A stretch of DNA of 64,000 bases, taken from positions 186,001-250,000 of the IMG/VR virus record IMGVR_UViG_3300027770_000025. One strand, written 5' to 3'. Under the pieces are notes generated by a model, which saw nothing but the letters and a program-made list of their open reading frames with translations, was not told the DNA's origin and did no database searches. Below are positions 1 through 64,000 of this stretch, one piece after another (positions within the stretch are counted from its first letter, which is position 1; each line of letters starts with the position of its first letter). Both the position numbers and the translations under genes were made by a program.

Positions 1-311
1 AATAATTCTTCTCCTGATTCTTCTGATGATCCTTCACCTTCAATTTCGTTTCTGATCCAATCAGCAACTTCTTGAATATCGTCTTTAGATGTAGCAATAT
101 GATCAGCAGCCCAATCGTGACCATTCTTAAGATGATTATCGACTTCTTCTGGATCCATTTTAAGAATCTCTTCTATGTAATGTTTAATGGAAGTTAAGTT
201 CGCAAAAAACATGTAATGCTGTTTCTCCTGACCTCCATCCATGTGGTTGTCGTCTTCCACTATTTCCGTAGCTTTTTTCTTGAAGTCGTCAAATGATACT
301 ATTCTTTCCAT
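1..311 (-). CDS. Hypothetical acidic protein, truncated at window edge (MERIVSFDDFKKK...)
   Basis: Translated by hand from ATG at 311; frame stays open to base 1; GATATATA motif at 334-341 upstream. Confidence 0.75.
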   Translation of the reverse strand, partial: MERIVSFDDFKKKATEIVEDDNHMDGGQEKQHYMFFANLTSIKHYIEEILKMDPEEVDNHLKNGHDWAADHIATSKDDIQEVADWIRNEIEGEGSSEESGEEL

Positions 312-349
312 TTTTTAAATTTTTATGTTTATGTATATATCTATCTTCA

Positions 350-940
350 CTATCTAATTATGTAATCTGTGTATTTAGGCTTTGCCGGTGTTTCGTTTGG
401 AAAATAATACTTTATTGTCTTTTTAGACTTTTCTAGGTATATCGTTTTATAAAATCCGCTAGGAACGGTGGCTCCCGTTGGGAGTTTAATTGATTTCTTA
501 TCAAAAACTAGCGTTATAGTAACTGTTACTTTCTCTCTTTTAGCTAATTCCCTCTCATATTCCTCTAGCATTCTCCAAACCCCTCTGTTTAAATATTGGT
601 TTTGTAAAGCGCAGTTTAAATAACTAAATGTTTGGTGCAAAAGCTCCTTAGTGCAATTGAAATCAGCTGCAGGTGCTAAATGCCCTTTATCATAAATATT
701 CTTTACGTAATCTTCATTATCTGATGTTTTGATCGAGTCATTGGTATAAAAATCCATGCCTGCTCTAGAAGCCGTCCCATTTGGACACTGTACGATATAT
801 TGTATCCAGGTGGGCTGTTCTAATTTTTCGCTGTATACCACTTCATATATTGGGGTTTTTACCTTAACCTCTTCTCTAAATTTCTGCCCAAATACTAAGG
901 TCGGTAATAATAGTATTAATATTAATTTTTTCATTAACAA
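350..940 (-). CDS. DNA/RNA non-specific endonuclease (NucA/Serratia beta-beta-alpha-Me family) with signal peptide
   Basis: YDKGHLAPAADF (DRGH motif), FSYLNCALQNQYLNRGVWRMLE, hydrophobic N-terminus. Confidence 0.9.
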   Translation of the reverse strand: MLMKKLILILLLPTLVFGQKFREEVKVKTPIYEVVYSEKLEQPTWIQYIVQCPNGTASRAGMDFYTNDSIKTSDNEDYVKNIYDKGHLAPAADFNCTKELLHQTFSYLNCALQNQYLNRGVWRMLEEYERELAKREKVTVTITLVFDKKSIKLPTGATVPSGFYKTIYLEKSKKTIKYYFPNETPAKPKYTDYIIR

Positions 941-971
941 TTTTTACTACTATTTATCAAAATATCTGAAT

Positions 972-3323
972 TTATTTAGTCCAGCTCCTAGCCTCTATAG
1001 CATCCATTACCTGCTTTGCCGATATTCTCTTGGTGCATTCAAATTGTCTAGATGTTCCTTTATGCTCTGGACACCAGAACCAATCCCCGGGATCAAATGG
1101 GAATTTTTCGGGTGAGTTAAAACAGGAATTACAAACGTCTTCCTTGTGGACCCTAATACAATCCTCATCAAACTCATTATCCTTCTTGGTTACCCCTGAT
1201 ATCACGACAACTTTTTTCCCTAGTGCATGTGCCACCCAAGATAATCCACTGGAAAGCCCTACGAAGAATTCGCAATGCTCTATCCAGTGCATCATTTCTG
1301 TAAGCTCCATGCCTGTCTTATTCATGCAGTTCTTAGGGATCTCGTTCCAATTTCCTTCTGTACCAAAGCTATAATATCGATCTATACAAACTGGGGTTAG
1401 TCCCTTCTTAGTAAGAAGGTCACATAATTTTTCCCAAGAATTGTTATTGTTCCAATGCTTAGCCTGAGCCGTACTATGGCTGGAGAAGCAAACATACTTC
1501 TTATTTAAAGGAGAAGGTTTACCAGATGTCTTTAACTGTGGTCTAACTTTGCCCATATCGGCTAATCCTAGCTGTTTAGCGAAGCCTATTTGTAAAGGTA
1601 AGTCATAGATATAGTCACAGCATATAATGTCTGTATAAGCGCTTAAATCGCCTGGCATTTGTATCAGATTCACATTGGGATATAGATCTTGATACAGAAA
1701 CCCAAAATTACCAACAACATCGCATTCAATCCCATGTCTTTTAGCGTACTCGTCTGCATACGGCATGAACGATATGGTATCACCCAATGCAGCTGTTTTT
1801 AAAATTATAAGCGGATTATGGGATTTAACGTGATTGGGGCTAAAGTAAGATATTATCTGATCCGTGTTTAGCACTCTATAAAATCCAGACTCGTCATCAC
1901 CATTATATTTAAAATGTGGTACATAAATGTCTTCAAGGTATTTTGATTTTTCAGATATTGAAGGAATACACTTAGTCGAAGACACAAAGTCCTTGACTAT
2001 GTCCTTGATATCGTTTCTTCTTATAGTTCCGTCCTCTATTAACACGTGTTGATCTGTTAGATCCATCTTAATTGTTTTTAGAACTTCCACACCATCCTTT
2101 ATAAAGATCTCCCAGTCAATATACTCGTTTTTATCATCAGGAATTGTTGACCAAGCTCTTCCGTTTTTTGCGGTATTTAAAAATGATTTAATCGATCCAG
2201 TTCTGCCATCCCTAAAAAATATTGATTGTCCTACAGCTTCCGGATATGAGCATTTATAAAAATGAGGATGTCTTTTAAACCACGAGTAAAATCCATGATC
2301 TTCTCTCTTTTCTATTCTTTTAGGAATTGTCCGATAATCATTAAGTATAAGATCCTTTTGCGATATCTTACCGAATGATGCATAGTCCATGAGCATTCGT
2401 GAAACGATAACCTCCCATGATATTAAACTTCTTTCCTCTTTACATTCAAGAACATACTGTGAATATCTTTTCATCACATCAGAAACACCATCAACTAGAT
2501 CTACTGTGTTTGCGGTATCTATTCTTTTCATCCCCTTTAAATCAGCTTCCATTAAACCGACAACAGGGATACCCATTGCTATGCTTTCAGTAACTGTTAG
2601 ATTGGGATGCCCGGCCTCAATAGAACCTGGGTTTAAAAAGATGTGGTGCTTTCTCATTTCTGAAAGCGAATCCTCATAATTCAAATCATATATTAAATTA
2701 AGTTTTCTGTATGATGCTACCACATTATTCTTCTCAAAAAACTCCTTGTTGTTTTTACTTGGACATATTATAGTTATTGGTAGATCCAGTACTGCAGCAC
2801 ACTCTATTCCAGGAATGAATCCCTTTCTATCGAATAATGGATCTCCTAAAAGACCGTTGTTTGCCATCATTATTAAACTTGGTCCTTTTTCGATAAGGTC
2901 TTTTGATCTATCCTCGAAATAGTAATCTTCTAAATTAGCTCCGTGGCTGAGATATCTTAGCTGTGGTAAAGAATCGAAATAATCGACAAGATATTTAGCA
3001 TGAACAAAAGATAGAACAGATCCCTTTATAGCTTCCAGATTTTGTTTATAAACAGCTGAATCCTTTCCTAAATGATGTGCGTGGTGGTCGTGGTGAGAAA
3101 AGACATAAGGAATGCCTCTCTCTTTTAAAATTAAAGCTAGATTAGCCATGTGTACATGAACGATATCCCATTCACCTACCCTGACGTCATCTGTGTAAAT
3201 TATTTCAACTTCATGGCCAAGACCTCTTAATACCTTTGTGTACTCCCAGATTATTTTTTCTACTGCTCCCCATCCGTTAGGGGGTATCTGAATTACTCCT
3301 GGTGTGATTTGTGCTATTCTCAT
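972..3323 (-). CDS. GT4 glycosyltransferase fused to a C-terminal AAH/TibC (BAHT)-like heptosyltransferase domain
   Basis: N-term IPPNGWGAVEKII and EAGHPNLTVTES; C-term ALGDTISFMPY, FVGLSSGLSWVAHALGK, and Cys cluster CNSC...WFWCPEH...FEC. Confidence 0.8.
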   Translation of the reverse strand: MRIAQITPGVIQIPPNGWGAVEKIIWEYTKVLRGLGHEVEIIYTDDVRVGEWDIVHVHMANLALILKERGIPYVFSHHDHHAHHLGKDSAVYKQNLEAIKGSVLSFVHAKYLVDYFDSLPQLRYLSHGANLEDYYFEDRSKDLIEKGPSLIMMANNGLLGDPLFDRKGFIPGIECAAVLDLPITIICPSKNNKEFFEKNNVVASYRKLNLIYDLNYEDSLSEMRKHHIFLNPGSIEAGHPNLTVTESIAMGIPVVGLMEADLKGMKRIDTANTVDLVDGVSDVMKRYSQYVLECKEERSLISWEVIVSRMLMDYASFGKISQKDLILNDYRTIPKRIEKREDHGFYSWFKRHPHFYKCSYPEAVGQSIFFRDGRTGSIKSFLNTAKNGRAWSTIPDDKNEYIDWEIFIKDGVEVLKTIKMDLTDQHVLIEDGTIRRNDIKDIVKDFVSSTKCIPSISEKSKYLEDIYVPHFKYNGDDESGFYRVLNTDQIISYFSPNHVKSHNPLIILKTAALGDTISFMPYADEYAKRHGIECDVVGNFGFLYQDLYPNVNLIQMPGDLSAYTDIICCDYIYDLPLQIGFAKQLGLADMGKVRPQLKTSGKPSPLNKKYVCFSSHSTAQAKHWNNNNSWEKLCDLLTKKGLTPVCIDRYYSFGTEGNWNEIPKNCMNKTGMELTEMMHWIEHCEFFVGLSSGLSWVAHALGKKVVVISGVTKKDNEFDEDCIRVHKEDVCNSCFNSPEKFPFDPGDWFWCPEHKGTSRQFECTKRISAKQVMDAIEARSWTK

Positions 3324-3326
3324 TTC

Positions 3327-5261
3327 TTAATTTTTTCTTTTTGCAAATATTACTCCGTGATCTGCATTGTTATCAACCTCTTTTTGTATTAATTCATCAT
3401 AAAGCTTAACCGCAAAATCAGCGCTAACTAATTTTTCTATTAACATATTGACCCTTCCGTCGTTATTGTCATGGAATTCTAGAATTATATTTTTAGCTTT
3501 AGCTAGAGATGCAATATCAGTATTACTAAGAAGATCATATTCAGCACCCTCTATATCAATCTTTAGAAGATCAACTGAATCATGATCAGACATCAAAGAG
3601 TTTAGTGTTTGCGATTTAACCAAAACAGTATTATCACCTATAGTTTTAGCAATGCTTGAAACTAGGCTGTTTCCTGGATCTACACTAAGATTAACATCCT
3701 CGCCATCCGAGGTCAAAGCAATCTCACTGAAGATAACATTTGGATTTTCTGAGTGCATTTTTCTGAATTCATTAGCGGCTAGGTGATTTGGTTCTATTGA
3801 GATAACTTTTTCAAACCCTACATCTAAACAATACTCTGTGAATAATCCAACATTAGCACCAACGTCAATAGCAACTTTCTTTTGGAATATGCTATCGGTC
3901 ATAATGTCATATATTCGGTCAGTGAAGAACTCTTCATAGTTTCTAAATATAGGATCTTTCGTATCCAATCTGCAAGTCTTCTTTGTTACGTTCCTAAATC
4001 TTATTATAGATTCTGAGATCACCTCTTCTCCCTGTTTATATTCAATTAAGAATCCACCAAAATTTGCATTATTTTGGAAATCGTAAATGTGGATGGGCAC
4101 TGGGATTATCCAATATGATCCACCTAAACTAAAGTTTATAGTGCAATGAAATATATTAGAACCGCTGTCCACATCCTTAACATAAACATCACAATCGAGT
4201 TCCTTTATGTTTCTTGAATCCCCTATATAAACTATATCAAGTTTATTATCCCATGGAGAAAATTTATGTATAAACATATCGCTTTTATTATTCATAGCTA
4301 ATTCTTTTTTAAGTTCTAATATTTCCCTTATCTGGTTTGCTATCCCTGTTTTATCATCACTTATAAAAAACTTTAGAGTGTTTGATTCCTGATACATGTC
4401 AACGTAGACAGGGAGATTTCTTAGGAGCAATGGGGCTTTCCAAGATATTGCTTCTTTGATAACAAGAGGGCTTGTTTCTTTATCATTAAATAAAGGTATT
4501 GACGGGAATATAACAAGATCCGCTGCCTGATAGAATAGATCTACGTCATCTCTTTCTCCCCATACCTTACAATTGCTGGGAAGATTGCTTGTGATAGGAT
4601 TCCAATACCATTTAAAATTATCAGCCATTGTACCGATGAAATGAAATTCCACTTCTGGTAGTAGCCTTGCAATCTCTGCTGTTTCCCTTTGATTTTTTCT
4701 TGGTGTAAATATACCTATTTGGATTACGTGTTTCTTATTAGGATCCAGCCCTAATTTTGCTCTGCTATCTAAATAATCTCTTACAGGTTTCTTAGCTATC
4801 TCGTGCTCGATAACTTCTATGGGTACTTTAAGATCTCTTAACAGATTAACCTGCCAAGGGCTAACGACCACAAATTTATCGGGAAGGTATATTTTTTCTT
4901 CAGGGGAAACCGATGAATCGTGCATGGTCTCAAATATTTTATATTCTCTGTCGTCGGAGAATATAATATCCAAAAGATGGTGACTTAAGAATTGCTCGCA
5001 TGGTTCTTCGAAATGTATAATATCAGGTTTCATCTCCTTAATCGCCTTGATAAGAATATCCTCAGGCTTTTCCCCCCATGTTATTATTCTCTCCGCACCA
5101 AGTATGGATTCTATTCTTTTCCTGATTGTATTATAGGAAAACTCGTGTCTTTTTTCAAAAACCCAAACTTCAGCTTCGTCTTTGATTTTGTCTATTTTAT
5201 TCTTTAAATATTCCGGCATTCCTCCGGTAGACAGATATGGTACAATATAAAAAACTCTCAA
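3327..5261 (-). CDS. GT4 glycosyltransferase fused to FkbM-family methyltransferase
   Basis: LSTGGMPEYL, IGIFTPRKNQ, FYQAADLVIFPS...PLVIKEAIS; C-term IDVGANVGLF, SIEP, LLKIDIEGAE. Confidence 0.85.
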   Translation of the reverse strand: MRVFYIVPYLSTGGMPEYLKNKIDKIKDEAEVWVFEKRHEFSYNTIRKRIESILGAERIITWGEKPEDILIKAIKEMKPDIIHFEEPCEQFLSHHLLDIIFSDDREYKIFETMHDSSVSPEEKIYLPDKFVVVSPWQVNLLRDLKVPIEVIEHEIAKKPVRDYLDSRAKLGLDPNKKHVIQIGIFTPRKNQRETAEIARLLPEVEFHFIGTMADNFKWYWNPITSNLPSNCKVWGERDDVDLFYQAADLVIFPSIPLFNDKETSPLVIKEAISWKAPLLLRNLPVYVDMYQESNTLKFFISDDKTGIANQIREILELKKELAMNNKSDMFIHKFSPWDNKLDIVYIGDSRNIKELDCDVYVKDVDSGSNIFHCTINFSLGGSYWIIPVPIHIYDFQNNANFGGFLIEYKQGEEVISESIIRFRNVTKKTCRLDTKDPIFRNYEEFFTDRIYDIMTDSIFQKKVAIDVGANVGLFTEYCLDVGFEKVISIEPNHLAANEFRKMHSENPNVIFSEIALTSDGEDVNLSVDPGNSLVSSIAKTIGDNTVLVKSQTLNSLMSDHDSVDLLKIDIEGAEYDLLSNTDIASLAKAKNIILEFHDNNDGRVNMLIEKLVSADFAVKLYDELIQKEVDNNADHGVIFAKRKN

Positions 5262-5314
5262 TGTTTTGTATTTATAGGTTCTATTGTAAAAGTCAAATAA
5301 AATTTCGGGTAAAA

Positions 5315-5337
5315 GTATTAAAGGGGTGCCTTTGTAC
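5315..5337 (+). repeat. Left arm of 23-nt imperfect inverted repeat (GTATTAAAGGGGTGCCTTTGTAC)
   Basis: Matches the reverse complement of 6234-6256 with two single-base indels. Confidence 0.85.
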
Positions 5338-5342
5338 GAAAT

Positions 5343-6155
5343 TTATTGATCTAGAGATTCGCCACAGTTAGGGCAAAATTTCCATGTTTTTTTCTTGGAT
5401 CTTGTTCCACATCCGGTACAATAATCCCTAATCTCAGTAACCTCTACAGGCTTAGCTGATCTCGGAAGAATTTGATACTCCGATGTGTAACCGCAATACC
5501 AGGAGTAACTACCTGAATCTTTTCCGAAGTCCTGATCAGATTTTTCCCCCTTTTCTACTCTACCGGTTTCAAGAGAACCTGCAACCGAGCAGTTAACTAA
5601 TCCAGATAATCTTTTAGAAGAGTAACCAATCGTACCACTCAATGCTGAAGTGTTGCTAGCGTAATAAACATTGTTGGTCGTAGTTCCTCCGAAAATAATA
5701 GGATTCACTGTTCCTGGGTCGTTCGTCCAAGTTTGGTGATAAGGTACATAGGCTGTCCCTGTTGAAAGAGGGCTCCAACTGTAACTCGTGTGTTCCTGAT
5801 AGAACTCAACCTTTACCTTACCGTTGTTTTTGATTGCCTCTTTAGCCTCTTCTGTGTCATCAACATCGTAAGTCGAGAATAAGAATTTCTTCTTCTCTTC
5901 GATGAAACGATCCAAGAAGTATCTCTGCCCGGGTCTAAGTACTAAACCTGAGCTACTGATAATCTTGTCATTGAGATAGATTTTAGCTAAATAGGATGTT
6001 GATGTTGGATTATAGAGCTCGATTTGAAACTCTTGTCCATTGTCTAGATAAACTAGATCTTCCTTTGAGCCGTAGATTTTTTGTCTGTTGTTGGATACGG
6101 CTACCCAAGCTTGTGGTTTTGGGGTACTGTATACCCCGATCGTGTTGTTTTTCAT
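5343..6155 (-). CDS. Hypothetical protein with C-terminal double zinc ribbon
   Basis: 270 aa ORF ending YCTGCG...KFCPNCG. Confidence 0.75.
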   Translation of the reverse strand: MKNNTIGVYSTPKPQAWVAVSNNRQKIYGSKEDLVYLDNGQEFQIELYNPTSTSYLAKIYLNDKIISSSGLVLRPGQRYFLDRFIEEKKKFLFSTYDVDDTEEAKEAIKNNGKVKVEFYQEHTSYSWSPLSTGTAYVPYHQTWTNDPGTVNPIIFGGTTTNNVYYASNTSALSGTIGYSSKRLSGLVNCSVAGSLETGRVEKGEKSDQDFGKDSGSYSWYCGYTSEYQILPRSAKPVEVTEIRDYCTGCGTRSKKKTWKFCPNCGESLDQ

Positions 6156-6233
6156 TTTACCTTTTTCTTTTTTTTAAAATCCCATCGCTGCTATTGCTAA
6201 CAACTCTAAGGCCATTTTGACCCGGGACACTAA

Positions 6234-6256
6234 GTACGAAAGGCACCCTTTAATAC
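6234..6256 (-). repeat. Right arm of 23-nt inverted repeat (minus strand GTATTAAAGGGTGCCTTTCGTAC)
   Basis: Direct comparison with 5315-5337. Confidence 0.85.
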
Positions 6257-6279
6257 ATTCTATATATAATCACTGGTTA

Positions 6280-6741
6280 TTACCAGAAATCTTCTCCCTC
6301 TTGCCCCTTTGAGTATTCATTATAACCACCCAATGAATTATCATAGTCATCATCCTCAAATTCTGCATCGCTAAGGAATTCCCTTTCTGATTCAGAAATT
6401 CTTTCAAACCAATCCCCGTTGTCTTTATACCAAACGGTGTTTATAGCGGGTGTTCCTGCTGTCCACTCTATTTTTGAATCATTCGATAAACCTCCGGGTA
6501 TAATTGAATCTAGATCGTTGACTACTTTTTCTAAATCGTTTTGTAGATCTGTGTCTAGTTCTACATCATCAACGTATATTTCTAAATATTCATTAAAGTT
6601 AGGTTCCATACAATCAATAAAGATATTATATAAAATAATGAAATCTTCTCTTGATTCCATTAGTAATTTAATATCTAATATTTCGCTAGCTTTAAACTTG
6701 TTATTGGTTATTAGCTCTGCATTTAAAATGTAATTCTTCAT
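6280..6741 (-). CDS. Hypothetical acidic protein
   Basis: 153 aa ORF in operon orientation. Confidence 0.65.
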   Translation of the reverse strand: MKNYILNAELITNNKFKASEILDIKLLMESREDFIILYNIFIDCMEPNFNEYLEIYVDDVELDTDLQNDLEKVVNDLDSIIPGGLSNDSKIEWTAGTPAINTVWYKDNGDWFERISESEREFLSDAEFEDDDYDNSLGGYNEYSKGQEGEDFW

Positions 6742-6775
6742 TATTTTTTTAGTTGTATATACCCATAATGCTTCT

Positions 6776-7060
6776 CTATTTTATTTGGCTTCCCCTAACT
6801 TTTATAGTTTCCTCTGTTATCGGTCGAGAATAAAGACTCATTATTTTAGTTCCCTCTACATTAGTAAAAGTAATTCTACTTTTCTCGTTTGGCCTCAGTG
6901 TAATCGTAACATCACCAGGTTCTTCTGAAATGTCACTCCATGCAAAAACAATAGGATTCTCGTTATCAAATTGAAAAACCCATTCGGCATCTTTGAAATT
7001 TTCTGGTAATCCTGCTATTGTAGCGGATTCCCCCTTTAGTTCTATGTTATTATCTTCCAT
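6776..7060 (-). CDS. Hypothetical protein
   Basis: 94 aa ORF starting directly after the RNase HII stop. Confidence 0.6.
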   Translation of the reverse strand: MEDNNIELKGESATIAGLPENFKDAEWVFQFDNENPIVFAWSDISEEPGDVTITLRPNEKSRITFTNVEGTKIMSLYSRPITEETIKVRGSQIK

Positions 7061-7066
7061 GTTATT

Positions 7067-7670
7067 TTATATAAAGTTTTGACAAAATGTTTTTCTGTGA
7101 TGTTTGGATAAACCGATTTCTCTTATTGCTGAGATGTGTTCTGGTGTACCGTACCCAACATTCTTTTCCCATAGATAATGTGAAAATTCTGGGCTGATAG
7201 ATTTCATTAGCCTATCTCTATGAACTTTAGCTAAGATAGATGCTGCAGATATACATTGCACTTTAGAGTCTCCTTTTATCACACACTCATAATCTATTCC
7301 CTTATGTCCAGGAAATCTATCGCCGTCAACATAAAGGAAATCCGGAACTACGCTACAAGAATCAATAGCTCTTTTCATAGCTAAAAATGTTGCCTGTAAA
7401 ATATTGATCTGATCTATTTCCTGTGGCGATGCTGCACCTATTCCCCATGCTATTGCATTTTCTTTTATTAGTGCTTCCACATCTTCTCTTTTTTTTAAGC
7501 TCTTTATGGTTTTACTATCTCTAATTCTAGGATCTAAAAAATCATTGGGTAGAATAACTACTGCGGCAACTACTGGGCCAGAAAGGCATCCTCTTCCTTC
7601 AGCCCACCTCGTCTACACCAGCAATAAATCTTAGCTCGCGTAGAAGAGGCGGATTATTATTTTCTATCAT
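7067..7670 (-). pseudogene. rnhB: Ribonuclease HII interrupted by a 7-nt excess containing TGA at the catalytic DE motif
   Basis: ATG 7670 reads ...IAGVDEVG*; the +1 frame continues EGRGCLSGPVVAAVV...DSK...NILQAT...VDG...KGDSKVQCISAASILAKVHRD...KNVGYGT...HRKTF. Confidence 0.8.
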
Positions 7671-7689
7671 TATTTTTATTATTAATTTA

Positions 7690-7770
7690 TTAAAATCCTC
7701 TTTGACAATATGCCATTGCATTTATCTTTTCTTTTTGCAACCACTGTAAATACTTAAATAATCTTTTCAT
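7690..7770 (-). CDS. Small ORF MKRLFKYLQWLQKEKINAMAYCQRGF (26 aa)
   Basis: Hand translation; ATGA overlap with the upstream gene's stop suggests translational coupling. Confidence 0.5.
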   Translation of the reverse strand: MKRLFKYLQWLQKEKINAMAYCQRGF

Positions 7771-7952
7771 GGACTTTCTATTGGATAATTTTCATATTGA
7801 AATATTAAATCTTTAAGTAATTTGTTTTCTTGAATGACTCCTTCACATTTATTACCTTCTTGAAACACGGTCATACCTATAAAAATTCCAATAACAAACC
7901 CTATAAGTAATCCTAATCCGGCTGCTCTATATTCGGTTCTTCTATCGGACAT
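7767..7952 (-). CDS. Small membrane protein
   Basis: One Gly-rich hydrophobic helix (GLGLLIGFVIGIFIG). Confidence 0.6.
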   Translation of the reverse strand: MSDRRTEYRAAGLGLLIGFVIGIFIGMTVFQEGNKCEGVIQENKLLKDLIFQYENYPIESP

Positions 7953-7965
7953 TTATTCTTAATTT

Positions 7966-9528
7966 TTATGGTTTAAGTGTGGTGAATTCGCCTTTAATGA
8001 AATTGATATGCTGAGCTTTACCGTCATGATGAATTATAACGTGTGATTGAAGCCATCCGCTAGGTCCGATATTATAATTAACCCTTAGCTTAGTTGATGT
8101 ACCTACTGCAAGTGCTCCGTCTTTTCTACCCGGTGAGTGATAGTGACCGACTACTATTTTAGTATTAAGTTTTCTGAATTGTACTAAGGATCCTCTGGTT
8201 CCGCTAGAACCAATATCTCCATGTTGGCCTAATTCCCAGCCATTGATTACCAAGCTATCGCTTCTGCCTAGAGTTTTGTACTTGGGGTATTTAGCGTTTA
8301 TTAAATAAGGTATAACACCGTTTGGAGCCACACCTTTAAGTAGCAATGCACTGTATTCCATATACTCTATGGAATTTTTCATGGTCGAAGCCTTTCTCCA
8401 ATCAGTTCCTTTTAGCCATCTATCCAAAAAATCATCATGATTACTTCTAACAATTACCACGTTATATTCTTCAAAGCTTTTTAATCCATCAAGCATGGCA
8501 TCAACTTCACTCTTAAGAGAATTAGTTCCGTCTAATTCTCTTTGATATTGTATGAAAGGATCTTTTGATTCGTGGTGGTTAATAGAAAGCCCATCAAATA
8601 CATCATGAAGAACTACGTGTTCCGGTTTTAGATTCTTGAATAGATCAAGTGTTTTTAAAATGACCCTTTCGTCATGCTGGCCGTAGTGAATATCTCCTAA
8701 TATAGCAGCTGCAATCGAATCAATCTTAGAAACTTCCCCTTCCTCAACTTTATAGTATAAATCGCAGAAATCCCCATCTTCGGTAGCTGTAACCTGTCTG
8801 GCAAAGAATGTATTTGCATCTTTAATTTCCACTACAACAAAACCTAATGTGTGATGAAATTCACCTTTCTTTCCTGATTTTGAATCGGTGTAGTTTTTAA
8901 GGGTACATGCTCCAGTGGTCATCATCATCTTAGGAAGATTTCCTTCGAGTACAGGAATTGTTTCCATATGAACTCTTGGTGATCCAAAGACGCAAGAATT
9001 AATTCCACTCATACCTTGTAGTCCTGTCATTGGATCTACTGCAGTAGGTTGAATCTTGACATCTGACATGATCCACATATGTTTATGAACCTCATGACGA
9101 TTGGCATCAAGATATATTGCTATTCTATTTGACCATTCGTCATAACTTCTGTCAGAGAAAACTGAAGTTGGATTTTTATATCTTCCTGCAATGACGTGAA
9201 TGTCTGCATCTATCTCTTTGGCGTAAGCCTCTATGTTCATTATAAAATCCTCATGAACTGGAGTATCGTTCTGTGCCCAAGTAATTATAAATTTCTTTTT
9301 CTTCTTGTCAAATTTTCTTTCCTTGGCCTTTATGTACTGTGGTGACTCTGTTAGTGCTTTTTCTGTTATGCCTAATTTAGAAATCCATTTTTGTATTGTC
9401 CTTTCGGATTTTCCTATAAGATCACTTAGGGTTTTCATTCTCTGATCCCATGTTAAATCTCTGTTCCAGTAAATATCCGACATTTTAGATATTTGCTCGT
9501 CGTTTAATTCTTCAAACTTCATTAGCAA
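7966..9528 (-). CDS. T5 A1-like protein (metallophosphoesterase-fold nuclease)
   Basis: FIITWAQN, TGACTLKNY..SKSGKKGEFHH, LGDIH, HDVFD, SNHDDFL, HGD.G..G.RGS, GHYHSP and GWLQSH match phage T5 A1 motifs as recalled. Confidence 0.75.
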   Translation of the reverse strand: MLMKFEELNDEQISKMSDIYWNRDLTWDQRMKTLSDLIGKSERTIQKWISKLGITEKALTESPQYIKAKERKFDKKKKKFIITWAQNDTPVHEDFIMNIEAYAKEIDADIHVIAGRYKNPTSVFSDRSYDEWSNRIAIYLDANRHEVHKHMWIMSDVKIQPTAVDPMTGLQGMSGINSCVFGSPRVHMETIPVLEGNLPKMMMTTGACTLKNYTDSKSGKKGEFHHTLGFVVVEIKDANTFFARQVTATEDGDFCDLYYKVEEGEVSKIDSIAAAILGDIHYGQHDERVILKTLDLFKNLKPEHVVLHDVFDGLSINHHESKDPFIQYQRELDGTNSLKSEVDAMLDGLKSFEEYNVVIVRSNHDDFLDRWLKGTDWRKASTMKNSIEYMEYSALLLKGVAPNGVIPYLINAKYPKYKTLGRSDSLVINGWELGQHGDIGSSGTRGSLVQFRKLNTKIVVGHYHSPGRKDGALAVGTSTKLRVNYNIGPSGWLQSHVIIHHDGKAQHINFIKGEFTTLKP

Positions 9529-9557
9529 GTGTTAAGTTTATTATTAGCAAGTGTTAA
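9521..9557. repeat. 15-nt direct repeat ATTAGCAAGTGTTAA x2 with 22-nt period
   Basis: Copies at 9521-9535 and 9543-9557, at the start of the A1-like gene. Confidence 0.85.
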
Positions 9558-9621
9558 AGTTACTGGTTATTATATACTTTTTCCAATTAAAGGTTTCAAT
9601 TATATAAAAACGGATAAGCAG

Positions 9622-9900
9622 TTAAAAATTATAAGCTTTATCAGAAAATCTTTCTCCTGTAGCTCCTACTATATCATCATATATTTTAGACTCTTCCGCT
9701 TCTCTTTCCAGCTCCTCGAAGAACTCTTTTATATAAGTGCATTTTTCAAATTCCTCGGTAGACTCATAGTATACAAGAAGAGATTTTTTGATGCTTTCCC
9801 TCTTGGGGTATATTTTTGCTGACAATATGCTACCAACTCCATATTTTTTCATGGTAGCTATTGCATTTTCGAATACACCTCTATCTATTTTTTTTTCCAA
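9622..9900 (-). CDS. Hypothetical protein
   Basis: 92 aa ORF. Confidence 0.6.
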   Translation of the reverse strand: MEKKIDRGVFENAIATMKKYGVGSILSAKIYPKRESIKKSLLVYYESTEEFEKCTYIKEFFEELEREAEESKIYDDIVGATGERFSDKAYNF

Positions 9901-9906
9901 TTCTTA

Positions 9907-10095
9907 TTATATTGTTGTTGGATTATCTATCTCTTTTATTATGCTTAAAAGATGATTGCATTTTTCATAGTCCTCAAAATACTCAAGTAATTTTATGCAA
10001 TCTAATATTTTATCTTTATCCCGGATTCTTTCTCTTACTATCGCAGAATAGATTATTAGATTCTTGTTGTATATTTCCTTCTCATTATCTTTCAT
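9907..10095 (-). CDS. Hypothetical protein sharing a 'YFE.YEKC' type motif with its neighbour
   Basis: LEYFEDYEKC here versus YYESTEEFEKC in 9622..9900. Confidence 0.55.
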   Translation of the reverse strand: MKDNEKEIYNKNLIIYSAIVRERIRDKDKILDCIKLLEYFEDYEKCNHLLSIIKEIDNPTTI

Positions 10096-10172
10096 GAGAT
10101 CATCATCCTGATATTATTTAATTTACAAAAATTGTAGTATTTGCGAATAGCTAGGTTCAGCCTTTTATAAAC

Positions 10173-10207
10173 AAAAAACCCTCATGCTATATATTAACAT
10201 GAGGGGT
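10173..10207 (-). terminator. Rho-independent terminator
   Basis: CCCTCATG/CATGAGGG stem followed by a U-tract on the minus strand. Confidence 0.7.
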
Positions 10208-10226
10208 ATTTTAACTAGTTATTGTC

Positions 10227-10637
10227 TTAAGGAGCTACTCCAAAAATAACTTTTAGTGCAATAGCTAATATAGCTCCAAAAATAATCCAAAGAGCTTTAT
10301 TAACACCGCTTTGCCATTTCTTAAGAGAATCAACATCGATATTAAATTTCATATAATCTTCATATCTGTTTTCTTCAGCTAATCTAAATTTGGTATTCTC
10401 ATTAACCTTAACAATAACGCCAGATTCTGGATCAAGAAGCTTTTTCTTCATATCCGAAATATCATCCTTCATAGACCTTTGGTCTTTCTTAAGATCCTCC
10501 ATTGTTGTTTGCAGGTGTTTTAATTCACCATTCGGCATATTAGCTTTAAGATGATTTAGTTCATCTAAAATCTGCTTCATTAAAAACGTGCTTGTTATAT
10601 CTTTTTCTTCCATTGTCTTTCGGTTAATTTTGCCCAA
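10227..10637 (-). CDS. Coiled-coil protein with C-terminal TM helix (XhlA/holin-like architecture)
   Basis: Heptad-rich body; ALWIIFGAILAIALKVIFG at C-terminus. Confidence 0.55.
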   Translation of the reverse strand: MGKINRKTMEEKDITSTFLMKQILDELNHLKANMPNGELKHLQTTMEDLKKDQRSMKDDISDMKKKLLDPESGVIVKVNENTKFRLAEENRYEDYMKFNIDVDSLKKWQSGVNKALWIIFGAILAIALKVIFGVAP

Positions 10638-10698
10638 TTCCCAAAAGATAACTGATTATATATCCTGGAAGGTCTAAGATCTAAATGGTTTTTAAAAA

Positions 10699-10923
10699 TT
10701 ATCTGAGGGTTTTTCCCTGAGGATATTCAACGGTTATTCCAATTGAGAACTCACTGAATACCTCGAAAGCATCTTCCGATGCTTTTACGTAAAATACACC
10801 ATAGAAAGGCTCATCTTTTTCGCACACTTTATCCGTTATTATTTCACAATTGAAGTAGTTTATAAGGGAGCAAGCCTCTATATGAGATTTGGGATCGTGG
10901 GTTTTTACGTAAAATTCAACCAT
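10699..10923 (-). CDS. Hypothetical protein
   Basis: ORF track; coupled to neighbours. Confidence 0.55.
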   Translation of the reverse strand: MVEFYVKTHDPKSHIEACSLINYFNCEIITDKVCEKDEPFYGVFYVKASEDAFEVFSEFSIGITVEYPQGKTLR

Positions 10924-11207
10924 TATCTTTTCCCAGTTACTATTTCTGATATGATATTACCGTTCATTCTATAGTAATTTTCTTCAGAGTCCTTAACTAA
11001 CATTAATACCTGATCTATAGTACCCATTAATTTCATGCTCTTTTCCTCGAACACAAATTCAGAACCTAGATGGCTAACCTCTAAAGAGGCTCTACGAATC
11101 CATTTGGTTTGGTTCCTTCCGTAAAGATCCGCATAGTGTTTAAGCATTTCCTTACTGGGGGCTTTAAATGGGATTAATTCGGACTTTTTATTTTTATTAT
11201 CTTCCAT
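10923..11207 (-). CDS. Hypothetical protein
   Basis: ORF track; overlapping stop/start. Confidence 0.6.
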   Translation of the reverse strand: MEDNKNKKSELIPFKAPSKEMLKHYADLYGRNQTKWIRRASLEVSHLGSEFVFEEKSMKLMGTIDQVLMLVKDSEENYYRMNGNIISEIVTGKR

Positions 11208-11385
11208 AATAGATTGGGTTCTTTGTGAGTTCTTTAATGTCTATGTGTTTATTGTCTTTTAGCGAGCCTGCTATTTTTCTCATTTTATCACCCAATTCCA
11301 TGTTGTTTGGTGTTTCCTGTGTGATCATGAGAATTAAATCTTTCAAATCCTCGTAGTTTTTTGGTGTTTGTAGTTCATCATTCAT
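11197..11385 (-). CDS. Hypothetical protein
   Basis: ORF track. Confidence 0.55.
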   Translation of the reverse strand: MNDELQTPKNYEDLKDLILMITQETPNNMELGDKMRKIAGSLKDNKHIDIKELTKNPIYYGR

Positions 11386-11403
11386 TGTGAATTTAGTTAT
11401 TTT

Positions 11404-12189
11404 TTACATATTAGACTGCCTCAATATGCCTTTCTCGCTATTAAAGCAATGTAACGAAGTTATGTGCATAACAAAGTAACCAGGGGTAACATCTGACCAT
11501 CTTTCAGGATCTCTTTGTTTTAAGTTGTCTAACAACCACATAAGTTTTCTGCATGCCATATAAACATCGTCTCTAAAGTGTCTTATATAATCACATGATC
11601 TTATGTAATAAGTCATATGAATCCAATTTCCTCTCCTGATAAACTGATATCCCAAGGTGCATGGTACGCGTTCCCCGTGAACTGTTCCTGTATCTTCTGG
11701 AAACCAAATAGGTAAAAATGCTTGTCTAGTAAAAGGCTCTCTCTCCATAAGATCTACCACATCGCCAAAATCGCCATATTCATATCTAATACCTTCCATT
11801 TTACTATTAGGAACCTCTGAAGCAAATTTAGGCCAAATTCTTTCTGGGTATGTATGTGAGAATTTATCATGTCCTCCGAATTGAGCGTTATTTTTCTGAG
11901 CAAAAGGCCATCTAACATGCGATGGGGGAGGATTTAATGGTTGACCCCCTACTCTCTCACCAAAATGCTCATCTGCCCAAGGCAAATTTGGTCTGATCTC
12001 CGTTACTAATTCATCTATGGTGTGTGGCATAAAAAACTGGAAAGAATGATTCATACTTTCCCACATATCGTCAGGAGATTCTATCCCCTGCCATCTTTCT
12101 GTTTTAACAACATAACCGTGATTAAATAGTTCCTCCTTGGTCCATTTAATTGCTTCGCTTGGTTTATAAAAAGTTTTTATGCCTGCCAT
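11404..12189 (-). CDS. Thymidylate-synthase-fold enzyme, dCMP hydroxymethylase (T4 gp42)-like
   Basis: TRQA, catalytic PC, YQF, RSCDYIRHFRDD (T4 gp42 has RSNDVVFGFRND), HITSLHCF. Confidence 0.75.
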   Translation of the reverse strand: MAGIKTFYKPSEAIKWTKEELFNHGYVVKTERWQGIESPDDMWESMNHSFQFFMPHTIDELVTEIRPNLPWADEHFGERVGGQPLNPPPSHVRWPFAQKNNAQFGGHDKFSHTYPERIWPKFASEVPNSKMEGIRYEYGDFGDVVDLMEREPFTRQAFLPIWFPEDTGTVHGERVPCTLGYQFIRRGNWIHMTYYIRSCDYIRHFRDDVYMACRKLMWLLDNLKQRDPERWSDVTPGYFVMHITSLHCFNSEKGILRQSNM

Positions 12190-12235
12190 ATCCTAGTTTA
12201 TAGAAGTTTTAGAATAAAGTGAGAAATAAATTTCA

Positions 12236-12895
12236 CTATACATGTAAAATTACTGGTGAATTTTTAACCTCGTAATACAAATCAAGAATACTTGCATTTA
12301 CGTAGATTACGCCATCCTTTTCAACTACACCATCAGCCTCGTGGATATGGCCAAAAACATGAACCTTTAAATCAGAAAGGCCCTCTATTTTATTGGCTAA
12401 TTCAGGGCATCCAACTCTAAGACCAGATTTAGTAGCATCAAGGGTTAGATAAGGAGGTCCATGGGTTATTAAAATATTAGTGTCTACAGGAATAAGATCC
12501 CAGTGTTCGTTTATTTTCTCTTCAACTCTATTGAATGCCCAATTATGAAACCATGGGGTGACTGGACTACCCCAGAATTTTAAACCTTCCAATTCAACCC
12601 CACTGTCATTTAAGTATATTATTCCTGGTCCTATTCTATCCAGTATATCTTTTGCTGCCTCTGGCGAGTCTTCGAATAAAAAATCATGATTACCTGCAAT
12701 CATGATTTTATGTTTAAATGGTAATCCTGAATACCACTCTGTAAATTCTTCAACCTCCCACTTTCTTCCTCTATATGAAATATCACCCGCATGTACTATA
12801 ATAGCATCAGGATGGTTCCCGTATATCTCTTTAAGTTGAGCATCTATTTCATAGTGCTTGGTGTGGGTATCTGATATTAAAACTAAAGTTGGCAT
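12236..12895 (-). CDS. Calcineurin-like metallophosphoesterase (MPPED-like)
   Basis: ISDTH, HAGD, IAGNHD, ITHGPP, HVFGHIHE. Confidence 0.9.
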   Translation of the reverse strand: MPTLVLISDTHTKHYEIDAQLKEIYGNHPDAIIVHAGDISYRGRKWEVEEFTEWYSGLPFKHKIMIAGNHDFLFEDSPEAAKDILDRIGPGIIYLNDSGVELEGLKFWGSPVTPWFHNWAFNRVEEKINEHWDLIPVDTNILITHGPPYLTLDATKSGLRVGCPELANKIEGLSDLKVHVFGHIHEADGVVEKDGVIYVNASILDLYYEVKNSPVILHV

Positions 12896-12925
12896 CGGCT
12901 ATTATTTTCTTTAATGTTAATTGTT

Positions 12926-13240
12926 TTAATGATCTGCTTTGCTAGTGTCATTAGGATCCTTAGTAGATCCAGCTTCTATCGGCTTAGCATTAGCAGAAAC
13001 ATGTTCTCTGTTACAGGCATGAATAACTTTAATCTTAATAGTATCGTGGATGTAAATAACTTCCTGCTTAGGACAAACGTGTGATTCTTTTACCAATTCT
13101 TTACTATGTGATCCCAAAGAAGACTTTCTGGTCATAGCAATTATAACCCCGAATAATAACATCATAAATATTAATATTATAACAGAAATTGGGATTATCC
13201 CTATCCAGAATACGCCTCTAAAGTTATTTTTGTTTTTCAT
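12926..13240 (-). CDS. Membrane-anchored hypothetical protein
   Basis: N-terminal TM helix. Confidence 0.6.
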   Translation of the reverse strand: MKNKNNFRGVFWIGIIPISVIILIFMMLLFGVIIAMTRKSSLGSHSKELVKESHVCPKQEVIYIHDTIKIKVIHACNREHVSANAKPIEAGSTKDPNDTSKADH

Positions 13241-13646
13241 TTAGTTTTTTTATTATTGATTTAAGACTATGCTGAACGTTATTTTTATATTCATCCTCCA
13301 TCTGATTCCTTCTTTTTTCTACCTCCTCTATAAAAGTTTCGGTTAGCATCCTTTCTGATTTTTGTGAAAGGGGAACGTTATATCCATATACATGATTTAC
13401 TATTGATATCTGATTGTGGCCTAGTACTAAAAGCATAGACTTATCTCTAGTTCTTATATAATATTTTCCTGATAAAGGGGAGGTAAGAAGCTCCGACTCA
13501 GGATCCTTTAAAAGTTTTCTGAATATAGATGCGGTTTCTCTTTCGCTCTCTTCTATTTTGGAGCAATTTAACGGATTCATTATTCGATAAAATTTAATTC
13601 CTATTTTCTGTGTAATTCTTTTTAGCGTGTGAATTCTGTTGTCCAT
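13224..13646 (-). CDS. Hypothetical protein
   Basis: 140 aa ORF with an upstream TAnnTTTG box. Confidence 0.7.
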   Translation of the reverse strand: MDNRIHTLKRITQKIGIKFYRIMNPLNCSKIEESERETASIFRKLLKDPESELLTSPLSGKYYIRTRDKSMLLVLGHNQISIVNHVYGYNVPLSQKSERMLTETFIEEVEKRRNQMEDEYKNNVQHSLKSIIKKLNEKQK

Positions 13647-13684
13647 TTTTTTAATTTGTTGATTAGTACTTTTTTTATTTTATG

Positions 13685-13712
13685 CAAATTTATATAGCGA
13701 TCCCGAATAAAA
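13685..13712 (-). promoter_or_regulatory. Bacteroidota-type sigma-A promoter box TAAATTTG with upstream TTTTTATTCGGG element
   Basis: Minus strand TTTTTATTCGGG-N9-TAAATTTG. Confidence 0.6.
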
Positions 13713-13724
13713 AAAATATTTTCA

Positions 13725-13764
13725 CAAAAAAACCTGCTAATTTATGATATTAGCAGGTTTTTTT
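13725..13764 (-). terminator. Rho-independent terminator (bidirectional-looking)
   Basis: AAAAAACCTGCTAAT/ATTAGCAGGTTTTTT stem flanked by A and T tracts. Confidence 0.8.
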
Positions 13765-13783
13765 AATATAGTTTCGTTATAAA

Positions 13784-14095
13784 TTAGCTTAGAAGCATAT
13801 CGTTTCCTTTATCCTTTGACTTTCTCTCTTTTTTAACTGCAGTTTCTTTTTTAACTATCTTCGCCTTAACCTTCTTTACCACTTTTTGTTTTGCTGGTTT
13901 TTCTTTAACTTTGGTTTTTTCTAATTCTGGTGTAGGTGAAGGCACATTCTCTAATATAACAGGGTATTCATTTTTTGTAACCTCGGGTACTGTTACTTCT
14001 GGTTCTGTTACTGTTGATTCTTTTTTTCTGTTAAATAATAAATATCCGATGTAGGAAACTGCCAATAAGATTAATAAGACGATTAAGGTTTGCAT
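13784..14095 (-). CDS. Membrane-anchored protein with acidic then Lys-rich low-complexity tail
   Basis: N-terminal TM helix; VTEPEVTVPEVT; KKVVKKVKAK. Confidence 0.6.
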   Translation of the reverse strand: MQTLIVLLILLAVSYIGYLLFNRKKESTVTEPEVTVPEVTKNEYPVILENVPSPTPELEKTKVKEKPAKQKVVKKVKAKIVKKETAVKKERKSKDKGNDMLLS

Positions 14096-14148
14096 AAATT
14101 TAGTTTTTTAATTTGGTTATTATATATTGATTACGCTGATTTGTTTCA

Positions 14149-14183
14149 AAAAAAATCCTTGTCAATTAGATTAACAAGGATTT
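14149..14183 (-). terminator. Terminator immediately after tmRNA
   Basis: AAATCCTTGT/ACAAGGATTT stem plus U-tract. Confidence 0.75.
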
Positions 14184-14187
14184 CGTG

Positions 14188-14650
14188 TGGATCTGCAGGG
14201 AGTCGAACCCTGGTCTCCTTCAGTTAATACTAAGAATTCATTCACAGGCTTAGAAAGTTTTTTATAAACTTACAAACTAATCGGGTTTATGACACCAGCA
14301 AACATTTTGCTGTCTTTTAGTGACTTACAGCGTCAGTCAGAGAACTTATACTAACAGCGATCTTAAGGGTATTGATGTTATCTCAGGGTTACTGATCATA
14401 AGCTCTACTTTTTTGGTACTGTTAACCCTTTTTCCCAACGTCACATTTTTTTAAACGGAGTAAGTGAGACTCCGGAGGTTATGCAGCGTAAGCGTACTCA
14501 ACCTCAGTTACAGGAGTACCAAACGAGTTGATAGCGTCCCAAACTGATTTTTTGCCATTTATAGCTTTATATAGGTTATTAAAGTGTTTCCAATACTAAC
14601 ACTGCCTGCATTCAAAGAACTACGCCTGCGGATCAATTCCGGTCAGACCC
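14188..14650 (-). ncRNA. ssrA: tmRNA (~463 nt) with tag (A)GKKSVWDAINSFGTPVTEVEYAYAA
   Basis: 5' GGGTCTG pairs with 3' CAGATCC-A including G3:U70; T-arm CAGGG-TTCGACT-CCCTG; resume context ATAAAT-GGC; tag frame 14556..14479 ends YAYAA-stop. Confidence 0.92.
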
Positions 14651-14730
14651 ATTTATTATGTATCTATAGATTAAGATGGATTATTTGTTTCGCCTCCATA
14701 TAATTCTCCGCTCTTAATTAAAATTATTTG

Positions 14731-14799
14731 TTATTTTTCTTCTCTTAGTAGCCAAAGTGCAATAATGCAAAGGCATGTTACCAATAAAACTTCTACCAT
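14731..14799 (-). CDS. 22-aa hydrophobic peptide MVEVLLVTCLCIIALWLLREEK
   Basis: Hand translation; begins 4 nt after the SLT stop. Confidence 0.45.
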   Translation of the reverse strand: MVEVLLVTCLCIIALWLLREEK

Positions 14800-14802
14800 A
14801 AT

Positions 14803-15324
14803 TTATCTGACTTTATAATTATAAACATCAATTGCATATTGATTTACCATCGGCCTACCTGTATTATAAGCACCGAATACTAATTTCCAATCTCCATAAG
14901 TTTCATATAGATGTTTCAGTAATTTCATACTCGTTTCAATATTAAACCTTATGTCTGTTCTAAGATTGTTTCTATCGATGACTTTATCTTTCCACATCAT
15001 TCTAGCAGTTGCCGGCATTATTTGCATTGGTCCTACTGCTCCGGCACAACTTTCTTGACCCGGATTATATTTCCAATGAAATGGACCTTCATATCTCGTT
15101 TCCTTAAATGCTACGCCAAAAGCGTAGTCTCTTGGTATCCCGTACTGTTCGGAATATTTTTCAATGTAATAATACATTTGAAGGCAAGGCGGGGATTGAG
15201 AATTTATAGGATTTCCCCTTACTGCTATTTCTGCTTCGTTCTCTATCTCTTTAGTTTCGAAATAAAAGAAAGCCAGAATAGCTAGCATCATTGCACCCAA
15301 GAGTGTGTATATGCCTCTGAACAT
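14803..15324 (-). CDS. Lytic transglycosylase (SLT domain) with N-terminal membrane anchor
   Basis: FKET catalytic Glu, GAVGPMQIMPATA, AYNTG. Confidence 0.9.
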   Translation of the reverse strand: MFRGIYTLLGAMMLAILAFFYFETKEIENEAEIAVRGNPINSQSPPCLQMYYYIEKYSEQYGIPRDYAFGVAFKETRYEGPFHWKYNPGQESCAGAVGPMQIMPATARMMWKDKVIDRNNLRTDIRFNIETSMKLLKHLYETYGDWKLVFGAYNTGRPMVNQYAIDVYNYKVR

Positions 15325-15680
15325 TATTTAGATTTTTGAGCATTATAAATCTGATTAGCTCGTAGGTTAAAAATAATATCCATTACGTTTTTGTCATAAA
15401 GTTGATATGATCCAGATTTAATGTCCATTAGCATTAATTCATTATCTCCGCTCAGATAAACCTTAGTCTCCTCTCCTGTTTTTGCGGTCTGCATTTTGTG
15501 GGTTTTTAGAGTCGTCTCGTATCTATGATAGATCTCTGATGCTGCATAACCCGAGGCCATTGCAGTAAAAATGATAGCCACTTTGCCTAAATTGTTGAAG
15601 AATTTTTTCAGATTCTCAGTAAAGGTCTTGAAGTTAAAATTGTACTTTTCCATGTTTTTCTTTTTTAAAGATTTAAACAA
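15324..15680 (-). CDS. Membrane-anchored hypothetical protein
   Basis: Hydrophobic segment VAIIFTAMASGYAA; true start may be the ATG at 15653. Confidence 0.6.
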   Translation of the reverse strand: MFKSLKKKNMEKYNFNFKTFTENLKKFFNNLGKVAIIFTAMASGYAASEIYHRYETTLKTHKMQTAKTGEETKVYLSGDNELMLMDIKSGSYQLYDKNVMDIIFNLRANQIYNAQKSK

Positions 15681-15747
15681 ATGTAAGACCAGTACACGGG
15701 ATAAAAAAATTTTTCAGTGATTATTCACAGCATGGAAAAAAATAGAT

Positions 15748-16065
15748 TTAATACTGAAATCTTTGAACTTGATCTATACCGTTGTAATTAATCTCAGGAT
15801 TCGGTGACATTATAACAGAAATACCATCGGATAAATCATATATGCTCTCAATATAGCTTTGAACCTCATCCTTCTTTGATTTGTCTATACCTAGTTGATT
15901 GAGTGCGTCATTAGTAATCTGATCGACAGAATTCATAAAATTTCCGCTATCATGAAAGTTGAAGTATTTTTCATATTTTTTTAGCCAGTTTCTAATCTCT
16001 GCTTGTTGTTCAGGATTAAGATCTAAGTCGTCCATATAGTCGGAGAATTCTAGTATTTTTTTCAT
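15748..16065 (-). CDS. Hypothetical protein (N-term MKKILEFSDY)
   Basis: ORF; GATATATA at 16070-16077. Confidence 0.7.
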   Translation of the reverse strand: MKKILEFSDYMDDLDLNPEQQAEIRNWLKKYEKYFNFHDSGNFMNSVDQITNDALNQLGIDKSKKDEVQSYIESIYDLSDGISVIMSPNPEINYNGIDQVQRFQY

Positions 16066-16067
16066 AC

Positions 16068-16077
16068 AATATATATC
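16068..16077. promoter_or_regulatory. Overlapping divergent RATATATA boxes (putative late promoter serving both strands)
   Basis: + strand AATATATA 16068-16075 and - strand GATATATA 16077-16070, between divergent ORFs. Confidence 0.5.
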
Positions 16078-16094
16078 ATCTAAATTACATTCAA

Positions 16095-16391
16095 ATGGAA
16101 GGCGAAGAACAATTACCAGGAGACGAGATATCTGCGGATAAGTCTCAATTAAATCAAGAAATAGGAAGAGAAGAAGGACAGGGATCTTGGGATCAGTTCG
16201 AGACGGAGCCAGAAGAAGATCCCAACACAGAGATTGAGACTGGGCAGGAAGAACCTGAAGTTATTGGAAATGATTCGGAAGAGGAAGAAGATCCAATAGA
16301 TTCGGAAGAGGAAGAAATAGAGCAAAAAAATACCCTGCAAGGCGAGCCAAACAGAGTATTATCATTTAAGGACTTCTCTAATAAAAATTAA
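16095..16391 (+). CDS. Highly acidic hypothetical protein
   Basis: E/D-rich; C-term RVLSFKDF. Confidence 0.65.
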   Translation: MEGEEQLPGDEISADKSQLNQEIGREEGQGSWDQFETEPEEDPNTEIETGQEEPEVIGNDSEEEEDPIDSEEEEIEQKNTLQGEPNRVLSFKDFSNKN

Positions 16392-16570
16392 TCCTCTGAA
16401 GTGCTCTTACCTAGATCTCTTCTAATTAGTCTTCTAACATAGTGAGATATTGATACCGGTGCATCGCCTTTAGCCAATGCGCTTTTAGCGATTTTTCTGC
16501 TAAGATCGGTTAAATCCTCTTCAGATAGAAGTACCTGTATCTTTTCTGTTTTTTCTTGTTGATTGCTCAT
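16388..16570 (-). CDS. Ribbon-helix-helix (CopG-like) DNA-binding protein
   Basis: KIQVLLSEEDL beta-strand/helix; SISHYVRRLIRRDL. Confidence 0.65.
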   Translation of the reverse strand: MSNQQEKTEKIQVLLSEEDLTDLSRKIAKSALAKGDAPVSISHYVRRLIRRDLGKSTSED

Positions 16571-16576
16571 ATTGTT

Positions 16577-18034
16577 TTATTTATTTTCAAAGTAGATTCC
16601 TGCATGGGCTTCACCCTTTGCTTTACCCGGACTATATTTATCTTCAGGCTCTTCAGTAACCACGAATGCCTTATTAGGGTTTACTATTAATCCCATTCTT
16701 CTCATTAGTGTTCTATTTGCTAAGAATGGTGTGCTTTTATCTGTTCTGCCGACAGGGGAAACTTTAACATTAGGTATTAGGCTTCCGTTAAATTCAAGGT
16801 TAATTTCTATGATAGGTCTAGTGTGTGTATCGCTTCCTATTTCAGCATCAGAATATCCAACGATATCATTAACGAACTTTTTATCACCAACTGACCAAAT
16901 AAGCTTTTTACCATTCTCTTCAATCTCGTCTGCATGAAGAGAGCAGGATTTTGCACCATTTCCTGTGTCAAATTTAGCTACCATGTCACCAATTCCAGGT
17001 ACAGATACTTTCTCAAGATAACCAATTTCTAAATTAGCATAGCTCCAATTAGCCTTATCTAAGATGTAATCAAGTACATCATTAACAATGGGTTTACCTA
17101 TAGCCTTGGAAATACCCTCGGTTCCAGGGGATGAATTAACCTCTAAAATATATGGTTTCTTAGTTTTCTTATCTATCATGATATCTACTCCACACCAGTG
17201 GCATCCAACTGCGTTAGCTGCTTTGCAAGCTATTTCTACTAAATCCTCTGGAATTTCGTAATTTGATACAGATCCGCCTAAAGAATAATTAGTTCTAAAA
17301 TCTTTATCTACCGCCTCTCTTTTCATAGACCCTAATATAATACAGTTGTCTGAAGATGGTTTGATTGGATCAAAGTTCTTAATTATAACCTGAATTCTAA
17401 GGTCAAAGTTTGAATCGATTTTTTCCTGAACTAATATCTCGCTGTTCTCGTCAAGTTTTCTTATCGTTTGATATACAGACTTTAAAGATGCGTAAGAATC
17501 CACAATAGAAACCCCGATACCTTGGGTTCCTGATAAAAGCTTCATGATGATTGGGAATTTGCCACCTATCTTTTCTAGTGCAGAATCAAGAAATTCCTCA
17601 TTCGGTACTAAAGCATATTTAGGAACGGGTAATCCCGCTTCCTCCATATATTGTGAAGTTATGTACTTATTTTCACAAACCTCAATGGATTCCAGTGTAT
17701 TCACAGTGAAATATCGGTCAGCTTCTAATTGTGTCAAAATTTGCTTAGTGTAAGAGTTTTCTATCACTCCTCTTCTTGGTATAATCACCGTTGAATTGGG
17801 ATCAATTAAAATTCCCTCTTTTCCAGTTTTTAATAGATGCCCATTATAAACTTTTTCTATCATCACTTGATTTACGTCAACCACATAGCATTCAACGCCC
17901 CTTTTTTCGCATTGTTCTGCGAAAGACTTAGATGTCTTACTTCCCTGCGTATTTCCAGTCAGAACTATAACCTTAGTAGTTTCACCTTTTGCTTCATTCA
18001 AAAAAGACCAAAAATCCAATACTTTACCAGCCAT
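16577..18034 (-). CDS. rimK: RimK-family ATP-grasp ligase fused to RimK-associated aspartic-protease-like domain
   Basis: CENK...LPVPK, PIIMKLLSGTQGIGV, LVQE...DLR, FRTNYSLGG, GVDIM, EVNSSPG; C-term AKFDTGNG...FLANR. Confidence 0.85.
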   Translation of the reverse strand: MAGKVLDFWSFLNEAKGETTKVIVLTGNTQGSKTSKSFAEQCEKRGVECYVVDVNQVMIEKVYNGHLLKTGKEGILIDPNSTVIIPRRGVIENSYTKQILTQLEADRYFTVNTLESIEVCENKYITSQYMEEAGLPVPKYALVPNEEFLDSALEKIGGKFPIIMKLLSGTQGIGVSIVDSYASLKSVYQTIRKLDENSEILVQEKIDSNFDLRIQVIIKNFDPIKPSSDNCIILGSMKREAVDKDFRTNYSLGGSVSNYEIPEDLVEIACKAANAVGCHWCGVDIMIDKKTKKPYILEVNSSPGTEGISKAIGKPIVNDVLDYILDKANWSYANLEIGYLEKVSVPGIGDMVAKFDTGNGAKSCSLHADEIEENGKKLIWSVGDKKFVNDIVGYSDAEIGSDTHTRPIIEINLEFNGSLIPNVKVSPVGRTDKSTPFLANRTLMRRMGLIVNPNKAFVVTEEPEDKYSPGKAKGEAHAGIYFENK

Positions 18035-18057
18035 TAATATTTTATTATTTTTATAAG

Positions 18058-18330
18058 CTATATATCACTTATCTGGTCTCTTAAAAAGTGCTTAACCATT
18101 ATTGCCTTCTTTAATTCGTTCAGCTCCTGTACAATTTCATGTTCTTCCTCTAAATAGAATAGGTCAATCATCTGATCCAGATTAAATAGCTTAGTTATTG
18201 AGCCTATAGAATTTGTTTGAATATACCGTTTTTTACCCTTTAGGACTAGTTCGGTCTCTTCTAATATGAATTTACGGTATAAATCATAGTTATCAAGTAT
18301 GTTCCCCTGTGGCGTGTTTTCTCTCTCCAT
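18058..18330 (-). CDS. Hypothetical protein
   Basis: ORF track. Confidence 0.55.
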   Translation of the reverse strand: MERENTPQGNILDNYDLYRKFILEETELVLKGKKRYIQTNSIGSITKLFNLDQMIDLFYLEEEHEIVQELNELKKAIMVKHFLRDQISDI

Positions 18331-18502
18331 TGGATTTTATTTTTTCATAAAGCGAATCAAGATAGTCCACAGATTCCTTAGGACCTATTAGAGCATCTGA
18401 TTTTCCCACAACAGCATCCAGAAATTCCTGGTCCGAATTATAGTCCTTCCTTCTTTCCTTTAGTACCTCTATCTTCTGAATATATCTTTTGTTGAATCCC
18501 AT
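18293..18502 (-). CDS. Hypothetical protein
   Basis: ORF track. Confidence 0.55.
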   Translation of the reverse strand: MGFNKRYIQKIEVLKERRKDYNSDQEFLDAVVGKSDALIGPKESVDYLDSLYEKIKSNGERKHATGEHT

Positions 18503-18506
18503 AGTG

Positions 18507-19655
18507 TTAAAATAAAGCGTTTATTAAGAATAAATTTGGACTTATTGTATTGTAGCCCATAACCTCAATGAATCTATTAATAGGATCCAGAATTGTTTTG
18601 GTAAATTGCATGTCATGGTCTATCGGGGGTGCATATTCATAAGGATAAGTTCCCTGTGCATAAGCAAAAACGTTATTGTCCATAATGGACTTAGTCTTAA
18701 CAAAATAATAATTGATTTTTTCTCCACTTCTAATTAATGGGTACTTGTCTTTATATTTTGATCTGTTCAGCAGAAGATTATGATAAGCTGCTGCTCTAAC
18801 TTGAATAGGACATCCCTTTGTGACTTCTAATGCACTTACATCATTAAGGATATACTTTTCATAGTTATTAATTGCTATTGCGGCAGAGATGTTCCTAGGC
18901 TCTTGTATTTTAAAGTCTCTTTTAATATCTTTAAGCTCTCTTACAAATTCTCTTATATCGAATGCACGGCCTTTAGCAAAAATGAATTTCGTTAGGTAAA
19001 TTAGTTTCTCCCTAACAAAAGGTGGGGTTCCGCCTTTGATCATTTCCACTCCTACTGTCTTTATCTGTGAGAGTGGATCCATATGTAGACCATCTGAATA
19101 AACTAGATTAGTAACATACTTCTTCTTTCCTAAGAATATACCATTTATTGCCAGGTTCTCCATCTCGAAATCCTGGTAATTTATCGTGCCCCATTTTTTG
19201 GAGTATTTCTCAAAGCATGCTTTAAGATAATCTGCTAACCTATATTCGTTTATTTTTAAAATAAGATCTTTCGGATCGCCATTCCAATCACACGAATCTA
19301 CTACCTCCTGAAAGGTAACATAGTTAGAATCGGTGTCTCCATAAATAACAAGAGGTTTAGAAACTCTCTTAACCTTAGTTAATTCTAGCTTGTCGTGGAG
19401 TTCCTTATCTACATGCCAATACTCATGAAAATATTTATGAAGCACCTTCTCCGAATATTTGATCAAGTCCTGGCCCTGAAGTGTCACTGCCTCCGCAACG
19501 TCAGGGTTAAAGCAAACAAACCAATTATTTCCAATCGCTCCGTAGATGGAGTTCATCGTTAATTTTACAGCCTGTTCCTCGTTCTTTAACTCGTTCTTTA
19601 GTGAGGTAAGTTTTTCTATTCTTTCTTCAATTTCTTTTATTTCTTCCTGATTCAT
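18507..19655 (-). CDS. Family-B DNA polymerase, C-terminal subunit (gp43B-like)
   Basis: Motif B KLTMNSIYG, motif C YGDTDS, KKKY, GVEMIK; no exonuclease or motif A. Confidence 0.92.
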   Translation of the reverse strand: MNQEEIKEIEERIEKLTSLKNELKNEEQAVKLTMNSIYGAIGNNWFVCFNPDVAEAVTLQGQDLIKYSEKVLHKYFHEYWHVDKELHDKLELTKVKRVSKPLVIYGDTDSNYVTFQEVVDSCDWNGDPKDLILKINEYRLADYLKACFEKYSKKWGTINYQDFEMENLAINGIFLGKKKYVTNLVYSDGLHMDPLSQIKTVGVEMIKGGTPPFVREKLIYLTKFIFAKGRAFDIREFVRELKDIKRDFKIQEPRNISAAIAINNYEKYILNDVSALEVTKGCPIQVRAAAYHNLLLNRSKYKDKYPLIRSGEKINYYFVKTKSIMDNNVFAYAQGTYPYEYAPPIDHDMQFTKTILDPINRFIEVMGYNTISPNLFLINALF

Positions 19656-20588
19656 TTATCTTAAATTTGTTGGGTCATTTGATACCCTACCTATATTTTC
19701 AGGATTTCTTGGTGATTTTAGATAAACCCAATTGCTTCCATCGAATGTATTCCAGTAAATATAATCACTTGGCCCCTGATTGGTTTCGATGAAATCATAG
19801 CCAAAATTTCTTCTGCAGAAATTTAGAAAATTGAATCCCCCTGGATTTTTAACTATTTTACCATTCAAATCATTTATAAGCAATCCTGAGATAGATTGAT
19901 CGTGTCTGTGTCCAACTTTACCACAGTTTCCGACATCAACTCCGTAAAAATCCCTTACTGGTTCATCCAATGATGATAAACTAGCACACTCATCTATAAG
20001 ATTCCATTTTAACCACTCAGATACAAAATCTAGGGTTTTCTTTGATTTTTGAAAGACCATCATGCCTGAAGCATGCTGTATGGAATGGCGATACTTTTGC
20101 ATGTCCATTCTATTCATACAGGACTCTGTGGTAAAGTTCTCATGCGTATGTGGAGCAACTTCGTTATTAACTATCCAAACACTTTCAGTGCTAAGTATAC
20201 CACCGTTTGAGTTGCACAGTTCTTTTATAACGTCAAGGCTAAACACCGAAGAATCGAACGATAGATTAGTCCAATGCTCGGGGGAAACGTCATTATAGAT
20301 TAAAAAATCTCCATCCCCTATTGACTTTAAAGCTTCTAGGATAGTGAATGGCTTATAGCATCTACCGTTCATAGCAGGATCATAATTATCTAGCATCTTT
20401 TTATTCTCCTTATAGAAATCTGTCGATAGTATATCATTAAATTTCCAAAAGAAAAAATTAGAGAATTCCATATGGGAATTACCTCTAAGAGTTTCTAAAA
20501 TAAAATCCTGAGTTGATGAATATTTGCCATCCTTACGCCCATATCTGTCATCAGATACGGTTACAAATGAAATGTTGCTTGTGCTCAT
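19656..20588 (-). CDS. Putative GT-A glycosyltransferase
   Basis: YKP, LIYND, SGMMVFQK...FVSEW, HRHDQS motifs. Confidence 0.6.
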   Translation of the reverse strand: MSTSNISFVTVSDDRYGRKDGKYSSTQDFILETLRGNSHMEFSNFFFWKFNDILSTDFYKENKKMLDNYDPAMNGRCYKPFTILEALKSIGDGDFLIYNDVSPEHWTNLSFDSSVFSLDVIKELCNSNGGILSTESVWIVNNEVAPHTHENFTTESCMNRMDMQKYRHSIQHASGMMVFQKSKKTLDFVSEWLKWNLIDECASLSSLDEPVRDFYGVDVGNCGKVGHRHDQSISGLLINDLNGKIVKNPGGFNFLNFCRRNFGYDFIETNQGPSDYIYWNTFDGSNWVYLKSPRNPENIGRVSNDPTNLR

Positions 20589-20594
20589 TAATTA

Positions 20595-21356
20595 TTATTT
20601 TTCAACTAATCCTATCGCAATCGAAGTAGACGATTGTTCAGAGCACATGACCAATCTGTTATCGTGTACGTAAACTTGGCAAGTCTCAGCTTCCATGTAT
20701 GATAATTGTCCTTTGTATATGTTTGAGATAACAGATTCCGACGTGGTTATTTCAGAAGCACCCAAATTAAGTTTGTATCTGAATGAGTCACCAAATGAAT
20801 GCGCATTTTTTTCGTTTATTTCAAATGCTAATACTTCCTCTGAGTTTGTTTCCAATCCACATAAGGAAAGAATTGTGGTAAAGTCTGATTGGTAGATCTT
20901 GAATTGTGCAACTGCATCTTCCTGTGAATGTACCATGCTTAAGATTTTATCTTCGACATAAGATAATAATCCTAGATCTGCACATCTTAATCTGATGTTT
21001 AATGAAGCAGAGATAAGTTTAATCTCAGTAGATACGCAATCACCATCTACATTATCAGTAGTAAGTTCTAAGTAAACGTCCTCTTCTGGTCTAAAGTGTT
21101 TAAATGCTTCTATTAATCTTGTAGCATCCAAAATACCAATTTTAATCCTATCAGTTTTTAATTTTGTCCAATCAACATCTCCCTCCATAACATCAGATAA
21201 TAAAATACTAGTGTATTTCATAACCGATTTATCCGCGGTGTGAACTTTTGAGAATAAGCTATCCTTCGTCAATTCAAGGATTACACTTTTTTCTACTGAT
21301 TTAAGTCTTTTTAAAAAGACTAGAAAATTTTGGATGCTCGTTATTCTTAATTTCAT
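20595..21356 (-). CDS. DNA polymerase sliding clamp (gp45/PCNA-like)
   Basis: 253 aa, two-domain alternating beta/alpha pattern, adjacent to the polymerase. Confidence 0.65.
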   Translation of the reverse strand: MKLRITSIQNFLVFLKRLKSVEKSVILELTKDSLFSKVHTADKSVMKYTSILLSDVMEGDVDWTKLKTDRIKIGILDATRLIEAFKHFRPEEDVYLELTTDNVDGDCVSTEIKLISASLNIRLRCADLGLLSYVEDKILSMVHSQEDAVAQFKIYQSDFTTILSLCGLETNSEEVLAFEINEKNAHSFGDSFRYKLNLGASEITTSESVISNIYKGQLSYMEAETCQVYVHDNRLVMCSEQSSTSIAIGLVEK

Positions 21357-21393
21357 TTTCTTATTATTTAATAGTTCTAGATTTATTTTGCAA

Positions 21394-22800
21394 TTAAATT
21401 TCGTTTTCTTCTAAATTTTCATCCGAAATTACTGTATCCTCTTCATCTGGTACCTGATAAACTTCTATTCCCTCTATCTGATTTGTCTCGAATAGATTTA
21501 TCATGGGTTTGAATGACTTAATTTTACCTAATGCCTGTATTTTCTTAGCCGCTTCTTTGTGTATTTTTTCCTGATCCTTTACAAGCTTTTTAGCTTCAGT
21601 TATTTTTTCTTTTAACTCTTTGATATCAATCTCGGTTTGTTTAATATGATCAGAGCTTAGCCTTATTATTTCAATCCTCTGCAATCTCTGGGAGATCCAA
21701 TTTTCAAATTCTCCCAGAAATGCTATGATCTCATCGTTTGTTCTTTTCTTAGATATCATGAAATTAAGGAACTTTAGTTTTGCTTCCAAAAACTGTAGCT
21801 CTCTAGAATAGTCGCTAAGATCCTTTAATAACCTTTTTAGCTTAACCAATTCAAGATGACCCTTGAAATGATCTAAGTACTCTTTGACAGAGGTGAATTC
21901 CATAACGCCACCGTCACGAATGAATATAACATCCTCTGTAACTATAATCTTACACATCCTTGATATGATTTCAACAATTTCGGTAAACCTGGTATTATCC
22001 ATACCCCTTAGTGAAACTATAAGATCGCATTTACTTTGTGACCTGTTCTCTATCCTATACTCACATCCGGAGTTTTCTAATTTAGAATCTAGCTTATTTA
22101 TAAAGCTATCATATCTCATTACCGGTGGTAAATCGTAGATGTGTATTGTTTTTTTCTTAGCATCAACATCAAATCCACTTTCAAATAACCACGTATTATC
22201 CTCGTTTCTAAATTTTGATATCTTACCTGAGAAATCCTTAAAATATGGTTTAAGCAATTTCGGAGATCCATTTAGATATTCTATAATATCTTCTAATTTT
22301 CTAGGAAGGATGTTACTTCTGTACCCTACTGCAATACCAACAACGTGAGTTAGTAATCCAACAGGAACTTCAACATGAAGCCAATCGTGGCCACCCTCTT
22401 CGTTCTTGTCATTAAGATCATAGTTTTTGAATAGAAAATCTTTGATCTTGCTATTGATTTTAACCGACGTGTATCTGGGAGCAGATGGACTTGGATTGAC
22501 TGGGGATCCAAAGAATCCGTCACCTTCTAAAACACTGAATGAGCATCCGAAAGGTCTAGCTAATTTAGATATAGCTCCAGAAAGTGAAGAATCCCCATGA
22601 TGGTAAAGCCCGGTTTTGATTACCTCTCCAACCAAGCCAATGGTCTTATTAAATTTTCCAGGGGAGTTCTCTAATATTAATCTCTGAACTGGGGTTAAAG
22701 CATCATAGAAATTTGGTATACCTCTGCTTTGTAAAACATATAATGCGTACGTTCTATATTGATGATTTATTTGATCCGATATGCTTAAATTTTGTAACAT
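21394..22800 (-). CDS. Type IIA topoisomerase subunit A (gp52/GyrA-like)
   Basis: DALTPVQR, YHHGDSS, GFFGS, APRYT catalytic Tyr, GIAVGY. Confidence 0.93.
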   Translation of the reverse strand: MLQNLSISDQINHQYRTYALYVLQSRGIPNFYDALTPVQRLILENSPGKFNKTIGLVGEVIKTGLYHHGDSSLSGAISKLARPFGCSFSVLEGDGFFGSPVNPSPSAPRYTSVKINSKIKDFLFKNYDLNDKNEEGGHDWLHVEVPVGLLTHVVGIAVGYRSNILPRKLEDIIEYLNGSPKLLKPYFKDFSGKISKFRNEDNTWLFESGFDVDAKKKTIHIYDLPPVMRYDSFINKLDSKLENSGCEYRIENRSQSKCDLIVSLRGMDNTRFTEIVEIISRMCKIIVTEDVIFIRDGGVMEFTSVKEYLDHFKGHLELVKLKRLLKDLSDYSRELQFLEAKLKFLNFMISKKRTNDEIIAFLGEFENWISQRLQRIEIIRLSSDHIKQTEIDIKELKEKITEAKKLVKDQEKIHKEAAKKIQALGKIKSFKPMINLFETNQIEGIEVYQVPDEEDTVISDENLEENEI

Positions 22801-22815
22801 TATAAATTTTTATTA

Positions 22816-23127
22816 TTAACTGTTTCTTGAGCCCTTAACTAGATAAATTATAAACGATTCGATCAATACTGAAACACCGCTTTGAATTATTGGGTATGCT
22901 ATGTAGCCAACCCATTTGTATGTTGTTATGTAAGGAACTTCATCTAGTGCTAAAAGTGGAACGAATATAATTATCCCAACCCATAACCCTGTGCATTGTA
23001 TACAGGAAAGTAGTTTTCCAAAAAATGGATACTTTACAAGAAGGTAATTTCTAAGTGGATCAAATATAGATCCGTTTACTAGGATTGACGTAAGTGACCA
23101 TCCAAGAAATAAATATAGTGTAATCAT
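22816..23127 (-). CDS. DUF1360-like membrane protein
   Basis: IFDPLR...LLSCIQCTGLWVG, several TM segments. Confidence 0.6.
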   Translation of the reverse strand: MITLYLFLGWSLTSILVNGSIFDPLRNYLLVKYPFFGKLLSCIQCTGLWVGIIIFVPLLALDEVPYITTYKWVGYIAYPIIQSGVSVLIESFIIYLVKGSRNS

Positions 23128-23130
23128 AGT

Positions 23131-24174
23131 TTAAAAATATTCTATTGCTTTCATTTGTTCTTCTGTAAGGAATTCTGGTATTTTAACATTTACCTGGACT
23201 AGGATGTCACCAAATCCAAATCCATTAAATTCTGGTAATCCTTTGCCTTTTAATCTAAATATCTTACCTGGTTGTGTTCCAGGGGGAACTTTTATTCTAA
23301 AGCTAGATCCGGTTAAGTTGGGAAAATCCATTTCAGTACCTAGACAAATATCTTTGAATGAAATGTATTTCTCGCTTACTAAATTTATGCCATCTCTACG
23401 ATAAACAGGATGTGCATATTCTTCTATTGCTACAACAAGATCTCCTGGATTTGAAGGTGCCTTTGCCCAATCACCTTTAGCAGCCAAAACGTAAGAAACA
23501 CCATCTATAGATCCTTTAGGTATATTGAAATCAACCTCTTCCTCTTTTTTAACCGTACCTGTTCCTGAACAGTCATTACATGGCTTTCTAGGTTTAGTCC
23601 CATGTCCTCCGCAAGATCTACATGTTTCCTGTGTAACCATTTCTCCGAATTGATATTGAATAGTTTTATTAACCCTACCAATTCCCCCGCATGCAGAACA
23701 ATTTACAACGTCAGCATTTTCTGCACCGGTACCTTTACATGGATCGCAGTGGACTCTTCTATTAAGTTTGATCCTCTTATTTACCCCCGTCATCATCTCC
23801 TCCAAAGTTAAAGCTACGATAGTGTTTATATTTCTACCCTTGTTTACCATTGGCTCTTGAGATCTCTTACCCTGACCATTGAAAAACGATGAGAAGTCTC
23901 CGCTTTGAAATGGATTTGTTCCGTTCCAGAACTGTTCAAATGGATTACCCCCACCCGCTCCAGAGAATGGACTTGGGTTATCGTGTTTTGATTTTTTGTT
24001 CGGGTCAGATAAATTATCATAAGCCTCAGAAACCTCTTTAAATTTTTTCTCCGCATCGGGATCATTCCCTGTTTTGTCCGGATGATATTTTATAGCTAAC
24101 TTTCGGTAAGCCTTTTTTATTTCATCTGGTGAAGCTCCTTTATGAACTCCTAATATTTGATAGTAATCTTTCAT
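23131..24174 (-). CDS. dnaJ: Chaperone DnaJ
   Basis: J domain with HPD, G/F region, four CxxCxGxG repeats. Confidence 0.95.
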
Positions 24175-24184
24175 CTTGTTATTT

Positions 24185-24520
24185 CTAAGATTTAAAAAGG
24201 TTTTTTATTCTAGAAATACTTGGAGATTCCTCTATAAATTCCCTGTTTTTCCATCTTTCTTTAAATTCTTTGCTTAAATCTAGAACTTCCTTGCAAACTT
24301 CATAATCTTCTAATCCTTCCCAATAATTGAGAATCCTTTCAGTAAATTTATCTAGCTGGAACTCGTCATTAAACACATAAAGTAAATCGTTAGTTCTACT
24401 TCTCAGCGAATCTATAAAAAGATCCTGAACTGCTCTTTCTATATGCTTCTTTATAACTTCGAACTGCGGATGTTCCCCTTCGTTTCTGAAATCATTTATT
24501 TGGAAGCCCCCGCTGTTCAT
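24185..24520 (-). CDS. Hypothetical protein
   Basis: ORF; [10 protein letters not shown] resembles the motif in 9907..10095. Confidence 0.6.
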
Positions 24521-24523
24521 ACT

Positions 24524-24763
24524 TTATATCGAAAATTCATTTAGTATTCTAGCTACAGTGTTGAAATTATCAATATCATAAAGATCGGTCATTTCCAACC
24601 CAGATTCTTTGATACCTAAATCTGTTTTTTCTTTACCGAAACTGTCACAAAGATATTCATACTTTACCAAAGCTTCCATATTACTATCAACAGTATATTT
24701 AATCTCCTCTGTGTTTTCTTTATTAAGAATCATATTCTCAAAGTTCTGTATGTTCTCTCTCAT
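24524..24763 (-). CDS. Hypothetical protein
   Basis: ORF track. Confidence 0.55.
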   Translation of the reverse strand: MRENIQNFENMILNKENTEEIKYTVDSNMEALVKYEYLCDSFGKEKTDLGIKESGLEMTDLYDIDNFNTVARILNEFSI

Positions 24764-25682
24764 AATTTAATATTTTTTTATTTTCTTTTAAGAATTTGAG
24801 CAAAGCCAAATCCTTCATTTTTACTTCAAACTCTATATCAAAATTAAGTCCATAAGTTTCGACATTTCCCCATACCCAGTCTGTATGAGCAAGCTCTTTT
24901 GATGATTCGTCCTCATAAAGTTTTTTAGAATCAGAGTAGTGTGTAATAGCAGGTATTTCTTTAGGCCAAGTAGATAGGCATAGAGCTAGTGCTTCTTCCT
25001 CATTAAGTATTGACGGGTTACATCGATTATGCAAATAATCAAAAGTAATTGGAATTCCAATGTTTTTATGGATTAAATGGAATAGATTAACCGCTGTATA
25101 CTGTGATTTCTTATCGTCAACTTCAACGACCAGTCTTTTCTTAACTGAATCTGATAGTCTTTCGAAATTTAAACAGAATCTTTCTGCAGCTTCTTCTTTG
25201 GATGGTTGTGTCGTATTTACGTGTATATTTATGGGATAAAATAAACTCCTATCTAAACCCATTAGATCAAAGATTTCTCCATGCTGGTTCAATTCTTTTA
25301 TTGCTTTAATAACTACTGATGGATTCACTGAAGCTAAAACGCCATACGGTGATGGGTGAAATGTTATCCTCTGATCAGTTCTCTTTGCAAAATCTCCACA
25401 TGATTTCAATATCTCTAAGATAGCCTGATAATCAGGGAGATCCATTATTTCATATTCAGAGCACCAGGGAAAGATGTCACTGGACATCCTAAACATCCTT
25501 ATGTTATTATCATCATTCCACTCTAGTATCTGTCTGAGATCTAATACATTCTTTAGAGCAAGTTCGGAGGCATAAGCAATACCCTTTTCTTCAAAGGTCT
25601 TTTTGACCATTCCCCTATTTGTAGAAATTTTGTCCTTAGCTAAACTTAAATTTATACAACAATAACCATATCTTCTTTCCAT
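24738..25682 (-). CDS. uvsE: UV DNA damage endonuclease
   Basis: GYCCIN, FRMSSDIFPW, RITFHP, INIH, LVVEVDD, FDYLH, HYSD, HTD, EVKMKD. Confidence 0.92.
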   Translation of the reverse strand: MERRYGYCCINLSLAKDKISTNRGMVKKTFEEKGIAYASELALKNVLDLRQILEWNDDNNIRMFRMSSDIFPWCSEYEIMDLPDYQAILEILKSCGDFAKRTDQRITFHPSPYGVLASVNPSVVIKAIKELNQHGEIFDLMGLDRSLFYPINIHVNTTQPSKEEAAERFCLNFERLSDSVKKRLVVEVDDKKSQYTAVNLFHLIHKNIGIPITFDYLHNRCNPSILNEEEALALCLSTWPKEIPAITHYSDSKKLYEDESSKELAHTDWVWGNVETYGLNFDIEFEVKMKDLALLKFLKENKKILNYEREHTEL

Positions 25683-25718
25683 TCGGTAAATGTATTAAAA
25701 TATCCCGGTATAAAAAAA

Positions 25719-27506
25719 TTAAACAATCGAGCTTAACCATTTTTTTCTCTCCATTGCAGACTTACCAAATGCCATATCTAAATGGTACTTAGTTTTCTTG
25801 TCTTCAATTAAGACCGTTATCCTTTTATCCTTCATCACATAATCCCAGTCTTCAAGAGATAATGAGCCAAGTCCTTTTAGGTATCTTACGTTTCCTTTAT
25901 CAGATTTACCCGATCCCTTCTTAAATTCTTCAAGTGAGTAGAAATACTTTTTAGCCTTATCCCCGGTAGTAACTAAGGGTGTTTCCAAAAACTGTATTCT
26001 TCCCTGTTTAATCATCCAAGGGAACCAAAGATAAAATAGATTTATTAAGAGTGAAGTAATGTGTGCTCCGTCAGGATCCTGGTCAGTAGCTATAACAACC
26101 CTGTCAAATGGACACTGTATATTTTGTCCCTCTGGATCCAGATTTAATATCTGCATCAATTCTAAAATTTCTCTGTTATCAGAAAGATCAGATAAGCTTC
26201 TTGCATTTTTAATCTTTCCCTTTAACGCATAAACAGCTTCTTTCTTAGGATCTCTTTTTTGTAATATAGATCCCATGGCACTAAGTCCTTCCACTATAAA
26301 AAGAGTTTCTGGTCTGGAGGATGCAGAGGGAAAGTATTTATTTGATTGTTTTATTCTAATTGATTTCTTATCCCTTCTTATCTTTTTTAGCTCGGTCTCT
26401 TTTTTTCTGGCATCTACAGCCTTCCTAATGTTCTTGTAAACCTCGCTCTTAAAGAATCTAGCCAATATAGGATCAAAGTGTTTTGCTATGGTTGGCTCTA
26501 CCTCTTCTCTTTTAGAAACGAATTTAGTCTTATTCTGATCACCGAATCTAACGATGCCAGGGGAAAGATTCAATACAATTAATGTGTCGTAAAAATGGTG
26601 TCCCAAAGAATCATCCAGCTGTCCGTTGATTCTATCAAGAATTATCTTTTGGTGGATGCCAGTACAAAGAGCACTGTTTACAAAAGAGAAAGATCCAGAC
26701 TCCGAAGTTTTTTCCCAGATTAGTATTTCACCTATCGGTGTTTTTGCAGTCCAATCGGGTGAAAGGAGACTTGTTATATTCTCTGTTTTTCCATCCCAAA
26801 TGAAATCAATCTTAAGGCTGGCAGTTTTAGATTCGGTCTCTAATACTCTTTTCTTTAAACAAAGGTATGATTTTATTGTTTGATAATCCCATTTTGAGTT
26901 ATCAAAAACCTGGTGATTTGGTATGAAGGTTACTCTAGTCCCTGTTTGCCTACTCTTTGCTTTAGGGGTAACCTTAGCAGAAGATGCTTTAAAAGTTTTC
27001 CAAGTCTGTAAATAAGCTTCATTTGGATTGACCGTTTCAATCTCAAACATATTTGATAAGGCATTAACTAAGCTAACCCCCATACCATTCGTTCCTACGA
27101 GGGTTTCTGTGATTGAATCATTATCAAAATTGGATCCAGAACGGAGCATGGAAACAGCAGTTTCGATGTTACTTAGACCACTCTTTTTGTTTATCGTAGA
27201 TCCGTTGGTAAATCCGTCTCCGGTATCGGTAATAGAAACAGAATTCTCTTTTATGTTAACATCGACTATTATTTTCTTCATCGGTGTAGACATCCTTTTT
27301 GCTTCGTCTACCGAGTTTGAAAACACTTCATCAAATAACTTATACATTCCAACCGAATGTTCTTTTACGACGCCCTTAATGATGCCTGCGTCAATTATAG
27401 GAAGTGTTTCCTCGCTCCTTTTAACACTGCCAACATAGATTGTTGGTCTTTTTATAATGTGTTCAAAATCTGTAAGAACCTCGATGGTCTTATTAACTTT
27501 ACTCAT
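25719..27506 (-). CDS. Type IIA topoisomerase subunit B (gp39+60/GyrB-like)
   Basis: HIIKRPTIYVGS, EVFSNSVDE, DTGDG, GTNGMG, VEGLSA, LKGKIKN, DQDPDG, RYLKGLGS. Confidence 0.95.
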   Translation of the reverse strand: MSKVNKTIEVLTDFEHIIKRPTIYVGSVKRSEETLPIIDAGIIKGVVKEHSVGMYKLFDEVFSNSVDEAKRMSTPMKKIIVDVNIKENSVSITDTGDGFTNGSTINKKSGLSNIETAVSMLRSGSNFDNDSITETLVGTNGMGVSLVNALSNMFEIETVNPNEAYLQTWKTFKASSAKVTPKAKSRQTGTRVTFIPNHQVFDNSKWDYQTIKSYLCLKKRVLETESKTASLKIDFIWDGKTENITSLLSPDWTAKTPIGEILIWEKTSESGSFSFVNSALCTGIHQKIILDRINGQLDDSLGHHFYDTLIVLNLSPGIVRFGDQNKTKFVSKREEVEPTIAKHFDPILARFFKSEVYKNIRKAVDARKKETELKKIRRDKKSIRIKQSNKYFPSASSRPETLFIVEGLSAMGSILQKRDPKKEAVYALKGKIKNARSLSDLSDNREILELMQILNLDPEGQNIQCPFDRVVIATDQDPDGAHITSLLINLFYLWFPWMIKQGRIQFLETPLVTTGDKAKKYFYSLEEFKKGSGKSDKGNVRYLKGLGSLSLEDWDYVMKDKRITVLIEDKKTKYHLDMAFGKSAMERKKWLSSIV

Positions 27507-27561
27507 ATTTTTATGTAATTAGATCCGGAGATTATATGCTTAGATCAATCAAAGTTTCAAT

Positions 27562-27595
27562 AAAAAACTCCAACATTTAAAAAATATTGGAGTTT
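27562..27595 (-). terminator. Rho-independent terminator
   Basis: AAACTCCAA/TTGGAGTTT stem plus U-tract. Confidence 0.7.
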
Positions 27596-27619
27596 AAGTT
27601 ATTTAAAGGGATCTAATAA

Positions 27620-28156
27620 TTAAGATTTATTAAAATAAATCTCCATTATTTGATCTGGTGATATTTTAACAGTGTAGTAGTCTTTTAAACTTGGCTCTCT
27701 TTTAATCTTGCTTACAAAAGAAGCAGGAATACCGATTAAATAATCCTTTCCGATCTCTCTAACAACTCCTTCGATAGCATATTCAGAGTCAACAAAAACG
27801 TTAATTTCGTCTCTGTATTCTTCATCCTCTGGCCTATCAGCTCTTTCGATTCTACTTCCGTATATAGCTTGTTGTCTTTGAGCCATTCTTTCTCTTTCCT
27901 TTGTCATTAAATCCCTAACATATCCAGGAGCATTTTTACCTTGGGTAGGTAAATCTGCAATAACATTAACGGAAGCAAGCTCGCCAGCTTCAACCTTGTT
28001 TAAAAGCCCTTCAATAACCGCAGGAATTTGGGTCCATTTAATTTCCATTTCTGGTTTAGACTTTGTATCCTTTACGAATTCTGCCTCATCATAAACTGGG
28101 ATAGCGCCTTCGTTTACCTGATTTTCGTAAGATTCATATTCTAGTAAATGTTTCAT
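27620..28156 (-). CDS. Hypothetical protein (start revised to MKHLLEYESY)
   Basis: The ORF-track start overlaps the GATATATA box at 28177-28184; next ATG is 28156. Confidence 0.65.
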   Translation of the reverse strand: MKHLLEYESYENQVNEGAIPVYDEAEFVKDTKSKPEMEIKWTQIPAVIEGLLNKVEAGELASVNVIADLPTQGKNAPGYVRDLMTKERERMAQRQQAIYGSRIERADRPEDEEYRDEINVFVDSEYAIEGVVREIGKDYLIGIPASFVSKIKREPSLKDYYTVKISPDQIMEIYFNKS

Positions 28157-28193
28157 TAATTTAATATTTTTTTCTTTATATATCATTTATTTA

Positions 28194-28940
28194 TTATAAA
28201 TAGTCCTTTATGTTAGCATAGGTAGCCAACGCATTGTACTTTCTGGTCTCTTCTGGTGGTAGATTAGTCATTTGTTTATACATTAGCACCCTATCTTCAT
28301 CTCCCATCTCCGGCCAATACTCTTCTAGAGCCTGTTGATAAGCCATTCCTTTTTCCATTAGCGCAAAGATGGAATACAAAGTTGTTTTAGTGACTGAATT
28401 ATCAGCACAATTGAAATTCCGACCAACCGTCTGAGGTGCTCCCTCCAGAGATGTGAGATGATTGTGACGACAATTGAAATCCCCGTCAACGCTCTGTGGT
28501 GCTCCCACCAGTGAGGTGAGCTCATTGTTACGACAATTGAAACTCCACCCAACCGTCTGAGGTGCTCCCTCCAGTGTGGTGAGCCGATTGTCATAGCAAT
28601 TGAAACTCCCACCAACCGTCTGAGGTGCTCCCTCCAGTGAGGTGAGCTCATTGTCGTCACAATAGAAACCCGCACCAACGGTCTGAGGTGCTCCCCCCAG
28701 TGTGGTGAGCCGATTGTTATAACAAACGAAATCCCCACTCACGTCTCCGAACTTAACACCTTTAAGATCTGTCAGACCCTGTTCGCTACAATAGAAACTC
28801 CCAACCACATCAACAAGACCTGTTTGTGGATTAAGCTTCCATTTTCTTTTTACACATTTATCCAACCAGCCAATCTGCTTCGCTGTAAGTGCAGCTGTCG
28901 CACTGGCTTCGAATAGTGCATATGGTAAAACATGTTTCAT
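28194..28940 (-). CDS. Leucine-rich-repeat-like protein with 21-aa repeats
   Basis: Units LTxLxGAPQxVxxxFxCxxN; N-term MKHVLPYALFE. Confidence 0.8.
   Translation of the reverse strand: MKHVLPYALFEASATAALTAKQIGWLDKCVKRKWKLNPQTGLVDVVGSFYCSEQGLTDLKGVKFGDVSGDFVCYNNRLTTLGGAPQTVGAGFYCDDNELTSLEGAPQTVGGSFNCYDNRLTTLEGAPQTVGWSFNCRNNELTSLVGAPQSVDGDFNCRHNHLTSLEGAPQTVGRNFNCADNSVTKTTLYSIFALMEKGMAYQQALEEYWPEMGDEDRVLMYKQMTNLPPEETRKYNALATYANIKDYL
28400..28740 (-). repeat. 63-nt coding tandem repeat, ~5 units plus a degenerate one
   Basis: GGTGCT anchor ends at 28440, 28503 and 28566, giving a 63-nt period. Confidence 0.9.
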
Positions 28941-29022
28941 GGATCATTATATATCTAAAAATTAATGGTGGTTTATATGCAGTTCACAGGGATCGCTATT
29001 TTAATCTAGATTTATAAAGCAA

Positions 29023-29053
29023 AAATAAAGCAGACCGAAGTCTGCTTTATTTA
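29023..29053 (-). terminator. Rho-independent terminator
   Basis: AATAAAGCAGAC-CGAA-GTCTGCTTTATT perfect hairpin. Confidence 0.85.
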
Positions 29054-29078
29054 ATAAACATATTTTAAATTTAATAAA

Positions 29079-30344
29079 TTATCTTCTTTGCATTTGCTGA
29101 GCTTTTTCAGCTGCTTGCATCTGCTGGATCTTCTTCATTTTCTCTTCCGATCCCTTTTTATAGAAGTCCATATTTTTTCTTAATCTCGTCTTCTCATCCT
29201 CAGGTAAGGTGTTAAAGAATGGTGCACTTAAGATTGCTGCGGTCTTTTCTACAGATAAATCAGGATTTCCTATATAATATGCGCAAAGTGAATATTCATC
29301 CAGAAGTCTCCATTGCCATATCTCGGGCTCAACGAATAGGATATCACCAGTTCCCCTTGTTTTTATAGCAATATCACCATAAGCAAAAGCAATAAGAAAT
29401 CTTTTCTGATCTCTAAGTTTTCTCATAGTATGGAAAACAGCTTCTAGTCTTTCTGGTCTGTATTCCCAAGCTCTAGAATAGCACTCAGTAACTTCTTTGT
29501 CGGATGCACCAATCTTCTCTTTAATTTTAGCAATCATATACATTGAGTAATAAACTTCCTCTGGCCATTCCCCCATGTTGATTCTTTTCTCGTAAGCCTC
29601 GATAGCTTTCTCGTGTTGCTCTGAATCCCTGTAGCTTTGTGCTAGATAAAACATATATCTGGTGTTATTAGGCTCATCGACTAGAGCTTTTTCTAATATA
29701 ATAGCATCATTAGCATATTTTTCCTGTAATGAATTAGCTCTTTTTAATGGTGAGATATCAGCAATAACATAAGACATTGGAATTATACCCTGTGAAATCT
29801 CGGGCTTGTCCAAATGTAGGTATTCATGGAGTACCCCTTTATAAACCCAGTCCTGATCTGATTTTACAATCTGTACCCTATGGTATTGTAATGTGTTCAG
29901 TTTATATAAAATCTGATATCCGTCAGGCTCATTTGTTAATCCTACAAATGGATTAGTTCCGGGAACTTCAGGATAGAATGTATCATCCGCATCTATTATC
30001 CATCTGTAATCGCATCTTCCCTTTGCTAGTTCTAAACTCTCTGTTCTATTAACCTCAAAGTTAACCCAAGGTCTTTCGTGGAGCTCACCCTTAATATTAA
30101 GTTCTGCTGTTGTTTCTCTAATGACATTCAAAGTGTTATCCTTAGATCCCGTATCAACTATAACCCAATACGAAATATACGGGGCAACAGCTTTTAAACA
30201 TTTTGCTATTGTATCTTCCTCGTCTTTTACTATCATAACCAAGCATAAGGATATTTCTTGCTTGTTAGATAAAGGTTTTGACATTGATGCAGTTATGGGT
30301 TTTATTTTCCCCATAGGGACTGCTTTTTTCTTAAATTTACTCAT
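29079..30344 (-). CDS. GT2 glycosyltransferase with TPR repeats
   Basis: LVMIVKDEE, VDTGSKDNT, IIDADD, WVYKGVLHE; TPR RYMFYLAQSYRD. Confidence 0.88.
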   Translation of the reverse strand: MSKFKKKAVPMGKIKPITASMSKPLSNKQEISLCLVMIVKDEEDTIAKCLKAVAPYISYWVIVDTGSKDNTLNVIRETTAELNIKGELHERPWVNFEVNRTESLELAKGRCDYRWIIDADDTFYPEVPGTNPFVGLTNEPDGYQILYKLNTLQYHRVQIVKSDQDWVYKGVLHEYLHLDKPEISQGIIPMSYVIADISPLKRANSLQEKYANDAIILEKALVDEPNNTRYMFYLAQSYRDSEQHEKAIEAYEKRINMGEWPEEVYYSMYMIAKIKEKIGASDKEVTECYSRAWEYRPERLEAVFHTMRKLRDQKRFLIAFAYGDIAIKTRGTGDILFVEPEIWQWRLLDEYSLCAYYIGNPDLSVEKTAAILSAPFFNTLPEDEKTRLRKNMDFYKKGSEEKMKKIQQMQAAEKAQQMQRR

Positions 30345-30371
30345 TGGTTGTATATTTTAATTATTATAGAT

Positions 30372-31022
30372 CTATTTTTTGTTTTTCCTCCTCTTTTTTG
30401 GAAATAAAGTAAAGTTATCCGGTTCATCTATTTCATTAAAGGTTATTGTGATTTCATGGCCAGATTCTCCGCTAAGTGTACTAATTTTTTTTATGTTCCT
30501 ATTAAAATCTTTAAGTCTTATAGATTCCACGTTTATCTCTGAGTTTTCATATAGCCAGTATTTTATTTCATGATAATTCTTTTCAAAAACTGAGTATCCA
30601 AATTTAGAATCACACTGGGATATTTTAATCTTAAAAGTTCTAAGTCTTTTTGAAAAAATCTCTAATGAAATCATATTATGCGGATTACCCGATGCTACCA
30701 ATCTATTTTCTAAATCCAATATAAATAAACACTTATATTCCCCTAACATAGCTGACTGGCTAGATATTCCTGATTTTTCTAATGAGTTCTTTATACTTTC
30801 GTATGGGTCTTCTGGAGAATATACATCAACAAAACAGGATATTTCCGAAGTTTCAAAATCCCTAATTGTTCTTACCTCTAGATCTGAATGCTCTTTGAAT
30901 ACACCAAGTATTATATTAAGGGAATCCTGTAGTAGGATTCTTTTCTTTTGTATTTGATTTTTTTCTTCAGAAATTTTTTCTTTTAGAGACCTCACAAAAT
31001 TCCCAGATATACTTTCTGTCAT
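30372..31022 (-). CDS. Hypothetical protein
   Basis: 216 aa ORF. Confidence 0.6.
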   Translation of the reverse strand: MTESISGNFVRSLKEKISEEKNQIQKKRILLQDSLNIILGVFKEHSDLEVRTIRDFETSEISCFVDVYSPEDPYESIKNSLEKSGISSQSAMLGEYKCLFILDLENRLVASGNPHNMISLEIFSKRLRTFKIKISQCDSKFGYSVFEKNYHEIKYWLYENSEINVESIRLKDFNRNIKKISTLSGESGHEITITFNEIDEPDNFTLFPKKRRKNKK

Positions 31023-31031
31023 GGTCTAGAT

Positions 31032-31658
31032 TTATTTTTTTGATTTCAAACCAAGTCTTTCCCTGACTTGTTTTAGCACTTTATCCTTTCCTTCGTTAGC
31101 TTCTACCTTTATAAGCTTACGACTTTTTTGATAAAAGTCTAATAATGGAAAAGTCTTCTCGTGATATTCTTTGAATCTTTTCTCAACTATTTCTTCGCTA
31201 GCATCATCTTTTCTATTCTCTTCCTTAGCTCTGCTTTTTATTCTTTCCCTGGCTACTTTATCAGGAAGATCTAAGTAAATGGCATGATTCAAACCTAAGC
31301 CCATTCTACCTAAAAGAGAATCTAGTCTTTTTGCTTGCTTTATCGTTCTAGGAAATCCATCAAGTATAACATTAGAACTGGGATCAATTTTTTTAAGTTC
31401 AGCCCTGAGCATTTTTATCATCATATTATCAGGAAGTAGATTTCCAGCATCTATGATTTTTTTTATATCTTCATCTTTGGAATTTCTTATTAGATCACCA
31501 GTTGACAAGTGGATAAAGTTATAGTCTTTTTTTAATTCCTTAGATAATGTTCCCTTACCTGATCCAGGTGCTCCTAAGATAACAAGGATTTTACCCTGGT
31601 TATCAGGAAGTTGTCTTTCATTTAGTGCAAAATCTTCAAAAGTTTTTATTCTTTCCAT
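31032..31658 (-). CDS. adk: Adenylate kinase, short-lid type (start revised to MERIKTFEDF)
   Basis: GAPGSGKGT, HLSTGDLIR, LDGFPRT, R..DD; the ORF-track start lies inside nrdA. Confidence 0.9.
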   Translation of the reverse strand: MERIKTFEDFALNERQLPDNQGKILVILGAPGSGKGTLSKELKKDYNFIHLSTGDLIRNSKDEDIKKIIDAGNLLPDNMMIKMLRAELKKIDPSSNVILDGFPRTIKQAKRLDSLLGRMGLGLNHAIYLDLPDKVARERIKSRAKEENRKDDASEEIVEKRFKEYHEKTFPLLDFYQKSRKLIKVEANEGKDKVLKQVRERLGLKSKK

Positions 31659-31672
31659 CTTTTTAATATTTT

Positions 31673-34153
31673 TTATGATCCACAGGCGATACAATCGTCT
31701 GGGTTGTCCAAGCTACAAACTATTCCGGATGTAAGCTCTTCCTCTGCTGCTTTGCTTAATTCCTCGCTAGTCATGCTTCCTAAGTCTATTTTCTTGGATT
31801 CAGTTTCGACGTCCTCCATTCTTTTAAGAGATTCTTTAGCTTTGGCCATATCTATCCCTAATCCTGCAATTGCATCAACAGCAGATTTAGTTCTTAGGTA
31901 GTACATACCAGTTTTAAGCCCTAGCTCCCAAGAGTGAAAATGTGCTGCCGTTAATTTAGCAGAGTTAACACCCTCGATGAATAGATTTAGAGACTGTGAC
32001 TGACAGATAAATTTACCTCTATCAGCTGACATTTGGATTAGATCCTTTTGTTTGATCTCCCATACTGTCTTATAAACTTCTCTGATCTCCTGAGGTATTT
32101 GTGGGATATTCTGAACAGATCCTTTGTGTAAGATAATAAGATTTTTCATATCCTCACTCCAAAGATCTAATGAGATTAAATCCTTAACAAGGTGTTTATT
32201 AACTAAAACAAATTCTCCACTTAATGTTCTTCTCGTATAGATATTAGATGTGAAAGGTTCGAAAGCTTCGTTATTACCCATGATCTGAGCTGTTGAAGCA
32301 GTTGGCATAGGGGCTAACAATAAAGAATTTCTAGCTCCATTCTTCATAACATCCTTTCTTAATTTAGCCCAATCCCATCTTCCTGAAAGTTGCTCGTCTT
32401 TAAATCCCCAAAGATTGAATTGGAAATCACCTTTACTTAATGGTGATCCGTCAAAGGTTTCATATTTACCGTCTTTTTTAGCTAACTCCATTGAAGCTGT
32501 CATAGCTGCAAAGTATATAGTTTCGAAAACTTCCTCGTTGGTTTTCATAGCTTCCTCAGAAGTAAATGCTATTCTCATATTAGCAAAAAGATCTGCTAAG
32601 CCTTGGATACCGATACCAATTGGTCTATGTCTAAAGTTAGATTTTTTTGTCTCGGGTGTTGGATAATAATTAATATCAATAACCCTATTTAAGTTGACCG
32701 TTGTTTGATAGGCAACATCATATAATGCTTTATGATCAACCTCACATTTACCTCTGTTAATCTTAGCAGTTCTTGCGTCTGTTGATTTTAAGAACTTATT
32801 AACAGGTATAGAAGCTAAGTTACAAACTGCTTGCTCATCTTTATCAGTGTATTCTAATATCTCTGTACAGAGATTTGAACTTTTAATCGTTCCAAGGTTT
32901 TGTTGATTTGATTTTCTATTAGCAGCATCTTTATAAAGCATATAAGGTGTTCCCGTTTCAATCTGGGAATCAATCACTTTGGTCCAAAGTTCTCTCGCTT
33001 TAATAACCTTTCTTGCTTTACCTGCAGCTTCAGCTTCAATATAAGCTTTTTCGAATTCGTCACCGTAAAGTTCCCAGAGTCCGGGAACGTCGGAAGGAGA
33101 GAACAATGACCAATCCTCACTGGCCTTAACTCTCTTCATGAATAGATCAGAGATCCAAAGTGCTAGAAAAAGATCTCTCGCTCTTAGTTCTTCTTTACCT
33201 GTATTCTTTCTTAGGTCTAAGAAATCTTCAATATCTGCATGCCAAGGCTCGATATAAATAGCAAAGGATCCTTTTCTTTTTCCCCCACCCTGATCTACGT
33301 ATCTTGCAGTTTCATTGAATACTTTTAGCATCGGAACGATACCATTTGATGTACCATTTGTTCCTTTGATATAAGAACCAGTACTTCTAATATTATGTAT
33401 GGCCAAACCTATACCTCCAGCATTCTGTGATATGGTGGCTACATCGGTTAAAGTTTTATAAATACCCTGTATAGAGTCATCAGACATTGTTAAAAGAAAA
33501 CAAGAAGATAATTGGGGTTTTCTAGTACCTGCATTAAATAATGTAGGCGTAGCGTGTGTCATCATATGGGTAGATAAAAGTTCGTATGTTTTAAGAACGT
33601 TCTTTGTGTCTTCTCCCCAAATTCCAGCAGCAACTCTCATATACATGTGTTGAGGACTTTCAGCTGGCTGTCCTTTCATCTTTAAAAGATAACTTTTCTC
33701 TAATGTTTTAAATCCAAAATATTCAAAATTAAAATCCCTTTCATGTATAATACCACCATCAAACTTCTGTTTGTTTTTCATAACAGAGCTATATGTTTCT
33801 TCGTTGATTAAACCTGCAGGTTGATTAGTTTCTGGATCTATGTAAGAATATAGATCTTGAATTGTTTCCGAGAATTTTTTCTTAGTTGATTTGTGTAATT
33901 TAGATACCGCAATTCTAGATGCCAATACCGAATAGTCCGGATGTTTTGGTATTAAAGAAGCTGCTGTTTCTGCTGCAAGATTATCTAGTTCATCTGTTGT
34001 AATACCGTCATAAATTCCTGCAATTACTTTTTGTGCGATTTCAATCGGATCAATATAATCCCCATTTAGACCATAAGTCATTTTTCTTACTCTGTTTGAT
34101 ATCTTCTCGAATCTCACGGGCTCTTTCGAACCATCCCTTTTTATTACCTGCAT
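31673..34153 (-). CDS. nrdA: Class Ia ribonucleotide reductase alpha subunit with ATP cone
   Basis: VIKRDG ATP cone, ATPTLFNAG, SSCFL, SNLCTEI, C-terminal CxxC. Confidence 0.97.
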   Translation of the reverse strand: MQVIKRDGSKEPVRFEKISNRVRKMTYGLNGDYIDPIEIAQKVIAGIYDGITTDELDNLAAETAASLIPKHPDYSVLASRIAVSKLHKSTKKKFSETIQDLYSYIDPETNQPAGLINEETYSSVMKNKQKFDGGIIHERDFNFEYFGFKTLEKSYLLKMKGQPAESPQHMYMRVAAGIWGEDTKNVLKTYELLSTHMMTHATPTLFNAGTRKPQLSSCFLLTMSDDSIQGIYKTLTDVATISQNAGGIGLAIHNIRSTGSYIKGTNGTSNGIVPMLKVFNETARYVDQGGGKRKGSFAIYIEPWHADIEDFLDLRKNTGKEELRARDLFLALWISDLFMKRVKASEDWSLFSPSDVPGLWELYGDEFEKAYIEAEAAGKARKVIKARELWTKVIDSQIETGTPYMLYKDAANRKSNQQNLGTIKSSNLCTEILEYTDKDEQAVCNLASIPVNKFLKSTDARTAKINRGKCEVDHKALYDVAYQTTVNLNRVIDINYYPTPETKKSNFRHRPIGIGIQGLADLFANMRIAFTSEEAMKTNEEVFETIYFAAMTASMELAKKDGKYETFDGSPLSKGDFQFNLWGFKDEQLSGRWDWAKLRKDVMKNGARNSLLLAPMPTASTAQIMGNNEAFEPFTSNIYTRRTLSGEFVLVNKHLVKDLISLDLWSEDMKNLIILHKGSVQNIPQIPQEIREVYKTVWEIKQKDLIQMSADRGKFICQSQSLNLFIEGVNSAKLTAAHFHSWELGLKTGMYYLRTKSAVDAIAGLGIDMAKAKESLKRMEDVETESKKIDLGSMTSEELSKAAEEELTSGIVCSLDNPDDCIACGS

Positions 34154-34175
34154 TTTTTAGTTTAATTATTTTTAT

Positions 34176-35159
34176 TTAGAAGTCTGTGTCGAAGTCGAAC
34201 GAATCTTCTGATTTGTTCATTACCCCTGATTTTTGATACTCGCCAACTCTTTTTTCAAAGAAGTTAGTTTTCCCCTGTAGTGAAATGTTTGCCATGAAAT
34301 CGAAAGGATTTTCTACATTGTATACTCTAGAACATCCTAAATCCATAAGCAATCTATCAGCTACAAACTCAAGATATTGTTTCATCAAATCTGAATTCAT
34401 TCCTATTAATCTAACTGGAAGCGATTCGGTAATGAACTCTTTTTCAATCTCTAGAGCGCTCATAATAATTTCTTTGATTCTTTCCTCCGAAACTTTATTT
34501 GATAAATGATTATTATGCAACATAACAGCAAAATCTGTGTGCATTCCTTCGTCTCTCGAGATTAGCTCATTAGAGAAAGATAGACCTGGCATAAGCCCTC
34601 TTTTCTTTAACCAGAAAATAGAACAGAAAGATCCACTAAAGAAAATACCTTCCACTGCGGCAAACGCCACGACTCTTTCTTGAAAGTGCGGTGAGTCTAT
34701 CCATTTAAGTGCCCACTCAGCTTTTTTCTTAACAGCAGGAATAGTATCGATTGCATGGAGAAGAGTGCTTTTTTCTTCCGGATCTTGAATATATGTGTCA
34801 ATTAAAAGAGAATAAGTCTCTGAGTGTATATTCTCCATCATTATTTGGAAACTATAAAAGAACTTTGCCTCAGTGTATTGAACTTCAGACAAAAAGTTCT
34901 CAGCCAGATTTTCATTTACTATACCATCGGAAGCTGCAAAGAAAGCTAAAACGTTCTTGATGAAATATCTCTCGTCGTCGCTTAATCTGTTTCTCCAATC
35001 GTTTAAATCCTGAGCTAGGTCAATTTCCTCCGCTGTCCATATGCAAGCTTGTTGTTGTTTATACATCTGCCAGATGTCGTGGTGCTCTATTGGAAATAAA
35101 ACAAACCTATCTGGGTTTTCTTGCAGAATAGGCTCAGGTATAGAATAAAAATCTTTCAT
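34176..35159 (-). CDS. nrdB: Ribonucleotide reductase beta subunit
   Basis: [44 protein letters not shown]. Confidence 0.97.
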
Positions 35160-35176
35160 GTTTTTAATTAGTTTTT

Positions 35177-35656
35177 TTAATAATTGTTTTCTTGTCTTCT
35201 GATATTTTCTTTATTCTTACTTAAATAATAATTATAAAGCTCATCTGCGGTCATACCAACAGAGACCATCATATTAAATAAGAAATGCTGAATATCAACC
35301 AGCTCCATTTTAAGTTCTTTAACATCTTCTGGAGACAGGTCAGATACCTTCATGGAATAAGCTTTCTTGTGATTACTTTTCCATGGCTTCCAAACTGCGT
35401 TACCAATCGATGTTTCTCCATTATTAGAAACACCGCCTAGAGCGTCATATGCTTCCGATATTTCATCATCTATTGCTCTGGTGTTCCAGAGCCAGAAGTC
35501 TTTAATCTCTCCTAAAGAAAGATTTGCGAAATCGTAACCATAGACTTTCTCCTGGGTGTTTTTTTGGAGTGTCATTAATGTGCCCAAGTGATGCGTGGAC
35601 TTTACGTAGTCGTCCTCAACGGGAAGATCTTTGCATTGATTGTCTGTATTTGCCAT
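35177..35656 (-). CDS. T4 gp56-like dCTPase/dUTPase (all-alpha NTP pyrophosphatase)
   Basis: [48 protein letters not shown]. Confidence 0.88.
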
Positions 35657-35756
35657 ATTTGTGATTTTTGACTAGGTTTTTTTGTCTATGCCTCCACCAC
35701 CGGGTTTTTTATATATCGATCTGTTTCCGGGGACAGGGGCTTGACGTGATTTATTT

Positions 35757-37157
35757 TTATATTTTGCCTATCTTTTTTTTCAGCTGATCGATTTCATATT
35801 CTAACTCTAACATTCGGTCCTTAGTTTTACGACGTTTACCGTACAAATCCTTAATAATTATTTTAAGTATAGGATCTTCTTCATCGGAAGCAAAGCATGC
35901 CCCGGAGGCAGTTCTAATCCAATCGTCTTTGGGATTTACTGGATTTTTACCTCTATATGCTTCAGGCGAAATGTTCCACTGAACCATTGTATTTGGGTAT
36001 AGCGATGCAAAGTCATAGCAGGCTACCCATTCATGTAATCCTTTTATAGGTTCTTTAACATATCCACCCGCAAACTTGACGTGTACCTCCTCTCTTTTTT
36101 CCACGACAAATAGCTGTTTACGGTCTAAAAACTTTCTAAGCATTAATACTTCCGTCGACCAAACAGGGGAAAGGCATCGATTTATCTCCACCCCGCTAAT
36201 CATAGCGATTTTAAAGAAAGTCTGCATGGTCTTTAACTTCTGATCGATATAATGTACTAAAGCACAGTCAACTACGTTATAGTAAATAAAGTCCTCGAAG
36301 TTTGACTGGTAAAGGTCTCGGAGGGTTCCGTTATATTCAATCTTTTTAAGTCCTATTGCTTTGTCTGCTACGTAGTCCAATCTATTGCTTTCTTTAATCT
36401 TGATAACTCGGTCCCACTTCTTGTAGATTTCTAAGTAGTCAAACATTAATAGATGAACCGGAAGCTGTTGCTTCCCTATAAGGTATCCCCCAGGTGAAAT
36501 AATTTTTGGATCAATCCCAAGTTTCTTCGCTCTGTTAATAAGATAAGGCCAGTCATATCCTAGCCAGTTCCATCCTGTCATAACCGGCATTTTAGGTCCA
36601 AGTTCTTTAAAGAATGTATACATCATATCATATTCGGTCTCGAACTGTTTATATTTAAAGGACCATTCATCTCCAAACTTCTTGAAATATTCGTTGGTCT
36701 TCTTATAGATATTAGCTTGTTGCTCTGGTGTCAATGGATCTAGCCCTAAAACTATCAATTTACATTTGTCTGTTGCAATACCTATTGATAGAACACGATT
36801 TTTAGCATTCTCTGTGTCTAGTGCTGCTGCCATATCTTCGGTTATCTCGACCTCAATATCGACAAAGTATTTCTTAGGATTCTGATATACCCAAAGTGGT
36901 GCTGTTAATTCAGGATCTGCTTCGATTAGAATCTGAGCCATCCTATATTTGTCGTATTTTTGAGTTTTTAGTTTCTTTACCGAATCACCTGTCCAGGTTT
37001 TCCATTCTTTATCCTTAGCGGAATTGCTAGGACTGCACTTTTCCCAAACGAATCTTTCTGATTCCGGAATGGGTACATCTAGGAAAGCTAGGTCGCCTTC
37101 TTCTGTGAAATGTGATACTTTAAGATATTCCCCTCTGTTCTCAATGTCTACGATCAT
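35757..37157 (-). CDS. Family-B DNA polymerase, N-terminal subunit (exonuclease + motif A; gp43A-like)
   Basis: ExoI VDIEV, ExoII GWNWLGYDW, ExoIII YNVVDC, motif A YDFASLYP; ends in the fingers helix. Confidence 0.92.
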   Translation of the reverse strand: MIVDIENRGEYLKVSHFTEEGDLAFLDVPIPESERFVWEKCSPSNSAKDKEWKTWTGDSVKKLKTQKYDKYRMAQILIEADPELTAPLWVYQNPKKYFVDIEVEITEDMAAALDTENAKNRVLSIGIATDKCKLIVLGLDPLTPEQQANIYKKTNEYFKKFGDEWSFKYKQFETEYDMMYTFFKELGPKMPVMTGWNWLGYDWPYLINRAKKLGIDPKIISPGGYLIGKQQLPVHLLMFDYLEIYKKWDRVIKIKESNRLDYVADKAIGLKKIEYNGTLRDLYQSNFEDFIYYNVVDCALVHYIDQKLKTMQTFFKIAMISGVEINRCLSPVWSTEVLMLRKFLDRKQLFVVEKREEVHVKFAGGYVKEPIKGLHEWVACYDFASLYPNTMVQWNISPEAYRGKNPVNPKDDWIRTASGACFASDEEDPILKIIIKDLYGKRRKTKDRMLELEYEIDQLKKKIGKI

Positions 37158-37239
37158 TTTTTTTATTTACGTATGTTTTATACCAATACCATCTTTTTAT
37201 TTCGATCTTTACTTAAGTTTCATGAAGATATATAAAAAT

Positions 37240-37545
37240 ATGAAGAATTTAAAAAACATTTACCAATTTATCAATGAGTGGCTTGATTCACCGGGTAGTA
37301 TCGACGTTCCTGGTCAGAATTCGGAAATTAGAGTCAATTCTAGAAATTACAAAACACAGAATCAGCAGCTTCCCGAAGTTGTTGATGCTATGTTCGAGGC
37401 AGCATATTTTCACGATTTTCTAGATGAGGAGGGCAAATCAGAGGAATTTAATAAATTTTTAGATGGTGGGAAAAAATCGGGTGCTCAGGTAACAAGCTAT
37501 ATAAAAGACTCTTTTAAAAATAAGGCATCTAAAAAGAGAGATTAA
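37240..37545 (+). CDS. Hypothetical protein (start revised to MKNLKNIYQFINE)
   Basis: GATATATA at 37227-37234 precedes ATG 37240; the longer ORF-track start overlaps polB. Confidence 0.65.
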   Translation: MKNLKNIYQFINEWLDSPGSIDVPGQNSEIRVNSRNYKTQNQQLPEVVDAMFEAAYFHDFLDEEGKSEEFNKFLDGGKKSGAQVTSYIKDSFKNKASKKRD

Positions 37546-37550
37546 TTTTT

Positions 37551-37577
37551 AATATCCGCATTAAAACATTAGATTTG
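37551..37577 (+). promoter_or_regulatory. Bacteroidota-type promoter TATCCGCA-N9-TAGATTTG
   Basis: TAnnTTTG at 37570-37577, upstream of the M28 gene. Confidence 0.55.
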
Positions 37578-37590
37578 TAAGAAAAATAAT

Positions 37591-38589
37591 ATGTACTCAA
37601 AAATATACGACTTTTGTAAAGTCAAAAATTTAGGAAATTGCTACAGAAACGGGGAAAGCCCAACACCGAGGGTAAACTTCATATTAGATCTTTGTGATCA
37701 AATGGGGCTTAAATACGAGTTGGATATTTTCGCAGACAACAGATCTAGTGCTGGTGATGATATGACAATGAGGGATTTCCGCTACATACTAGATACCCTG
37801 TCACCCGATAAAAGAAAGGATGCACTGGATCTATATAAAGAATTCACCCAAAAGGTAAAAGATCTTGACACCGACTTTGAAAATTCGGGTCTAGAGGATG
37901 ATGATTCTGCTATCGATTTCCACGAGGAAAAATATTACCAGCTGGAAGATGAATACTCTGAAAAATTAAAAGGAATTGCAGGAGAGATAAAAAAAGGTGT
38001 TAATAACTACTTCAATATAGTTCTTCCTGGATCATCAGATAAATTTGTTGTAGCACACCACGACATCGTAAATAAAGATTCAGATAATGCCAATGATAAT
38101 TCTTGCTCAGTTATAAATGCTTTAATGATTAAGAAGCTAAGACCTGAGGTAAACGTGGTTATATTAGACGGAGAGGAATTCGGAGGTATAGGATCTAATC
38201 AATTAGCACAAAGAATTAAAGCAGGTGATTTCAAATGTAAATGGGTGCTTAACCTAGAGCTAACTGGTAAGGGCGGAAAAAGCTTCTTCGTTGGAGCTAT
38301 GGGAACACCTTTAACAGATTGGATCGCAAATAGATTTGAATGCCCAATCGTAAATGTGCCATTCAATGATTCAGTGATATTTAAGAAATATGGAATAAAT
38401 AGCACTGTGATTAATCCTCTTCCTGTAACAGATGAAAAAAGCCCGGTTATAAATAAGGATGGTGAATACCTAAACTTTAAAATGCTATTCAACTGTCACA
38501 AAATGACAGACTCAGTAGACAGCATTGATCCAAAAGATATGGAAGAATTCGTTAATGAAGTTTGTCTAAAAATAATAGACGAAGCTTGA
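37591..38589 (+). CDS. M28-family Zn peptidase-like protein with an acidic helical insertion
   Basis: VAHHD, DNANDNSCS, LDGEE.G..GS, NLELTG, H...DS. Confidence 0.75.
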   Translation: MYSKIYDFCKVKNLGNCYRNGESPTPRVNFILDLCDQMGLKYELDIFADNRSSAGDDMTMRDFRYILDTLSPDKRKDALDLYKEFTQKVKDLDTDFENSGLEDDDSAIDFHEEKYYQLEDEYSEKLKGIAGEIKKGVNNYFNIVLPGSSDKFVVAHHDIVNKDSDNANDNSCSVINALMIKKLRPEVNVVILDGEEFGGIGSNQLAQRIKAGDFKCKWVLNLELTGKGGKSFFVGAMGTPLTDWIANRFECPIVNVPFNDSVIFKKYGINSTVINPLPVTDEKSPVINKDGEYLNFKMLFNCHKMTDSVDSIDPKDMEEFVNEVCLKIIDEA

Positions 38590-38690
38590 GACGTATAAAA
38601 CTATTTGAAGAATTTATTGAGTATGTTATGCCGGTAAAAAAGCGTAACATGAAAAACATAGTCATTATACCTAATTGGAAGGTCTATTAA
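38586..38690 (+). CDS. 34-aa ORF MRRIKLFEEFIEYVMPVKKRNMKNIVIIPNWKVY (TTG start)
   Basis: Hand translation; TTGA overlap with the M28 stop; carries the shared N-terminal motif. Confidence 0.5.
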   Translation: MRRIKLFEEFIEYVMPVKKRNMKNIVIIPNWKVY

Positions 38691-39072
38691 TGGCCTTTAA
38701 ATAAGCATCCAGCTTTTTATCAGCAACCTCTATATTTAAGTTTCCGTTAATAAAGATTTCCCAAGAATCCCTGCCATATTTACCTATACCTGGCAGCTCT
38801 ATAGCATCTCTAAATCCCTCAACCCATTTCTGACTTAACTTTATTATCCGGGATGCTTTTACATTCTGAAATCCGGTTGTTTTTATGACCGCTGCCAGCC
38901 TTTCTGGATCACACCCAATAGTAGATATGGGCGTCGGGATAAGTTCAAATACGGAGCTTAAAATCGGTCTTACTTGCTTATTATTTGTTTGATTTAATAG
39001 AATACAACAAACCATCATTTTCCATGGCTCTTTCAGATAATCCTCCTGTATTAGTATCTCTCTTTCCCCCAT
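38671..39072 (-). CDS. MBD4-like HhH DNA glycosylase
   Basis: PWKMMVCCILLNQT, G....KA..IIKLS, LPGIGKYGRDSWEIF, D..L..Y. Confidence 0.85.
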   Translation of the reverse strand: MGEREILIQEDYLKEPWKMMVCCILLNQTNNKQVRPILSSVFELIPTPISTIGCDPERLAAVIKTTGFQNVKASRIIKLSQKWVEGFRDAIELPGIGKYGRDSWEIFINGNLNIEVADKKLDAYLKAINRPSN

Positions 39073-39911
39073 TATATTTGTATTCCGGGTACCCAGTGGG
39101 TCATTCTACCATCATCGGTAATCTCATGAACTACTATGTTACCTAAAGGATCCTTATCCTTACGGTAAACATGAAAGGAGAAAACAAAATCCCCGTGGTT
39201 GTTGTCCATGTCGGTGTACGTGGCTAGAGTTGCTCCCCCTTGTTCATACGATGTTTTAATTATGGTCTTTATCCATTCGCATAGCTTCTCCATTCTATCC
39301 ATCGGAATGTCGCATATTTTTAAATGTGGAGAAATGCCAGCTCTGTAAAGTGCCTCCGATTTTATATAGTTGCCTACGCCTGAGATGACCTTCTGATCCA
39401 TGATAGCTTTGCAAATGTTTTTGTTTGGTGATTTGGTTAATCTAGCATAAAATTCAGCAAAAGGAACTTCATTATTTAACATATCTGGTCCTGATGAGTT
39501 TAGCTTCTTCCTAATCTCCTCGTGATCAGAATAGAAAGAAATGTTACCAAATCTCCTTACATCCTCAAAGAAAACTTCGGAAGAGTCTGAAAATCTAAGT
39601 ACAAAATGCGAATGCTTCCCTCTAAGGTCTCTCCATCCCCCACTCATGCCCAACGTGTTCCACATAAACAGATCTCCAATTTTAGCATAGATAAATTTAC
39701 CTTTAACTCTGACCCAGTCAACCTGGAGTGGACCTGCTGATAACGCTTCCCTGATAAGTGAAATCCCGGTGGGTTCTTTCTTTAACCATTTTCCTCCGAG
39801 TATTTCAGCCTCTGTTAGTTCTTTATAAACTATTCTTTTGGCTAATCCCTCAGCCATTCTTCTTACTTCCGGTCCTTCTGGCATTTCTTTTCTTTTTGCA
39901 AATATAATCAA
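39072..39911 (-). CDS. Fpg/Nei-family DNA glycosylase (likely start MPEGPEV)
   Basis: PEGPE, KGK, LGMSG, DVRRFG, MDQ..ISGVGNYIKSEALY, zincless finger GRMTHW. Confidence 0.92.
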   Translation of the reverse strand: MIIFAKRKEMPEGPEVRRMAEGLAKRIVYKELTEAEILGGKWLKKEPTGISLIREALSAGPLQVDWVRVKGKFIYAKIGDLFMWNTLGMSGGWRDLRGKHSHFVLRFSDSSEVFFEDVRRFGNISFYSDHEEIRKKLNSSGPDMLNNEVPFAEFYARLTKSPNKNICKAIMDQKVISGVGNYIKSEALYRAGISPHLKICDIPMDRMEKLCEWIKTIIKTSYEQGGATLATYTDMDNNHGDFVFSFHVYRKDKDPLGNIVVHEITDDGRMTHWVPGIQI

Positions 39912-39921
39912 TAGACCCGGT

Positions 39922-39958
39922 ATAAAAAAATAAAGCCGAGCTAATTTAGCCCGGCTTT
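39922..39958 (-). terminator. Terminator after dnaK
   Basis: AAAGCCGGGCTAA/TTAGCTCGGCTTT stem plus U-tract. Confidence 0.8.
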
Positions 39959-39977
39959 ACCTTATAATTTATTTATA

Positions 39978-41867
39978 TTATTGCTTGATTTCTTCGTACT
40001 CTACATCTTGTAAATCTTCCGCACTATCAGAAGTTTGTTCGGAAGGGGATTCAGTTGCTTGAGCTTGCTGATCTGCTGCATATACAGCAGAAGCTATTAC
40101 ATTCATCTTATCAGAAAGAATCTTCATTGTGGATTCGATAGCATCTAAATCGTCACCGTCCATGATTTTTCTTAATTCTTCTATTTTATCAGAGATCTCT
40201 TGTTTATCTGAATCACTTACCTTGTCGCCAAAGTCGCTAATCGCTTTTTCCATCTGAAAACACATAGAAGAAGCTTCATTATAAAGCTGAGATTTTCTTA
40301 ATCTCTCCTTATCTGCCTCTGCATTTGCTTCAGCATCATTTTTCATCTTTTCAATTTCTTCATCAGTTAGCTTAGATCCTGATTCAATTCTAATATTTTG
40401 AACTTTACCTGTTCCCTGATCCTTAGCAGAAACCTTAATAATACCGTTGGCATCAATATCAAATGTAACTTCGATCTTTGGAATACCCCTCATTGAAGGC
40501 GGAATATCAGTTAACTGAAATCTGCCAAGAGATCTGTTATCTGTAGCCATTGCTCTTTCCCCTTGTAATACGTGTATCTCCACTGCTGGTTGGTTATCAA
40601 CAGCTGTAGAAAATACCTCGCTCTTTGTTACTGGTATAGTTGTGTTGGATTCGATCAATTTAGTAAATACACCACCTACTGTTTCTATTCCTAGAGAAAG
40701 AGGTGTGATGTCTAACAAAAGAACGTCTTTAATATCTCCAGCTAGCACTCCTCCTTGGATAGCAGCTCCAATAGCTACCACCTCATCAGGATTAACGCCC
40801 TTGGAAGGTTTCTTACCGAAAAGTTTTTCAACTTCTTCCTGTACCTTAGGTATCCTTGTAGATCCGCCTACTAAAATAACCTCATCAACCTGAGCAGCTG
40901 TTAAACCTGCATCTTTCAATGCTTTCTTACAAGGTTCTAATGTTCTTTTAATTAGATCCCCGCACATAGACTCGAATTGAGCTTTAGATAATTTCTTTAC
41001 GAAATGTTTAGGCCCATTTGAATCTGCACTTAAATAAGGAAGGTTAATCTCTGTCTCATTAGAAGCAGAAAGTTCAACTTTTGCTTTCTCCGCACCTTCT
41101 CTAATTCTTTGATAAGCCGTAGGGTCTTTAGAAGCATCCACACCGGTTTCATCTTTAAATGCAGCAACTACCCAATCGATAATCATTTCATCAAAGTTGT
41201 CACCACCTAAGTGGGTGTCACCGTTGGTGGAAAGAACCTCAAATACTCCAGATCCTATTTCTAGGATTGAAACGTCAAATGTACCGCCACCTAAGTCATA
41301 CACTGCAACCTTAAGATCTTTGTCACCTTTATCCAGGCCATAAGCTAAAGCTGCTGCTGTTGGTTCGTTAATAATACGGAGTACTTCTAATCCTGCAATT
41401 TCACCAGCCTCTTTAGTTGCTTGTCTTTGGCTATCGTTGAAATAAGCAGGAACTGTAATTACCGCTTGGGTAACAGCTTCTCCTAAATACTCCTCTGCAG
41501 TTCTTTTTAGATTCTGTAAAATTATTGCCGAAATTTCTTGGGGTACGTATGTTTTTCCGTTTGCTTCTACTACTACCTTATCACCCTTTTCTTTTTTTAC
41601 TTTATAAGACATTTTACCTGCCTCATTTTTAATCTCCGAATACTTAGATCCAATAAACCTTTTTACTGAATAGATAGTATTCTCTGGGTTAGTAACCGCT
41701 TGTCTCTTTGCAGAGTCTCCGATTCTAATGTCACCATCTTTAAAAGAAACCACACTAGGTGTAGTTCTTTTTCCCTCCTGGTTAACAATAACTGAGGGTG
41801 TGCTTCCTTCAATTAGGGAAACACATGAATTTGTTGTTCCTAGGTCAATACCAATTACTTTTGCCAT
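39978..41867 (-). CDS. dnaK: Chaperone DnaK (Hsp70)
   Basis: [33 protein letters not shown]. Confidence 0.98.
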
Positions 41868-42017
41868 TTGTTTTAAATTTATTATTTTTAGTTGATTTCT
41901 GAGAAAAGATTCCGTTATAGAATCATATTTCCTGTAATAAATTAATCAAAATTAGATCCGAAAGAAATTTTTAGTCATATTGTCATTTCATTCCCAAATA
42001 AAGTGACTTTTTGTCTA

Positions 42018-42056
42018 CCGAAGCCCACAAAAAAACCCGATCTACCGACCGGGTTT
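42018..42056 (-). terminator. Rho-independent terminator
   Basis: AAACCCG/CGGGTTT stem plus U-tract. Confidence 0.65.
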
Positions 42057-42073
42057 GTCATATCAATGAAATA

Positions 42074-42532
42074 TTATTTCTTCTTTCTTTTCTTTACGAA
42101 TTCAAGATAATTATCAACAGTCTTTGCTTTCTTTTTCTTAGCTGCTCCTGTTCCTGCAGTAAGACTTGTGAATTTGTCACCGGACCCATTATTAGTTGAA
42201 TCATAAAATCCGCTATTAGTTGCACCTGCTGAGCTAGGTGGAGATGGATTACCCATTCCCGATACGTTGCCCAATGTAGCTAATCCCGGAGCTGGAGCTG
42301 CTGCTCCCATATCCTCATTCATTTTATCTTCGTCCATGCCTTTAGCTTTAAGATATTCTTTTAGCTGCCAGCTTTCTACACAGTAATCATTCTCATTTAG
42401 CCATTCGGTAACGGCTTTAACGTATTGTTCTGAAGATTCGCAATCACAAATAATGTCATCTAATTCTTCTTCCTCATCCATCATGCAGATTAAGGTTTTT
42501 CCATTTGGTAATTGTCCTGTTGGGTGAAACAT
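42074..42532 (-). CDS. Hypothetical protein with Gly/Pro-rich low-complexity region
   Basis: ORF track. Confidence 0.65.
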   Translation of the reverse strand: MFHPTGQLPNGKTLICMMDEEEELDDIICDCESSEQYVKAVTEWLNENDYCVESWQLKEYLKAKGMDEDKMNEDMGAAAPAPGLATLGNVSGMGNPSPPSSAGATNSGFYDSTNNGSGDKFTSLTAGTGAAKKKKAKTVDNYLEFVKKRKKK

Positions 42533-42536
42533 ATTA

Positions 42537-42767
42537 TTAGTCTAAGGTTTGTTTTATATTGGTTTTAAAAATACGAACTATATTGCCGTCCGGATTCTTA
42601 GTGATATATCCTATTATATCATTGTATATATCATATATGGGAGACTGTATTAGTAGTTTTCTGTTTAGATTGTCCAATACCCATTTGTTTAGGATCTTGC
42701 TTTCCTCTTTTGACATATCTCTTTTAACAGACTCAAATTCAAAACTGCTTCCTGTACAATTACACAT
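42537..42767 (-). CDS. Hypothetical protein
   Basis: ORF track. Confidence 0.55.
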   Translation of the reverse strand: MCNCTGSSFEFESVKRDMSKEESKILNKWVLDNLNRKLLIQSPIYDIYNDIIGYITKNPDGNIVRIFKTNIKQTLD

Positions 42768-43192
42768 TATCTATAATTTCCTCTTTCTTGTTTGCGTTTA
42801 ATATATTGCCAAAGGTATCTTAATCCCTTTGCATACTCAGAAGGTCTGCTAAAAGGCTTGCCGAAGTCTTTTATATCGTTTCCGTTACCCTCCATTCTTT
42901 CGCCGGGATTATCCTCATTCTTTAGTGGATTATATCTTCTAACCTTTCCTGTTGGGTGGATAGTATAGAATACTTTATCGTGGCCCTTCTCGTTTTTATT
43001 GTTGGTTACCCTAATAAATTTTAGAGTGTTGTTGATTTCCTGCTGATGTGATGTATCCTCTTTGAAACCAAGTTCTATTAGTCTCTTATAGTCAACTGTC
43101 TTTCTAACAAGATCCAGGTTAAGGGATCTTCTAGAATCTGATTTGTATTCCTCATCCGGACTGTATTTTTCATATTCTAATAGGTACTTCAT
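42767..43192 (-). CDS. Hypothetical protein (N-term MKYLLEYEKY)
   Basis: ORF; AATATATA 4 nt upstream of the start. Confidence 0.7.
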   Translation of the reverse strand: MKYLLEYEKYSPDEEYKSDSRRSLNLDLVRKTVDYKRLIELGFKEDTSHQQEINNTLKFIRVTNNKNEKGHDKVFYTIHPTGKVRRYNPLKNEDNPGERMEGNGNDIKDFGKPFSRPSEYAKGLRYLWQYIKRKQERGNYR

Positions 43193-43203
43193 ACTCTATA
43201 TAT

Positions 43204-43611
43204 TTACTTTAACTCCTCAAGATTCATCCGGCTTCCCTGACCCCAGTAATCTGCACCCCCGTAATAGGTGCAAATCTCTTCATTTTGTTCTATGTCTCTA
43301 ATTGCATAGAAGAAAAAAGTCTCCCTTGGTTCTGAACTTTTCCATGCTGCATTGGGAGAATTTGAATGATTGTAAAGTGCTCCATAACCAGTTGGTATAA
43401 CCTGTGTAACCGGAGACACAGTAGGCCACATAAATCGATAGTGTTCTAGTACATGCCAACATGATGCATTTACGTGTAGATCCAGTCCTATAACTGTGCA
43501 TTCTTCTATGATCTCACCCTTTCCTATTCTGGATTTAGCAAAAACACCATATCCGTGGATTGGGCTAGGTGAAACATAAACTTTTTCTGGTAAATAAATT
43601 TGTACTGCCAT
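43204..43611 (-). CDS. SET-domain lysine methyltransferase
   Basis: HGYGVFA..I.KGE.I, YNHSNSPNA, AIRDI...EEIC.YYG. Confidence 0.9.
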   Translation of the reverse strand: MAVQIYLPEKVYVSPSPIHGYGVFAKSRIGKGEIIEECTVIGLDLHVNASCWHVLEHYRFMWPTVSPVTQVIPTGYGALYNHSNSPNAAWKSSEPRETFFFYAIRDIEQNEEICTYYGGADYWGQGSRMNLEELK

Positions 43612-43672
43612 TTGATCTGTTTTTTAAGTATAGGTTATACACACAAAAAGAAAAACTGTTCCGGCTTAATAT

Positions 43673-44050
43673 CTATTTAGAATTTAGCCAATCCCTATAA
43701 TCTTTTAAATTCTCCAGATTTTTTTTCCCCTTTTTCTTTTGCTTAGAGTCGGGATCAAGAAAAGGTACTATTTTACCTGGGCCTTTTGGCTGGAACGTCG
43801 GAATACTGTCAGATCCAACAGGTTCCAAACTAACTGGCATATCACCAATGACTTCCTCATCCACATGGTGTGGCAAGTTCTTATGTTTCGTAGAAGCATA
43901 TTTTTGAAGTTCCTTCTTAGTCATGCTATCTGCAAGATTCGTAATGGCTTTCTTGTATTTTGGATTGAGATCGGAAGGTTCCATCGCTCCCACTTTTATT
44001 GCATAGGCCTGGGCCATTAATCGTTGTTGTGCTGTACTAAGTGCTGGCAT
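43673..44050 (-). CDS. DUF3008-like protein
   Basis: MPALSTAQQRLMAQA...MTKKEL.KYASTKHK.LP. Confidence 0.6.
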   Translation of the reverse strand: MPALSTAQQRLMAQAYAIKVGAMEPSDLNPKYKKAITNLADSMTKKELQKYASTKHKNLPHHVDEEVIGDMPVSLEPVGSDSIPTFQPKGPGKIVPFLDPDSKQKKKGKKNLENLKDYRDWLNSK

Positions 44051-44098
44051 TTCTTCTGTTGATTTTTTTGTGATCTATATATCCACACAAAAAAGGAC

Positions 44099-44341
44099 TT
44101 ATAAATATAAGTCCTTTTGTTTCTTGTCCCATTCACTTTGTGTTATGGGTTTAGAGGATAAATCCCAATTCTTATCTGGATTGATAATTTTCTTTTTAGA
44201 TTTGTACCAATCATTGAAGGTCCAAATAAATCGATTATATCCCTTGCCGACTAAGGCAAATCCACTGTCCCCTGGTTGAATAGCCATTGGCGATTGAGGG
44301 GGAGCATAAAAACTTGTTTCAGGATTCTTTGTTTTTGACAT
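44099..44341 (-). CDS. Hypothetical protein
   Basis: ORF track. Confidence 0.6.
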   Translation of the reverse strand: MSKTKNPETSFYAPPQSPMAIQPGDSGFALVGKGYNRFIWTFNDWYKSKKKIINPDKNWDLSSKPITQSEWDKKQKDLYL

Positions 44342-44343
44342 TA

Positions 44344-44553
44344 TTAGTTGCCTACGACAGCCTCTATTTTTGATTTCGTAACTTGAGTTGTCTCAAATCC
44401 TCCAACTGAACCATCTAAGTATTCAGCCATTTTAGTTTCTACGTCAAGAACAGATTCGCCAGATACTAAGAATTCTGCTTTTTTATAAACAGGATCACCG
44501 TTCTTGTTAACCTCTCCAGACTCAAAACTTGTTTTAACTACGTAATAGCTCAT
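44344..44553 (-). CDS. DUF4494-like protein
   Basis: YVVKT.FE...NG...YKK.EFLV...SV..VE....EY...F....V.KSKI..V. Confidence 0.55.
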   Translation of the reverse strand: MSYYVVKTSFESGEVNKNGDPVYKKAEFLVSGESVLDVETKMAEYLDGSVGGFETTQVTKSKIEAVVGN

Positions 44554-44578
44554 TAGATTTTTAGTTTTAAAATGTTAA

Positions 44579-44758
44579 TTAAGCTTTTTTGTTTTTAAAC
44601 TCTTGCACTTCTAATCTAAGATCTTGAGCAAGTTTTTTAAGTTCCTGCATAGCTTGTCTTACTCTTGTACCAGCTGAGCCGTTACCTTTGTCGAAAAACT
44701 TTTCAGCGTCTCCTTGAGTGCTTTCGATTAATGCTTTGATTTGTTCGAATTTTTCCAT
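44579..44758 (-). CDS. Hc1-like ('histone H1-like', Bacteroidota type) small basic protein, 59 aa, missing from the ORF track
   Basis: MEKFEQIKALIESTQGDAEKFFDKGNGSAGTRVRQAMQELKKLAQDLRLEVQEFKNKKA. Confidence 0.75.
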   Translation of the reverse strand: MEKFEQIKALIESTQGDAEKFFDKGNGSAGTRVRQAMQELKKLAQDLRLEVQEFKNKKA

Positions 44759-44818
44759 GATTTTTTTTGTTTTTTAAATTGTTACTATTTATACTTGTTT
44801 ATTACTGATTGTTTCGTC

Positions 44819-45382
44819 TTATCTGCTAATTAATACAGATTTTTTTGTTGATCCCTGTTGAACCGACCAATTTTCTCCTAAATAAGAAATAATAATTGAC
44901 TTCATAAACTCAATATATTCACCCTTACCGTCAAATTCTAAATTGTCCTGTATTTCATCATATATTCTATTGGTCTTAGGATTTGATTCTAGATAGCTGC
45001 TTAAACATTTCGATGCGTATTCCATTATTCTAGAAACCTCATTTCCACCTGCTTTGAATTTCATAGTGTTAGGCTGAGGAACTTCCTCTTTCTTTACCGC
45101 TATGTCTTCTATTAATTCATGAGAAATCTCATTCAATGTAAGTACACAATATGAATTTTTAGGTCCATCTATAACTTCGTTATTAGAATATTTTCCGATT
45201 ATGAAATGAAATCCTTTTTCATCTTCACCCCTTTCATCTTCTATATCAAAGAAGTAGTTGTAAATATCCCCGTTTTTTACCAAGAGGAAAGGAGAAGTAC
45301 CGAATCCATCTGATTCATGCATAGACCTTGACTCCAGATCATTTATTTTGAATTGCTCGAATGTAGATATTATTCTTCTCAT
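44819..45382 (-). CDS. Hypothetical protein (N-term MRRIISTFEQF)
   Basis: 187 aa ORF. Confidence 0.7.
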   Translation of the reverse strand: MRRIISTFEQFKINDLESRSMHESDGFGTSPFLLVKNGDIYNYFFDIEDERGEDEKGFHFIIGKYSNNEVIDGPKNSYCVLTLNEISHELIEDIAVKKEEVPQPNTMKFKAGGNEVSRIMEYASKCLSSYLESNPKTNRIYDEIQDNLEFDGKGEYIEFMKSIIISYLGENWSVQQGSTKKSVLISR

Positions 45383-45390
45383 TTTATTTT

Positions 45391-47412
45391 TTATTTTTCT
45401 ATATTTTCTTTTAGAGATTCATTCTCAAGATCTGCGATTTCACTCTCAGTTACGATTTCCTCTGATTCTTTAATTTCCTTTCCGTTAATAGAAGAAAGTA
45501 AACTATTATAGAAAGAAGAAACACCCTGTGGTACAAGCTTTTTAAATGTTAGGAAATCTTCGTTCCCTATGGAATTTCTAATTTCTGTTCCTGTCGTTGT
45601 TCTTGGGGTTTCTACAACTTCTATTTCTTCAGAGAAATCACCGCCAGCTTTTTTAAGGTATTCCGATTGTTTCCTGTAATCATCCATCCTATCGTCGCCA
45701 GCTCCTATTAGATTAACTTTATACCCCATTTCTTTTGCTATACCATATATAACACCCAATAATCCTTTTTTAGTTGCAAAATATCCATTAATTAGTCCAG
45801 GATGATCCTTAACTACTGCTTCCATATACTTGCCAATAAGATCCTCATTGAATGGGGATTTGCCCGATTTATTATGACCTGGATTAACCACAGCAACTAT
45901 ACTAGGTAAACCGTTTTTCTCTTTAAGTAATTTTGCCATCTTTATATGACCATTATGGAAAGGCTGGAATCTGCCAACTAAAATATTAACCTCATTAAGC
46001 TCCGGTTTTTTGTCTTCCCCTTTTTCATCTAATTTAGGTTTTTCTATGTCCTTCTTAGTTGTATCTATTGTTTCCAAAGCCGAGATAAATTCATTATAAG
46101 AACAGAAGTGATCATCATCCTTAGTGCTCTCTTCAGATTCACTAGTTACGTAATCAACTTTTTTAGGCTTTAAATTATTCTTTTTAAAATCTAAAAATGA
46201 AGGCATTTCTGACTCCATTACAGCAGGTTTCTTTGTTTCAGTCTCTACCCTTTTTTCTATTGAGGATACGAGTAAATTGAATTGATCTATTATACCTGGT
46301 GTGATTATTCCACCTGCTCTCTTTTTAATCTTTCTGAATGAATTAAGAATAAGCTTAAATAGCGATTCAAAAGCTTCGTCTTCTTCCAAATACTTTAGTA
46401 CTCTTCTGTCAGTTATAAGATTCTTATTCAGTCTGAAGTCTTCTTTCTTTAAATATTCTGGCTCTTGAAAATCTGCCCCTTTGTATTTGTATCCATATTC
46501 GTCTAGGAATTTAGAGAAGACATCAGAAATAAAAGAAATGTATCTCTCATCTTCGGTAGTTCCTGCTATTTCAAAAGTATCCACACCATTTTCTAGTATG
46601 AAGTTCATCACATCCAGTATAGTAATACCTAAGAAATCGCTAGGTTTTTCCTCTGTTCTTTTCTTAGCCTTTGATTTTGCAAGCTCAGTAAAAACAGGAT
46701 CTACCATTTTAGATAAAATAGGTTCTTGCTCTTCATCTTCTTCCCCGAATCTAAATACTATTCCCTCTATTGGCTTTTCTAAATCTGCATTTAGAGCAGT
46801 CTTTTTTAATTCAGGATTAAGCACGCCAATAATAAATGCAACGAAACTTCTTGTTTTATATTCGGTTACGAGATCTTCGAAAGGTGTTCTTAAGAAATCG
46901 AGTATTCTATCTTTCTGCTCTTTTTCAAGATACCCCTGAAAAATGATAGGTGGTCTTTCTACCCCTAATAAATCTGCCCATGTATCTAGATCATTCTTAC
47001 CCTGAATTGTTCCCTTAGGTTTTCCACTTTGATCTTTCTTATGGATATAAGAAAGTATTAGATTATTCTTAGGAACTTCATCATAAACTATCTCAACCGG
47101 AGCACTATTTGCAAAGTACTCTAATCCAAATCTCCACCCCCTAGGGATTTCTTTTATTATGTGGGGAGGCAATGATTCGATATATTGTATGGGTTTTTCA
47201 TAGTACTTCATTAAAGTCCTATCTACCAGGGTTATTGGATTTCTCTGATCTCTTTTATAAAAATTAAATTTTCCTGTTTCGCTATCTCTTTCAACAATGA
47301 AAGCAGACCCGTCCATTTTCTCGTTAACGGTAACATAAGTGTTGAAAAGATTATCGATGAAATCTTTTCCCTTCTTATTATAGAGATCATATAAATGACT
47401 AATTCCTGCCAT
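45391..47412 (-). CDS. RNA-ligase-type nucleotidyltransferase fused to a C-terminal HIGH-family (NMNAT/PPAT-like) nucleotidyltransferase
   Basis: Motif I EKMDGS, III FGLEY, IV EGIVFR, V SKMVDP.F; C-term VGRFQPFHNGH, AGDDR, TTGTEIR. Confidence 0.75.
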   Translation of the reverse strand: MAGISHLYDLYNKKGKDFIDNLFNTYVTVNEKMDGSAFIVERDSETGKFNFYKRDQRNPITLVDRTLMKYYEKPIQYIESLPPHIIKEIPRGWRFGLEYFANSAPVEIVYDEVPKNNLILSYIHKKDQSGKPKGTIQGKNDLDTWADLLGVERPPIIFQGYLEKEQKDRILDFLRTPFEDLVTEYKTRSFVAFIIGVLNPELKKTALNADLEKPIEGIVFRFGEEDEEQEPILSKMVDPVFTELAKSKAKKRTEEKPSDFLGITILDVMNFILENGVDTFEIAGTTEDERYISFISDVFSKFLDEYGYKYKGADFQEPEYLKKEDFRLNKNLITDRRVLKYLEEDEAFESLFKLILNSFRKIKKRAGGIITPGIIDQFNLLVSSIEKRVETETKKPAVMESEMPSFLDFKKNNLKPKKVDYVTSESEESTKDDDHFCSYNEFISALETIDTTKKDIEKPKLDEKGEDKKPELNEVNILVGRFQPFHNGHIKMAKLLKEKNGLPSIVAVVNPGHNKSGKSPFNEDLIGKYMEAVVKDHPGLINGYFATKKGLLGVIYGIAKEMGYKVNLIGAGDDRMDDYRKQSEYLKKAGGDFSEEIEVVETPRTTTGTEIRNSIGNEDFLTFKKLVPQGVSSFYNSLLSSINGKEIKESEEIVTESEIADLENESLKENIEK

Positions 47413-47422
47413 GTTTTAAATT

Positions 47423-48355
47423 TTAACCAATTCTGTTTATTTCTGTTGGTATTTCTAGACCAGCTCTTTCAAGATATTCCAGAAATCTTTGTTTTATTTC
47501 AGGTAATCTTTCGTGTAGATCAAATTTTGGATCTTCTATTATATCTAATAAAGCCTCGAAAGTTTTAACATCCTCTAGTTTATATCCCTGACCCAATGCA
47601 AAGTTTATAAATTCTTGAGGATCTCTTGTCACAAATCTTTCGCTTCCCTCTAATTTCTTAGAGTGTTTTAATCGGGGGATTCTAATTCCTTTGTATGATT
47701 TCGTGTGCCAATATAATCCGTCACTAAGAATCAATACAGGTGCATTATAGTCCATGATTTCCCCAGTTTCATCTGTATCTATTATTTCTTTTCTAGCGGA
47801 TAGTATGGCTGATAAAAGCCAGTTTCTGTGTGCTGATTTGTATTTACTCTCGTCCACTTTATAATTGGGCGAATAGTAAATAAAATCTGCCCATTCCATG
47901 CTGGATAATGGGATAAGGTCCAATTGAACTATGCCCTTTTGTAAATCACCTTCTATTGGCCAGCCAAGGCTAACCACGTTTAATCCCTTCAGATAATTTA
48001 TTTCTGGTTCAAATCCAAGTGCTTCTGCAAGTTGTGTTCTTAGTATGGTATCAACCGTTGCCGAACATTCTTTAGCGCCTACCCCATGCTCTCGTGAAAA
48101 GAAAGTTGTATCATAGCCAAGATCAAGATCACCTGATGTGTCATCGGGATTCTTTTTCTTACCTATGCTTCCGATTATAATATATTCCTCCCCGTACTTA
48201 TCAACATCTATACCTAGAAGTGGAAAAAGAATTTCTTTGATACTATCAAGGGTTTTAGGAAATTCATCTTCACGAATTCTCCTTGAGGTTTTTATGGCAG
48301 CGCCACCCTCAAATATCTTGGAAAAGCCTGAAAAATTTAAAACAGTATTACCCAT
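47423..48355 (-). CDS. Pol-beta superfamily nucleotidyltransferase (start revised to MGNTVLNFSGF)
   Basis: IGSIG...SGDLDL and a third Asp in VQLDLI. Confidence 0.75.
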   Translation of the reverse strand: MGNTVLNFSGFSKIFEGGAAIKTSRRIREDEFPKTLDSIKEILFPLLGIDVDKYGEEYIIIGSIGKKKNPDDTSGDLDLGYDTTFFSREHGVGAKECSATVDTILRTQLAEALGFEPEINYLKGLNVVSLGWPIEGDLQKGIVQLDLIPLSSMEWADFIYYSPNYKVDESKYKSAHRNWLLSAILSARKEIIDTDETGEIMDYNAPVLILSDGLYWHTKSYKGIRIPRLKHSKKLEGSERFVTRDPQEFINFALGQGYKLEDVKTFEALLDIIEDPKFDLHERLPEIKQRFLEYLERAGLEIPTEINRIG

Positions 48356-48893
48356 TATTTTTTTGAATCTTATCATAATATCTTCCCATAGCACCACTTA
48401 AATAGCTGCTATATTGTTTCTCGTCGTCTGTTTTAGGCTTAAGCGGATCATAGTTTTTACCGAAGTAGCTTTTACCTTTAAGAGCACCTGATTTATAGAA
48501 ATCTTCAGCATCTTTCTGTGTAACGTTCTTATCCCCTATTTTTTCCTTCTCCCAATCATCCAAGACATCTTTCTCTTTAGACTTAAGATCAGCTTTAGAC
48601 ATTTTAGAATAGCTATCTTTAGAATCACCTTTAAAGAAAAAATCAGAAATAGCAGCTCCTGAGCTAGCTATCAATCTTCCGAAAAGTGGAATAATTGAAT
48701 TTATTCTATTAATCGTTGCCCTTCCTCCGTCATCCGGACCTGGATCAGTATCTCCCCTAAGCTTATCGTACTCGTATTCCATGTTTGCATCCACCTTTCT
48801 AAGCCATCTGCTTAGTTTAGTATTGCCTTTATATAAGTCGATTTCACCTTCAGTTAGCGATTCTGTAAAAGTATCAAATTTCTTTATCCTCAT
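48348..48893 (-). CDS. Hypothetical protein (N-term MRIKKFDTFTE)
   Basis: ORF; GATATATA upstream. Confidence 0.7.
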   Translation of the reverse strand: MRIKKFDTFTESLTEGEIDLYKGNTKLSRWLRKVDANMEYEYDKLRGDTDPGPDDGGRATINRINSIIPLFGRLIASSGAAISDFFFKGDSKDSYSKMSKADLKSKEKDVLDDWEKEKIGDKNVTQKDAEDFYKSGALKGKSYFGKNYDPLKPKTDDEKQYSSYLSGAMGRYYDKIQKNNG

Positions 48894-48924
48894 TTCTGTA
48901 GTTTTTCTTTATATATCCCTAAAA

Positions 48925-50463
48925 TTAAAGTTTTACCTTGTATATCTTATATTCGAAGGATTCGTTCTTATAGATCTGAATTCTTGCTTCTGAGTGTTTA
49001 AGTAGATAGTTTTGGTACTTAGGCGAAGAAAAGTCATCAACAAAGTCTATTATGTTAACTTTTTCCTTACCCTCCATCTGTCTCATTCCCCTCCCTAAAC
49101 TTTGTTTAATTAGAACCTCACTTTTATATGACTCAACCAAAAAAATGTTATGTAGGTTGTTTATTGAGATTCCCGTTGAGAATGTACCATAGGTTGCAAT
49201 AAGTATTTTATTATTTCCTGATGCCATTCTTGATTTGTATTCCTCCCTTAAACCCTCGTTTGTGTCGCCATCTACATAGAAAACCTCTTTTTCGCTATTC
49301 TTCTCCCTGAGTAGGTTCCATATCTGTTTGCCATACTCATCCTTAACAGATTGGAATAGCACCAAAGAATTCTTAGATGTTTTACTTATAAAGTCTACTA
49401 CATAATTAAGCCTTTTCTTGCTTTCAACTACAAGTTTTCTCTCCAGATTATAAACCTCATTCCCTTCTAGATTATTATTATTAAGCTTTAAATCAGCAAG
49501 TTTATCCTTATATTCTTTTTCTAACCAATCCATAACGACTATCTTGATTGAAACCGGTGTTGCATAATTATTATCGAAAAGAAAACTAGGGGATATCTCA
49601 ACTATAAGTGGACCGAGAAATTGCTGTATAGTCAAATAATCCGCCGTGCCCCTTTTAGTTAGTGTTCCAGTTAGTCCGAATCTCCACCTAGAGTGCATAC
49701 AATTTGCAACAATCTTTTTGATAGACATTGAATTTGTATGATGTGCTTCGTCAACAAAAACCAAATCAGCTTCTTCGAAGAATTCAGGATCTTGTTTAAC
49801 CAAAGACTGGAATGTACCTATAATAACATCACATCCTTCTCTTAATTTAGATCCGCCACCTATTTGTTGTATCTTAGAACCTAGCTTATGTAATCCATAA
49901 TCTTCAAAATCCTCACTACCTTGGAAAACCAAGTTTGTACTAGGAACGATCATAAGGAACTTTCTAATAAGTCCTTTCTGTCTAAGATATGCAAATATCA
50001 TAAACGAGATTAGAGTCTTGCCAGATGATGTTGCAACCTCAGAAATCGAGTATCTATATTTGATTAGCTTCCATGCTGTCTCAATCTGGTAATCCCTTGG
50101 CATCTTATTTGGATCACCGCCAATGCCGCCTTCAAAAAATTCATTAACCCATTCGGTATACTCCTCCAGGGTCAAGTCCTTACTAACTATTTTATCGAGA
50201 CCGTTTATCTCGATCTCTATTCTATAATCTTCGCCGATTTGTAAAACTTCTCTCCATAGGCCTATTGGAACTTTCCATGCGTTACCCTTCTTTTCAATAA
50301 AGCATATATTTCCATCCCAGATTTTTTTCTTAACTAAAGGATGGAAATAGAAGTTGTGTATCTTCTTGGTTAATGATATATCTATTTGTTTCTTCTCAAC
50401 CTCGTCAAGTGCTTCAGTTAGCACTATCCATTGATGGTCGTCAGAAACTTGGAATTTAATCAT
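48925..50463 (-). CDS. uvsW: UvsW-like SF2 helicase
   Basis: PRDYQ, ATSSGKT, VDEAHH, GLTGTL, TYGTFSTGISINNLH, QSLGRGMR. Confidence 0.92.
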   Translation of the reverse strand: MIKFQVSDDHQWIVLTEALDEVEKKQIDISLTKKIHNFYFHPLVKKKIWDGNICFIEKKGNAWKVPIGLWREVLQIGEDYRIEIEINGLDKIVSKDLTLEEYTEWVNEFFEGGIGGDPNKMPRDYQIETAWKLIKYRYSISEVATSSGKTLISFMIFAYLRQKGLIRKFLMIVPSTNLVFQGSEDFEDYGLHKLGSKIQQIGGGSKLREGCDVIIGTFQSLVKQDPEFFEEADLVFVDEAHHTNSMSIKKIVANCMHSRWRFGLTGTLTKRGTADYLTIQQFLGPLIVEISPSFLFDNNYATPVSIKIVVMDWLEKEYKDKLADLKLNNNNLEGNEVYNLERKLVVESKKRLNYVVDFISKTSKNSLVLFQSVKDEYGKQIWNLLREKNSEKEVFYVDGDTNEGLREEYKSRMASGNNKILIATYGTFSTGISINNLHNIFLVESYKSEVLIKQSLGRGMRQMEGKEKVNIIDFVDDFSSPKYQNYLLKHSEARIQIYKNESFEYKIYKVKL

Positions 50464-50475
50464 TATCTATATATC

Positions 50476-50919
50476 TTATTTTACGGTGGACCCTCTTAGA
50501 TATTCCTCAAGCGATATTCTTTGGCGAACCCCATAAAGCATATGATCCACAGTTTGTACTGTTTGATCTATAAATTTTCTATGGCTTTCTACAAGCTCTA
50601 TCTTTTCTGCAATCTCAGTTAAGTCACCTTCAATTAATACGGTCTTTTCATTAGCACCGTATCTAACATCGCTTCTTTCTGAATAATCTTTTAGCTTCTT
50701 TGCTCTCTCCACTCTTCCTTTTGAATTCAATTTAGATACAATAGCTGCTAGCTTATAACTGTACTCAAGTAAAACCTGGCGTTGGCTGAAAAGATCAACC
50801 TGAGCTTTAGCTAGGGTTTTTATATCCTTCATCATGATGGCTATTACTTGTATTTTCTCTCTCCATTCGCCTCTTTCGTTTTCGAAGATCTTACTAAAAT
50901 CAGTTTTTTCTGTTGACAT
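50476..50919 (-). CDS. UvsY-like recombination mediator
   Basis: Helical, ~147 aa, next to uvsW; KTVLIEGD...I....G.RQRI. Confidence 0.6.
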   Translation of the reverse strand: MSTEKTDFSKIFENERGEWREKIQVIAIMMKDIKTLAKAQVDLFSQRQVLLEYSYKLAAIVSKLNSKGRVERAKKLKDYSERSDVRYGANEKTVLIEGDLTEIAEKIELVESHRKFIDQTVQTVDHMLYGVRQRISLEEYLRGSTVK

Positions 50920-51258
50920 TTAAAATAGTTTATTTTTATCTTTATCTTTATTTTTACTGCTAGTTAGACTTACCACCTTAACAGAATTTTTATTTTTTTC
51001 GCTCTTCTTTTCTTTAGGTTCCTTTACTACAGGTTCATCAAATTCCGTGCTGACCTGATCTATTAGATTATCCTTCAGCTTAAGTGGGAATTTTATGCGA
51101 GGAGAACTTCTCTCATCACACTGTTTTTCCCATTCACCAGTTTTGTCCGTGCCTGAGCTAGGATCATTTATCAATAAAATATCTAAGGTCAAGTGCTTCG
51201 TTGGTAAAGTAGTTATCAAATCTCTTAATTTTTTTCCCCGTAGTTCTAAGGTGAACAA
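50920..51258 (-). CDS. Hypothetical protein (start uncertain; overlaps primase)
   Basis: ORF track; Lys-rich tail. Confidence 0.45.
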   Translation of the reverse strand: MFTLELRGKKLRDLITTLPTKHLTLDILLINDPSSGTDKTGEWEKQCDERSSPRIKFPLKLKDNLIDQVSTEFDEPVVKEPKEKKSEKNKNSVKVVSLTSSKNKDKDKNKLF

Positions 51259-52228
51259 CTAGATCATTAAGATCCCATTTTCTATTCTTTGTTATATTAT
51301 TTTCTTCCAGAAATTTTCCCCAATTGAAAACAGTAAATCCTTTAGCTAAAAGATCCACGCTTTTCTCTATTCCTGCTTTATCCCAATCATACCAATATCT
51401 TAGATCCTCAAATTCAAACGGAAATTTATTCTCTATTGAGCAAAGTCCAGCAGAATTTGTCCACATCCAAGAATCCATTGGTCCTTCGAATATTGTAATA
51501 GGCTGACCGAAGTCCAAGAATCCTATACCAAAAACGTGAGATATGGGATCGATAGTTCTTGCTTTTTCTATAAGCTCTACATCTTTCCAATTTAAGAGTT
51601 TTTCGTAAATACCACTTAATTTGTAAGTGAGATATTTAGATGACCCCTTTATTGAATTCATGTTTCTAACTTGTAACCCTATTATCTTATCGTCAGGGGT
51701 AAGATTAAAAAGAAATAGCCTTTCTTTTTTTCCGTCCCAGGCAAATCTTGAATCTATTCTCTGATTTCTTTTTTGGATGTATCTTTGTATTTTAGATCCC
51801 CAAACTTCCTGGAGGCTTAAAGCATTCATAAAGTCTGCTCTCTTTATTAAAATATCAGAGATATCGTTATCGAAAAAATAGCTGATGTCAACCTTACCAT
51901 ATACAGTTCTTCTTTTAGTACGGTTTTCTTCAATGATAGTTTTTATCAGATCCTTTTCGCTTCCCGTCAGTTTGTTGAACAAACCAAAATCTTTCATAAG
52001 GGTTATAGAATCTTTGAATATTCCGCAACCTCCATTATAGCATTTATATGCCATAGTATCCATATAGAAATTCCCGCGTTTCTTTTTACCGTCGTTGGAA
52101 TCACCACAATACGGACAAGAGAAATTCAATCTGTTACCAGCTTTATAAACAATTTGTTTTGCTGGATTACCCTGAAATTCTCTGCTGAGTATTACTCCTA
52201 TTAGATCTTCTATTCTTTCTGGTTGCAT
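51164..52228 (-). CDS. DNA primase (T4 gp61-like)
   Basis: Zn finger FSCPYCGDS...CYNGGC; TOPRIM IFEGPMDS, YDWDKAG, DLND. Confidence 0.9.
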   Translation of the reverse strand: MQPERIEDLIGVILSREFQGNPAKQIVYKAGNRLNFSCPYCGDSNDGKKKRGNFYMDTMAYKCYNGGCGIFKDSITLMKDFGLFNKLTGSEKDLIKTIIEENRTKRRTVYGKVDISYFFDNDISDILIKRADFMNALSLQEVWGSKIQRYIQKRNQRIDSRFAWDGKKERLFLFNLTPDDKIIGLQVRNMNSIKGSSKYLTYKLSGIYEKLLNWKDVELIEKARTIDPISHVFGIGFLDFGQPITIFEGPMDSWMWTNSAGLCSIENKFPFEFEDLRYWYDWDKAGIEKSVDLLAKGFTVFNWGKFLEENNITKNRKWDLNDLVVHLRTTGKKIKRFDNYFTNEALDLRYFIDK

Positions 52229-52232
52229 GGGA

Positions 52233-52265
52233 TAAAAAAGGGGACAGCAATAAAGCCGTCCCCGG
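52233..52265 (-). terminator. Terminator after the ssb gene
   Basis: GGGGACGGC/GCTGTCCCC stem plus U-tract. Confidence 0.75.
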
Positions 52266-52277
52266 TTAGGTTATCTA

Positions 52278-53246
52278 TTAAAGATCGTTATAAAGATCTT
52301 CTAGTGAAGATGAAGTTGAGCTAGTATTAGGTCTAGCTGGTGCTTCGGTTTGAGCTGGTTCTTCTCTTTTAGCTGAAGATCCAACTTTAGTCTGAGCAGC
52401 TTCAGCATAAATATCATCAGAGTGACTGTGTTCTGAGCCTTTTGCCGGGGCTGAATTAACGCCACCAATGATTTCATTAATGATACGAGCTTCTGGAACG
52501 GTGTTCTTAATAACACTCATAATCTTTTCAGTCATTTCATCGTCCCAATCTTTGTAATCAAAGCTTGTTAGATTTTTAGGACCTTCGTTTAAATATTCCA
52601 AGATAGCATTCATGTCATCTTGATTTTTATTCATTGATTTTCCATTTACTTGAATCGAACATTTCTCGCCAACGAAAGAGCATAAATCGTAGTTGTTCCA
52701 TTCTCCTACTTTTCTAACTTGGACTGCAAATAATTTACCCTCGAATAAATCAAAAGGATTTGATGGTTCGCCATACTCGGGTTGAAGCTGAGCTTCAATA
52801 AGCTCGTTTAATTTTTTACCAAATTTAAAGATCATTATCTTTCCTTCTAATTCTGGCTTATTCTTGTCCTGAACGATTTGAACTAAAGAATAGTAATCCT
52901 CTTTTCTAGAAAATTTCTTAGCAAGCTCTTGATCTGCTGCAGAATGAGAATTTTTTAATTTCCAAAAAAGATCTTTAAGAATTGATCTTTTTCCTACTGT
53001 GGAAGGACAATCAGCAGAAAATGCATTACCACTAATAGGATCGTTTAGGTAAACGTAGTACTTGTGGATTTTTGATTTTGCTGGATTAGCTGGATTAGGT
53101 ACGAATCTCATTAAAGATTTATAAACTCCGTCTTTTCCATCCTCCGGATACGGTTTGTAAAATTCAAGGTCTTTTCCTGCTCCTTGTTTAGCAGTTGGGG
53201 TTACGAACGCTTCTGCGTCCAGGTTGAAGATGTCTAAATTGCTCAT
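52278..53246 (-). CDS. Single-stranded DNA-binding protein (T4 gp32-like)
   Basis: FYKP, MRFVP, VQIVQD...EGKIMIFKFGKK, NPFDLFEG, NYD; acidic tail LEDLYNDL. Confidence 0.9.
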   Translation of the reverse strand: MSNLDIFNLDAEAFVTPTAKQGAGKDLEFYKPYPEDGKDGVYKSLMRFVPNPANPAKSKIHKYYVYLNDPISGNAFSADCPSTVGKRSILKDLFWKLKNSHSAADQELAKKFSRKEDYYSLVQIVQDKNKPELEGKIMIFKFGKKLNELIEAQLQPEYGEPSNPFDLFEGKLFAVQVRKVGEWNNYDLCSFVGEKCSIQVNGKSMNKNQDDMNAILEYLNEGPKNLTSFDYKDWDDEMTEKIMSVIKNTVPEARIINEIIGGVNSAPAKGSEHSHSDDIYAEAAQTKVGSSAKREEPAQTEAPARPNTSSTSSSLEDLYNDL

Positions 53247-53340
53247 GTTTTTTTAAATTTAATTTTTAGTTTTACTTTTTGTTTTCTTTTTGTTTCTATT
53301 AATTTCTATTTTTTCATTAAAATTTTCTTTTTTTTTCTAC

Positions 53341-53628
53341 TTATATCTTTGTGATGTTGTATTCTTTTGTGATTAACCTACCTGTACGAAGACCGTTTTG
53401 TGACCAATGTGTTTTTATTGGAGCACTAGCTATATCTCCGTAGCGAGCTTGTAAATGACCGTTACGGTTATTGTGTGATGCTGTTATCTTTGCGATAACA
53501 CTAAACGAATTTAAAGATGGATGAGATGCCTCTTCTGCAGAGTATAGATACTCTGACCTTTTAGAAAAATAGTTTAATTTACTAGAGGTCTGCTGTGTGT
53601 TCTGTTTCAAAATTTCCTTTAATTCCAT
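53341..53628 (-). CDS. Possible hypothetical protein (could be a non-coding leader)
   Basis: 95 aa ORF overlapping the end of the RuvC-like gene. Confidence 0.35.
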   Translation of the reverse strand: MELKEILKQNTQQTSSKLNYFSKRSEYLYSAEEASHPSLNSFSVIAKITASHNNRNGHLQARYGDIASAPIKTHWSQNGLRTGRLITKEYNITKI

Positions 53629-54289
53629 AAATTTCTTTTAGTTCTTTCTTTAAATACAATGTTATCCAAGTTGCGTCCACAATATCATCAATCGGTTTGT
53701 TAACTACCTTAGCTGGTGTTATCCACTCAGTTTTGTTAGTTTCTAATATATTAGCAAAGATTGCTAAATTTGTTTCATTCTCTTTGTAAATACATAGAGA
53801 ATTATATAGTTCGTCCTTTTTAGCATTACCCTTTAAGGCGAATTTTTTAATAGATGTCGGAGAGAAAACGTGAAACCTTTCCACACCAACCCTATCTATT
53901 ATTTTTTTCCTTAATAATGCAGTAGCCATAGATATATCTATAAGTGCATTACCATTAGAGGAGAAACTTAATCCTTCCATAGCAACATGGAAATTTGAAT
54001 CCCCCATAACTTCTTCTATACTACTCCAAAACGAATCAACAATTTCCAGGAAGTAAACTATTTTGATTCTTTCCCTGCCTGTATAATCATCGGGTAATTC
54101 CTTCTTATCAAGGAAGATGAATTTAAAATCCTTCTCCGCTTCTAAAACGGCAAAAGGTTTCTTTGAACTCTTTCTTAGTGATTCCGGGCTTCTGTCGGAT
54201 CTTGTCAAAGATCCCCAAATATACCTACCATCTTTATAACAGCAAAAAGCGGGGGAGTTTATAGAAAAATCGATTCCTACTGCATTCAT
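53582..54289 (-). CDS. RuvC-like Holliday junction resolvase
   Basis: VGIDFSINSPA, VAMEGLSF, P.SIKKFA..GNA.K, DDIVDA. Confidence 0.82.
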   Translation of the reverse strand: MNAVGIDFSINSPAFCCYKDGRYIWGSLTRSDRSPESLRKSSKKPFAVLEAEKDFKFIFLDKKELPDDYTGRERIKIVYFLEIVDSFWSSIEEVMGDSNFHVAMEGLSFSSNGNALIDISMATALLRKKIIDRVGVERFHVFSPTSIKKFALKGNAKKDELYNSLCIYKENETNLAIFANILETNKTEWITPAKVVNKPIDDIVDATWITLYLKKELKEIYGIKGNFETEHTADL

Positions 54290-54303
54290 AAAAAATTTAC
54301 GAA

Positions 54304-54537
54304 TTAAGAAGGGTGAATAATCTGGCCCACCGATCCTGTATATCCATAAACTTTAGCAAGCTTTTCGAAACAAGATTTCATTTGTGCATCTGTTAAACAA
54401 CTTACCAAGTCATTTAATACTCTTTGGTCGTTACCTGCAGCAGATACCAAAAGGTTTTTCATTTGGTCCTTTTCATCACCTAGTGGCTGACCATACTTCA
54501 TTTCGTTTAATTCTTTTACGTCTGAAAACTTTTTCAT
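54304..54537 (-). CDS. Hypothetical protein (N-term MKKFSDVKELNE)
   Basis: ORF; GATATATA at 54557-54564. Confidence 0.65.
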   Translation of the reverse strand: MKKFSDVKELNEMKYGQPLGDEKDQMKNLLVSAAGNDQRVLNDLVSCLTDAQMKSCFEKLAKVYGYTGSVGQIIHPS

Positions 54538-54564
54538 CTTTATTGTTTAATTTAATTATATATC

Positions 54565-55113
54565 TTACTTGGCTTCAAGAACTATATCTAAATAGTTACA
54601 TTTAAAACCTAGATTAAATGTTGTATATGCAGGGTTATTGTTTGTGTAGTTTAGCTCTAATTCAGAGAAGGAAGTAAATAAAACCTCCTGAAATGTCACC
54701 GACATAACTATGTTACCCTCGTTGTCCATTATTCTTAGCGGAAGTGACTGGATAAAAACCTGATTACTAGCAAAATTAAGAAAATCTAAAACTGTATCGA
54801 GCATTATAAAATAGTTTATAAATCCATCAGCCATTTTAAAGATCATAGTAAATTCCTTAGAGAAAAGATCCTGTGTAGGTGTAGCACTCTTATAAGCTAT
54901 CTTTTTACCCAAGTTTCTAACCTGTTCTACAGAATCTATAGATAATCCAGGAAATCCCACTGATTGTATTGTGCTATTTACATATTGAGCAACATCATCA
55001 AACGGAATAGGTTGTTTCTTAATATAGTCTTCATACTTCTTAGTCACCCTTTCCGAAAAGAATCCCCTAGGAAAGTTGAAGTAAAAGCTATTTGATTTTG
55101 GATTAAGTAGCAT
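54565..55113 (-). CDS. Tail-tube-fold structural protein (gp19/gp54-like)
   Basis: Size and pattern (PGLSI..VEQ...FTMIF...L.Y...F...F..N) in the structural cluster. Confidence 0.55.
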   Translation of the reverse strand: MLLNPKSNSFYFNFPRGFFSERVTKKYEDYIKKQPIPFDDVAQYVNSTIQSVGFPGLSIDSVEQVRNLGKKIAYKSATPTQDLFSKEFTMIFKMADGFINYFIMLDTVLDFLNFASNQVFIQSLPLRIMDNEGNIVMSVTFQEVLFTSFSELELNYTNNNPAYTTFNLGFKCNYLDIVLEAK

Positions 55114-55121
55114 GCTTATCT

Positions 55122-57335
55122 TTATATATTACGTAATGTTGATGATTTAAGAATTCCGTCTGCAGCTTTTTTAAACTGAGCCCTAGTTAATCCAGGATAT
55201 TGGAGGTACCCAGGTTTACTTGGGCTTAAGAAGTAATCAACTATTGTTTGATCCGCCCATCCGCTATCATGAAATCCTAATATATGTGCAGATAAAGCAC
55301 TTATTAGAGCATCACCTTGCAATGCTGCGTTTATAGGATTTGTGCTGGGTACTGTATTTACTACCGGTGTACCGGCAGTACCACCGGATGCTGGGGTAAC
55401 CCCTTTAACTACACCTTGGGGTGCTGCTTCTGTCCTTTGGGGTGCTGGTACCCTGCTCGGTTTAACAGATTGAGCTCCAGTTGCTCCAGTTGCATCGGTA
55501 GGTAATGTTACAACCTCGAATTCTTTTTTCCAATATCCCCAGAATAAAACTGATGAGGATTCATTAGACACTGGGTTTTGTGATGTTAATGTTACCGGTG
55601 CTAATGTCAAACTTTTTTTTGGCTGAACCTCTGCATTAGACTGAGCAGTTACATTGCCGTTTATTATAAAGAATCTTCTATCAGTAAACTTAAGTATTTT
55701 AGTTGACTGTGTCTCATCCACCTTGAAAGCAAGCTCACCTAAAGCAGGTTTTGCTATATCATTATCAAGTAATGTAGGCACATAATTTTTATTTCCCGAA
55801 TTGTCCAGAAAAGCAATCTTATAAAGACCACTATTACTTAAATCTATTTCAACTGGTATACCATTAGGACCTGCTTTAACAAACTTAAATTTATAATAGT
55901 TATCAAAAGGGGAAATAGATATACTAAGTTTACCTGAGCCTAAAGCGGTAACATTTGAAGTTCCGTTATTTTGGGTTAGATTTCCGTTGGTAAAAGTTAG
56001 ATTTGCTGAAGTAGCGGTTACGTAGTTTTGTTGTATAAAAACATTGGTGTATCTAATAATTTCAATAGGAGGTGGTGACTCAGTGTTACTTGAACCTACA
56101 CTAATAGAAGAGGTGGAATAAACTCTGTTGTATATTTTCTGAACCTGAGGCAGATTTTGAAGCTTTATTGGTGTTATGGTTGTTCCCCACTGTGCAGGAT
56201 TATTAGAAGCATAGGATGATATTCTAATGACTCTACTTTGATCGACACTGTTTATTAATGACATTGTATATCTCAAAAAGAATGATGATGAATACGCTGC
56301 ATTTCTTACGATAGGTCTGTAGTAATTAGGCGAATCATAAGCAGTTGTTTGTGTTGACTCAAACCTAGATGTCTCGATTATAGCAGCTCCTATTTGTTCA
56401 AGAACTTCTATCTGATGGCTTATGTAATAGCTATTACCTATCGAGTTTTGAAAAAGAATAAAATCCTCCACAAATCCTTCATTATCTGTTGCATAATATT
56501 CAAAGAATTGACCTTTTGCTGATTCTTTTATAGTTGCCCCTATATTAGAGAAAGGATCTTCCTGCTCTAAAGAAAGAAGAGCAATTCTTGCAGAATCATA
56601 TCTCGAATACCCCTCAAAGTCAGTAGTACTTTGTACCTGCCACGCAGAGATTCTGATAGGTGCATCCGAAACGAAACCATCTCCGCTCTGGCTTATTAGT
56701 GAAGCTAAAGTTTGAGGTCTGAAGTAATCCGAAGCAGCAAGATACTTATAGTTCATATCTTTAAGATTCGGTATCTTAATCTCAAAGTATTTATCATAAA
56801 TATTCGAGCCTATGACTACAGGGTTAGGATTAAGCTCATAATCTTGTTCAGTTCCTTTCTTAAGTAGTATTTGAGAAGCAGTTACGTAATTTAAGTTCTG
56901 ATCTTGAAATTCTATTTTAAGTATTAAACCATCTATATTAGAAAGGTTATACCCAGCTCTAATGTGATATTTAATAGTGTCATAAATCACTAATAGGTTA
57001 GATGGAAATACTATTGGGAGATCTGCAGTATTAGTTAGCTTATCCGAATAATCGTTGAATGGAATTATTAGATTTGAATCTAAAGTAATAAAAGAGTTAG
57101 TACTAATTTGTACAACACTATTGCTTGCACTGTTGTGTGTTAAGTCATAGTCACCATTCGGGTTGAATATCTGTACAGCATTATCCTGATAACCATTGAT
57201 AAGTTTATCGTATCCTATTGTTGATGGTCCGCTGTTAACAAAGTGATCCTCTGGCTGCGGTTGATCAGCATACATGTACTCCATTAGGAGATACGGGGTA
57301 AGCTGAACGTATTTTGATGTTGTGCTGTAAGCCAT
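55122..57335 (-). CDS. Putative virion structural protein
   Basis: 737 aa, beta-rich, Ser/Thr/Asn-rich, in the tail cluster. Confidence 0.55.
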   Translation of the reverse strand: MAYSTTSKYVQLTPYLLMEYMYADQPQPEDHFVNSGPSTIGYDKLINGYQDNAVQIFNPNGDYDLTHNSASNSVVQISTNSFITLDSNLIIPFNDYSDKLTNTADLPIVFPSNLLVIYDTIKYHIRAGYNLSNIDGLILKIEFQDQNLNYVTASQILLKKGTEQDYELNPNPVVIGSNIYDKYFEIKIPNLKDMNYKYLAASDYFRPQTLASLISQSGDGFVSDAPIRISAWQVQSTTDFEGYSRYDSARIALLSLEQEDPFSNIGATIKESAKGQFFEYYATDNEGFVEDFILFQNSIGNSYYISHQIEVLEQIGAAIIETSRFESTQTTAYDSPNYYRPIVRNAAYSSSFFLRYTMSLINSVDQSRVIRISSYASNNPAQWGTTITPIKLQNLPQVQKIYNRVYSTSSISVGSSNTESPPPIEIIRYTNVFIQQNYVTATSANLTFTNGNLTQNNGTSNVTALGSGKLSISISPFDNYYKFKFVKAGPNGIPVEIDLSNSGLYKIAFLDNSGNKNYVPTLLDNDIAKPALGELAFKVDETQSTKILKFTDRRFFIINGNVTAQSNAEVQPKKSLTLAPVTLTSQNPVSNESSSVLFWGYWKKEFEVVTLPTDATGATGAQSVKPSRVPAPQRTEAAPQGVVKGVTPASGGTAGTPVVNTVPSTNPINAALQGDALISALSAHILGFHDSGWADQTIVDYFLSPSKPGYLQYPGLTRAQFKKAADGILKSSTLRNI

Positions 57336-57346
57336 TTAATTTTAAA

Positions 57347-58192
57347 TTATTTTCCGAATTGTAAAAATCTTGGTGAATAGTGAACCCCAAATCCGATATA
57401 AAATCCAGGAGAAAGTCCAACAGATGATCCAGAAATACCGTATCCAAGCTGAACCCCAAGTCCAAATTCTTTTCTAGCTGCTTTTAAAGCCTTTCTAGTA
57501 TCTGCATTATCTGTAATGTCGAAAGAGTTAATGTCATTAAAAGTTAAACCTGGATAGGTTGTGGTTACCCTTGTCATCATTCTTTTAGTTTTTGGATCTC
57601 TGTATATTCCTGTTGTGATATCTATATTTTGTTCTAGATTCAAAGAAGTAAGACCAGGTAAAATTGTAGCTATGTATTTGGTTGAATCTAAAGGATCCAC
57701 ATTAAGACCTATTGTATATGGGGTTTTTCCTGATATCATCAATCTATTTTTTCCTGTCATAATTGGATTATGAAGGAAATTAATTGATTCTTCTCCATTA
57801 GGATCCTTAACAATTGTTGATACTATCTTAACACTATCCCTAATCTCGGTAACGATATTTATTACTGAGTTTGGGGTGTTTCCTCTTCCGCTAGATTTTA
57901 AACCTAACTGATATATCAGCTCTTTTTGATTTTTAGAAAGCTCAGAAGCTTTTAGCTCGTAAGCTGATTTTTCCTGAATCAAATGCCCATTCTCGCTCTT
58001 AATAGTTCTTACACTATCTAAAGATGCGAGATAGTTATTGTGATCTCTCTTAGCTTCTGCCTCTATGTGAGATATTTGCCCGCATTGTTTTAAAAACAGC
58101 AAGATCATAATAATGATAACAGCAAGCATCATAAATCTGCTGCTTAATACCGAAGATACTTCGGATAGTGTATCCTTATTTAATAATTTCAT
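57347..58192 (-). CDS. Membrane-anchored coiled-coil protein with C-terminal Gly/aromatic beta strands (spanin-like candidate)
   Basis: N-term TM, coiled coil, FGLGVQLGYG...FYIGFGVHY. Confidence 0.5.
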   Translation of the reverse strand: MKLLNKDTLSEVSSVLSSRFMMLAVIIIMILLFLKQCGQISHIEAEAKRDHNNYLASLDSVRTIKSENGHLIQEKSAYELKASELSKNQKELIYQLGLKSSGRGNTPNSVINIVTEIRDSVKIVSTIVKDPNGEESINFLHNPIMTGKNRLMISGKTPYTIGLNVDPLDSTKYIATILPGLTSLNLEQNIDITTGIYRDPKTKRMMTRVTTTYPGLTFNDINSFDITDNADTRKALKAARKEFGLGVQLGYGISGSSVGLSPGFYIGFGVHYSPRFLQFGK

Positions 58193-58439
58193 ATATAACT
58201 TCTTTTTTCCATTTTAGACCCATAGGATCCAGTTGTCCTTCCCCATATTTTTCTGCTAACGAATCAGAAAAGTACTTCTCTCTTTCCCTGCATTCTTCAA
58301 GTTCTTGAATTAATTCGGAAGATCTGATCTCCATCTTCTTGATTGTTTCCTCTACTGTCATTATTTCACCATGGATTCTGATAAACTCCTGGGAAATACT
58401 TAAAACATCTTCTTTTTCTTTTTTAGTTAGTTCTGTCAT
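58176..58439 (-). CDS. Coiled-coil hypothetical protein
   Basis: ORF track. Confidence 0.6.
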   Translation of the reverse strand: MTELTKKEKEDVLSISQEFIRIHGEIMTVEETIKKMEIRSSELIQELEECREREKYFSDSLAEKYGEGQLDPMGLKWKKEVIYEIIK

Positions 58440-58457
58440 TTTATTTTATTTTTTAGT

Positions 58458-60206
58458 TTAATTCTGGACTTGCCCTGTAATTACTACAGAAGCAGCACCA
58501 GAGGCAACATAAGTAGTAACTATACTTCCTACACTAGCATAATTAGTCAATGATATGTATCCGCTAATTCCATCACACGTTTTCCAAAATACCCTAGGAT
58601 TTGCGTTAGTTGTACTAGCTATGCCCAAAAAAGTTAAATCAACATATAAACACTCCGTAGGGTAAGTGTTCAAAGAAGGTTGGTATCTAAATCTCATGTA
58701 ATATGGGATTGATGATATAGTGGATCCCCCGCCCTTAGCTGAATTGAAACTAAAGTAATTATATACTAATCCAGCTATTTTATATGATTGAGAATTACTA
58801 ATATCATTCAAGAATATTCTATATGTGTTGGTATATCCAGTATTATAAAGTCCATCCACATTTTGATCATATGAAGTAGGAATTCTAAGGAAAACCTCAT
58901 TGGCAGCTGGTAGGTTATATGAAGTAGGCGTAATTAATATCATATTGCTGTCCCAAAGAGAAACAGGAGTTAAATCCATTACGTTATAAACAGTTTCCGA
59001 AGTTGTCGTGGTTGCTGACAAATATCTTGCGCTCAGCGTAATAGTCGAAGATCTAACCTCCCTTACTCTCTTAACTGGATAAAGATAAGGACCTCCTGTA
59101 GCTCCAGCAGCCTGTCCCCCTGTAGATCCGAACGTGGTCTGTATATGTTTTCCCGAAGAAACCGACCCTCTAGCTTTAGCAGAGAATATTGGTGCGTTTT
59201 TAAGATCAAAAAATTCAAAAGCAGAATCCTGAGTGCTAGAAGCTAGAATTGATATCCCTGCTGTTGATGTAGATACCCCCGAAGGGTTATTCTTAGTAGC
59301 ATCAAAAACTGTTTGCCCGGCATAAAAGTAAGTATTAGACTGTACTTTTATAGGTATTCTTGAGGATAAACTTGTAGAAGAAAGAGTTAGGTTAGAAGAA
59401 GCTATCGAAAGATTTCCACCAACCCCAATAGTTGTATTTGAGTATAAATAAAAATTACCGGTTCCCCCTATATTAATATTCTGAACGGAGCTTATCTCTG
59501 CGTTATCTCCATATAATATAGATCTTGCGGTATATGAGTCTATAGTAATCCCATCTCTAGAAGATATCTCAAGACTACCTGTAGAATAATATCTCAATGA
59601 AGCTGAATTACCCCCTGTTCTCCAATAGAAACCAGGTACTCCCGTTGAGGTTGCTCCTGTTTTAGAGAAAGTTAATATAGGCCTGGTTATCTGATCTTCA
59701 GTAGAAATTAATAACTTGCTTCTATTTGGATTTATTCCTGTGATTGTGGTATAATCATCTCCTATAACTAAAGACGTGTTAAACGCACTTAAATTAGAAT
59801 TTATGCCTACCACATACTTGTCTGTTACCCCAGCAGGTCCTACTATACCTCCATATATGGAAAAGTACGTAGAAGTAAATAACGAATATCCTGTATATGA
59901 CCAGGAACCTCCAGTACCTAAGGTGCTTATCTGATAGTCACTAGTATTAGAATCTATCCACATATCGAAAGCATTACCTGAGGTTGGCTGGTCATCCATC
60001 TTAGACCAAAGGGTACCTCTTAAACCAGTAGCTCCAGTAGCTCCTTTTTTTCCTGAAGGCCCATCATATCCTGCTGGACCCTTAAGTCCTTGCTTCCCAT
60101 TAGGTCCAACAGCAAAGGAAAGTATCTGGTCAAAATTATAATTGATCTTTCTTTTTATCACTGAAGCTGAATCACCAGCAAAAATATATTTAGTATTAAA
60201 GTGCAT
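58458..60206 (-). CDS. Tail fibre/baseplate-type protein with short collagen segment (paralog 1)
   Basis: INYNFDQI, G-X-Y run, RGTLW, DMWIDS. Confidence 0.65.
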   Translation of the reverse strand: MHFNTKYIFAGDSASVIKRKINYNFDQILSFAVGPNGKQGLKGPAGYDGPSGKKGATGATGLRGTLWSKMDDQPTSGNAFDMWIDSNTSDYQISTLGTGGSWSYTGYSLFTSTYFSIYGGIVGPAGVTDKYVVGINSNLSAFNTSLVIGDDYTTITGINPNRSKLLISTEDQITRPILTFSKTGATSTGVPGFYWRTGGNSASLRYYSTGSLEISSRDGITIDSYTARSILYGDNAEISSVQNINIGGTGNFYLYSNTTIGVGGNLSIASSNLTLSSTSLSSRIPIKVQSNTYFYAGQTVFDATKNNPSGVSTSTAGISILASSTQDSAFEFFDLKNAPIFSAKARGSVSSGKHIQTTFGSTGGQAAGATGGPYLYPVKRVREVRSSTITLSARYLSATTTTSETVYNVMDLTPVSLWDSNMILITPTSYNLPAANEVFLRIPTSYDQNVDGLYNTGYTNTYRIFLNDISNSQSYKIAGLVYNYFSFNSAKGGGSTISSIPYYMRFRYQPSLNTYPTECLYVDLTFLGIASTTNANPRVFWKTCDGISGYISLTNYASVGSIVTTYVASGAASVVITGQVQN

Positions 60207-60209
60207 ATT

Positions 60210-61925
60210 TTAAATTGCTATTGAACTTGCTGTGTACATTACCCCGCAATGATTTCCTACTATATTACCCCCATATGCGCTATAATAAACTTTGAACCAT
60301 CTACGACTAGCAGAGGTAGCTCCAGTTCCCGCTATGTTCATTATGGTAAAATCTATGTGAGATGCTCCGACTCCATCGGTAGATGTTAAATCTATAGCTT
60401 GGGAGGAACCATACGGAGCATATGGTGCGACTGTAAAAGTATTAGATGTATTTAATCCCAGAAATCTAATAAATTTGCTTTCTGAATCAGTCCTAACTCT
60501 GAAGTTGATTGCCTCGTGATCATTAAGCATATTAAGCCATCCTCCATTATTATCAACGCCACTTCCGCCTGTTGCAGGTGTCCATAGACAAATACCTACG
60601 GTGTTACTAGGTCCATATACGGAAGGCCTAATAACAAAATCAGTTCCGTTGTTAGAGCTTATTCTTTGACTTGCTGTACCCCCCGCACCAGCATAGATTG
60701 CTCCTGGTATTGCTGTATACCACTGAACCGAAACAGTAGGCCCTGTTATATTGGTGTTTCCAGTTACCGTTGGGGTAACAGTTTGAGCAGGTTGTATTGA
60801 ATTAATCCTTTTGTTATACCAAACTTCCCCATTAGCTTTAACATCAAATATAACTTCACTTGATGTATAAGCTAGGAATAATCGAGAAACCCTGCTAGAT
60901 GCTACATTTGACTGGTATCTTAAATTTCCCTGATTTGATCTCGTGCTTTCTATCCAAAGCGGGGGGAGAGAGGTATTTAACGGATTAGTAAAATCAAAAG
61001 CAATAGGCATTTCAAATACATTTGCTCCAAATCCAAGATTTACAGCAGCATAGCTTATGTTTCTATTAGATAGTAATAGTGCTCCCGATGCTGTATGATT
61101 TAGTATGAAATTACCGCTCGTTGTTACGGAAAGTCCTTGACTTCCTGTTAGGTTTAAATTAAAACCGGTAGATCTATATCTTGAATTATTGCCTCCATTA
61201 GCAGTGGTCGAAAGCTTTAATTGGCCAAAGGGGATATCAAAAAATAACGAATCGCCATTTTTCCAAGAGAGCCCATATTTCAAAGATGTCGTTGCAGTTG
61301 TAGTCCAGTAAAATCTAGGGGTCTTTGTGTTAAATGATGTAGCTGTTGAATAGATACCCTTGGTAAATTCCATCAGATTTTTTCCAGTAGCTCCGCCGTT
61401 TATTGCGATGACAGCCTTAGAATATTGTGGGTTTGCAATTCCAGTAGCACCTACTGATGATAATGAATTGTCGCTAAGTACTAACGTGTAGTTGTAGGGA
61501 TTCGTTGAAGTTAACACGTATCCGTTATATGTTGAATTTCCTGCAGATGTTGGTATATTCGGATAAACCCTAAATAGGTCCTGTGAAAGCATTCCAAATC
61601 CATATTGGTTCCATCCCGAAGAAGAAAATTGATAAATCGGATTACCTAATCCTGTTCTTGTATTTAACCAGAAATCATTATTAATATAGCCAGTTAATCC
61701 AGGATCAGTAGCTCCTATGGTCCAAATGCTACCCCTACTCCCCATGTCACCATAAGAACCAACTGGACCAGCTTGTCCCTGTATACCATCAGGTCCTTGC
61801 TGTCCTATCTTTCCGTAAGGCCCCCCTCCGAAAGTTAGAACATCAGAAAAATTAGAGTTGATCTTATCAACAAAAACTTTTTGATTGTCTCCTTCTTGTA
61901 TTCTTAGTAATTTTAAATCTGGCAT
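60210..61925 (-). CDS. Tail fibre/baseplate-type protein with short collagen segment (paralog 2)
   Basis: INSNFSDV, G-X-Y run, RGSIW, DFWLNT. Confidence 0.65.
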   Translation of the reverse strand: MPDLKLLRIQEGDNQKVFVDKINSNFSDVLTFGGGPYGKIGQQGPDGIQGQAGPVGSYGDMGSRGSIWTIGATDPGLTGYINNDFWLNTRTGLGNPIYQFSSSGWNQYGFGMLSQDLFRVYPNIPTSAGNSTYNGYVLTSTNPYNYTLVLSDNSLSSVGATGIANPQYSKAVIAINGGATGKNLMEFTKGIYSTATSFNTKTPRFYWTTTATTSLKYGLSWKNGDSLFFDIPFGQLKLSTTANGGNNSRYRSTGFNLNLTGSQGLSVTTSGNFILNHTASGALLLSNRNISYAAVNLGFGANVFEMPIAFDFTNPLNTSLPPLWIESTRSNQGNLRYQSNVASSRVSRLFLAYTSSEVIFDVKANGEVWYNKRINSIQPAQTVTPTVTGNTNITGPTVSVQWYTAIPGAIYAGAGGTASQRISSNNGTDFVIRPSVYGPSNTVGICLWTPATGGSGVDNNGGWLNMLNDHEAINFRVRTDSESKFIRFLGLNTSNTFTVAPYAPYGSSQAIDLTSTDGVGASHIDFTIMNIAGTGATSASRRWFKVYYSAYGGNIVGNHCGVMYTASSIAI

Positions 61926-61960
61926 TTTTTCTACGGGATCTTAATAAGTTATTGTATATA

Positions 61961-63514
61961 TCAATAAGTGAAAGATCCCCCGGAACCTCCAGTAGATCCT
62001 ATGGCACCACTTGATGACCAAGGTGCATAAGCACGATAGTAAACCGTAGTAACCCCAGTTCCGGTAACCCCTCTGGCAATAGTAAGATCCACTGTTGGTG
62101 ATAGGAATGGCAAGGTTACCTTGGTTACACAAGAAGCTGAAGCCCCCGTGCCCACCCCTATAAACTTGAAACCTGAAGCTGATGTTGTTGGAGAATCTGA
62201 GCTATTGTGAACTGTTATGTCAATCGATTCACCCATTTGAAGTCCTCCAGATCCGCCCCATCCTAAATTAGAGTCATTATATAGCCCAAGACCAACATGC
62301 TGTCCTGAAACTATAGCTGGATTTATTATCATGGTATTTCCGTTATTTAAAGGAGATCCTAGCGTTGCAGAAGTTCTAGAAATAAAATACCAATTTATTG
62401 CAGTAGCTCCGGAATAACCAACAGTTCTCTGAGTAGTAGACGGATATGATATACCCTCGACTGTTTTATTCATTTTAAGCTTTCCCTTAGTTGAAAGCCA
62501 AACTTGCTTTCCTGTAGAGTTCACTAGTTCCAAATGATAAGTAAATTGGGAAATCGTACTATATGTGTCACCTATTCTGGTTGATCTAAATCCAGCTGTT
62601 CCGGATGGGGTTATCTGTGTGTGGGGAGATGCAGATGCTACTGTTGCTATTGATCTAATAGGATCAAGAAAGCCTCCGGATACTCCGGATATATTAAGAT
62701 ACTTACTTGTTACATTAAGCTGCCCAGTTAAATTGATATTATATCCGCCTGTTGCATATATTCCTGATGTCGAGTCTACTCCGTAGTTTATATCGGTACC
62801 TTTTTGTGATTCCATTCTCAAAGATGAAAACCTCGATTCAAATCCCCCGGAAACCCCAATATCTAAAGTACCACCAGGGACTCTTATACCTAATGAATTG
62901 TCGGTTGGTATAGTAGAAGGCCAATAAAAATATGGATGTTGTATATAATCGGTCACACTTCCATCTGCTACATCACTTCTAGAAAATTCTAAAAGTGGGG
63001 AATCATTTACAGCTGAATCGTTGGAAATAGAGAATTTAGAAAGCAATTCATTTATAACACCATTCTCAGGTGTAACATCGCTTAGTATAAACAGATAGTT
63101 CTTAGGTAATGTCTGAGCCATTTGTATAGCAGCACCAGTTCCCCCGTTATATGTAAAATCGTCTATTCTGAATAGATCTCCACCCGATCTTATATTATAT
63201 CCCGTTGGGTTCCACCCAGTTAACTCGAGGGTGTATATGTTACTGGTTATCGAGTCTATCCAATAATCCCCCTCCTGAGCGGATCCAGCAGGAGCTAAGG
63301 AAGAAACAAACCATCTAGTTCCTCTCGCACCATCTAATCCAGTATGGCCAAAAGTTCCAGAATCACCTATTGCTCCTCTGTCACCAGTAGGACCTACCGT
63401 ACCCTGAGTTCCCCCGTGTAGCTCCACTGTTTCGTCGAAGTTATTATTCAGCTTATTTATCAGTTGACTTTGGTTGTCGCTGTAGCTTAAGGCCTGTATA
63501 TTAGTATTTGGCAT
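61961..63514 (-). CDS. Tail fibre/baseplate-type protein with short collagen segment (paralog 3)
   Basis: LNNNFDET, G-X-Y run, RGTRW, DYWIDS. Confidence 0.65.
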   Translation of the reverse strand: MPNTNIQALSYSDNQSQLINKLNNNFDETVELHGGTQGTVGPTGDRGAIGDSGTFGHTGLDGARGTRWFVSSLAPAGSAQEGDYWIDSITSNIYTLELTGWNPTGYNIRSGGDLFRIDDFTYNGGTGAAIQMAQTLPKNYLFILSDVTPENGVINELLSKFSISNDSAVNDSPLLEFSRSDVADGSVTDYIQHPYFYWPSTIPTDNSLGIRVPGGTLDIGVSGGFESRFSSLRMESQKGTDINYGVDSTSGIYATGGYNINLTGQLNVTSKYLNISGVSGGFLDPIRSIATVASASPHTQITPSGTAGFRSTRIGDTYSTISQFTYHLELVNSTGKQVWLSTKGKLKMNKTVEGISYPSTTQRTVGYSGATAINWYFISRTSATLGSPLNNGNTMIINPAIVSGQHVGLGLYNDSNLGWGGSGGLQMGESIDITVHNSSDSPTTSASGFKFIGVGTGASASCVTKVTLPFLSPTVDLTIARGVTGTGVTTVYYRAYAPWSSSGAIGSTGGSGGSFTY

Positions 63515-63517
63515 TTT

Positions 63518-64000
63518 TTATATCTTAGCTATTCTTATGTTAAACATTAAAGAGTAATAAAAACCAACTTCTGTTGGATATTCAAACTCGTATATTAAAT
63601 TAGTAATCGGTGTTAATTTATAGTTGTTATTTATAAAATATTCCAATTTATATCTATCGGTAGCAAATAGATCACCTCTAACTATTTCAAGGTTAGGTAT
63701 TGTTGAGTTTGCGATTTTCTTAACATAAAGATCAAATAAGTCACCTCTGTATATAGGGGCAACGTTTAAATCTATATAAGTGTTGATATCGTCATTTATT
63801 GATAAAGGATTGCCTACGCCAAACTGGGATATCATATTATCAATAAAGACTTTTTTTACCCCTGAATTTAACAGGTATCTTCTGAGTATTCTATCTAATC
63901 TTATTATACCTTTTATATTTCCCTGACCCGATCTATCTGAAAAATTCTGCCAAATAACTTCTGCGTTAGTGAATATTTTAAGATCTAGCTTATCGTAATC
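63518..64000 (-). CDS. C-terminal part of a gene truncated by the window edge (probably structural)
   Basis: Frame is open from 64000 (DYDKLDLKIF...) through the ORF-track Met at 63835. Confidence 0.75.
   Translation of the reverse strand, partial: DYDKLDLKIFTNAEVIWQNFSDRSGQGNIKGIIRLDRILRRYLLNSGVKKVFIDNMISQFGVGNPLSINDDINTYIDLNVAPIYRGDLFDLYVKKIANSTIPNLEIVRGDLFATDRYKLEYFINNNYKLTPITNLIYEFEYPTEVGFYYSLMFNIRIAKI

What the first reader, a model, noticed from the sequence alone, without database searches (positions are those of the whole stretch)
11404..12189. Candidate cytosine-hypermodification pathway centred on a dCMP-type TS-fold enzyme
Seen: RSCD-YIRHFRD-D puts Asp at the position of E. coli ThyA Asn177 and T4 gp42 Asp179. 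Known: Asp at this site selects dCMP over dUMP. The window also encodes a gp56-like dCTPase/dUTPase (35177), Adk, a GT-A enzyme between Pol and clamp (19656), an MBD4-like glycosylase (38671) and an A1-like nuclease. Common 6-bp sites such as GGATCC, GAATTC and AAGCTT appear freely. Inference: the genome may carry 5-hydroxymethyl- or 5-methyl-cytosine, possibly with a sugar not yet described, in a Bacteroidota phage.
Basis: partly seen in the sequence, partly recalled or inferred. Interest (0 to 1): 0.8.

Follow-up and report, generated by a model that had tools for sequence, protein, structure and literature searches.

The report
Divergent dCMP-type thymidylate-synthase-fold enzyme
A freshwater jumbo phage carries, beside an ordinary thymidylate synthase, a second and very divergent enzyme of the same fold whose active site looks built for cytosine rather than uracil, so the phage probably alters the cytosine in its DNA, but the product is unknown and a sugar is unsupported.

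Summary
ORF 11404-12189 (-) encodes a 261-aa thymidylate-synthase (TS)-fold protein. Its Asp208 aligns with E. coli ThyA Asn177 and T4 gp42 Asp179 by every method tried, and that Asp is invariant in a large phage family.

- For: the same 348-kb genome has a canonical ThyA about 4.4 kb outside the window, so this gene is not the dTMP synthase. The window also has a gp56-like dCTPase, an MBD4-like glycosylase and a T5 A1-like protein. Relatives in other phages co-occur with ThyA or ThyX, and most loci outside the jumbo lineage have a cytidylate-type deaminase just downstream.
- Against: the protein fails the published signature of gp42-type hydroxymethylases. It has Arg where Asp/Glu is needed, His where Ser/Thr is needed and Asn at the Glu60 position. 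It also fails the hydroxylase signature (D169N).
- Sugars: no glycosyltransferase here can be tied to DNA, and one is a protein heptosyltransferase type.

Best reading: an uncharacterised TS-fold clade that modifies C5 of dCMP, with the product unresolved (methyl, hydroxymethyl or new). No experimental characterisation of this clade turned up in the searched literature. Cultured Serratia, Streptomyces and Gordonia phages carry homologues, so LC-MS can settle it.

The parts
11404..12189 (-). Divergent TS-fold enzyme, 261 aa; predicted C5-modifying enzyme acting on dCMP
   Evidence: Pfam PF00303 scores 17.4 bits, below the 24.3 cut-off. phrog_160 E 8e-24. AF2 mean pLDDT 95.5. Foldseek finds the TS fold. 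The family holds 4120 clusters at E<=1e-5.
11659..11661 (-). Cys177, the putative catalytic nucleophile (= E. coli Cys146, T4 Cys148)
   Evidence: Invariant in A2. Aligned. Codon checked.
11566..11568 (-). Asp208 at the pyrimidine-specificity position (= E. coli Asn177, T4 Asp179)
   Evidence: Invariant in A2. Aligned. Codon checked.
11668..11670 (-). Arg174, three residues before the Cys (= E. coli Leu143, T4 Asp145); invariant and unlike any characterised class
   Evidence: The role of T4 Asp145 is taken from PMC6400193.
11578..11580 (-). His204 (= E. coli Gly173), near-invariant; a second family-specific residue in the C5 pocket
   Evidence: The list of residues within 6 A of C5 is from PMC13326640.
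35177..35656 (-). gp56-like dCTP/dUTP pyrophosphatase; the inferred supplier of dCMP that also keeps dCTP out of the pool
   Evidence: 46% identity to T4 gp56 over 99 aa, E 6e-29. phrog_173. Best cultured-phage hits are Straboviridae dCTPases, including Shewanella phage Thanatos-2.
31032..31694 (-). Adenylate-kinase-family NMP kinase; only a candidate for phosphorylating the modified dCMP
   Evidence: PF00406 E 4e-40. NCBIfam adenylate kinase 169 bits, UMP-CMP kinase family 127 bits, both below their cut-offs. PDB hits are adenylate kinases, and uridylate kinase scores 95 bits. Specificity was not determined.
38671..39072 (-). MBD4-like HhH-GPD glycosylase; inferred repair of T:G or hmU:G mispairs left by deamination of C5-modified cytosine
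   Evidence: E 8e-17 to human and mouse MBD4 glycosylase domains over residues 7-124. PF00730.
31673..35159 (-). Class I ribonucleotide reductase, large and small subunits; dNDP supply in the same nucleotide-metabolism block
   Evidence: PF02867 E 4e-210 and PF00268 E 3e-111.
12236..12895 (-). MPPED2-like metallophosphodiesterase immediately upstream of the TS-like gene; role unknown
   Evidence: E 3e-39 to MPPED2. Found within the +/-10 kb flank of the TS-like gene in 22 related loci; directly adjacent in L003-L005.
7966..9528 (-). T5 A1-like protein with a metallophosphoesterase core; possible host-DNA degradation
   Evidence: phrog_1745 E 7e-148 and phrog_221.
19656..20588 (-). GT-A-like ORF between the clamp-like ORF and the PolB C-terminal fragment; substrate unknown and not shown to act on DNA
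   Evidence: No Pfam or PHROG hit. ESM Atlas look-alikes are GT34, DUF1647 and GT2. Present only in L012, L013 and L085 among 84 loci. Absent in L003.

Best explanation
The ORF encodes a member of a large, phage-borne, biochemically uncharacterised clade of the ThyA fold.

What it keeps: the Cys nucleophile and the Arg-Ser-x-Asp nucleotide-binding core.
What it changes: it has Asp where uracil-specific enzymes have Asn, and it has a remodelled pocket around C5.

Most likely mechanism (every step inferred, none shown):
1. The gp56-like pyrophosphatase turns dCTP/dCDP into dCMP.
2. Cys177 adds to C6 of dCMP while Asp208 holds N3/N4 of cytosine.
3. C5 attacks a one-carbon donor, probably methylene-tetrahydrofolate.
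4. The intermediate is resolved to a C5-substituted dCMP.
5. Kinases raise it to the triphosphate, and the split family-B polymerase puts it into phage DNA in place of some or all dC.
6. The genome's separate canonical ThyA makes dTMP.
7. The MBD4-like glycosylase repairs deamination products.

The substituent is unresolved. My rough split is methyl 35%, hydroxymethyl 20%, other chemistry 20%, and not a dCMP enzyme 25%.
For: - Fold and catalytic core.
- Asp at the Asn177 position, invariant across the family. Its role as the dCMP/dUMP switch is established knowledge (PMC8670742; PMC13326640).
- Thr/Ser at the His147 position, as in T4 gp42.
- The same genome encodes a full canonical ThyA with Glu58, Leu143, His147 and Asn177.
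- At least three further contigs carry both genes. One carries ThyX plus the TS-like gene.
- gp56-like dCTPase. MBD4-like glycosylase.
- In 10 of 12 loci outside the jumbo lineage, the family member is followed by a dCMP/MafB19-type deaminase and usually lies near an NTP pyrophosphatase and a polymerase. This is the neighbourhood that MetaGPA work links to cytosine-modified contigs (10.1101/2024.12.05.627091).
- The best profile score is to the Pamexvirus ThyA (PaMx28). Its genus mate PaMx74 and phage Xp12 are reported to replace C with 5mC. Scores are 83 against 67 for E. coli ThyA and 56 for gp42.
- The gene is well conserved: the 120 best hits are 66-96% identical.
Against: - No biochemistry exists for any member that I could find.
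- The family is only about 15% identical to every characterised enzyme, so transferring the Asn/Asp rule is an extrapolation.
- By alignment it lacks the Glu58/Glu60 said to be conserved in all TS, CH and dCH enzymes. The position is Asn68 here and N/D/Q across the family.
- It ends 14 residues after His247, so it lacks most of the C-terminal segment that closes over folate in ThyA. The cofactor may differ.
- The neighbouring deaminase in relatives could instead be read as a dUMP supplier.
- The kinase is an ordinary adenylate-kinase relative.
- No deaminase or DHFR was seen in the window.
- The genome assembles readily from many Illumina metagenomes, which argues against bulky hypermodification.
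Confidence: 0.6

Rival explanations
1. One reading: a gp42-like dCMP hydroxymethylase makes 5-hm-dCMP, and after replication one of the window's glycosyltransferases adds a sugar, possibly a new one.
For: - Asp208 and Thr178 match T4 Asp179 and Thr149.
- A gp56-like dCTPase is present.
- Several glycosyltransferases are in the window. One has a Glycos_transf_1 (PF00534) domain; I take this to be the GT-B class, like the RB69/DLP3 DNA arabinosyltransferases, whose structural matches are such enzymes.
Against: - Three signature residues of hydroxymethylases are not met: Arg174 for Asp/Glu, His112 for Ser/Thr and Asn68 for Glu60. In T4 even D145N abolishes activity (PMC6400193).
- The GT9 domain is a TibC/Aah-type protein heptosyltransferase, above its NCBIfam cut-off.
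- The GT1 enzyme is fused to an FkbM methyltransferase domain; from my own knowledge this fusion is typical of glycan synthesis.
- The GT-A-like ORF is absent from the relative loci L003 and L005.
- T4 beta-GT has no hit in the window or in related loci.
- The genome sequences easily.
Confidence: 0.13
2. The enzyme acts on dUMP: either a second, divergent thymidylate synthase or a dUMP hydroxymethylase. In relatives it would be fed by the neighbouring dCMP deaminase.
For: - It is annotated as thymidylate synthase in more than 100 GenBank phage records and in phrog_160.
- In relatives a dCMP deaminase lies just downstream, and a thymidylate kinase is annotated upstream in Serbin and Zuko. This resembles classical dTMP or hmdUMP modules.
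Against: - Asp is invariant at the Asn177 position. No characterised dUMP-specific TS-fold enzyme that I know of has Asp there.
- A canonical ThyA or ThyX co-occurs in the same genomes, which would make a second dTMP synthase redundant.
Confidence: 0.15
3. A TS-fold enzyme with non-folate chemistry, or a role outside DNA composition. Examples are a flavin-dependent hydroxylase-like reaction, making a modified nucleotide for another purpose, or simply draining dCMP.
For: - The Glu58 equivalent is missing, the C-terminus is truncated, and the C5 pocket has invariant Arg174 and near-invariant His204 and His112.
- There is precedent: TS homologues were recently shown to be flavin-dependent dCMP 5-hydroxylases (PMC13326640; PDB 9iqu/9iqc).
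Against: - The Asp169-to-Asn mark of the known hydroxylases is absent; Asp200 is kept.
- The genomic company (dCTPase, RNR, polymerase, deaminase) is that of DNA precursor pathways.
Confidence: 0.12

Closest known systems
T4 gp42 deoxycytidylate hydroxymethylase (PDB 1b5e, 1b49)
   Same: - Same fold, Cys nucleophile and Arg-Ser-x-Asp motif.
- Asp at the specificity position and Thr after the Cys.
- Similar size.
- The genome also has a gp56-like dCTPase and a separate canonical TS.
   Different: - About 17% identity; hhalign score 56.
- Arg instead of Asp145, His instead of Ser94 and Asn instead of Glu60.
- No alpha- or beta-GT homologue.
5-methyl-dCMP synthases of Xp12/Pamexvirus phages (PaMx28 ThyA used as proxy)
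   Same: - Asp at position 177.
- Best profile-profile score: 83, E 7e-12. Pairwise BLAST detects nearly every family member.
- In siphophage members the gene sits in the same slot: NTP pyrophosphatase, TS homologue, deaminase.
   Different: - Only 22-30% identity over a core of 110-170 aa.
- PaMx28 keeps Glu58 and Gly173, has Asn at 143 and Pro at 147, and has a long C-terminus.
- A DHFR gene lies near it.
- This window has no deaminase or DHFR.
MilA, CMP 5-hydroxymethylase of mildiomycin synthesis (PDB 5b6d, 5jnh)
   Same: Best PDB match both by profile (E 2.7e-10) and by structure (TM 0.71). It has a cytosine-specific Asp.
   Different: - About 15% identity.
- MilA has Asp at the 143 position and Glu68.
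- It prefers the ribonucleotide.
- It belongs to bacterial antibiotic synthesis.
Flavin-dependent dCMP 5-hydroxylases (RB69 gp48, DLP3 gp80, HY126 AfhB; PDB 9iqu, 9iqc)
   Same: TS fold, short chain and dCMP substrate. They are found in T4-like phages together with a dCTPase.
   Different: Their diagnostic Asp169-to-Asn change is absent here, where Asp200 is 91/95 conserved. Identity is 12-14%.
Canonical ThyA (E. coli, and this genome's own copy at L199:3004-4215)
   Same: Same fold, Cys146, Arg166-Ser167, Asp169, Tyr94, Trp80, His207.
   Different: - Asn177 becomes Asp, His147 Thr, Leu143 Arg, Gly173 His, Arg127 Gln, Tyr209 Phe and Glu58 Asn.
- The C-terminal tail is missing.
- BLAST finds no significant similarity to the genome's own ThyA.

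Membership tests
ThyA / thymidylate-synthase fold superfamily | Three-dimensional fold | tested here: met
   AF2 mean pLDDT 95.5. All 50 listed Foldseek PDB hits are TS-fold enzymes, E about 1e-13 to 1e-10.
ThyA / thymidylate-synthase fold superfamily | Catalytic Cys after Pro, and the Arg-Ser-x-Asp motif | tested here: met
   Cys177 and Arg197 are invariant; Ser198 and Asp200 are near-invariant.
ThyA / thymidylate-synthase fold superfamily | Reaches the curated Pfam PF00303 score | tested here: not met
   17.4 bits against a 24.3 cut-off. The NCBIfam best hit, TIGR03283, scores 22.5 against 174.6.
Canonical thymidylate synthase (dUMP to dTMP) | Asn at position 177, specifying uracil | tested here: not met
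   Asp208, invariant.
Canonical thymidylate synthase (dUMP to dTMP) | Glu58, Leu143, His147 and the C-terminal folate-closing tail | tested here: not met
   Asn68, Arg174 and Thr178 at these positions. The chain ends 14 residues after His247.
Canonical thymidylate synthase (dUMP to dTMP) | Is the genome's provider of dTMP | tested here: not met
   A full canonical ThyA lies in the same contig, E 3e-70 to E. coli ThyA.
gp42-type dCMP hydroxymethylase | Asp at the specificity position (T4 Asp179) | tested here: met
   Asp208.
gp42-type dCMP hydroxymethylase | Asp/Glu three residues before the Cys (T4 Asp145), which activates the substrate water | tested here: not met
   Arg174, invariant. The signature is from PMC6400193.
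gp42-type dCMP hydroxymethylase | Ser/Thr two residues before the catalytic Tyr (T4 Ser94), and Glu60 | tested here: not met
   His112 (88/95) and Asn68 (family N/D/Q). The N-terminal alignment is less certain than the core.
gp42-type dCMP hydroxymethylase | Makes 5-hm-dCMP from dCMP and methylene-THF | not testable with these tools
   Needs an enzyme assay.
Xp12/Pamexvirus-type 5-methyl-dCMP synthase | Asp at position 177 | tested here: met
Xp12/Pamexvirus-type 5-methyl-dCMP synthase | Membership of that clade by sequence | tested here: inconclusive
   It gives the best profile score of the three classes compared, but only 20% identity over 111 columns. No tree was built.
Xp12/Pamexvirus-type 5-methyl-dCMP synthase | Linked 5mC-type deaminase and DHFR | tested here: not met
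   Neither is in the 64-kb window. A deaminase is linked in 10 of 12 family loci outside the jumbo lineage.
Flavin-dependent 5-hydroxy-dCMP synthase | Asn replacing Asp169 | tested here: not met
   Asp200 is kept in 91/95. The signature is from PMC13326640.
T4-type dC-replacement pathway | dCTPase plus a separate canonical TS | tested here: met
T4-type dC-replacement pathway | dNMP kinase that accepts the modified dCMP | tested here: inconclusive
   Only an adenylate-kinase-family protein was found.
T4-type dC-replacement pathway | DNA glycosyltransferase | tested here: inconclusive
   Glycosyltransferases are present, but none is linked to DNA.
T4-type dC-replacement pathway | Modified cytosine in virion DNA | not testable with these tools
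   No nanopore run was listed. Only contigs of Illumina runs were available.

The most novel reading that the evidence does not exclude
The clade performs a C5 chemistry on dCMP that is not methylation, hydroxymethylation or hydroxylation. The grounds are its own invariant Arg and near-invariant His residues around C5 and the lack of the usual Glu. If so, thousands of phages carry a cytosine derivative not yet described. These include this freshwater jumbo lineage and more than 100 cultured Gordonia, Serratia, Streptomyces, Brevundimonas and Clostridium phages now annotated as having a thymidylate synthase.
Probability: 0.2. Interest if true: 0.85.

Novelty: new variant of a known kind. Interest (0 to 1): 0.62.

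Why it matters
TS-fold enzymes are the entry point of most known pyrimidine modifications in phage DNA, and each new specificity has exposed a new base and new tools.

This clade is large: 4120 clusters at 90% identity. It falls below Pfam's threshold and is routinely annotated as thymidylate synthase, so any modification it makes would be overlooked. This genome, and at least four other contigs, carry a canonical ThyA or ThyX as well. That shows the usual annotation is probably wrong.

Homologues 40-47% identical sit in phages that are already in culture collections, so the question can be answered directly with existing material.

The result would bear on restriction and CRISPR evasion, on how well such phages are seen in metagenomes, and on the search for enzymes useful in epigenetic sequencing.

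Tried and rejected
- Megablast of 20 kb of the window against cultured phages: no match.
- A weak BLAST hit of E. coli ThyA to ORF 20595-21356 suggested a second or split TS. The alignment lacks every TS motif, and the ORF has no Pfam or PHROG match, so I rejected it as spurious.
- I looked in the window for relatives of the unknown ORF that precedes the family in siphophages, and for relatives of their deaminases and thymidylate kinases. None were found.
- That upstream ORF has no Pfam family.
- Sequencing runs: all holders are freshwater Illumina data kept as contigs, and no nanopore run was listed. Modification could therefore not be read from signal or error patterns. Laying metatranscriptome contigs showed only thin, non-conclusive cover of the gene.
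- Literature searches for work on cultured carriers (Serbin, Tlacuache, Strzyga) found genome announcements and an EcoRI typing step, but no base analysis.
- Searches of MetaGPA supplements for family peptides found nothing.
- I built no phylogeny of the superfamily. At about 15% identity the deep branches would not be trustworthy, so I report profile scores instead.
- I could not inspect model coordinates, so the placement of Arg174, His204 and His112 around C5 rests on alignment to residues known from crystal structures.
Full report
**What is at the coordinates**

ORF 11404-12189 on the minus strand encodes 261 aa. General libraries barely recognise it. Pfam Thymidylat_synt scores 17.4 bits against a 24.3 cut-off. 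The best NCBIfam hit is an archaeal short thymidylate synthase (TS) at 22.5 bits. The phage library gives phrog_160, 'thymidylate synthase', at E 8e-24.

An AlphaFold2 model built on 96 homologues is confident, with mean pLDDT 95.5 and pTM 0.93. Every strong Foldseek hit in the PDB is a TS-fold enzyme:
- MilA, a CMP hydroxymethylase: TM 0.71.
- Bacterial thymidylate synthases: about 0.65.
- T4 dCMP hydroxymethylase: 0.60-0.63.
- The HY126 dCMP hydroxylase: 0.62-0.64.

Identity to all of them is 10-17%.

**The observation**

Residues 197-208 read R-S-C-D-Y-I-R-H-F-R-D-D. Asp208 aligns with E. coli Asn177 and T4 gp42 Asp179 in two MAFFT alignments. The same pairing appears in hhalign against E. 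coli ThyA, gp42 and PaMx28 ThyA. An hmmsearch alignment to MilA agrees as well.

The Asp is invariant in 96/96 and 93/95 family members.

**The active site compared with known classes**

Conserved as in all TS-fold enzymes (E. coli numbers in brackets):
- Cys177 (146)
- Arg197-Ser198 (166-167)
- Asp200 (169)
- Tyr114 (94)
- Trp94 (80)
- Arg155 (126)
- His247 (207)

Changed, and fixed within the family:

| Residue here | E. coli ThyA | T4 gp42 | Conservation in the family |
|---|---|---|---|
| Asp208 | Asn177 | Asp179 | invariant |
| Thr/Ser178 | His147 | Thr149 | T 53, S 40 of 95 |
| Arg174 | Leu143 | Asp145 | invariant |
| His204 | Gly173 | Gly175 | 86 of 95 |
| His112 | Val93 | Ser94 | 88 of 95 |
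| Gln156 | Arg127 | Arg124 | 90 of 95 |
| Phe249 | Tyr209 | Tyr218 | 84 of 95 |
| Asn68 | Glu58 | Glu60 | N 56, D 25, Q 5 of 95 |

The chain also stops 14 residues after His247, so most of the C-terminal segment of ThyA is missing.

Published signatures let me test membership:
- The T4 ternary-complex study defines hydroxymethylases by Asp/Glu three residues before the Cys, Ser/Thr two before the Tyr, and the universal Glu60. It shows that D145N is dead (PMC6400193). None of the three is met here.
- The 5-hydroxy-dCMP synthases are marked by Asp169-to-Asn (PMC13326640). That is also not met.

So this is a TS-fold enzyme with the cytosine-type Asp. It is not a member of the gp42 class or of the hydroxylase class.

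**It is not the genome's thymidylate synthase**

The window is positions 186,001-250,000 of IMG/VR contig 3300027770_000025, which is 348,582 bp. The reverse complement of locus L085 is identical to window 1407-22189.

I searched viral contigs with a canonical ThyA fragment found 5 kb from a family member in a related contig (L046). That search returned this same contig (L199). Its 403-aa ORF matches E. coli ThyA end to end at E 3e-70. It keeps Glu58, Leu143-x-Pro-Cys-His, Gln-Arg-Ser-x-Asp, Gly173, Asn177 and His207-x-Tyr209. It lies about 4.4 kb before the window start, on the same strand. BLAST finds no significant similarity between the two proteins.

At least three other contigs hold both genes. 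A siphophage-like contig holds ThyX plus a family member. Two paralogues with different specificity residues is the T4 arrangement (td and 42). It makes a second dTMP synthase unlikely.

**The family elsewhere**

There are 4120 clusters at E<=1e-5 in the 90% database. The 50% library holds 287 representatives at E<=1e-10. Contigs run up to 434 kb.

About 120 cultured phage records hold a homologue, and the best 54 rows shown are 38-47% identical. They include Gordonia, Serratia, Streptomyces, Brevundimonas, Microbacterium, Mycobacteroides and Stutzerimonas phages. Nearly all are annotated as thymidylate synthase.

In Serbin and Zuko the order is thymidylate kinase, dUTPase_2/MazG pyrophosphatase, an unknown ORF, the TS-like gene, a cytidine/dCMP deaminase and DNA polymerase I. 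The deaminase follows the gene in 10 of 12 loci outside the jumbo lineage. The unknown upstream ORF has no Pfam family.

A MetaGPA study associates this neighbourhood (TS homologue with Asp177, deaminase, PRA-PH, PolA) with cytosine-modified contigs. There the TS homologues make 5-methyl-dCMP and the deaminase turns part of the modified pool into dTTP (10.1101/2024.12.05.627091). That study selected its IMG/VR homologues by a Pfam match stronger than this protein's (E 0.003 here), so much of this clade may have been missed.

The Pamexvirus ThyA (PaMx28) is the characterised-type homologue with the best profile score to the family. It scores 83, against 67 for E. coli ThyA and 56 for gp42. The margin is small.

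**The surroundings in the window**

The phage has T4-like replication genes:
- gp32-like SSB, topoisomerase II subunits and a UvsW-like helicase;
- a family-B polymerase split into two distant ORFs.

The pathway-relevant genes are:
- A gp56-like pyrophosphatase, 46% identical to T4 gp56. Its best cultured hits are Straboviridae dCTPases, including Shewanella phage Thanatos-2. The paper names a Shewanella phage Thanatos TS homologue among those tested and found to make 5-hydroxy-dCMP.
- Class I ribonucleotide reductase.
- An adenylate-kinase-family kinase of undetermined specificity.
- An MBD4-type glycosylase, E 8e-17, next to Fpg/Nei and near UvdE.
- A T5 A1-like protein and a non-specific endonuclease.

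MBD4 removes T or hmU opposite G. That is the lesion left by deamination of 5-methyl- or 5-hydroxymethyl-cytosine (my own knowledge), so it fits C5-modified cytosine. This is circumstantial.

**Glycosyltransferases**

- The 783-aa protein carries a TibC/Aah-type protein O-heptosyltransferase domain, 221 bits and above its cut-off. An adenylyl/cytidylyl-transferase-like ORF lies just outside the window.
- The next ORF is a GT1 enzyme fused to an FkbM methyltransferase.
- 29079-30344 is GT2 plus TPR repeats.
- 19656-20588 looks GT-A-like only by Atlas look-alikes and is missing from the relative loci L003 and L005.

None resembles T4 beta-GT. The sugar part of the hypothesis is therefore unsupported.

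**Weak lines of evidence**

- Palindromes are not avoided. GATC is at 1.01 of expectation and GAATTC at 1.0. Only ATGCAT (4 observed against 16 expected) and CG-rich words are low. This is weak evidence either way.
- The genome is held by at least 14 DNA runs from lakes. This argues against a bulky modification that blocks library preparation.

**Verdict**

The most likely reading (0.6) is an uncharacterised clade of the TS fold that modifies C5 of dCMP inside a T4-like dC-replacement scheme. The scheme would have a dCTPase upstream and a separate ThyA for dTMP.

The product cannot be named from sequence. Methyl is slightly favoured by the nearest characterised type, by the deaminase link in relatives and by the MBD4-like repair gene. 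Hydroxymethyl is disfavoured by the failed signature. The remodelled pocket and the missing Glu leave room for new chemistry.

All mechanistic steps are inferred; none is shown. I found no experimental work on any member in the searchable library. Subscription-journal work cannot be excluded.

Noticed in passing
window 14185-14650 (-): A phage-encoded tmRNA: ARAGORN gives tag peptide EVEYAYAA, and Rfam RF00023 scores 62.6 bits, E 1e-23. It is by far the deepest-covered stretch of 9500-15000 in four freshwater metatranscriptomes, with depth up to about 277.
   Followed up: partly
L199:3004-4215 (+), contig IMGVR_UViG_3300027770_000025 positions 180,422-181,633, about 4.4 kb before the window start: [quoted passage not shown]
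   Followed up: yes
window 35757-37157 (-) and 18507-19655 (-): The family-B DNA polymerase is split into an N-terminal exonuclease/palm ORF and a C-terminal ORF about 16 kb apart. Nucleotide-metabolism, topoisomerase and chaperone genes lie between them.
   Followed up: no
window 972-3323 (-), 3327-5261 (-); L199:5907-6308: A TibC/Aah-type protein O-heptosyltransferase domain sits in a 783-aa protein, next to a GT1 + FkbM methyltransferase fusion. An adenylyl/cytidylyl-transferase-like ORF lies just outside the window. Together these suggest glycosylation of proteins, perhaps the collagen-repeat proteins at 58458-63514, rather than of DNA.
   Followed up: partly
window 12236-12895 (-): An MPPED2-like metallophosphodiesterase (E 3e-39) lies directly upstream of the TS-like gene. 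It is found within the +/-10 kb flank of the TS-like gene in 22 related jumbo-phage loci. Its role is unknown; a nucleotide or cyclic-nucleotide hydrolase is possible.
   Followed up: partly
L001:6183-6992, L002:5877-6938, L088:9093-9971, L089:9135-10010, L090:9102-9956, L091:9114-9989, L010:5359-6165: In siphophage-type relatives an ORF of about 270-350 aa with no Pfam family always sits between the NTP pyrophosphatase and the TS-like gene. It may be a pathway partner. No relative is in the window.
   Followed up: partly
window 39978-41867, 23131-24174, 43204-43611, 16577-18034 (all -): The phage encodes DnaK and a full DnaJ, a SET-domain protein and a RimK-like ATP-grasp ligase.
   Followed up: no
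window, whole: ATGCAT occurs 4 times against 16 expected from a Markov model. CGCG (4 against 15) and GCGC (13 against 22) are also low. Other palindromes are near expectation.
   Followed up: no
window 19656-20588 (-): The GT-A-like ORF is an insertion relative to the 373-kb relatives, where the clamp-like ORF directly precedes the PolB C-terminal ORF. It is found only in the three closest loci.
   Followed up: partly
P0121 (636 aa); P0131 and about 20 other representatives of 360-420 aa: Some family members carry an insertion of about 130 aa near residue 100, which is the least confident loop of the model. Others are twice the normal length. The inserted parts were not examined.
   Followed up: no

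What the first reader, a model, noticed from the sequence alone, without database searches (positions are those of the whole stretch)
45391..48355. Two-gene module with three nucleotidyl-transfer active sites: candidate RNA-repair/counter-defence system
Seen: gene 1 is a Pol-beta-type NTase (GS...DLD...D). Gene 2 has RNA-ligase motifs I, III, IV and V (EKMDG, FGLEY, EGIVFR, SKMVDP), a helical linker, and a HIGH NTase (GRFQPFHNGH). The genes are 10 nt apart. Gene 1 starts with the targeting-like motif, and gene 2 has similar words internally (PSFLDF, SYNEFISALE). Known: phages repair tRNAs cut by anticodon nucleases using ligases, and restore 3' ends using Pol-beta-type CCA enzymes. A ligase-HIGH fusion is not a standard Pnk/Rnl arrangement. 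Inference: it may re-ligate and re-tail tRNA or tmRNA (the phage tmRNA lacks CCA). Alternatively the HIGH domain may regenerate NAD+ or make a nucleotide signal or cap used by the ligase.
Basis: partly seen in the sequence, partly recalled or inferred. Interest (0 to 1): 0.78.

Follow-up and report, generated by a model that had tools for sequence, protein, structure and literature searches.

The report
Phage fill-and-seal nucleic-acid repair module
Two adjacent genes of a large freshwater phage encode a small Pol X-like polymerase and a T4 Rnl2-like ligase fused to an NMN-adenylyltransferase-like enzyme, and these three enzymes sit together or are fused in many other phages, which points to an uncharacterised break-repair pathway for RNA or DNA.

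Summary
On the minus strand, gene 1 (47423-48355, 310 aa) and gene 2 (45391-47412, 673 aa) are 10 nt apart.

- **Gene 1.** It folds confidently (pLDDT 94) as a minimal family-X polymerase, palm plus thumb, like ASFV Pol X. It is not CCA-enzyme-like. The carboxylates D76, D78 and D146 are conserved.
- **Gene 2.** It has four parts: a T4 Rnl2-type ligase domain with helical C-domain (Foldseek E 1e-6; K32, E98, E216 and K235 conserved), a disordered linker, and an NMNAT-type HIGH domain (Z 15).

The link between the genes goes beyond synteny. Gene-1-like domains are fused to HIGH domains, to RNA_ligase domains or to DUF6267 in many uncultured phages. Distant phages carry the three as separate neighbouring genes, and Stenotrophomonas phage Mendera has a similar-looking operon.

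My best reading is a fill-and-seal repair module. The substrate (RNA or DNA) and the role of the HIGH domain are unresolved. The tmRNA/CCA re-tailing idea and the "targeting motif" idea are not supported. This is a new variant of the known ligase-plus-Pol-beta-nucleotidyltransferase repair theme, with an undescribed NMNAT-like partner.

The parts
47423..48355 (-). Gene 1, 310 aa: minimal family-X-like (Pol-beta-superfamily) nucleotidyltransferase. It belongs to an unnamed viral family with 496 representative clusters.
   Evidence: ORF. Homologues are 310 aa. 496 representatives with E<=1e-3. No Pfam, PHROG, NCBIfam or PDB sequence hit for the protein itself.
47558..48292 (-). Gene 1 residues 22-266: palm plus thumb core with catalytic D76, D78 and D146, and the motifs GSxGKK..SGDLDL and VQLDLIP.
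   Evidence: AF2 pLDDT 94, pTM 0.87. VIA Z 9.5-9.9 to Pol beta 142-335 and to the whole of ASFV Pol X. Foldseek top hits are Pol lambda, beta, mu and TdT. Conserved columns.
48308..48355 (-). Gene 1 residues 1-16: flexible N-terminal tail carrying the FxxF-type motif (MGNTVLNFSGFSKIF).
   Evidence: pLDDT below 50 for residues 5-16. The motif recurs at other N-termini in the window.
46648..47412 (-). Gene 2 residues 1-255: Rnl2-type ligase nucleotidyltransferase domain. Motif I is EK32MDG, motif III is FGLE98Y, motif IV is E216GIVFR and motif V is SK235MVDP.
   Evidence: Pfam RNA_ligase in 18 of 22 homologues, best E 2.7e-7. Foldseek hits to T4 Rnl2, Trl1-LIG and Pab1020. Atlas features. Motif conservation.
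46213..46647 (-). Gene 2 residues 256-400: helical domain after the ligase core. It is kept in stand-alone homologues and may correspond to the C-domain of Rnl2.
   Evidence: Secondary structure. 358-389 columns aligned to full-length Rnl2 of 317-319 aa. The helix HMM hits L001 and L083-L085.
46009..46212 (-). Gene 2 residues 401-468: disordered acidic linker with two conserved short motifs, PSFLDFKK and YSYNEFISALETID.
   Evidence: pLDDT below 50 for residues 383-468. Conservation.
45478..46008 (-). Gene 2 residues 469-645: NMNAT-type HIGH nucleotidyltransferase (GRFQPFH486NGH489; TGTEIR612).
   Evidence: Pfam CTP_transf_like above its cut-off. Profile against PDB: 1f9a 1.6e-11, NadM 3.6e-9, PPAT 3e-7. 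Z 13-15.5. TMt 0.75 to 1f9a.
44819..45382 (-). Downstream 187-aa protein of unknown fold. It starts 8 nt after gene 2 and is fused in frame to gene 2 in three lineages.
   Evidence: ORFs of 855, 867 and 871 aa in L030, L051 and L062. P0119 is 855 aa and seen in several sources. No homology leads.
48348..48893 (-). Upstream 181-aa protein of unknown function. It overlaps the gene 1 start by 8 nt and is syntenic in most relatives.
48925..50463 (-). ResIII/DEAD-type helicase (context). Similar helicases lie near fused relatives in other phages.
   Evidence: Pfam. Contexts of P0365 and P0291. L001 synteny.

Best explanation
This is a conserved three-enzyme fill-and-seal module that repairs breaks in base-paired nucleic acid.

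1. Gene 1, a minimal Pol X-like nucleotidyltransferase, extends a 3'-OH end at a gap or a damaged end.
2. The N-terminal part of gene 2 works as an ATP-dependent Rnl2-type ligase. Lys32 is adenylylated, AMP passes to the 5'-phosphate, and the 3'-OH attacks to seal the nick.
3. The C-terminal NMNAT-type HIGH domain is coupled functionally to the Pol X-like enzyme. It joins AMP to a phosphorylated acceptor, either NMN to give NAD+ or a related nucleotide or end.

I judge broken structured RNA (tRNA-like stems cut by host nucleases) somewhat more likely as the substrate than phage DNA.

Shown: the folds, the conserved catalytic residues, and the linkage of the three parts. Inferred: the activities, the substrate and the order of steps.
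For: **Folds and catalytic residues:** (Pol X-like; D76, D78 and D146 conserved in at least 90% of 62 homologues). (Rnl2-type; K32, E98, E216 and K235 conserved in every homologue of 48% identity or more). (NMNAT-type, both signature motifs present).

**Linkage:**
- The genes are adjacent in 72 of 80 IMG/VR loci.
- Gene-1-like domains are fused to the gene-2-type HIGH domain (P0258, P0291, P0299, P0340, P0344; HMM E as low as 1e-28) and to a second HIGH type (P0288, P0290, P0320, P0317, P0301).
- They are also fused to Pfam RNA_ligase (P0365 9.5e-11, P0324, P0382) and to DUF6267, which carries KIDG, EGF and VKIVDR motifs. P0288, P0290, P0320 and P0376 carry all three in one chain.
- The distant locus L098 has, as separate neighbouring genes, a gene 1 homologue, a gene-2-type ligase (HMM 3.5e-15) and a HIGH gene (5.6e-19).
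- Mendera and BUDD carry a gene-1-like gene (hhalign 94%, E 1e-7), a KxDG protein related to the ligase part of P0382 and a HIGH gene.
- The one lineage without gene 1 whose HIGH motifs have decayed (L069-L071) keeps its ligase motifs.

**RNA leaning:** every top ligase match is an RNA ligase. P0335 joins HIGH, a CCA-adding enzyme, a PNK-like kinase, HD and a gene-1-like domain. The known precedent is RlaP plus RNA ligases (PMC7824862; preprint 10.64898/2025.12.29.696909).

**Expression:** fragments occur in freshwater RNA libraries, and one contig bridges the gene 1/gene 2 junction.
Against: - No activity has been tested.
- The structural relatives of gene 1 are DNA polymerases.
- The neighbourhood is replicative or DNA-repair: gp32, helicase, PolB and Fpg/Nei. 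gp32 or a helicase also lies next to relatives. PD-(D/E)XK-like nuclease domains are a further partner.
- Distant homologues of the ligase domain lack the motif I lysine: ENLDGS in LR756500.1 and E[DN][VI]QGSK in LR756501, LR756502 and LR756504. The fold therefore need not always ligate.
- Motif V has one lysine, not two.
- Adjacency within the clade could be plain synteny, because the whole block is conserved.
- Gene 2 occurs without a nearby gene 1 in L039, L062 and L001. Gene 1 occurs alone in Lak phages.
- Nothing explains why repair would need an NMNAT-like enzyme.
- The RNA-library fragments are low-depth and could be carried-over DNA.
Confidence: 0.45

Rival explanations
1. A DNA gap or break repair module of the replication region. 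The Pol X-like enzyme fills short gaps, for example after Fpg/Nei excision or at Okazaki junctions, possibly with ribonucleotides. The Rnl2-type ligase, which prefers a 3'-ribo end, seals the nick. This would be a viral counterpart of ASFV Pol X plus ligase, or of LigD-type ribo-patch end joining.
For: - The best folds for gene 1 are Pol beta, Pol lambda, TdT and the whole of ASFV Pol X.
- Context: gp32 at 52278-53246, helicase at 48925-50463, PolB at 35757-37157, Fpg/Nei at 39072-39911.
- P0288 lies directly beside gp32. P0291 and P0365 lie near ResIII helicases, dUTPase, TK and RNR.
- PD-(D/E)XK-like partners.
- In LR756504 a canonical DNA ligase sits beside the lysine-less homologue.
- DraRnl-type ligases seal duplex nicks whose 3'-OH strand is RNA (PMC1807946).
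Against: - The ligase has no OB domain, and every close structural match is an RNA ligase.
- The P0335 fusion looks like tRNA repair.
- There is no 8-kDa lyase domain, 3'-phosphatase or AP endonuclease in the block.
- Most genes in this window are on one strand and tightly packed, so neighbourhood is weak evidence.
Confidence: 0.3
2. A composite counter-defence cluster without a shared substrate. The HIGH domain is a true NMNAT that rebuilds NAD+ against NAD-depleting defences. The ligase and the Pol X-like enzyme act separately. The fusions reflect the habit of phages of joining unrelated anti-defence enzymes into polyvalent proteins.
For: - The HIGH domain is closest in sequence to archaeal NMNAT and NadM.
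- P0243 carries a Nudix domain, as NadM does.
- Phage NadM/NadR salvage is known (PMC7824862, PMC9503650). Polyvalent proteins are common in phages (PMC5512222).
Against: - The same partners recur in many different orders and as neighbouring genes.
- The HIGH domain falls far below every NMNAT equivalog cut-off (19-25 bits against 127-181).
- PPAT and NadD match the fold about as well.
- No NadV-like gene turned up in the window or the loci whose genes were examined. I did not search for one specifically.
- HIGH motif decay coincides with the loss of gene 1.
Confidence: 0.15
3. The ligase-like domain is a non-catalytic nucleic-acid-binding scaffold. The real chemistry is done only by the Pol X-like and HIGH enzymes.
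For: Motif I, III, IV and V residues are replaced in LR756500 to LR756504 homologues that are otherwise well conserved. The fusions found most often are gene-1-like plus HIGH.
Against: In the window's clade all four motif residues are kept down to 48% identity. They are kept even in L069-L071, where the HIGH motifs have decayed.
Confidence: 0.1

Closest known systems
T4 RNA ligase 2 (Rnl2; Pfam PF09414) and the kinetoplastid editing pair of TUTase plus REL ligase
   Same: A nucleotidyltransferase domain with motifs I, III, IV and V, followed by a helical C-domain. Best Foldseek match E 1.2e-6 over 358-389 columns. As in RNA editing, the ligase is partnered with a Pol-beta-superfamily NTase.
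   Different: About 12% identity. The window protein scores below the Pfam cut-off (19 bits against 27). Motif V has a single lysine. It is fused through a disordered linker to a HIGH NTase, which no characterised Rnl has. Distant homologues lack the catalytic lysine.
[quoted passage not shown]
   Same: A Pol-beta-superfamily NTase encoded next to, or fused with, an ATP-dependent RNA ligase. RlaP adds 1-2 NMP to damaged RNA 3' ends (preprint 10.64898/2025.12.29.696909; PMC7824862).
   Different: No PF10127 match in gene 1 or in 62 relatives. The fold is Pol X-like with a thumb. The usual third partner here is a HIGH NTase, which is not mentioned in the RlaP preprint abstract or the two phage surveys I could text-search.
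ASFV Pol X with viral ligase (base-excision repair) and other family-X polymerases
   Same: A palm plus thumb core without the 8-kDa domain. 165 of 174 ASFV Pol X residues align at 3.4 A, Z 9.8. It is paired with a nick-sealing ligase.
   Different: 10-15% identity. An extra N-terminal tail and a C-terminal helical part are present. The partner is an RNA-type ligase, not a DNA ligase. Template dependence and sugar choice are unknown.
Archaeal-type NMNAT, NadM and the phage NAD+ salvage adenylyltransferases
   Same: GRFQPFHxGH and SGTxxR motifs followed by hVPxxV. E 1.6e-11 to 1f9a, Z 14.9, 20% identity.
   Different: Far below the equivalog cut-offs. The middle of the domain, which in NMNAT includes the NMN-binding residues (from memory), does not align by sequence. 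It is fused to a ligase or to a Pol X-like domain, not only to Nudix or a kinase.

Membership tests
Rnl2-type ATP-dependent RNA ligase (covalent nucleotidyltransferase superfamily, PF09414) | Motif I KxDG with the lysine nucleophile | tested here: met
   EK32MDG. K32 is present in every homologue of 48% identity or more. The IMG/VR loci were found with a pattern that contains this lysine, so that set is biased. The lysine is absent in LR756500 to LR756504 homologues.
Rnl2-type ATP-dependent RNA ligase (covalent nucleotidyltransferase superfamily, PF09414) | Motifs III, IV and V (Glu; EG..K/R; KxK) | tested here: inconclusive
   E98, E216-G217..R221 and K235 are conserved. The second lysine of motif V is Val237.
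Rnl2-type ATP-dependent RNA ligase (covalent nucleotidyltransferase superfamily, PF09414) | Ligase nucleotidyltransferase fold plus helical C-domain | tested here: met
   Foldseek: 2hvq and 2hvr at E 1.2e-6; 1s68 with TMt 0.58; Trl1-LIG and Pab1020 also match. N-domain pLDDT is about 70-90.
Rnl2-type ATP-dependent RNA ligase (covalent nucleotidyltransferase superfamily, PF09414) | Pfam gathering score | tested here: inconclusive
   The window domain scores 19 bits, below the cut-off of 27. 18 of 22 homologues match, best E 2.7e-7.
Rnl2-type ATP-dependent RNA ligase (covalent nucleotidyltransferase superfamily, PF09414) | Ligase-AMP formation and 3'-OH/5'-PO4 sealing | not testable with these tools
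   This needs biochemistry.
Family X DNA polymerase | Three palm carboxylates on the Pol-beta NTase fold | tested here: met
   D76, D78 and D146 are at least 90% conserved in 62 sequences.
Family X DNA polymerase | Palm plus thumb architecture | tested here: met
   Z 9.5-9.9. Model residues 22-266 align to Pol beta 142-335 and to the whole of ASFV Pol X. All 50 top entries are family X.
Family X DNA polymerase | 8-kDa lyase and helix-hairpin-helix fingers domains | tested here: not met
   In almost all of the top alignments nothing matches Pol beta residues before about 142. ASFV Pol X lacks these domains too.
Family X DNA polymerase | Sequence-family match (PF14792) | tested here: not met
   No hit for gene 1. 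Only 5 of 62 relatives give weak hits, best E 0.009.
RlaP (PF10127) | Match to the family model | tested here: not met
   No PF10127 hit at E<=0.1 in gene 1 or in 62 relatives.
RlaP (PF10127) | Gene linkage to an RNA ligase | tested here: met
   Adjacent to the ligase gene. Relatives are fused to PF09414 domains.
Archaeal/NadM-type NMN adenylyltransferase | (H/T)xGH and SxTxxR motifs on a HIGH Rossmann fold | tested here: met
   H486-N-G-H489 and T607-G-T-E-I-R612. Z 14.9 to 1f9a.
Archaeal/NadM-type NMN adenylyltransferase | Equivalog-level sequence score | tested here: not met
   19-25 bits against cut-offs of 127-181.
Archaeal/NadM-type NMN adenylyltransferase | NMN-specific binding residues and activity | not tested
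   The middle of the domain does not align by sequence. PPAT and NadD match the fold almost equally well.
   No Pfam hit. Class I CCA enzymes rank below the Pol X entries, with TM 0.22-0.24.

The most novel reading that the evidence does not exclude
The NMNAT-like domain does not make NAD+. It adenylylates the 5'-phosphate of a broken polynucleotide. That end is chemically a nucleoside 5'-phosphate, like NMN, so the product would be the A(5')pp(5')N intermediate made directly from ATP. The ligase fold would then only need to carry out the sealing step. This would explain why the LR756500.1 homologue keeps the HIGH domain although its ligase lysine is gone. It would also explain why HIGH domains travel with the Pol X-like end-extending enzyme.
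Probability: 0.12. Interest if true: 0.85.

Novelty: new variant of a known kind. Interest (0 to 1): 0.66.

Why it matters
Repair systems that pair a ligase with a Pol-beta-type nucleotidyltransferase are known. Here the polymerase-like partner belongs to a large viral family with no name: 496 representative clusters and no Pfam model. It has a Pol X architecture. A third, NMNAT-like adenylyltransferase is tied to it repeatedly by fusion and by neighbourhood.

If the three act together, one of two things follows. Either nucleotide-cofactor chemistry is linked to polynucleotide repair, or there is a new route to adenylylated ends. The uncharacterised Pfam family DUF6267 would also gain a likely role as a ligase-type module.

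The module appears to be present in cultivable Stenotrophomonas and Xanthomonas phages as well, so it could be tested by genetics and biochemistry.

Tried and rejected
- **PDB sequence searches.** Single-sequence and profile searches found no ligase for the N-domain and nothing for gene 1. Only fold comparison settled these two.
- **hhalign of the gene 2 N-domain against DUF6267** was not significant (E 0.12). The resemblance rests on motifs only.
- **The LR756500.1 421-aa EKLDG protein against DUF6267** was not significant, and it has no Pfam hit.
- **Mendera_050 against the gene 2 N-domain** was not significant, and it has no Pfam hit. Its ligase-like status rests on its motifs, a marginal BLAST hit to P0382 (4e-4), and its homologue BUDD_286, which matches P0382 at 7.6e-12.
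- **A search for a canonical DNA ligase** on the window's own contig gave nothing useful.
- **No paralogues** of the three domains occur elsewhere in the window.
- **The downstream 187-aa and upstream 181-aa proteins** gave no leads.
- **Promoter and terminator scans** gave no operon boundaries beyond one palindromic hairpin.
- **Literature.** No paper mentions DUF6267. Text searches of two phage surveys, on jumbo phages and on viral NAD+ systems, found no ligase-NMNAT fusion. I could not open the 2016 survey of RNA repair systems by Burroughs and Aravind.
- **Plain synteny with no functional link** was rejected because of the fusions and the rearranged neighbourhoods in distant phages.


Full report
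**Anatomy**

Nearly all genes here are on the minus strand. Gene 1 is 47423-48355 (310 aa) and gene 2 is 45391-47412 (673 aa). They are separated by TAA-aatttaaaac-ATG, a gap of 10 nt. An upstream 181-aa ORF overlaps the gene 1 start by 8 nt, and a downstream 187-aa ORF begins 8 nt after gene 2. No minus-strand terminator-like site lies between 43500 and 51500, apart from a palindromic hairpin at 44091-44118. The window matches a 348.6-kb IMG/VR contig at 100% identity. It comes from a freshwater phage that is present in many lake metagenomes.

**Gene 2**

By sequence, only the C-terminal HIGH domain is clear. Pfam CTP_transf_like scores 24.8 bits against a cut-off of 21, and PHROG calls it a cytidyltransferase. 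A profile of the domain family hits archaeal NMNAT 1f9a at 1.6e-11, NadM at 3.6e-9 and PPAT from 3e-7. Both signature motifs, GRFQPFHNGH and TGTEIR, align.

For the window protein the N-domain is only a weak RNA_ligase match (E 0.015 as part of the whole protein, 0.0017 alone). Across the family, 18 of 22 homologues match, best E 2.7e-7. Language-model features also point to RNA_ligase clusters.

The AlphaFold model has these parts:
- an alpha/beta domain, residues 1-255
- a helical domain, 256-400
- a disordered linker, 383-468
- a well-modelled Rossmann domain, 470-645

Foldseek puts full-length T4 Rnl2 first (E 1.2e-6, 358-389 columns). The Rnl2 adenylyltransferase domain, fungal Trl1 ligase domains and archaeal RNA ligases follow. 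For the C-terminal part it finds NMNAT, NadD and PPAT (TMt 0.75 for 1f9a). VIA-align gives Z 13-15.5 for residues 471-645.

K32, E98, E216-G217 and K235 are kept in every homologue down to 48% identity.

**Gene 1**

Gene 1 has no match in Pfam, PHROGs, NCBIfam or PDB sequences. An exhaustive search found 496 representative clusters. The conserved columns are EGGNA, GSxGKK..SGDIDI, VQVDLM and SP..ESKYKxxxRN. A few members hit DNA_pol_B_palm, Polbeta or NTP_transf_2 weakly.

The model is confident (pLDDT 94, pTM 0.87). Residues 1-16 are disordered. Foldseek and VIA-align both put family-X polymerases first, with Z 9.5-9.9. Model residues 22-266 cover the Pol beta palm and thumb (142-335) and the whole of ASFV Pol X, with 165 residues aligned at 3.4 A. 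Class I CCA enzymes, cGAS and TUTases rank lower.

**Is the pair a module?**

Within the clade, gene 1 sits immediately upstream of gene 2 in 72 of 80 IMG/VR loci. The whole block from the helicase to six genes downstream is syntenic too, so this adjacency alone is weak evidence. Exceptions exist. Gene 2 occurs without a nearby gene 1 in L039, L062, L069-L071, L075 and LR756500.1. Gene 1 occurs alone in Prevotella Lak phages.

The stronger evidence comes from more distant relatives. Among 32 long representatives of the gene 1 family:
- 8 carry Pfam CTP_transf_like, 5 carry DUF6267 and 2 carry RNA_ligase at E<=0.001; a looser scan (E<=0.05) adds a weak RNA_ligase hit in P0382.
- HMMs built from gene 2 find its own HIGH subtype fused to gene-1-like domains in P0258, P0291, P0299, P0340 and P0344.
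- A second HIGH subtype is fused in P0288, P0290, P0320, P0317 and P0301.
- P0288, P0290, P0320 and P0376 hold HIGH, a gene-1-like domain and DUF6267 in one chain. DUF6267 carries KIDG, EGF and VKIVDR motifs that read like ligase motifs I, IV and V.
- P0365, P0324 and P0382 join a gene-1-like domain to PF09414.

Neighbourhoods agree. In locus L098, whose gene 1 homologue is 30% identical, the order is gene 1 homologue, a 342-aa gene, a 350-aa ligase of the gene 2 type (HMM 3.5e-15), a 79-aa gene, and a HIGH gene (5.6e-19). L101 and L102 read HIGH, a 355-aa gene, then the gene 1 homologue.

Cultured T4-like phages carry it too. Stenotrophomonas phage Mendera has gene 048 (gene-1-like, hhalign 94%, E 1.3e-7), 049, 050 (a KMDG protein homologous to BUDD_286; BUDD_286 matches the ligase part of P0382 at BLAST 7.6e-12, and 050 itself only marginally at 4e-4) and 051 (HIGH). 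BUDD has the same layout, and Moby and Marzo carry the same HIGH gene at the matching place.

One lineage, L069-L071, has lost gene 1, and its HIGH motifs have decayed (GKFQPFDNLDL). Its ligase motifs are intact. This fits the fusion data, in which the tightest coupling is between the Pol X-like and HIGH enzymes.

Gene 2 is also fused in frame to the downstream 187-aa protein in three lineages (L030, L051, L062).

**What it does**

All three parts keep their catalytic residues, so I read them as active enzymes. One extends a 3' end, one seals a 3'-OH/5'-phosphate nick through a lysyl-AMP intermediate, and one joins AMP to a phosphorylated acceptor. This matches the general make-up described for phage and bacterial RNA repair systems: a ligase plus nucleotidyltransferases plus end-modifying enzymes (PMC7824862). 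RlaP, the known ligase-associated Pol-beta enzyme, adds one or two nucleotides to damaged RNA 3' ends (preprint 10.64898/2025.12.29.696909).

Evidence that leans towards RNA:
- The ligase fold matches RNA ligases.
- P0335 strings together HIGH, a CCA-adding enzyme, a PNK-like kinase, HD and a gene-1-like domain.

Evidence that leans towards DNA:
- Gene 1 has a Pol X architecture.
- gp32, a helicase, PolB and an Fpg/Nei glycosylase lie in the window.
- gp32 or helicases lie beside fused relatives.
- PD-(D/E)XK-like nuclease domains are partners.

A ribonucleotide-patch repair of DNA would reconcile the two. Rnl5-type ligases seal nicks whose 3' strand is RNA (PMC1807946).

The role of the HIGH domain is the real unknown. 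Its sequence is nearest to NMNAT and NadM, but it falls far below equivalog scores, and PPAT and NadD fit the fold about as well.

Distant stand-alone homologues of the ligase part (446-457 aa, in 636-735-kb phages), and the full-length homologue fused to a HIGH domain in the 462-kb phage LR756500.1, lack the motif I lysine and other motif residues. The fold can therefore persist without ligase chemistry. The lysine-less LR756500.1 homologue still carries the HIGH domain. That is what prompts the speculative reading in which the HIGH domain adenylylates 5'-phosphate ends directly.

**Expression**

Contigs from four freshwater metatranscriptome libraries cover parts of all four genes at low depth. 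One contig bridges the gene 1/gene 2 junction and another bridges the upstream ORF/gene 1 junction. Carried-over DNA is not excluded.

**Verdict**

The module is a new variant of the ligase-plus-nucleotidyltransferase repair theme. It has an unnamed Pol X-like family and an NMNAT-like third partner that the literature I could search does not describe.

Noticed in passing
window, N-termini of about 10 of 74 minus-strand genes (e.g. 45382, 48893, 43192, 31658, 16065, 311): Many proteins begin with M-[KRE]-x-[IL]-x-x-[FY]-[ED]-x-[FY], for example MRRIISTFEQF, MRIKKFDTFTE, MKYLLEYEKY and MERIKTFEDF. The same kind of start appears in LR756500 to LR756504 phage proteins. In gene 1 this stretch is a disordered tail. 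In the gene 1 family the following EGGNA belongs to the domain and also occurs internally in fusion proteins.
   Followed up: partly
window 46009-46212 (gene 2 residues 401-468): Two short motifs, PSFLDFKK and (H/D)FYSYNEFISALETID, are conserved inside an otherwise variable, disordered, acidic linker. From memory they resemble the hydrophobic peptides that bind sliding clamps or other hub proteins in T4-like phages. I did not test this.
   Followed up: no
window 44819-45382; L030, L051 and L062 at 6001 to about 8600: The downstream 187-aa protein of unknown fold is fused in frame to gene 2 in three separate lineages (855-871 aa). It is probably a fourth member of the module.
   Followed up: partly
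L083 4932-6272, L084 4962-6323, L085 4959-6260, L001 6001-7962: Homologues of the ligase plus helical part in 460-735-kb phages lack the motif I lysine (EDVQGSK, EDIQGSK, ENIQGSK, ENLDGS) and other motif residues. In L085 a canonical ATP-dependent DNA ligase lies next door on the opposite strand. In L083 a different Pol-beta NTase does. In L001 a 421-aa EKLDG protein lies directly upstream.
   Followed up: partly
L069-L071 (IMG/VR), gene at 6001-7893: The HIGH motifs have decayed (GKFQPFDNLDL, SGTxxR lost) in the one lineage that also lacks gene 1. The ligase motifs are intact there.
   Followed up: partly
P0335 (1636 aa; loci L090 and L091): A single phage protein joins a HIGH NTase, a CCA-adding enzyme head and RNA-binding domain, DUF5661, a PNK-like P-loop kinase, an HD domain and a gene-1-like domain. 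It looks like an all-in-one RNA end-repair protein.
   Followed up: partly
L086 2387-5504 (Stenotrophomonas phage Mendera genes 048-051) and L087 (Xanthomonas phage BUDD): Cultured T4-like phages carry an operon of a gene-1-like NTase, a possible PD-(D/E)XK protein, a KxDG ligase-like protein and a HIGH NTase. All but the last are annotated as hypothetical.
   Followed up: partly
window 39072-39911, 43204-43611, 39978-41867, 35757-37157: The window also encodes an Fpg/Nei-type DNA glycosylase, a probable small SET-domain protein (read from its sequence only), an Hsp70 (DnaK-like) and what looks like the N-terminal piece of a split family-B DNA polymerase.
   Followed up: partly
window 14187-14650 (minus strand): A tmRNA gene with tag peptide EVEYAYAA.
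   Followed up: partly
window 44091-44118: A 12-bp perfect palindromic hairpin flanked by A and T runs lies between two small genes. It is the only terminator-like element usable on the coding strand near the module.
   Followed up: no
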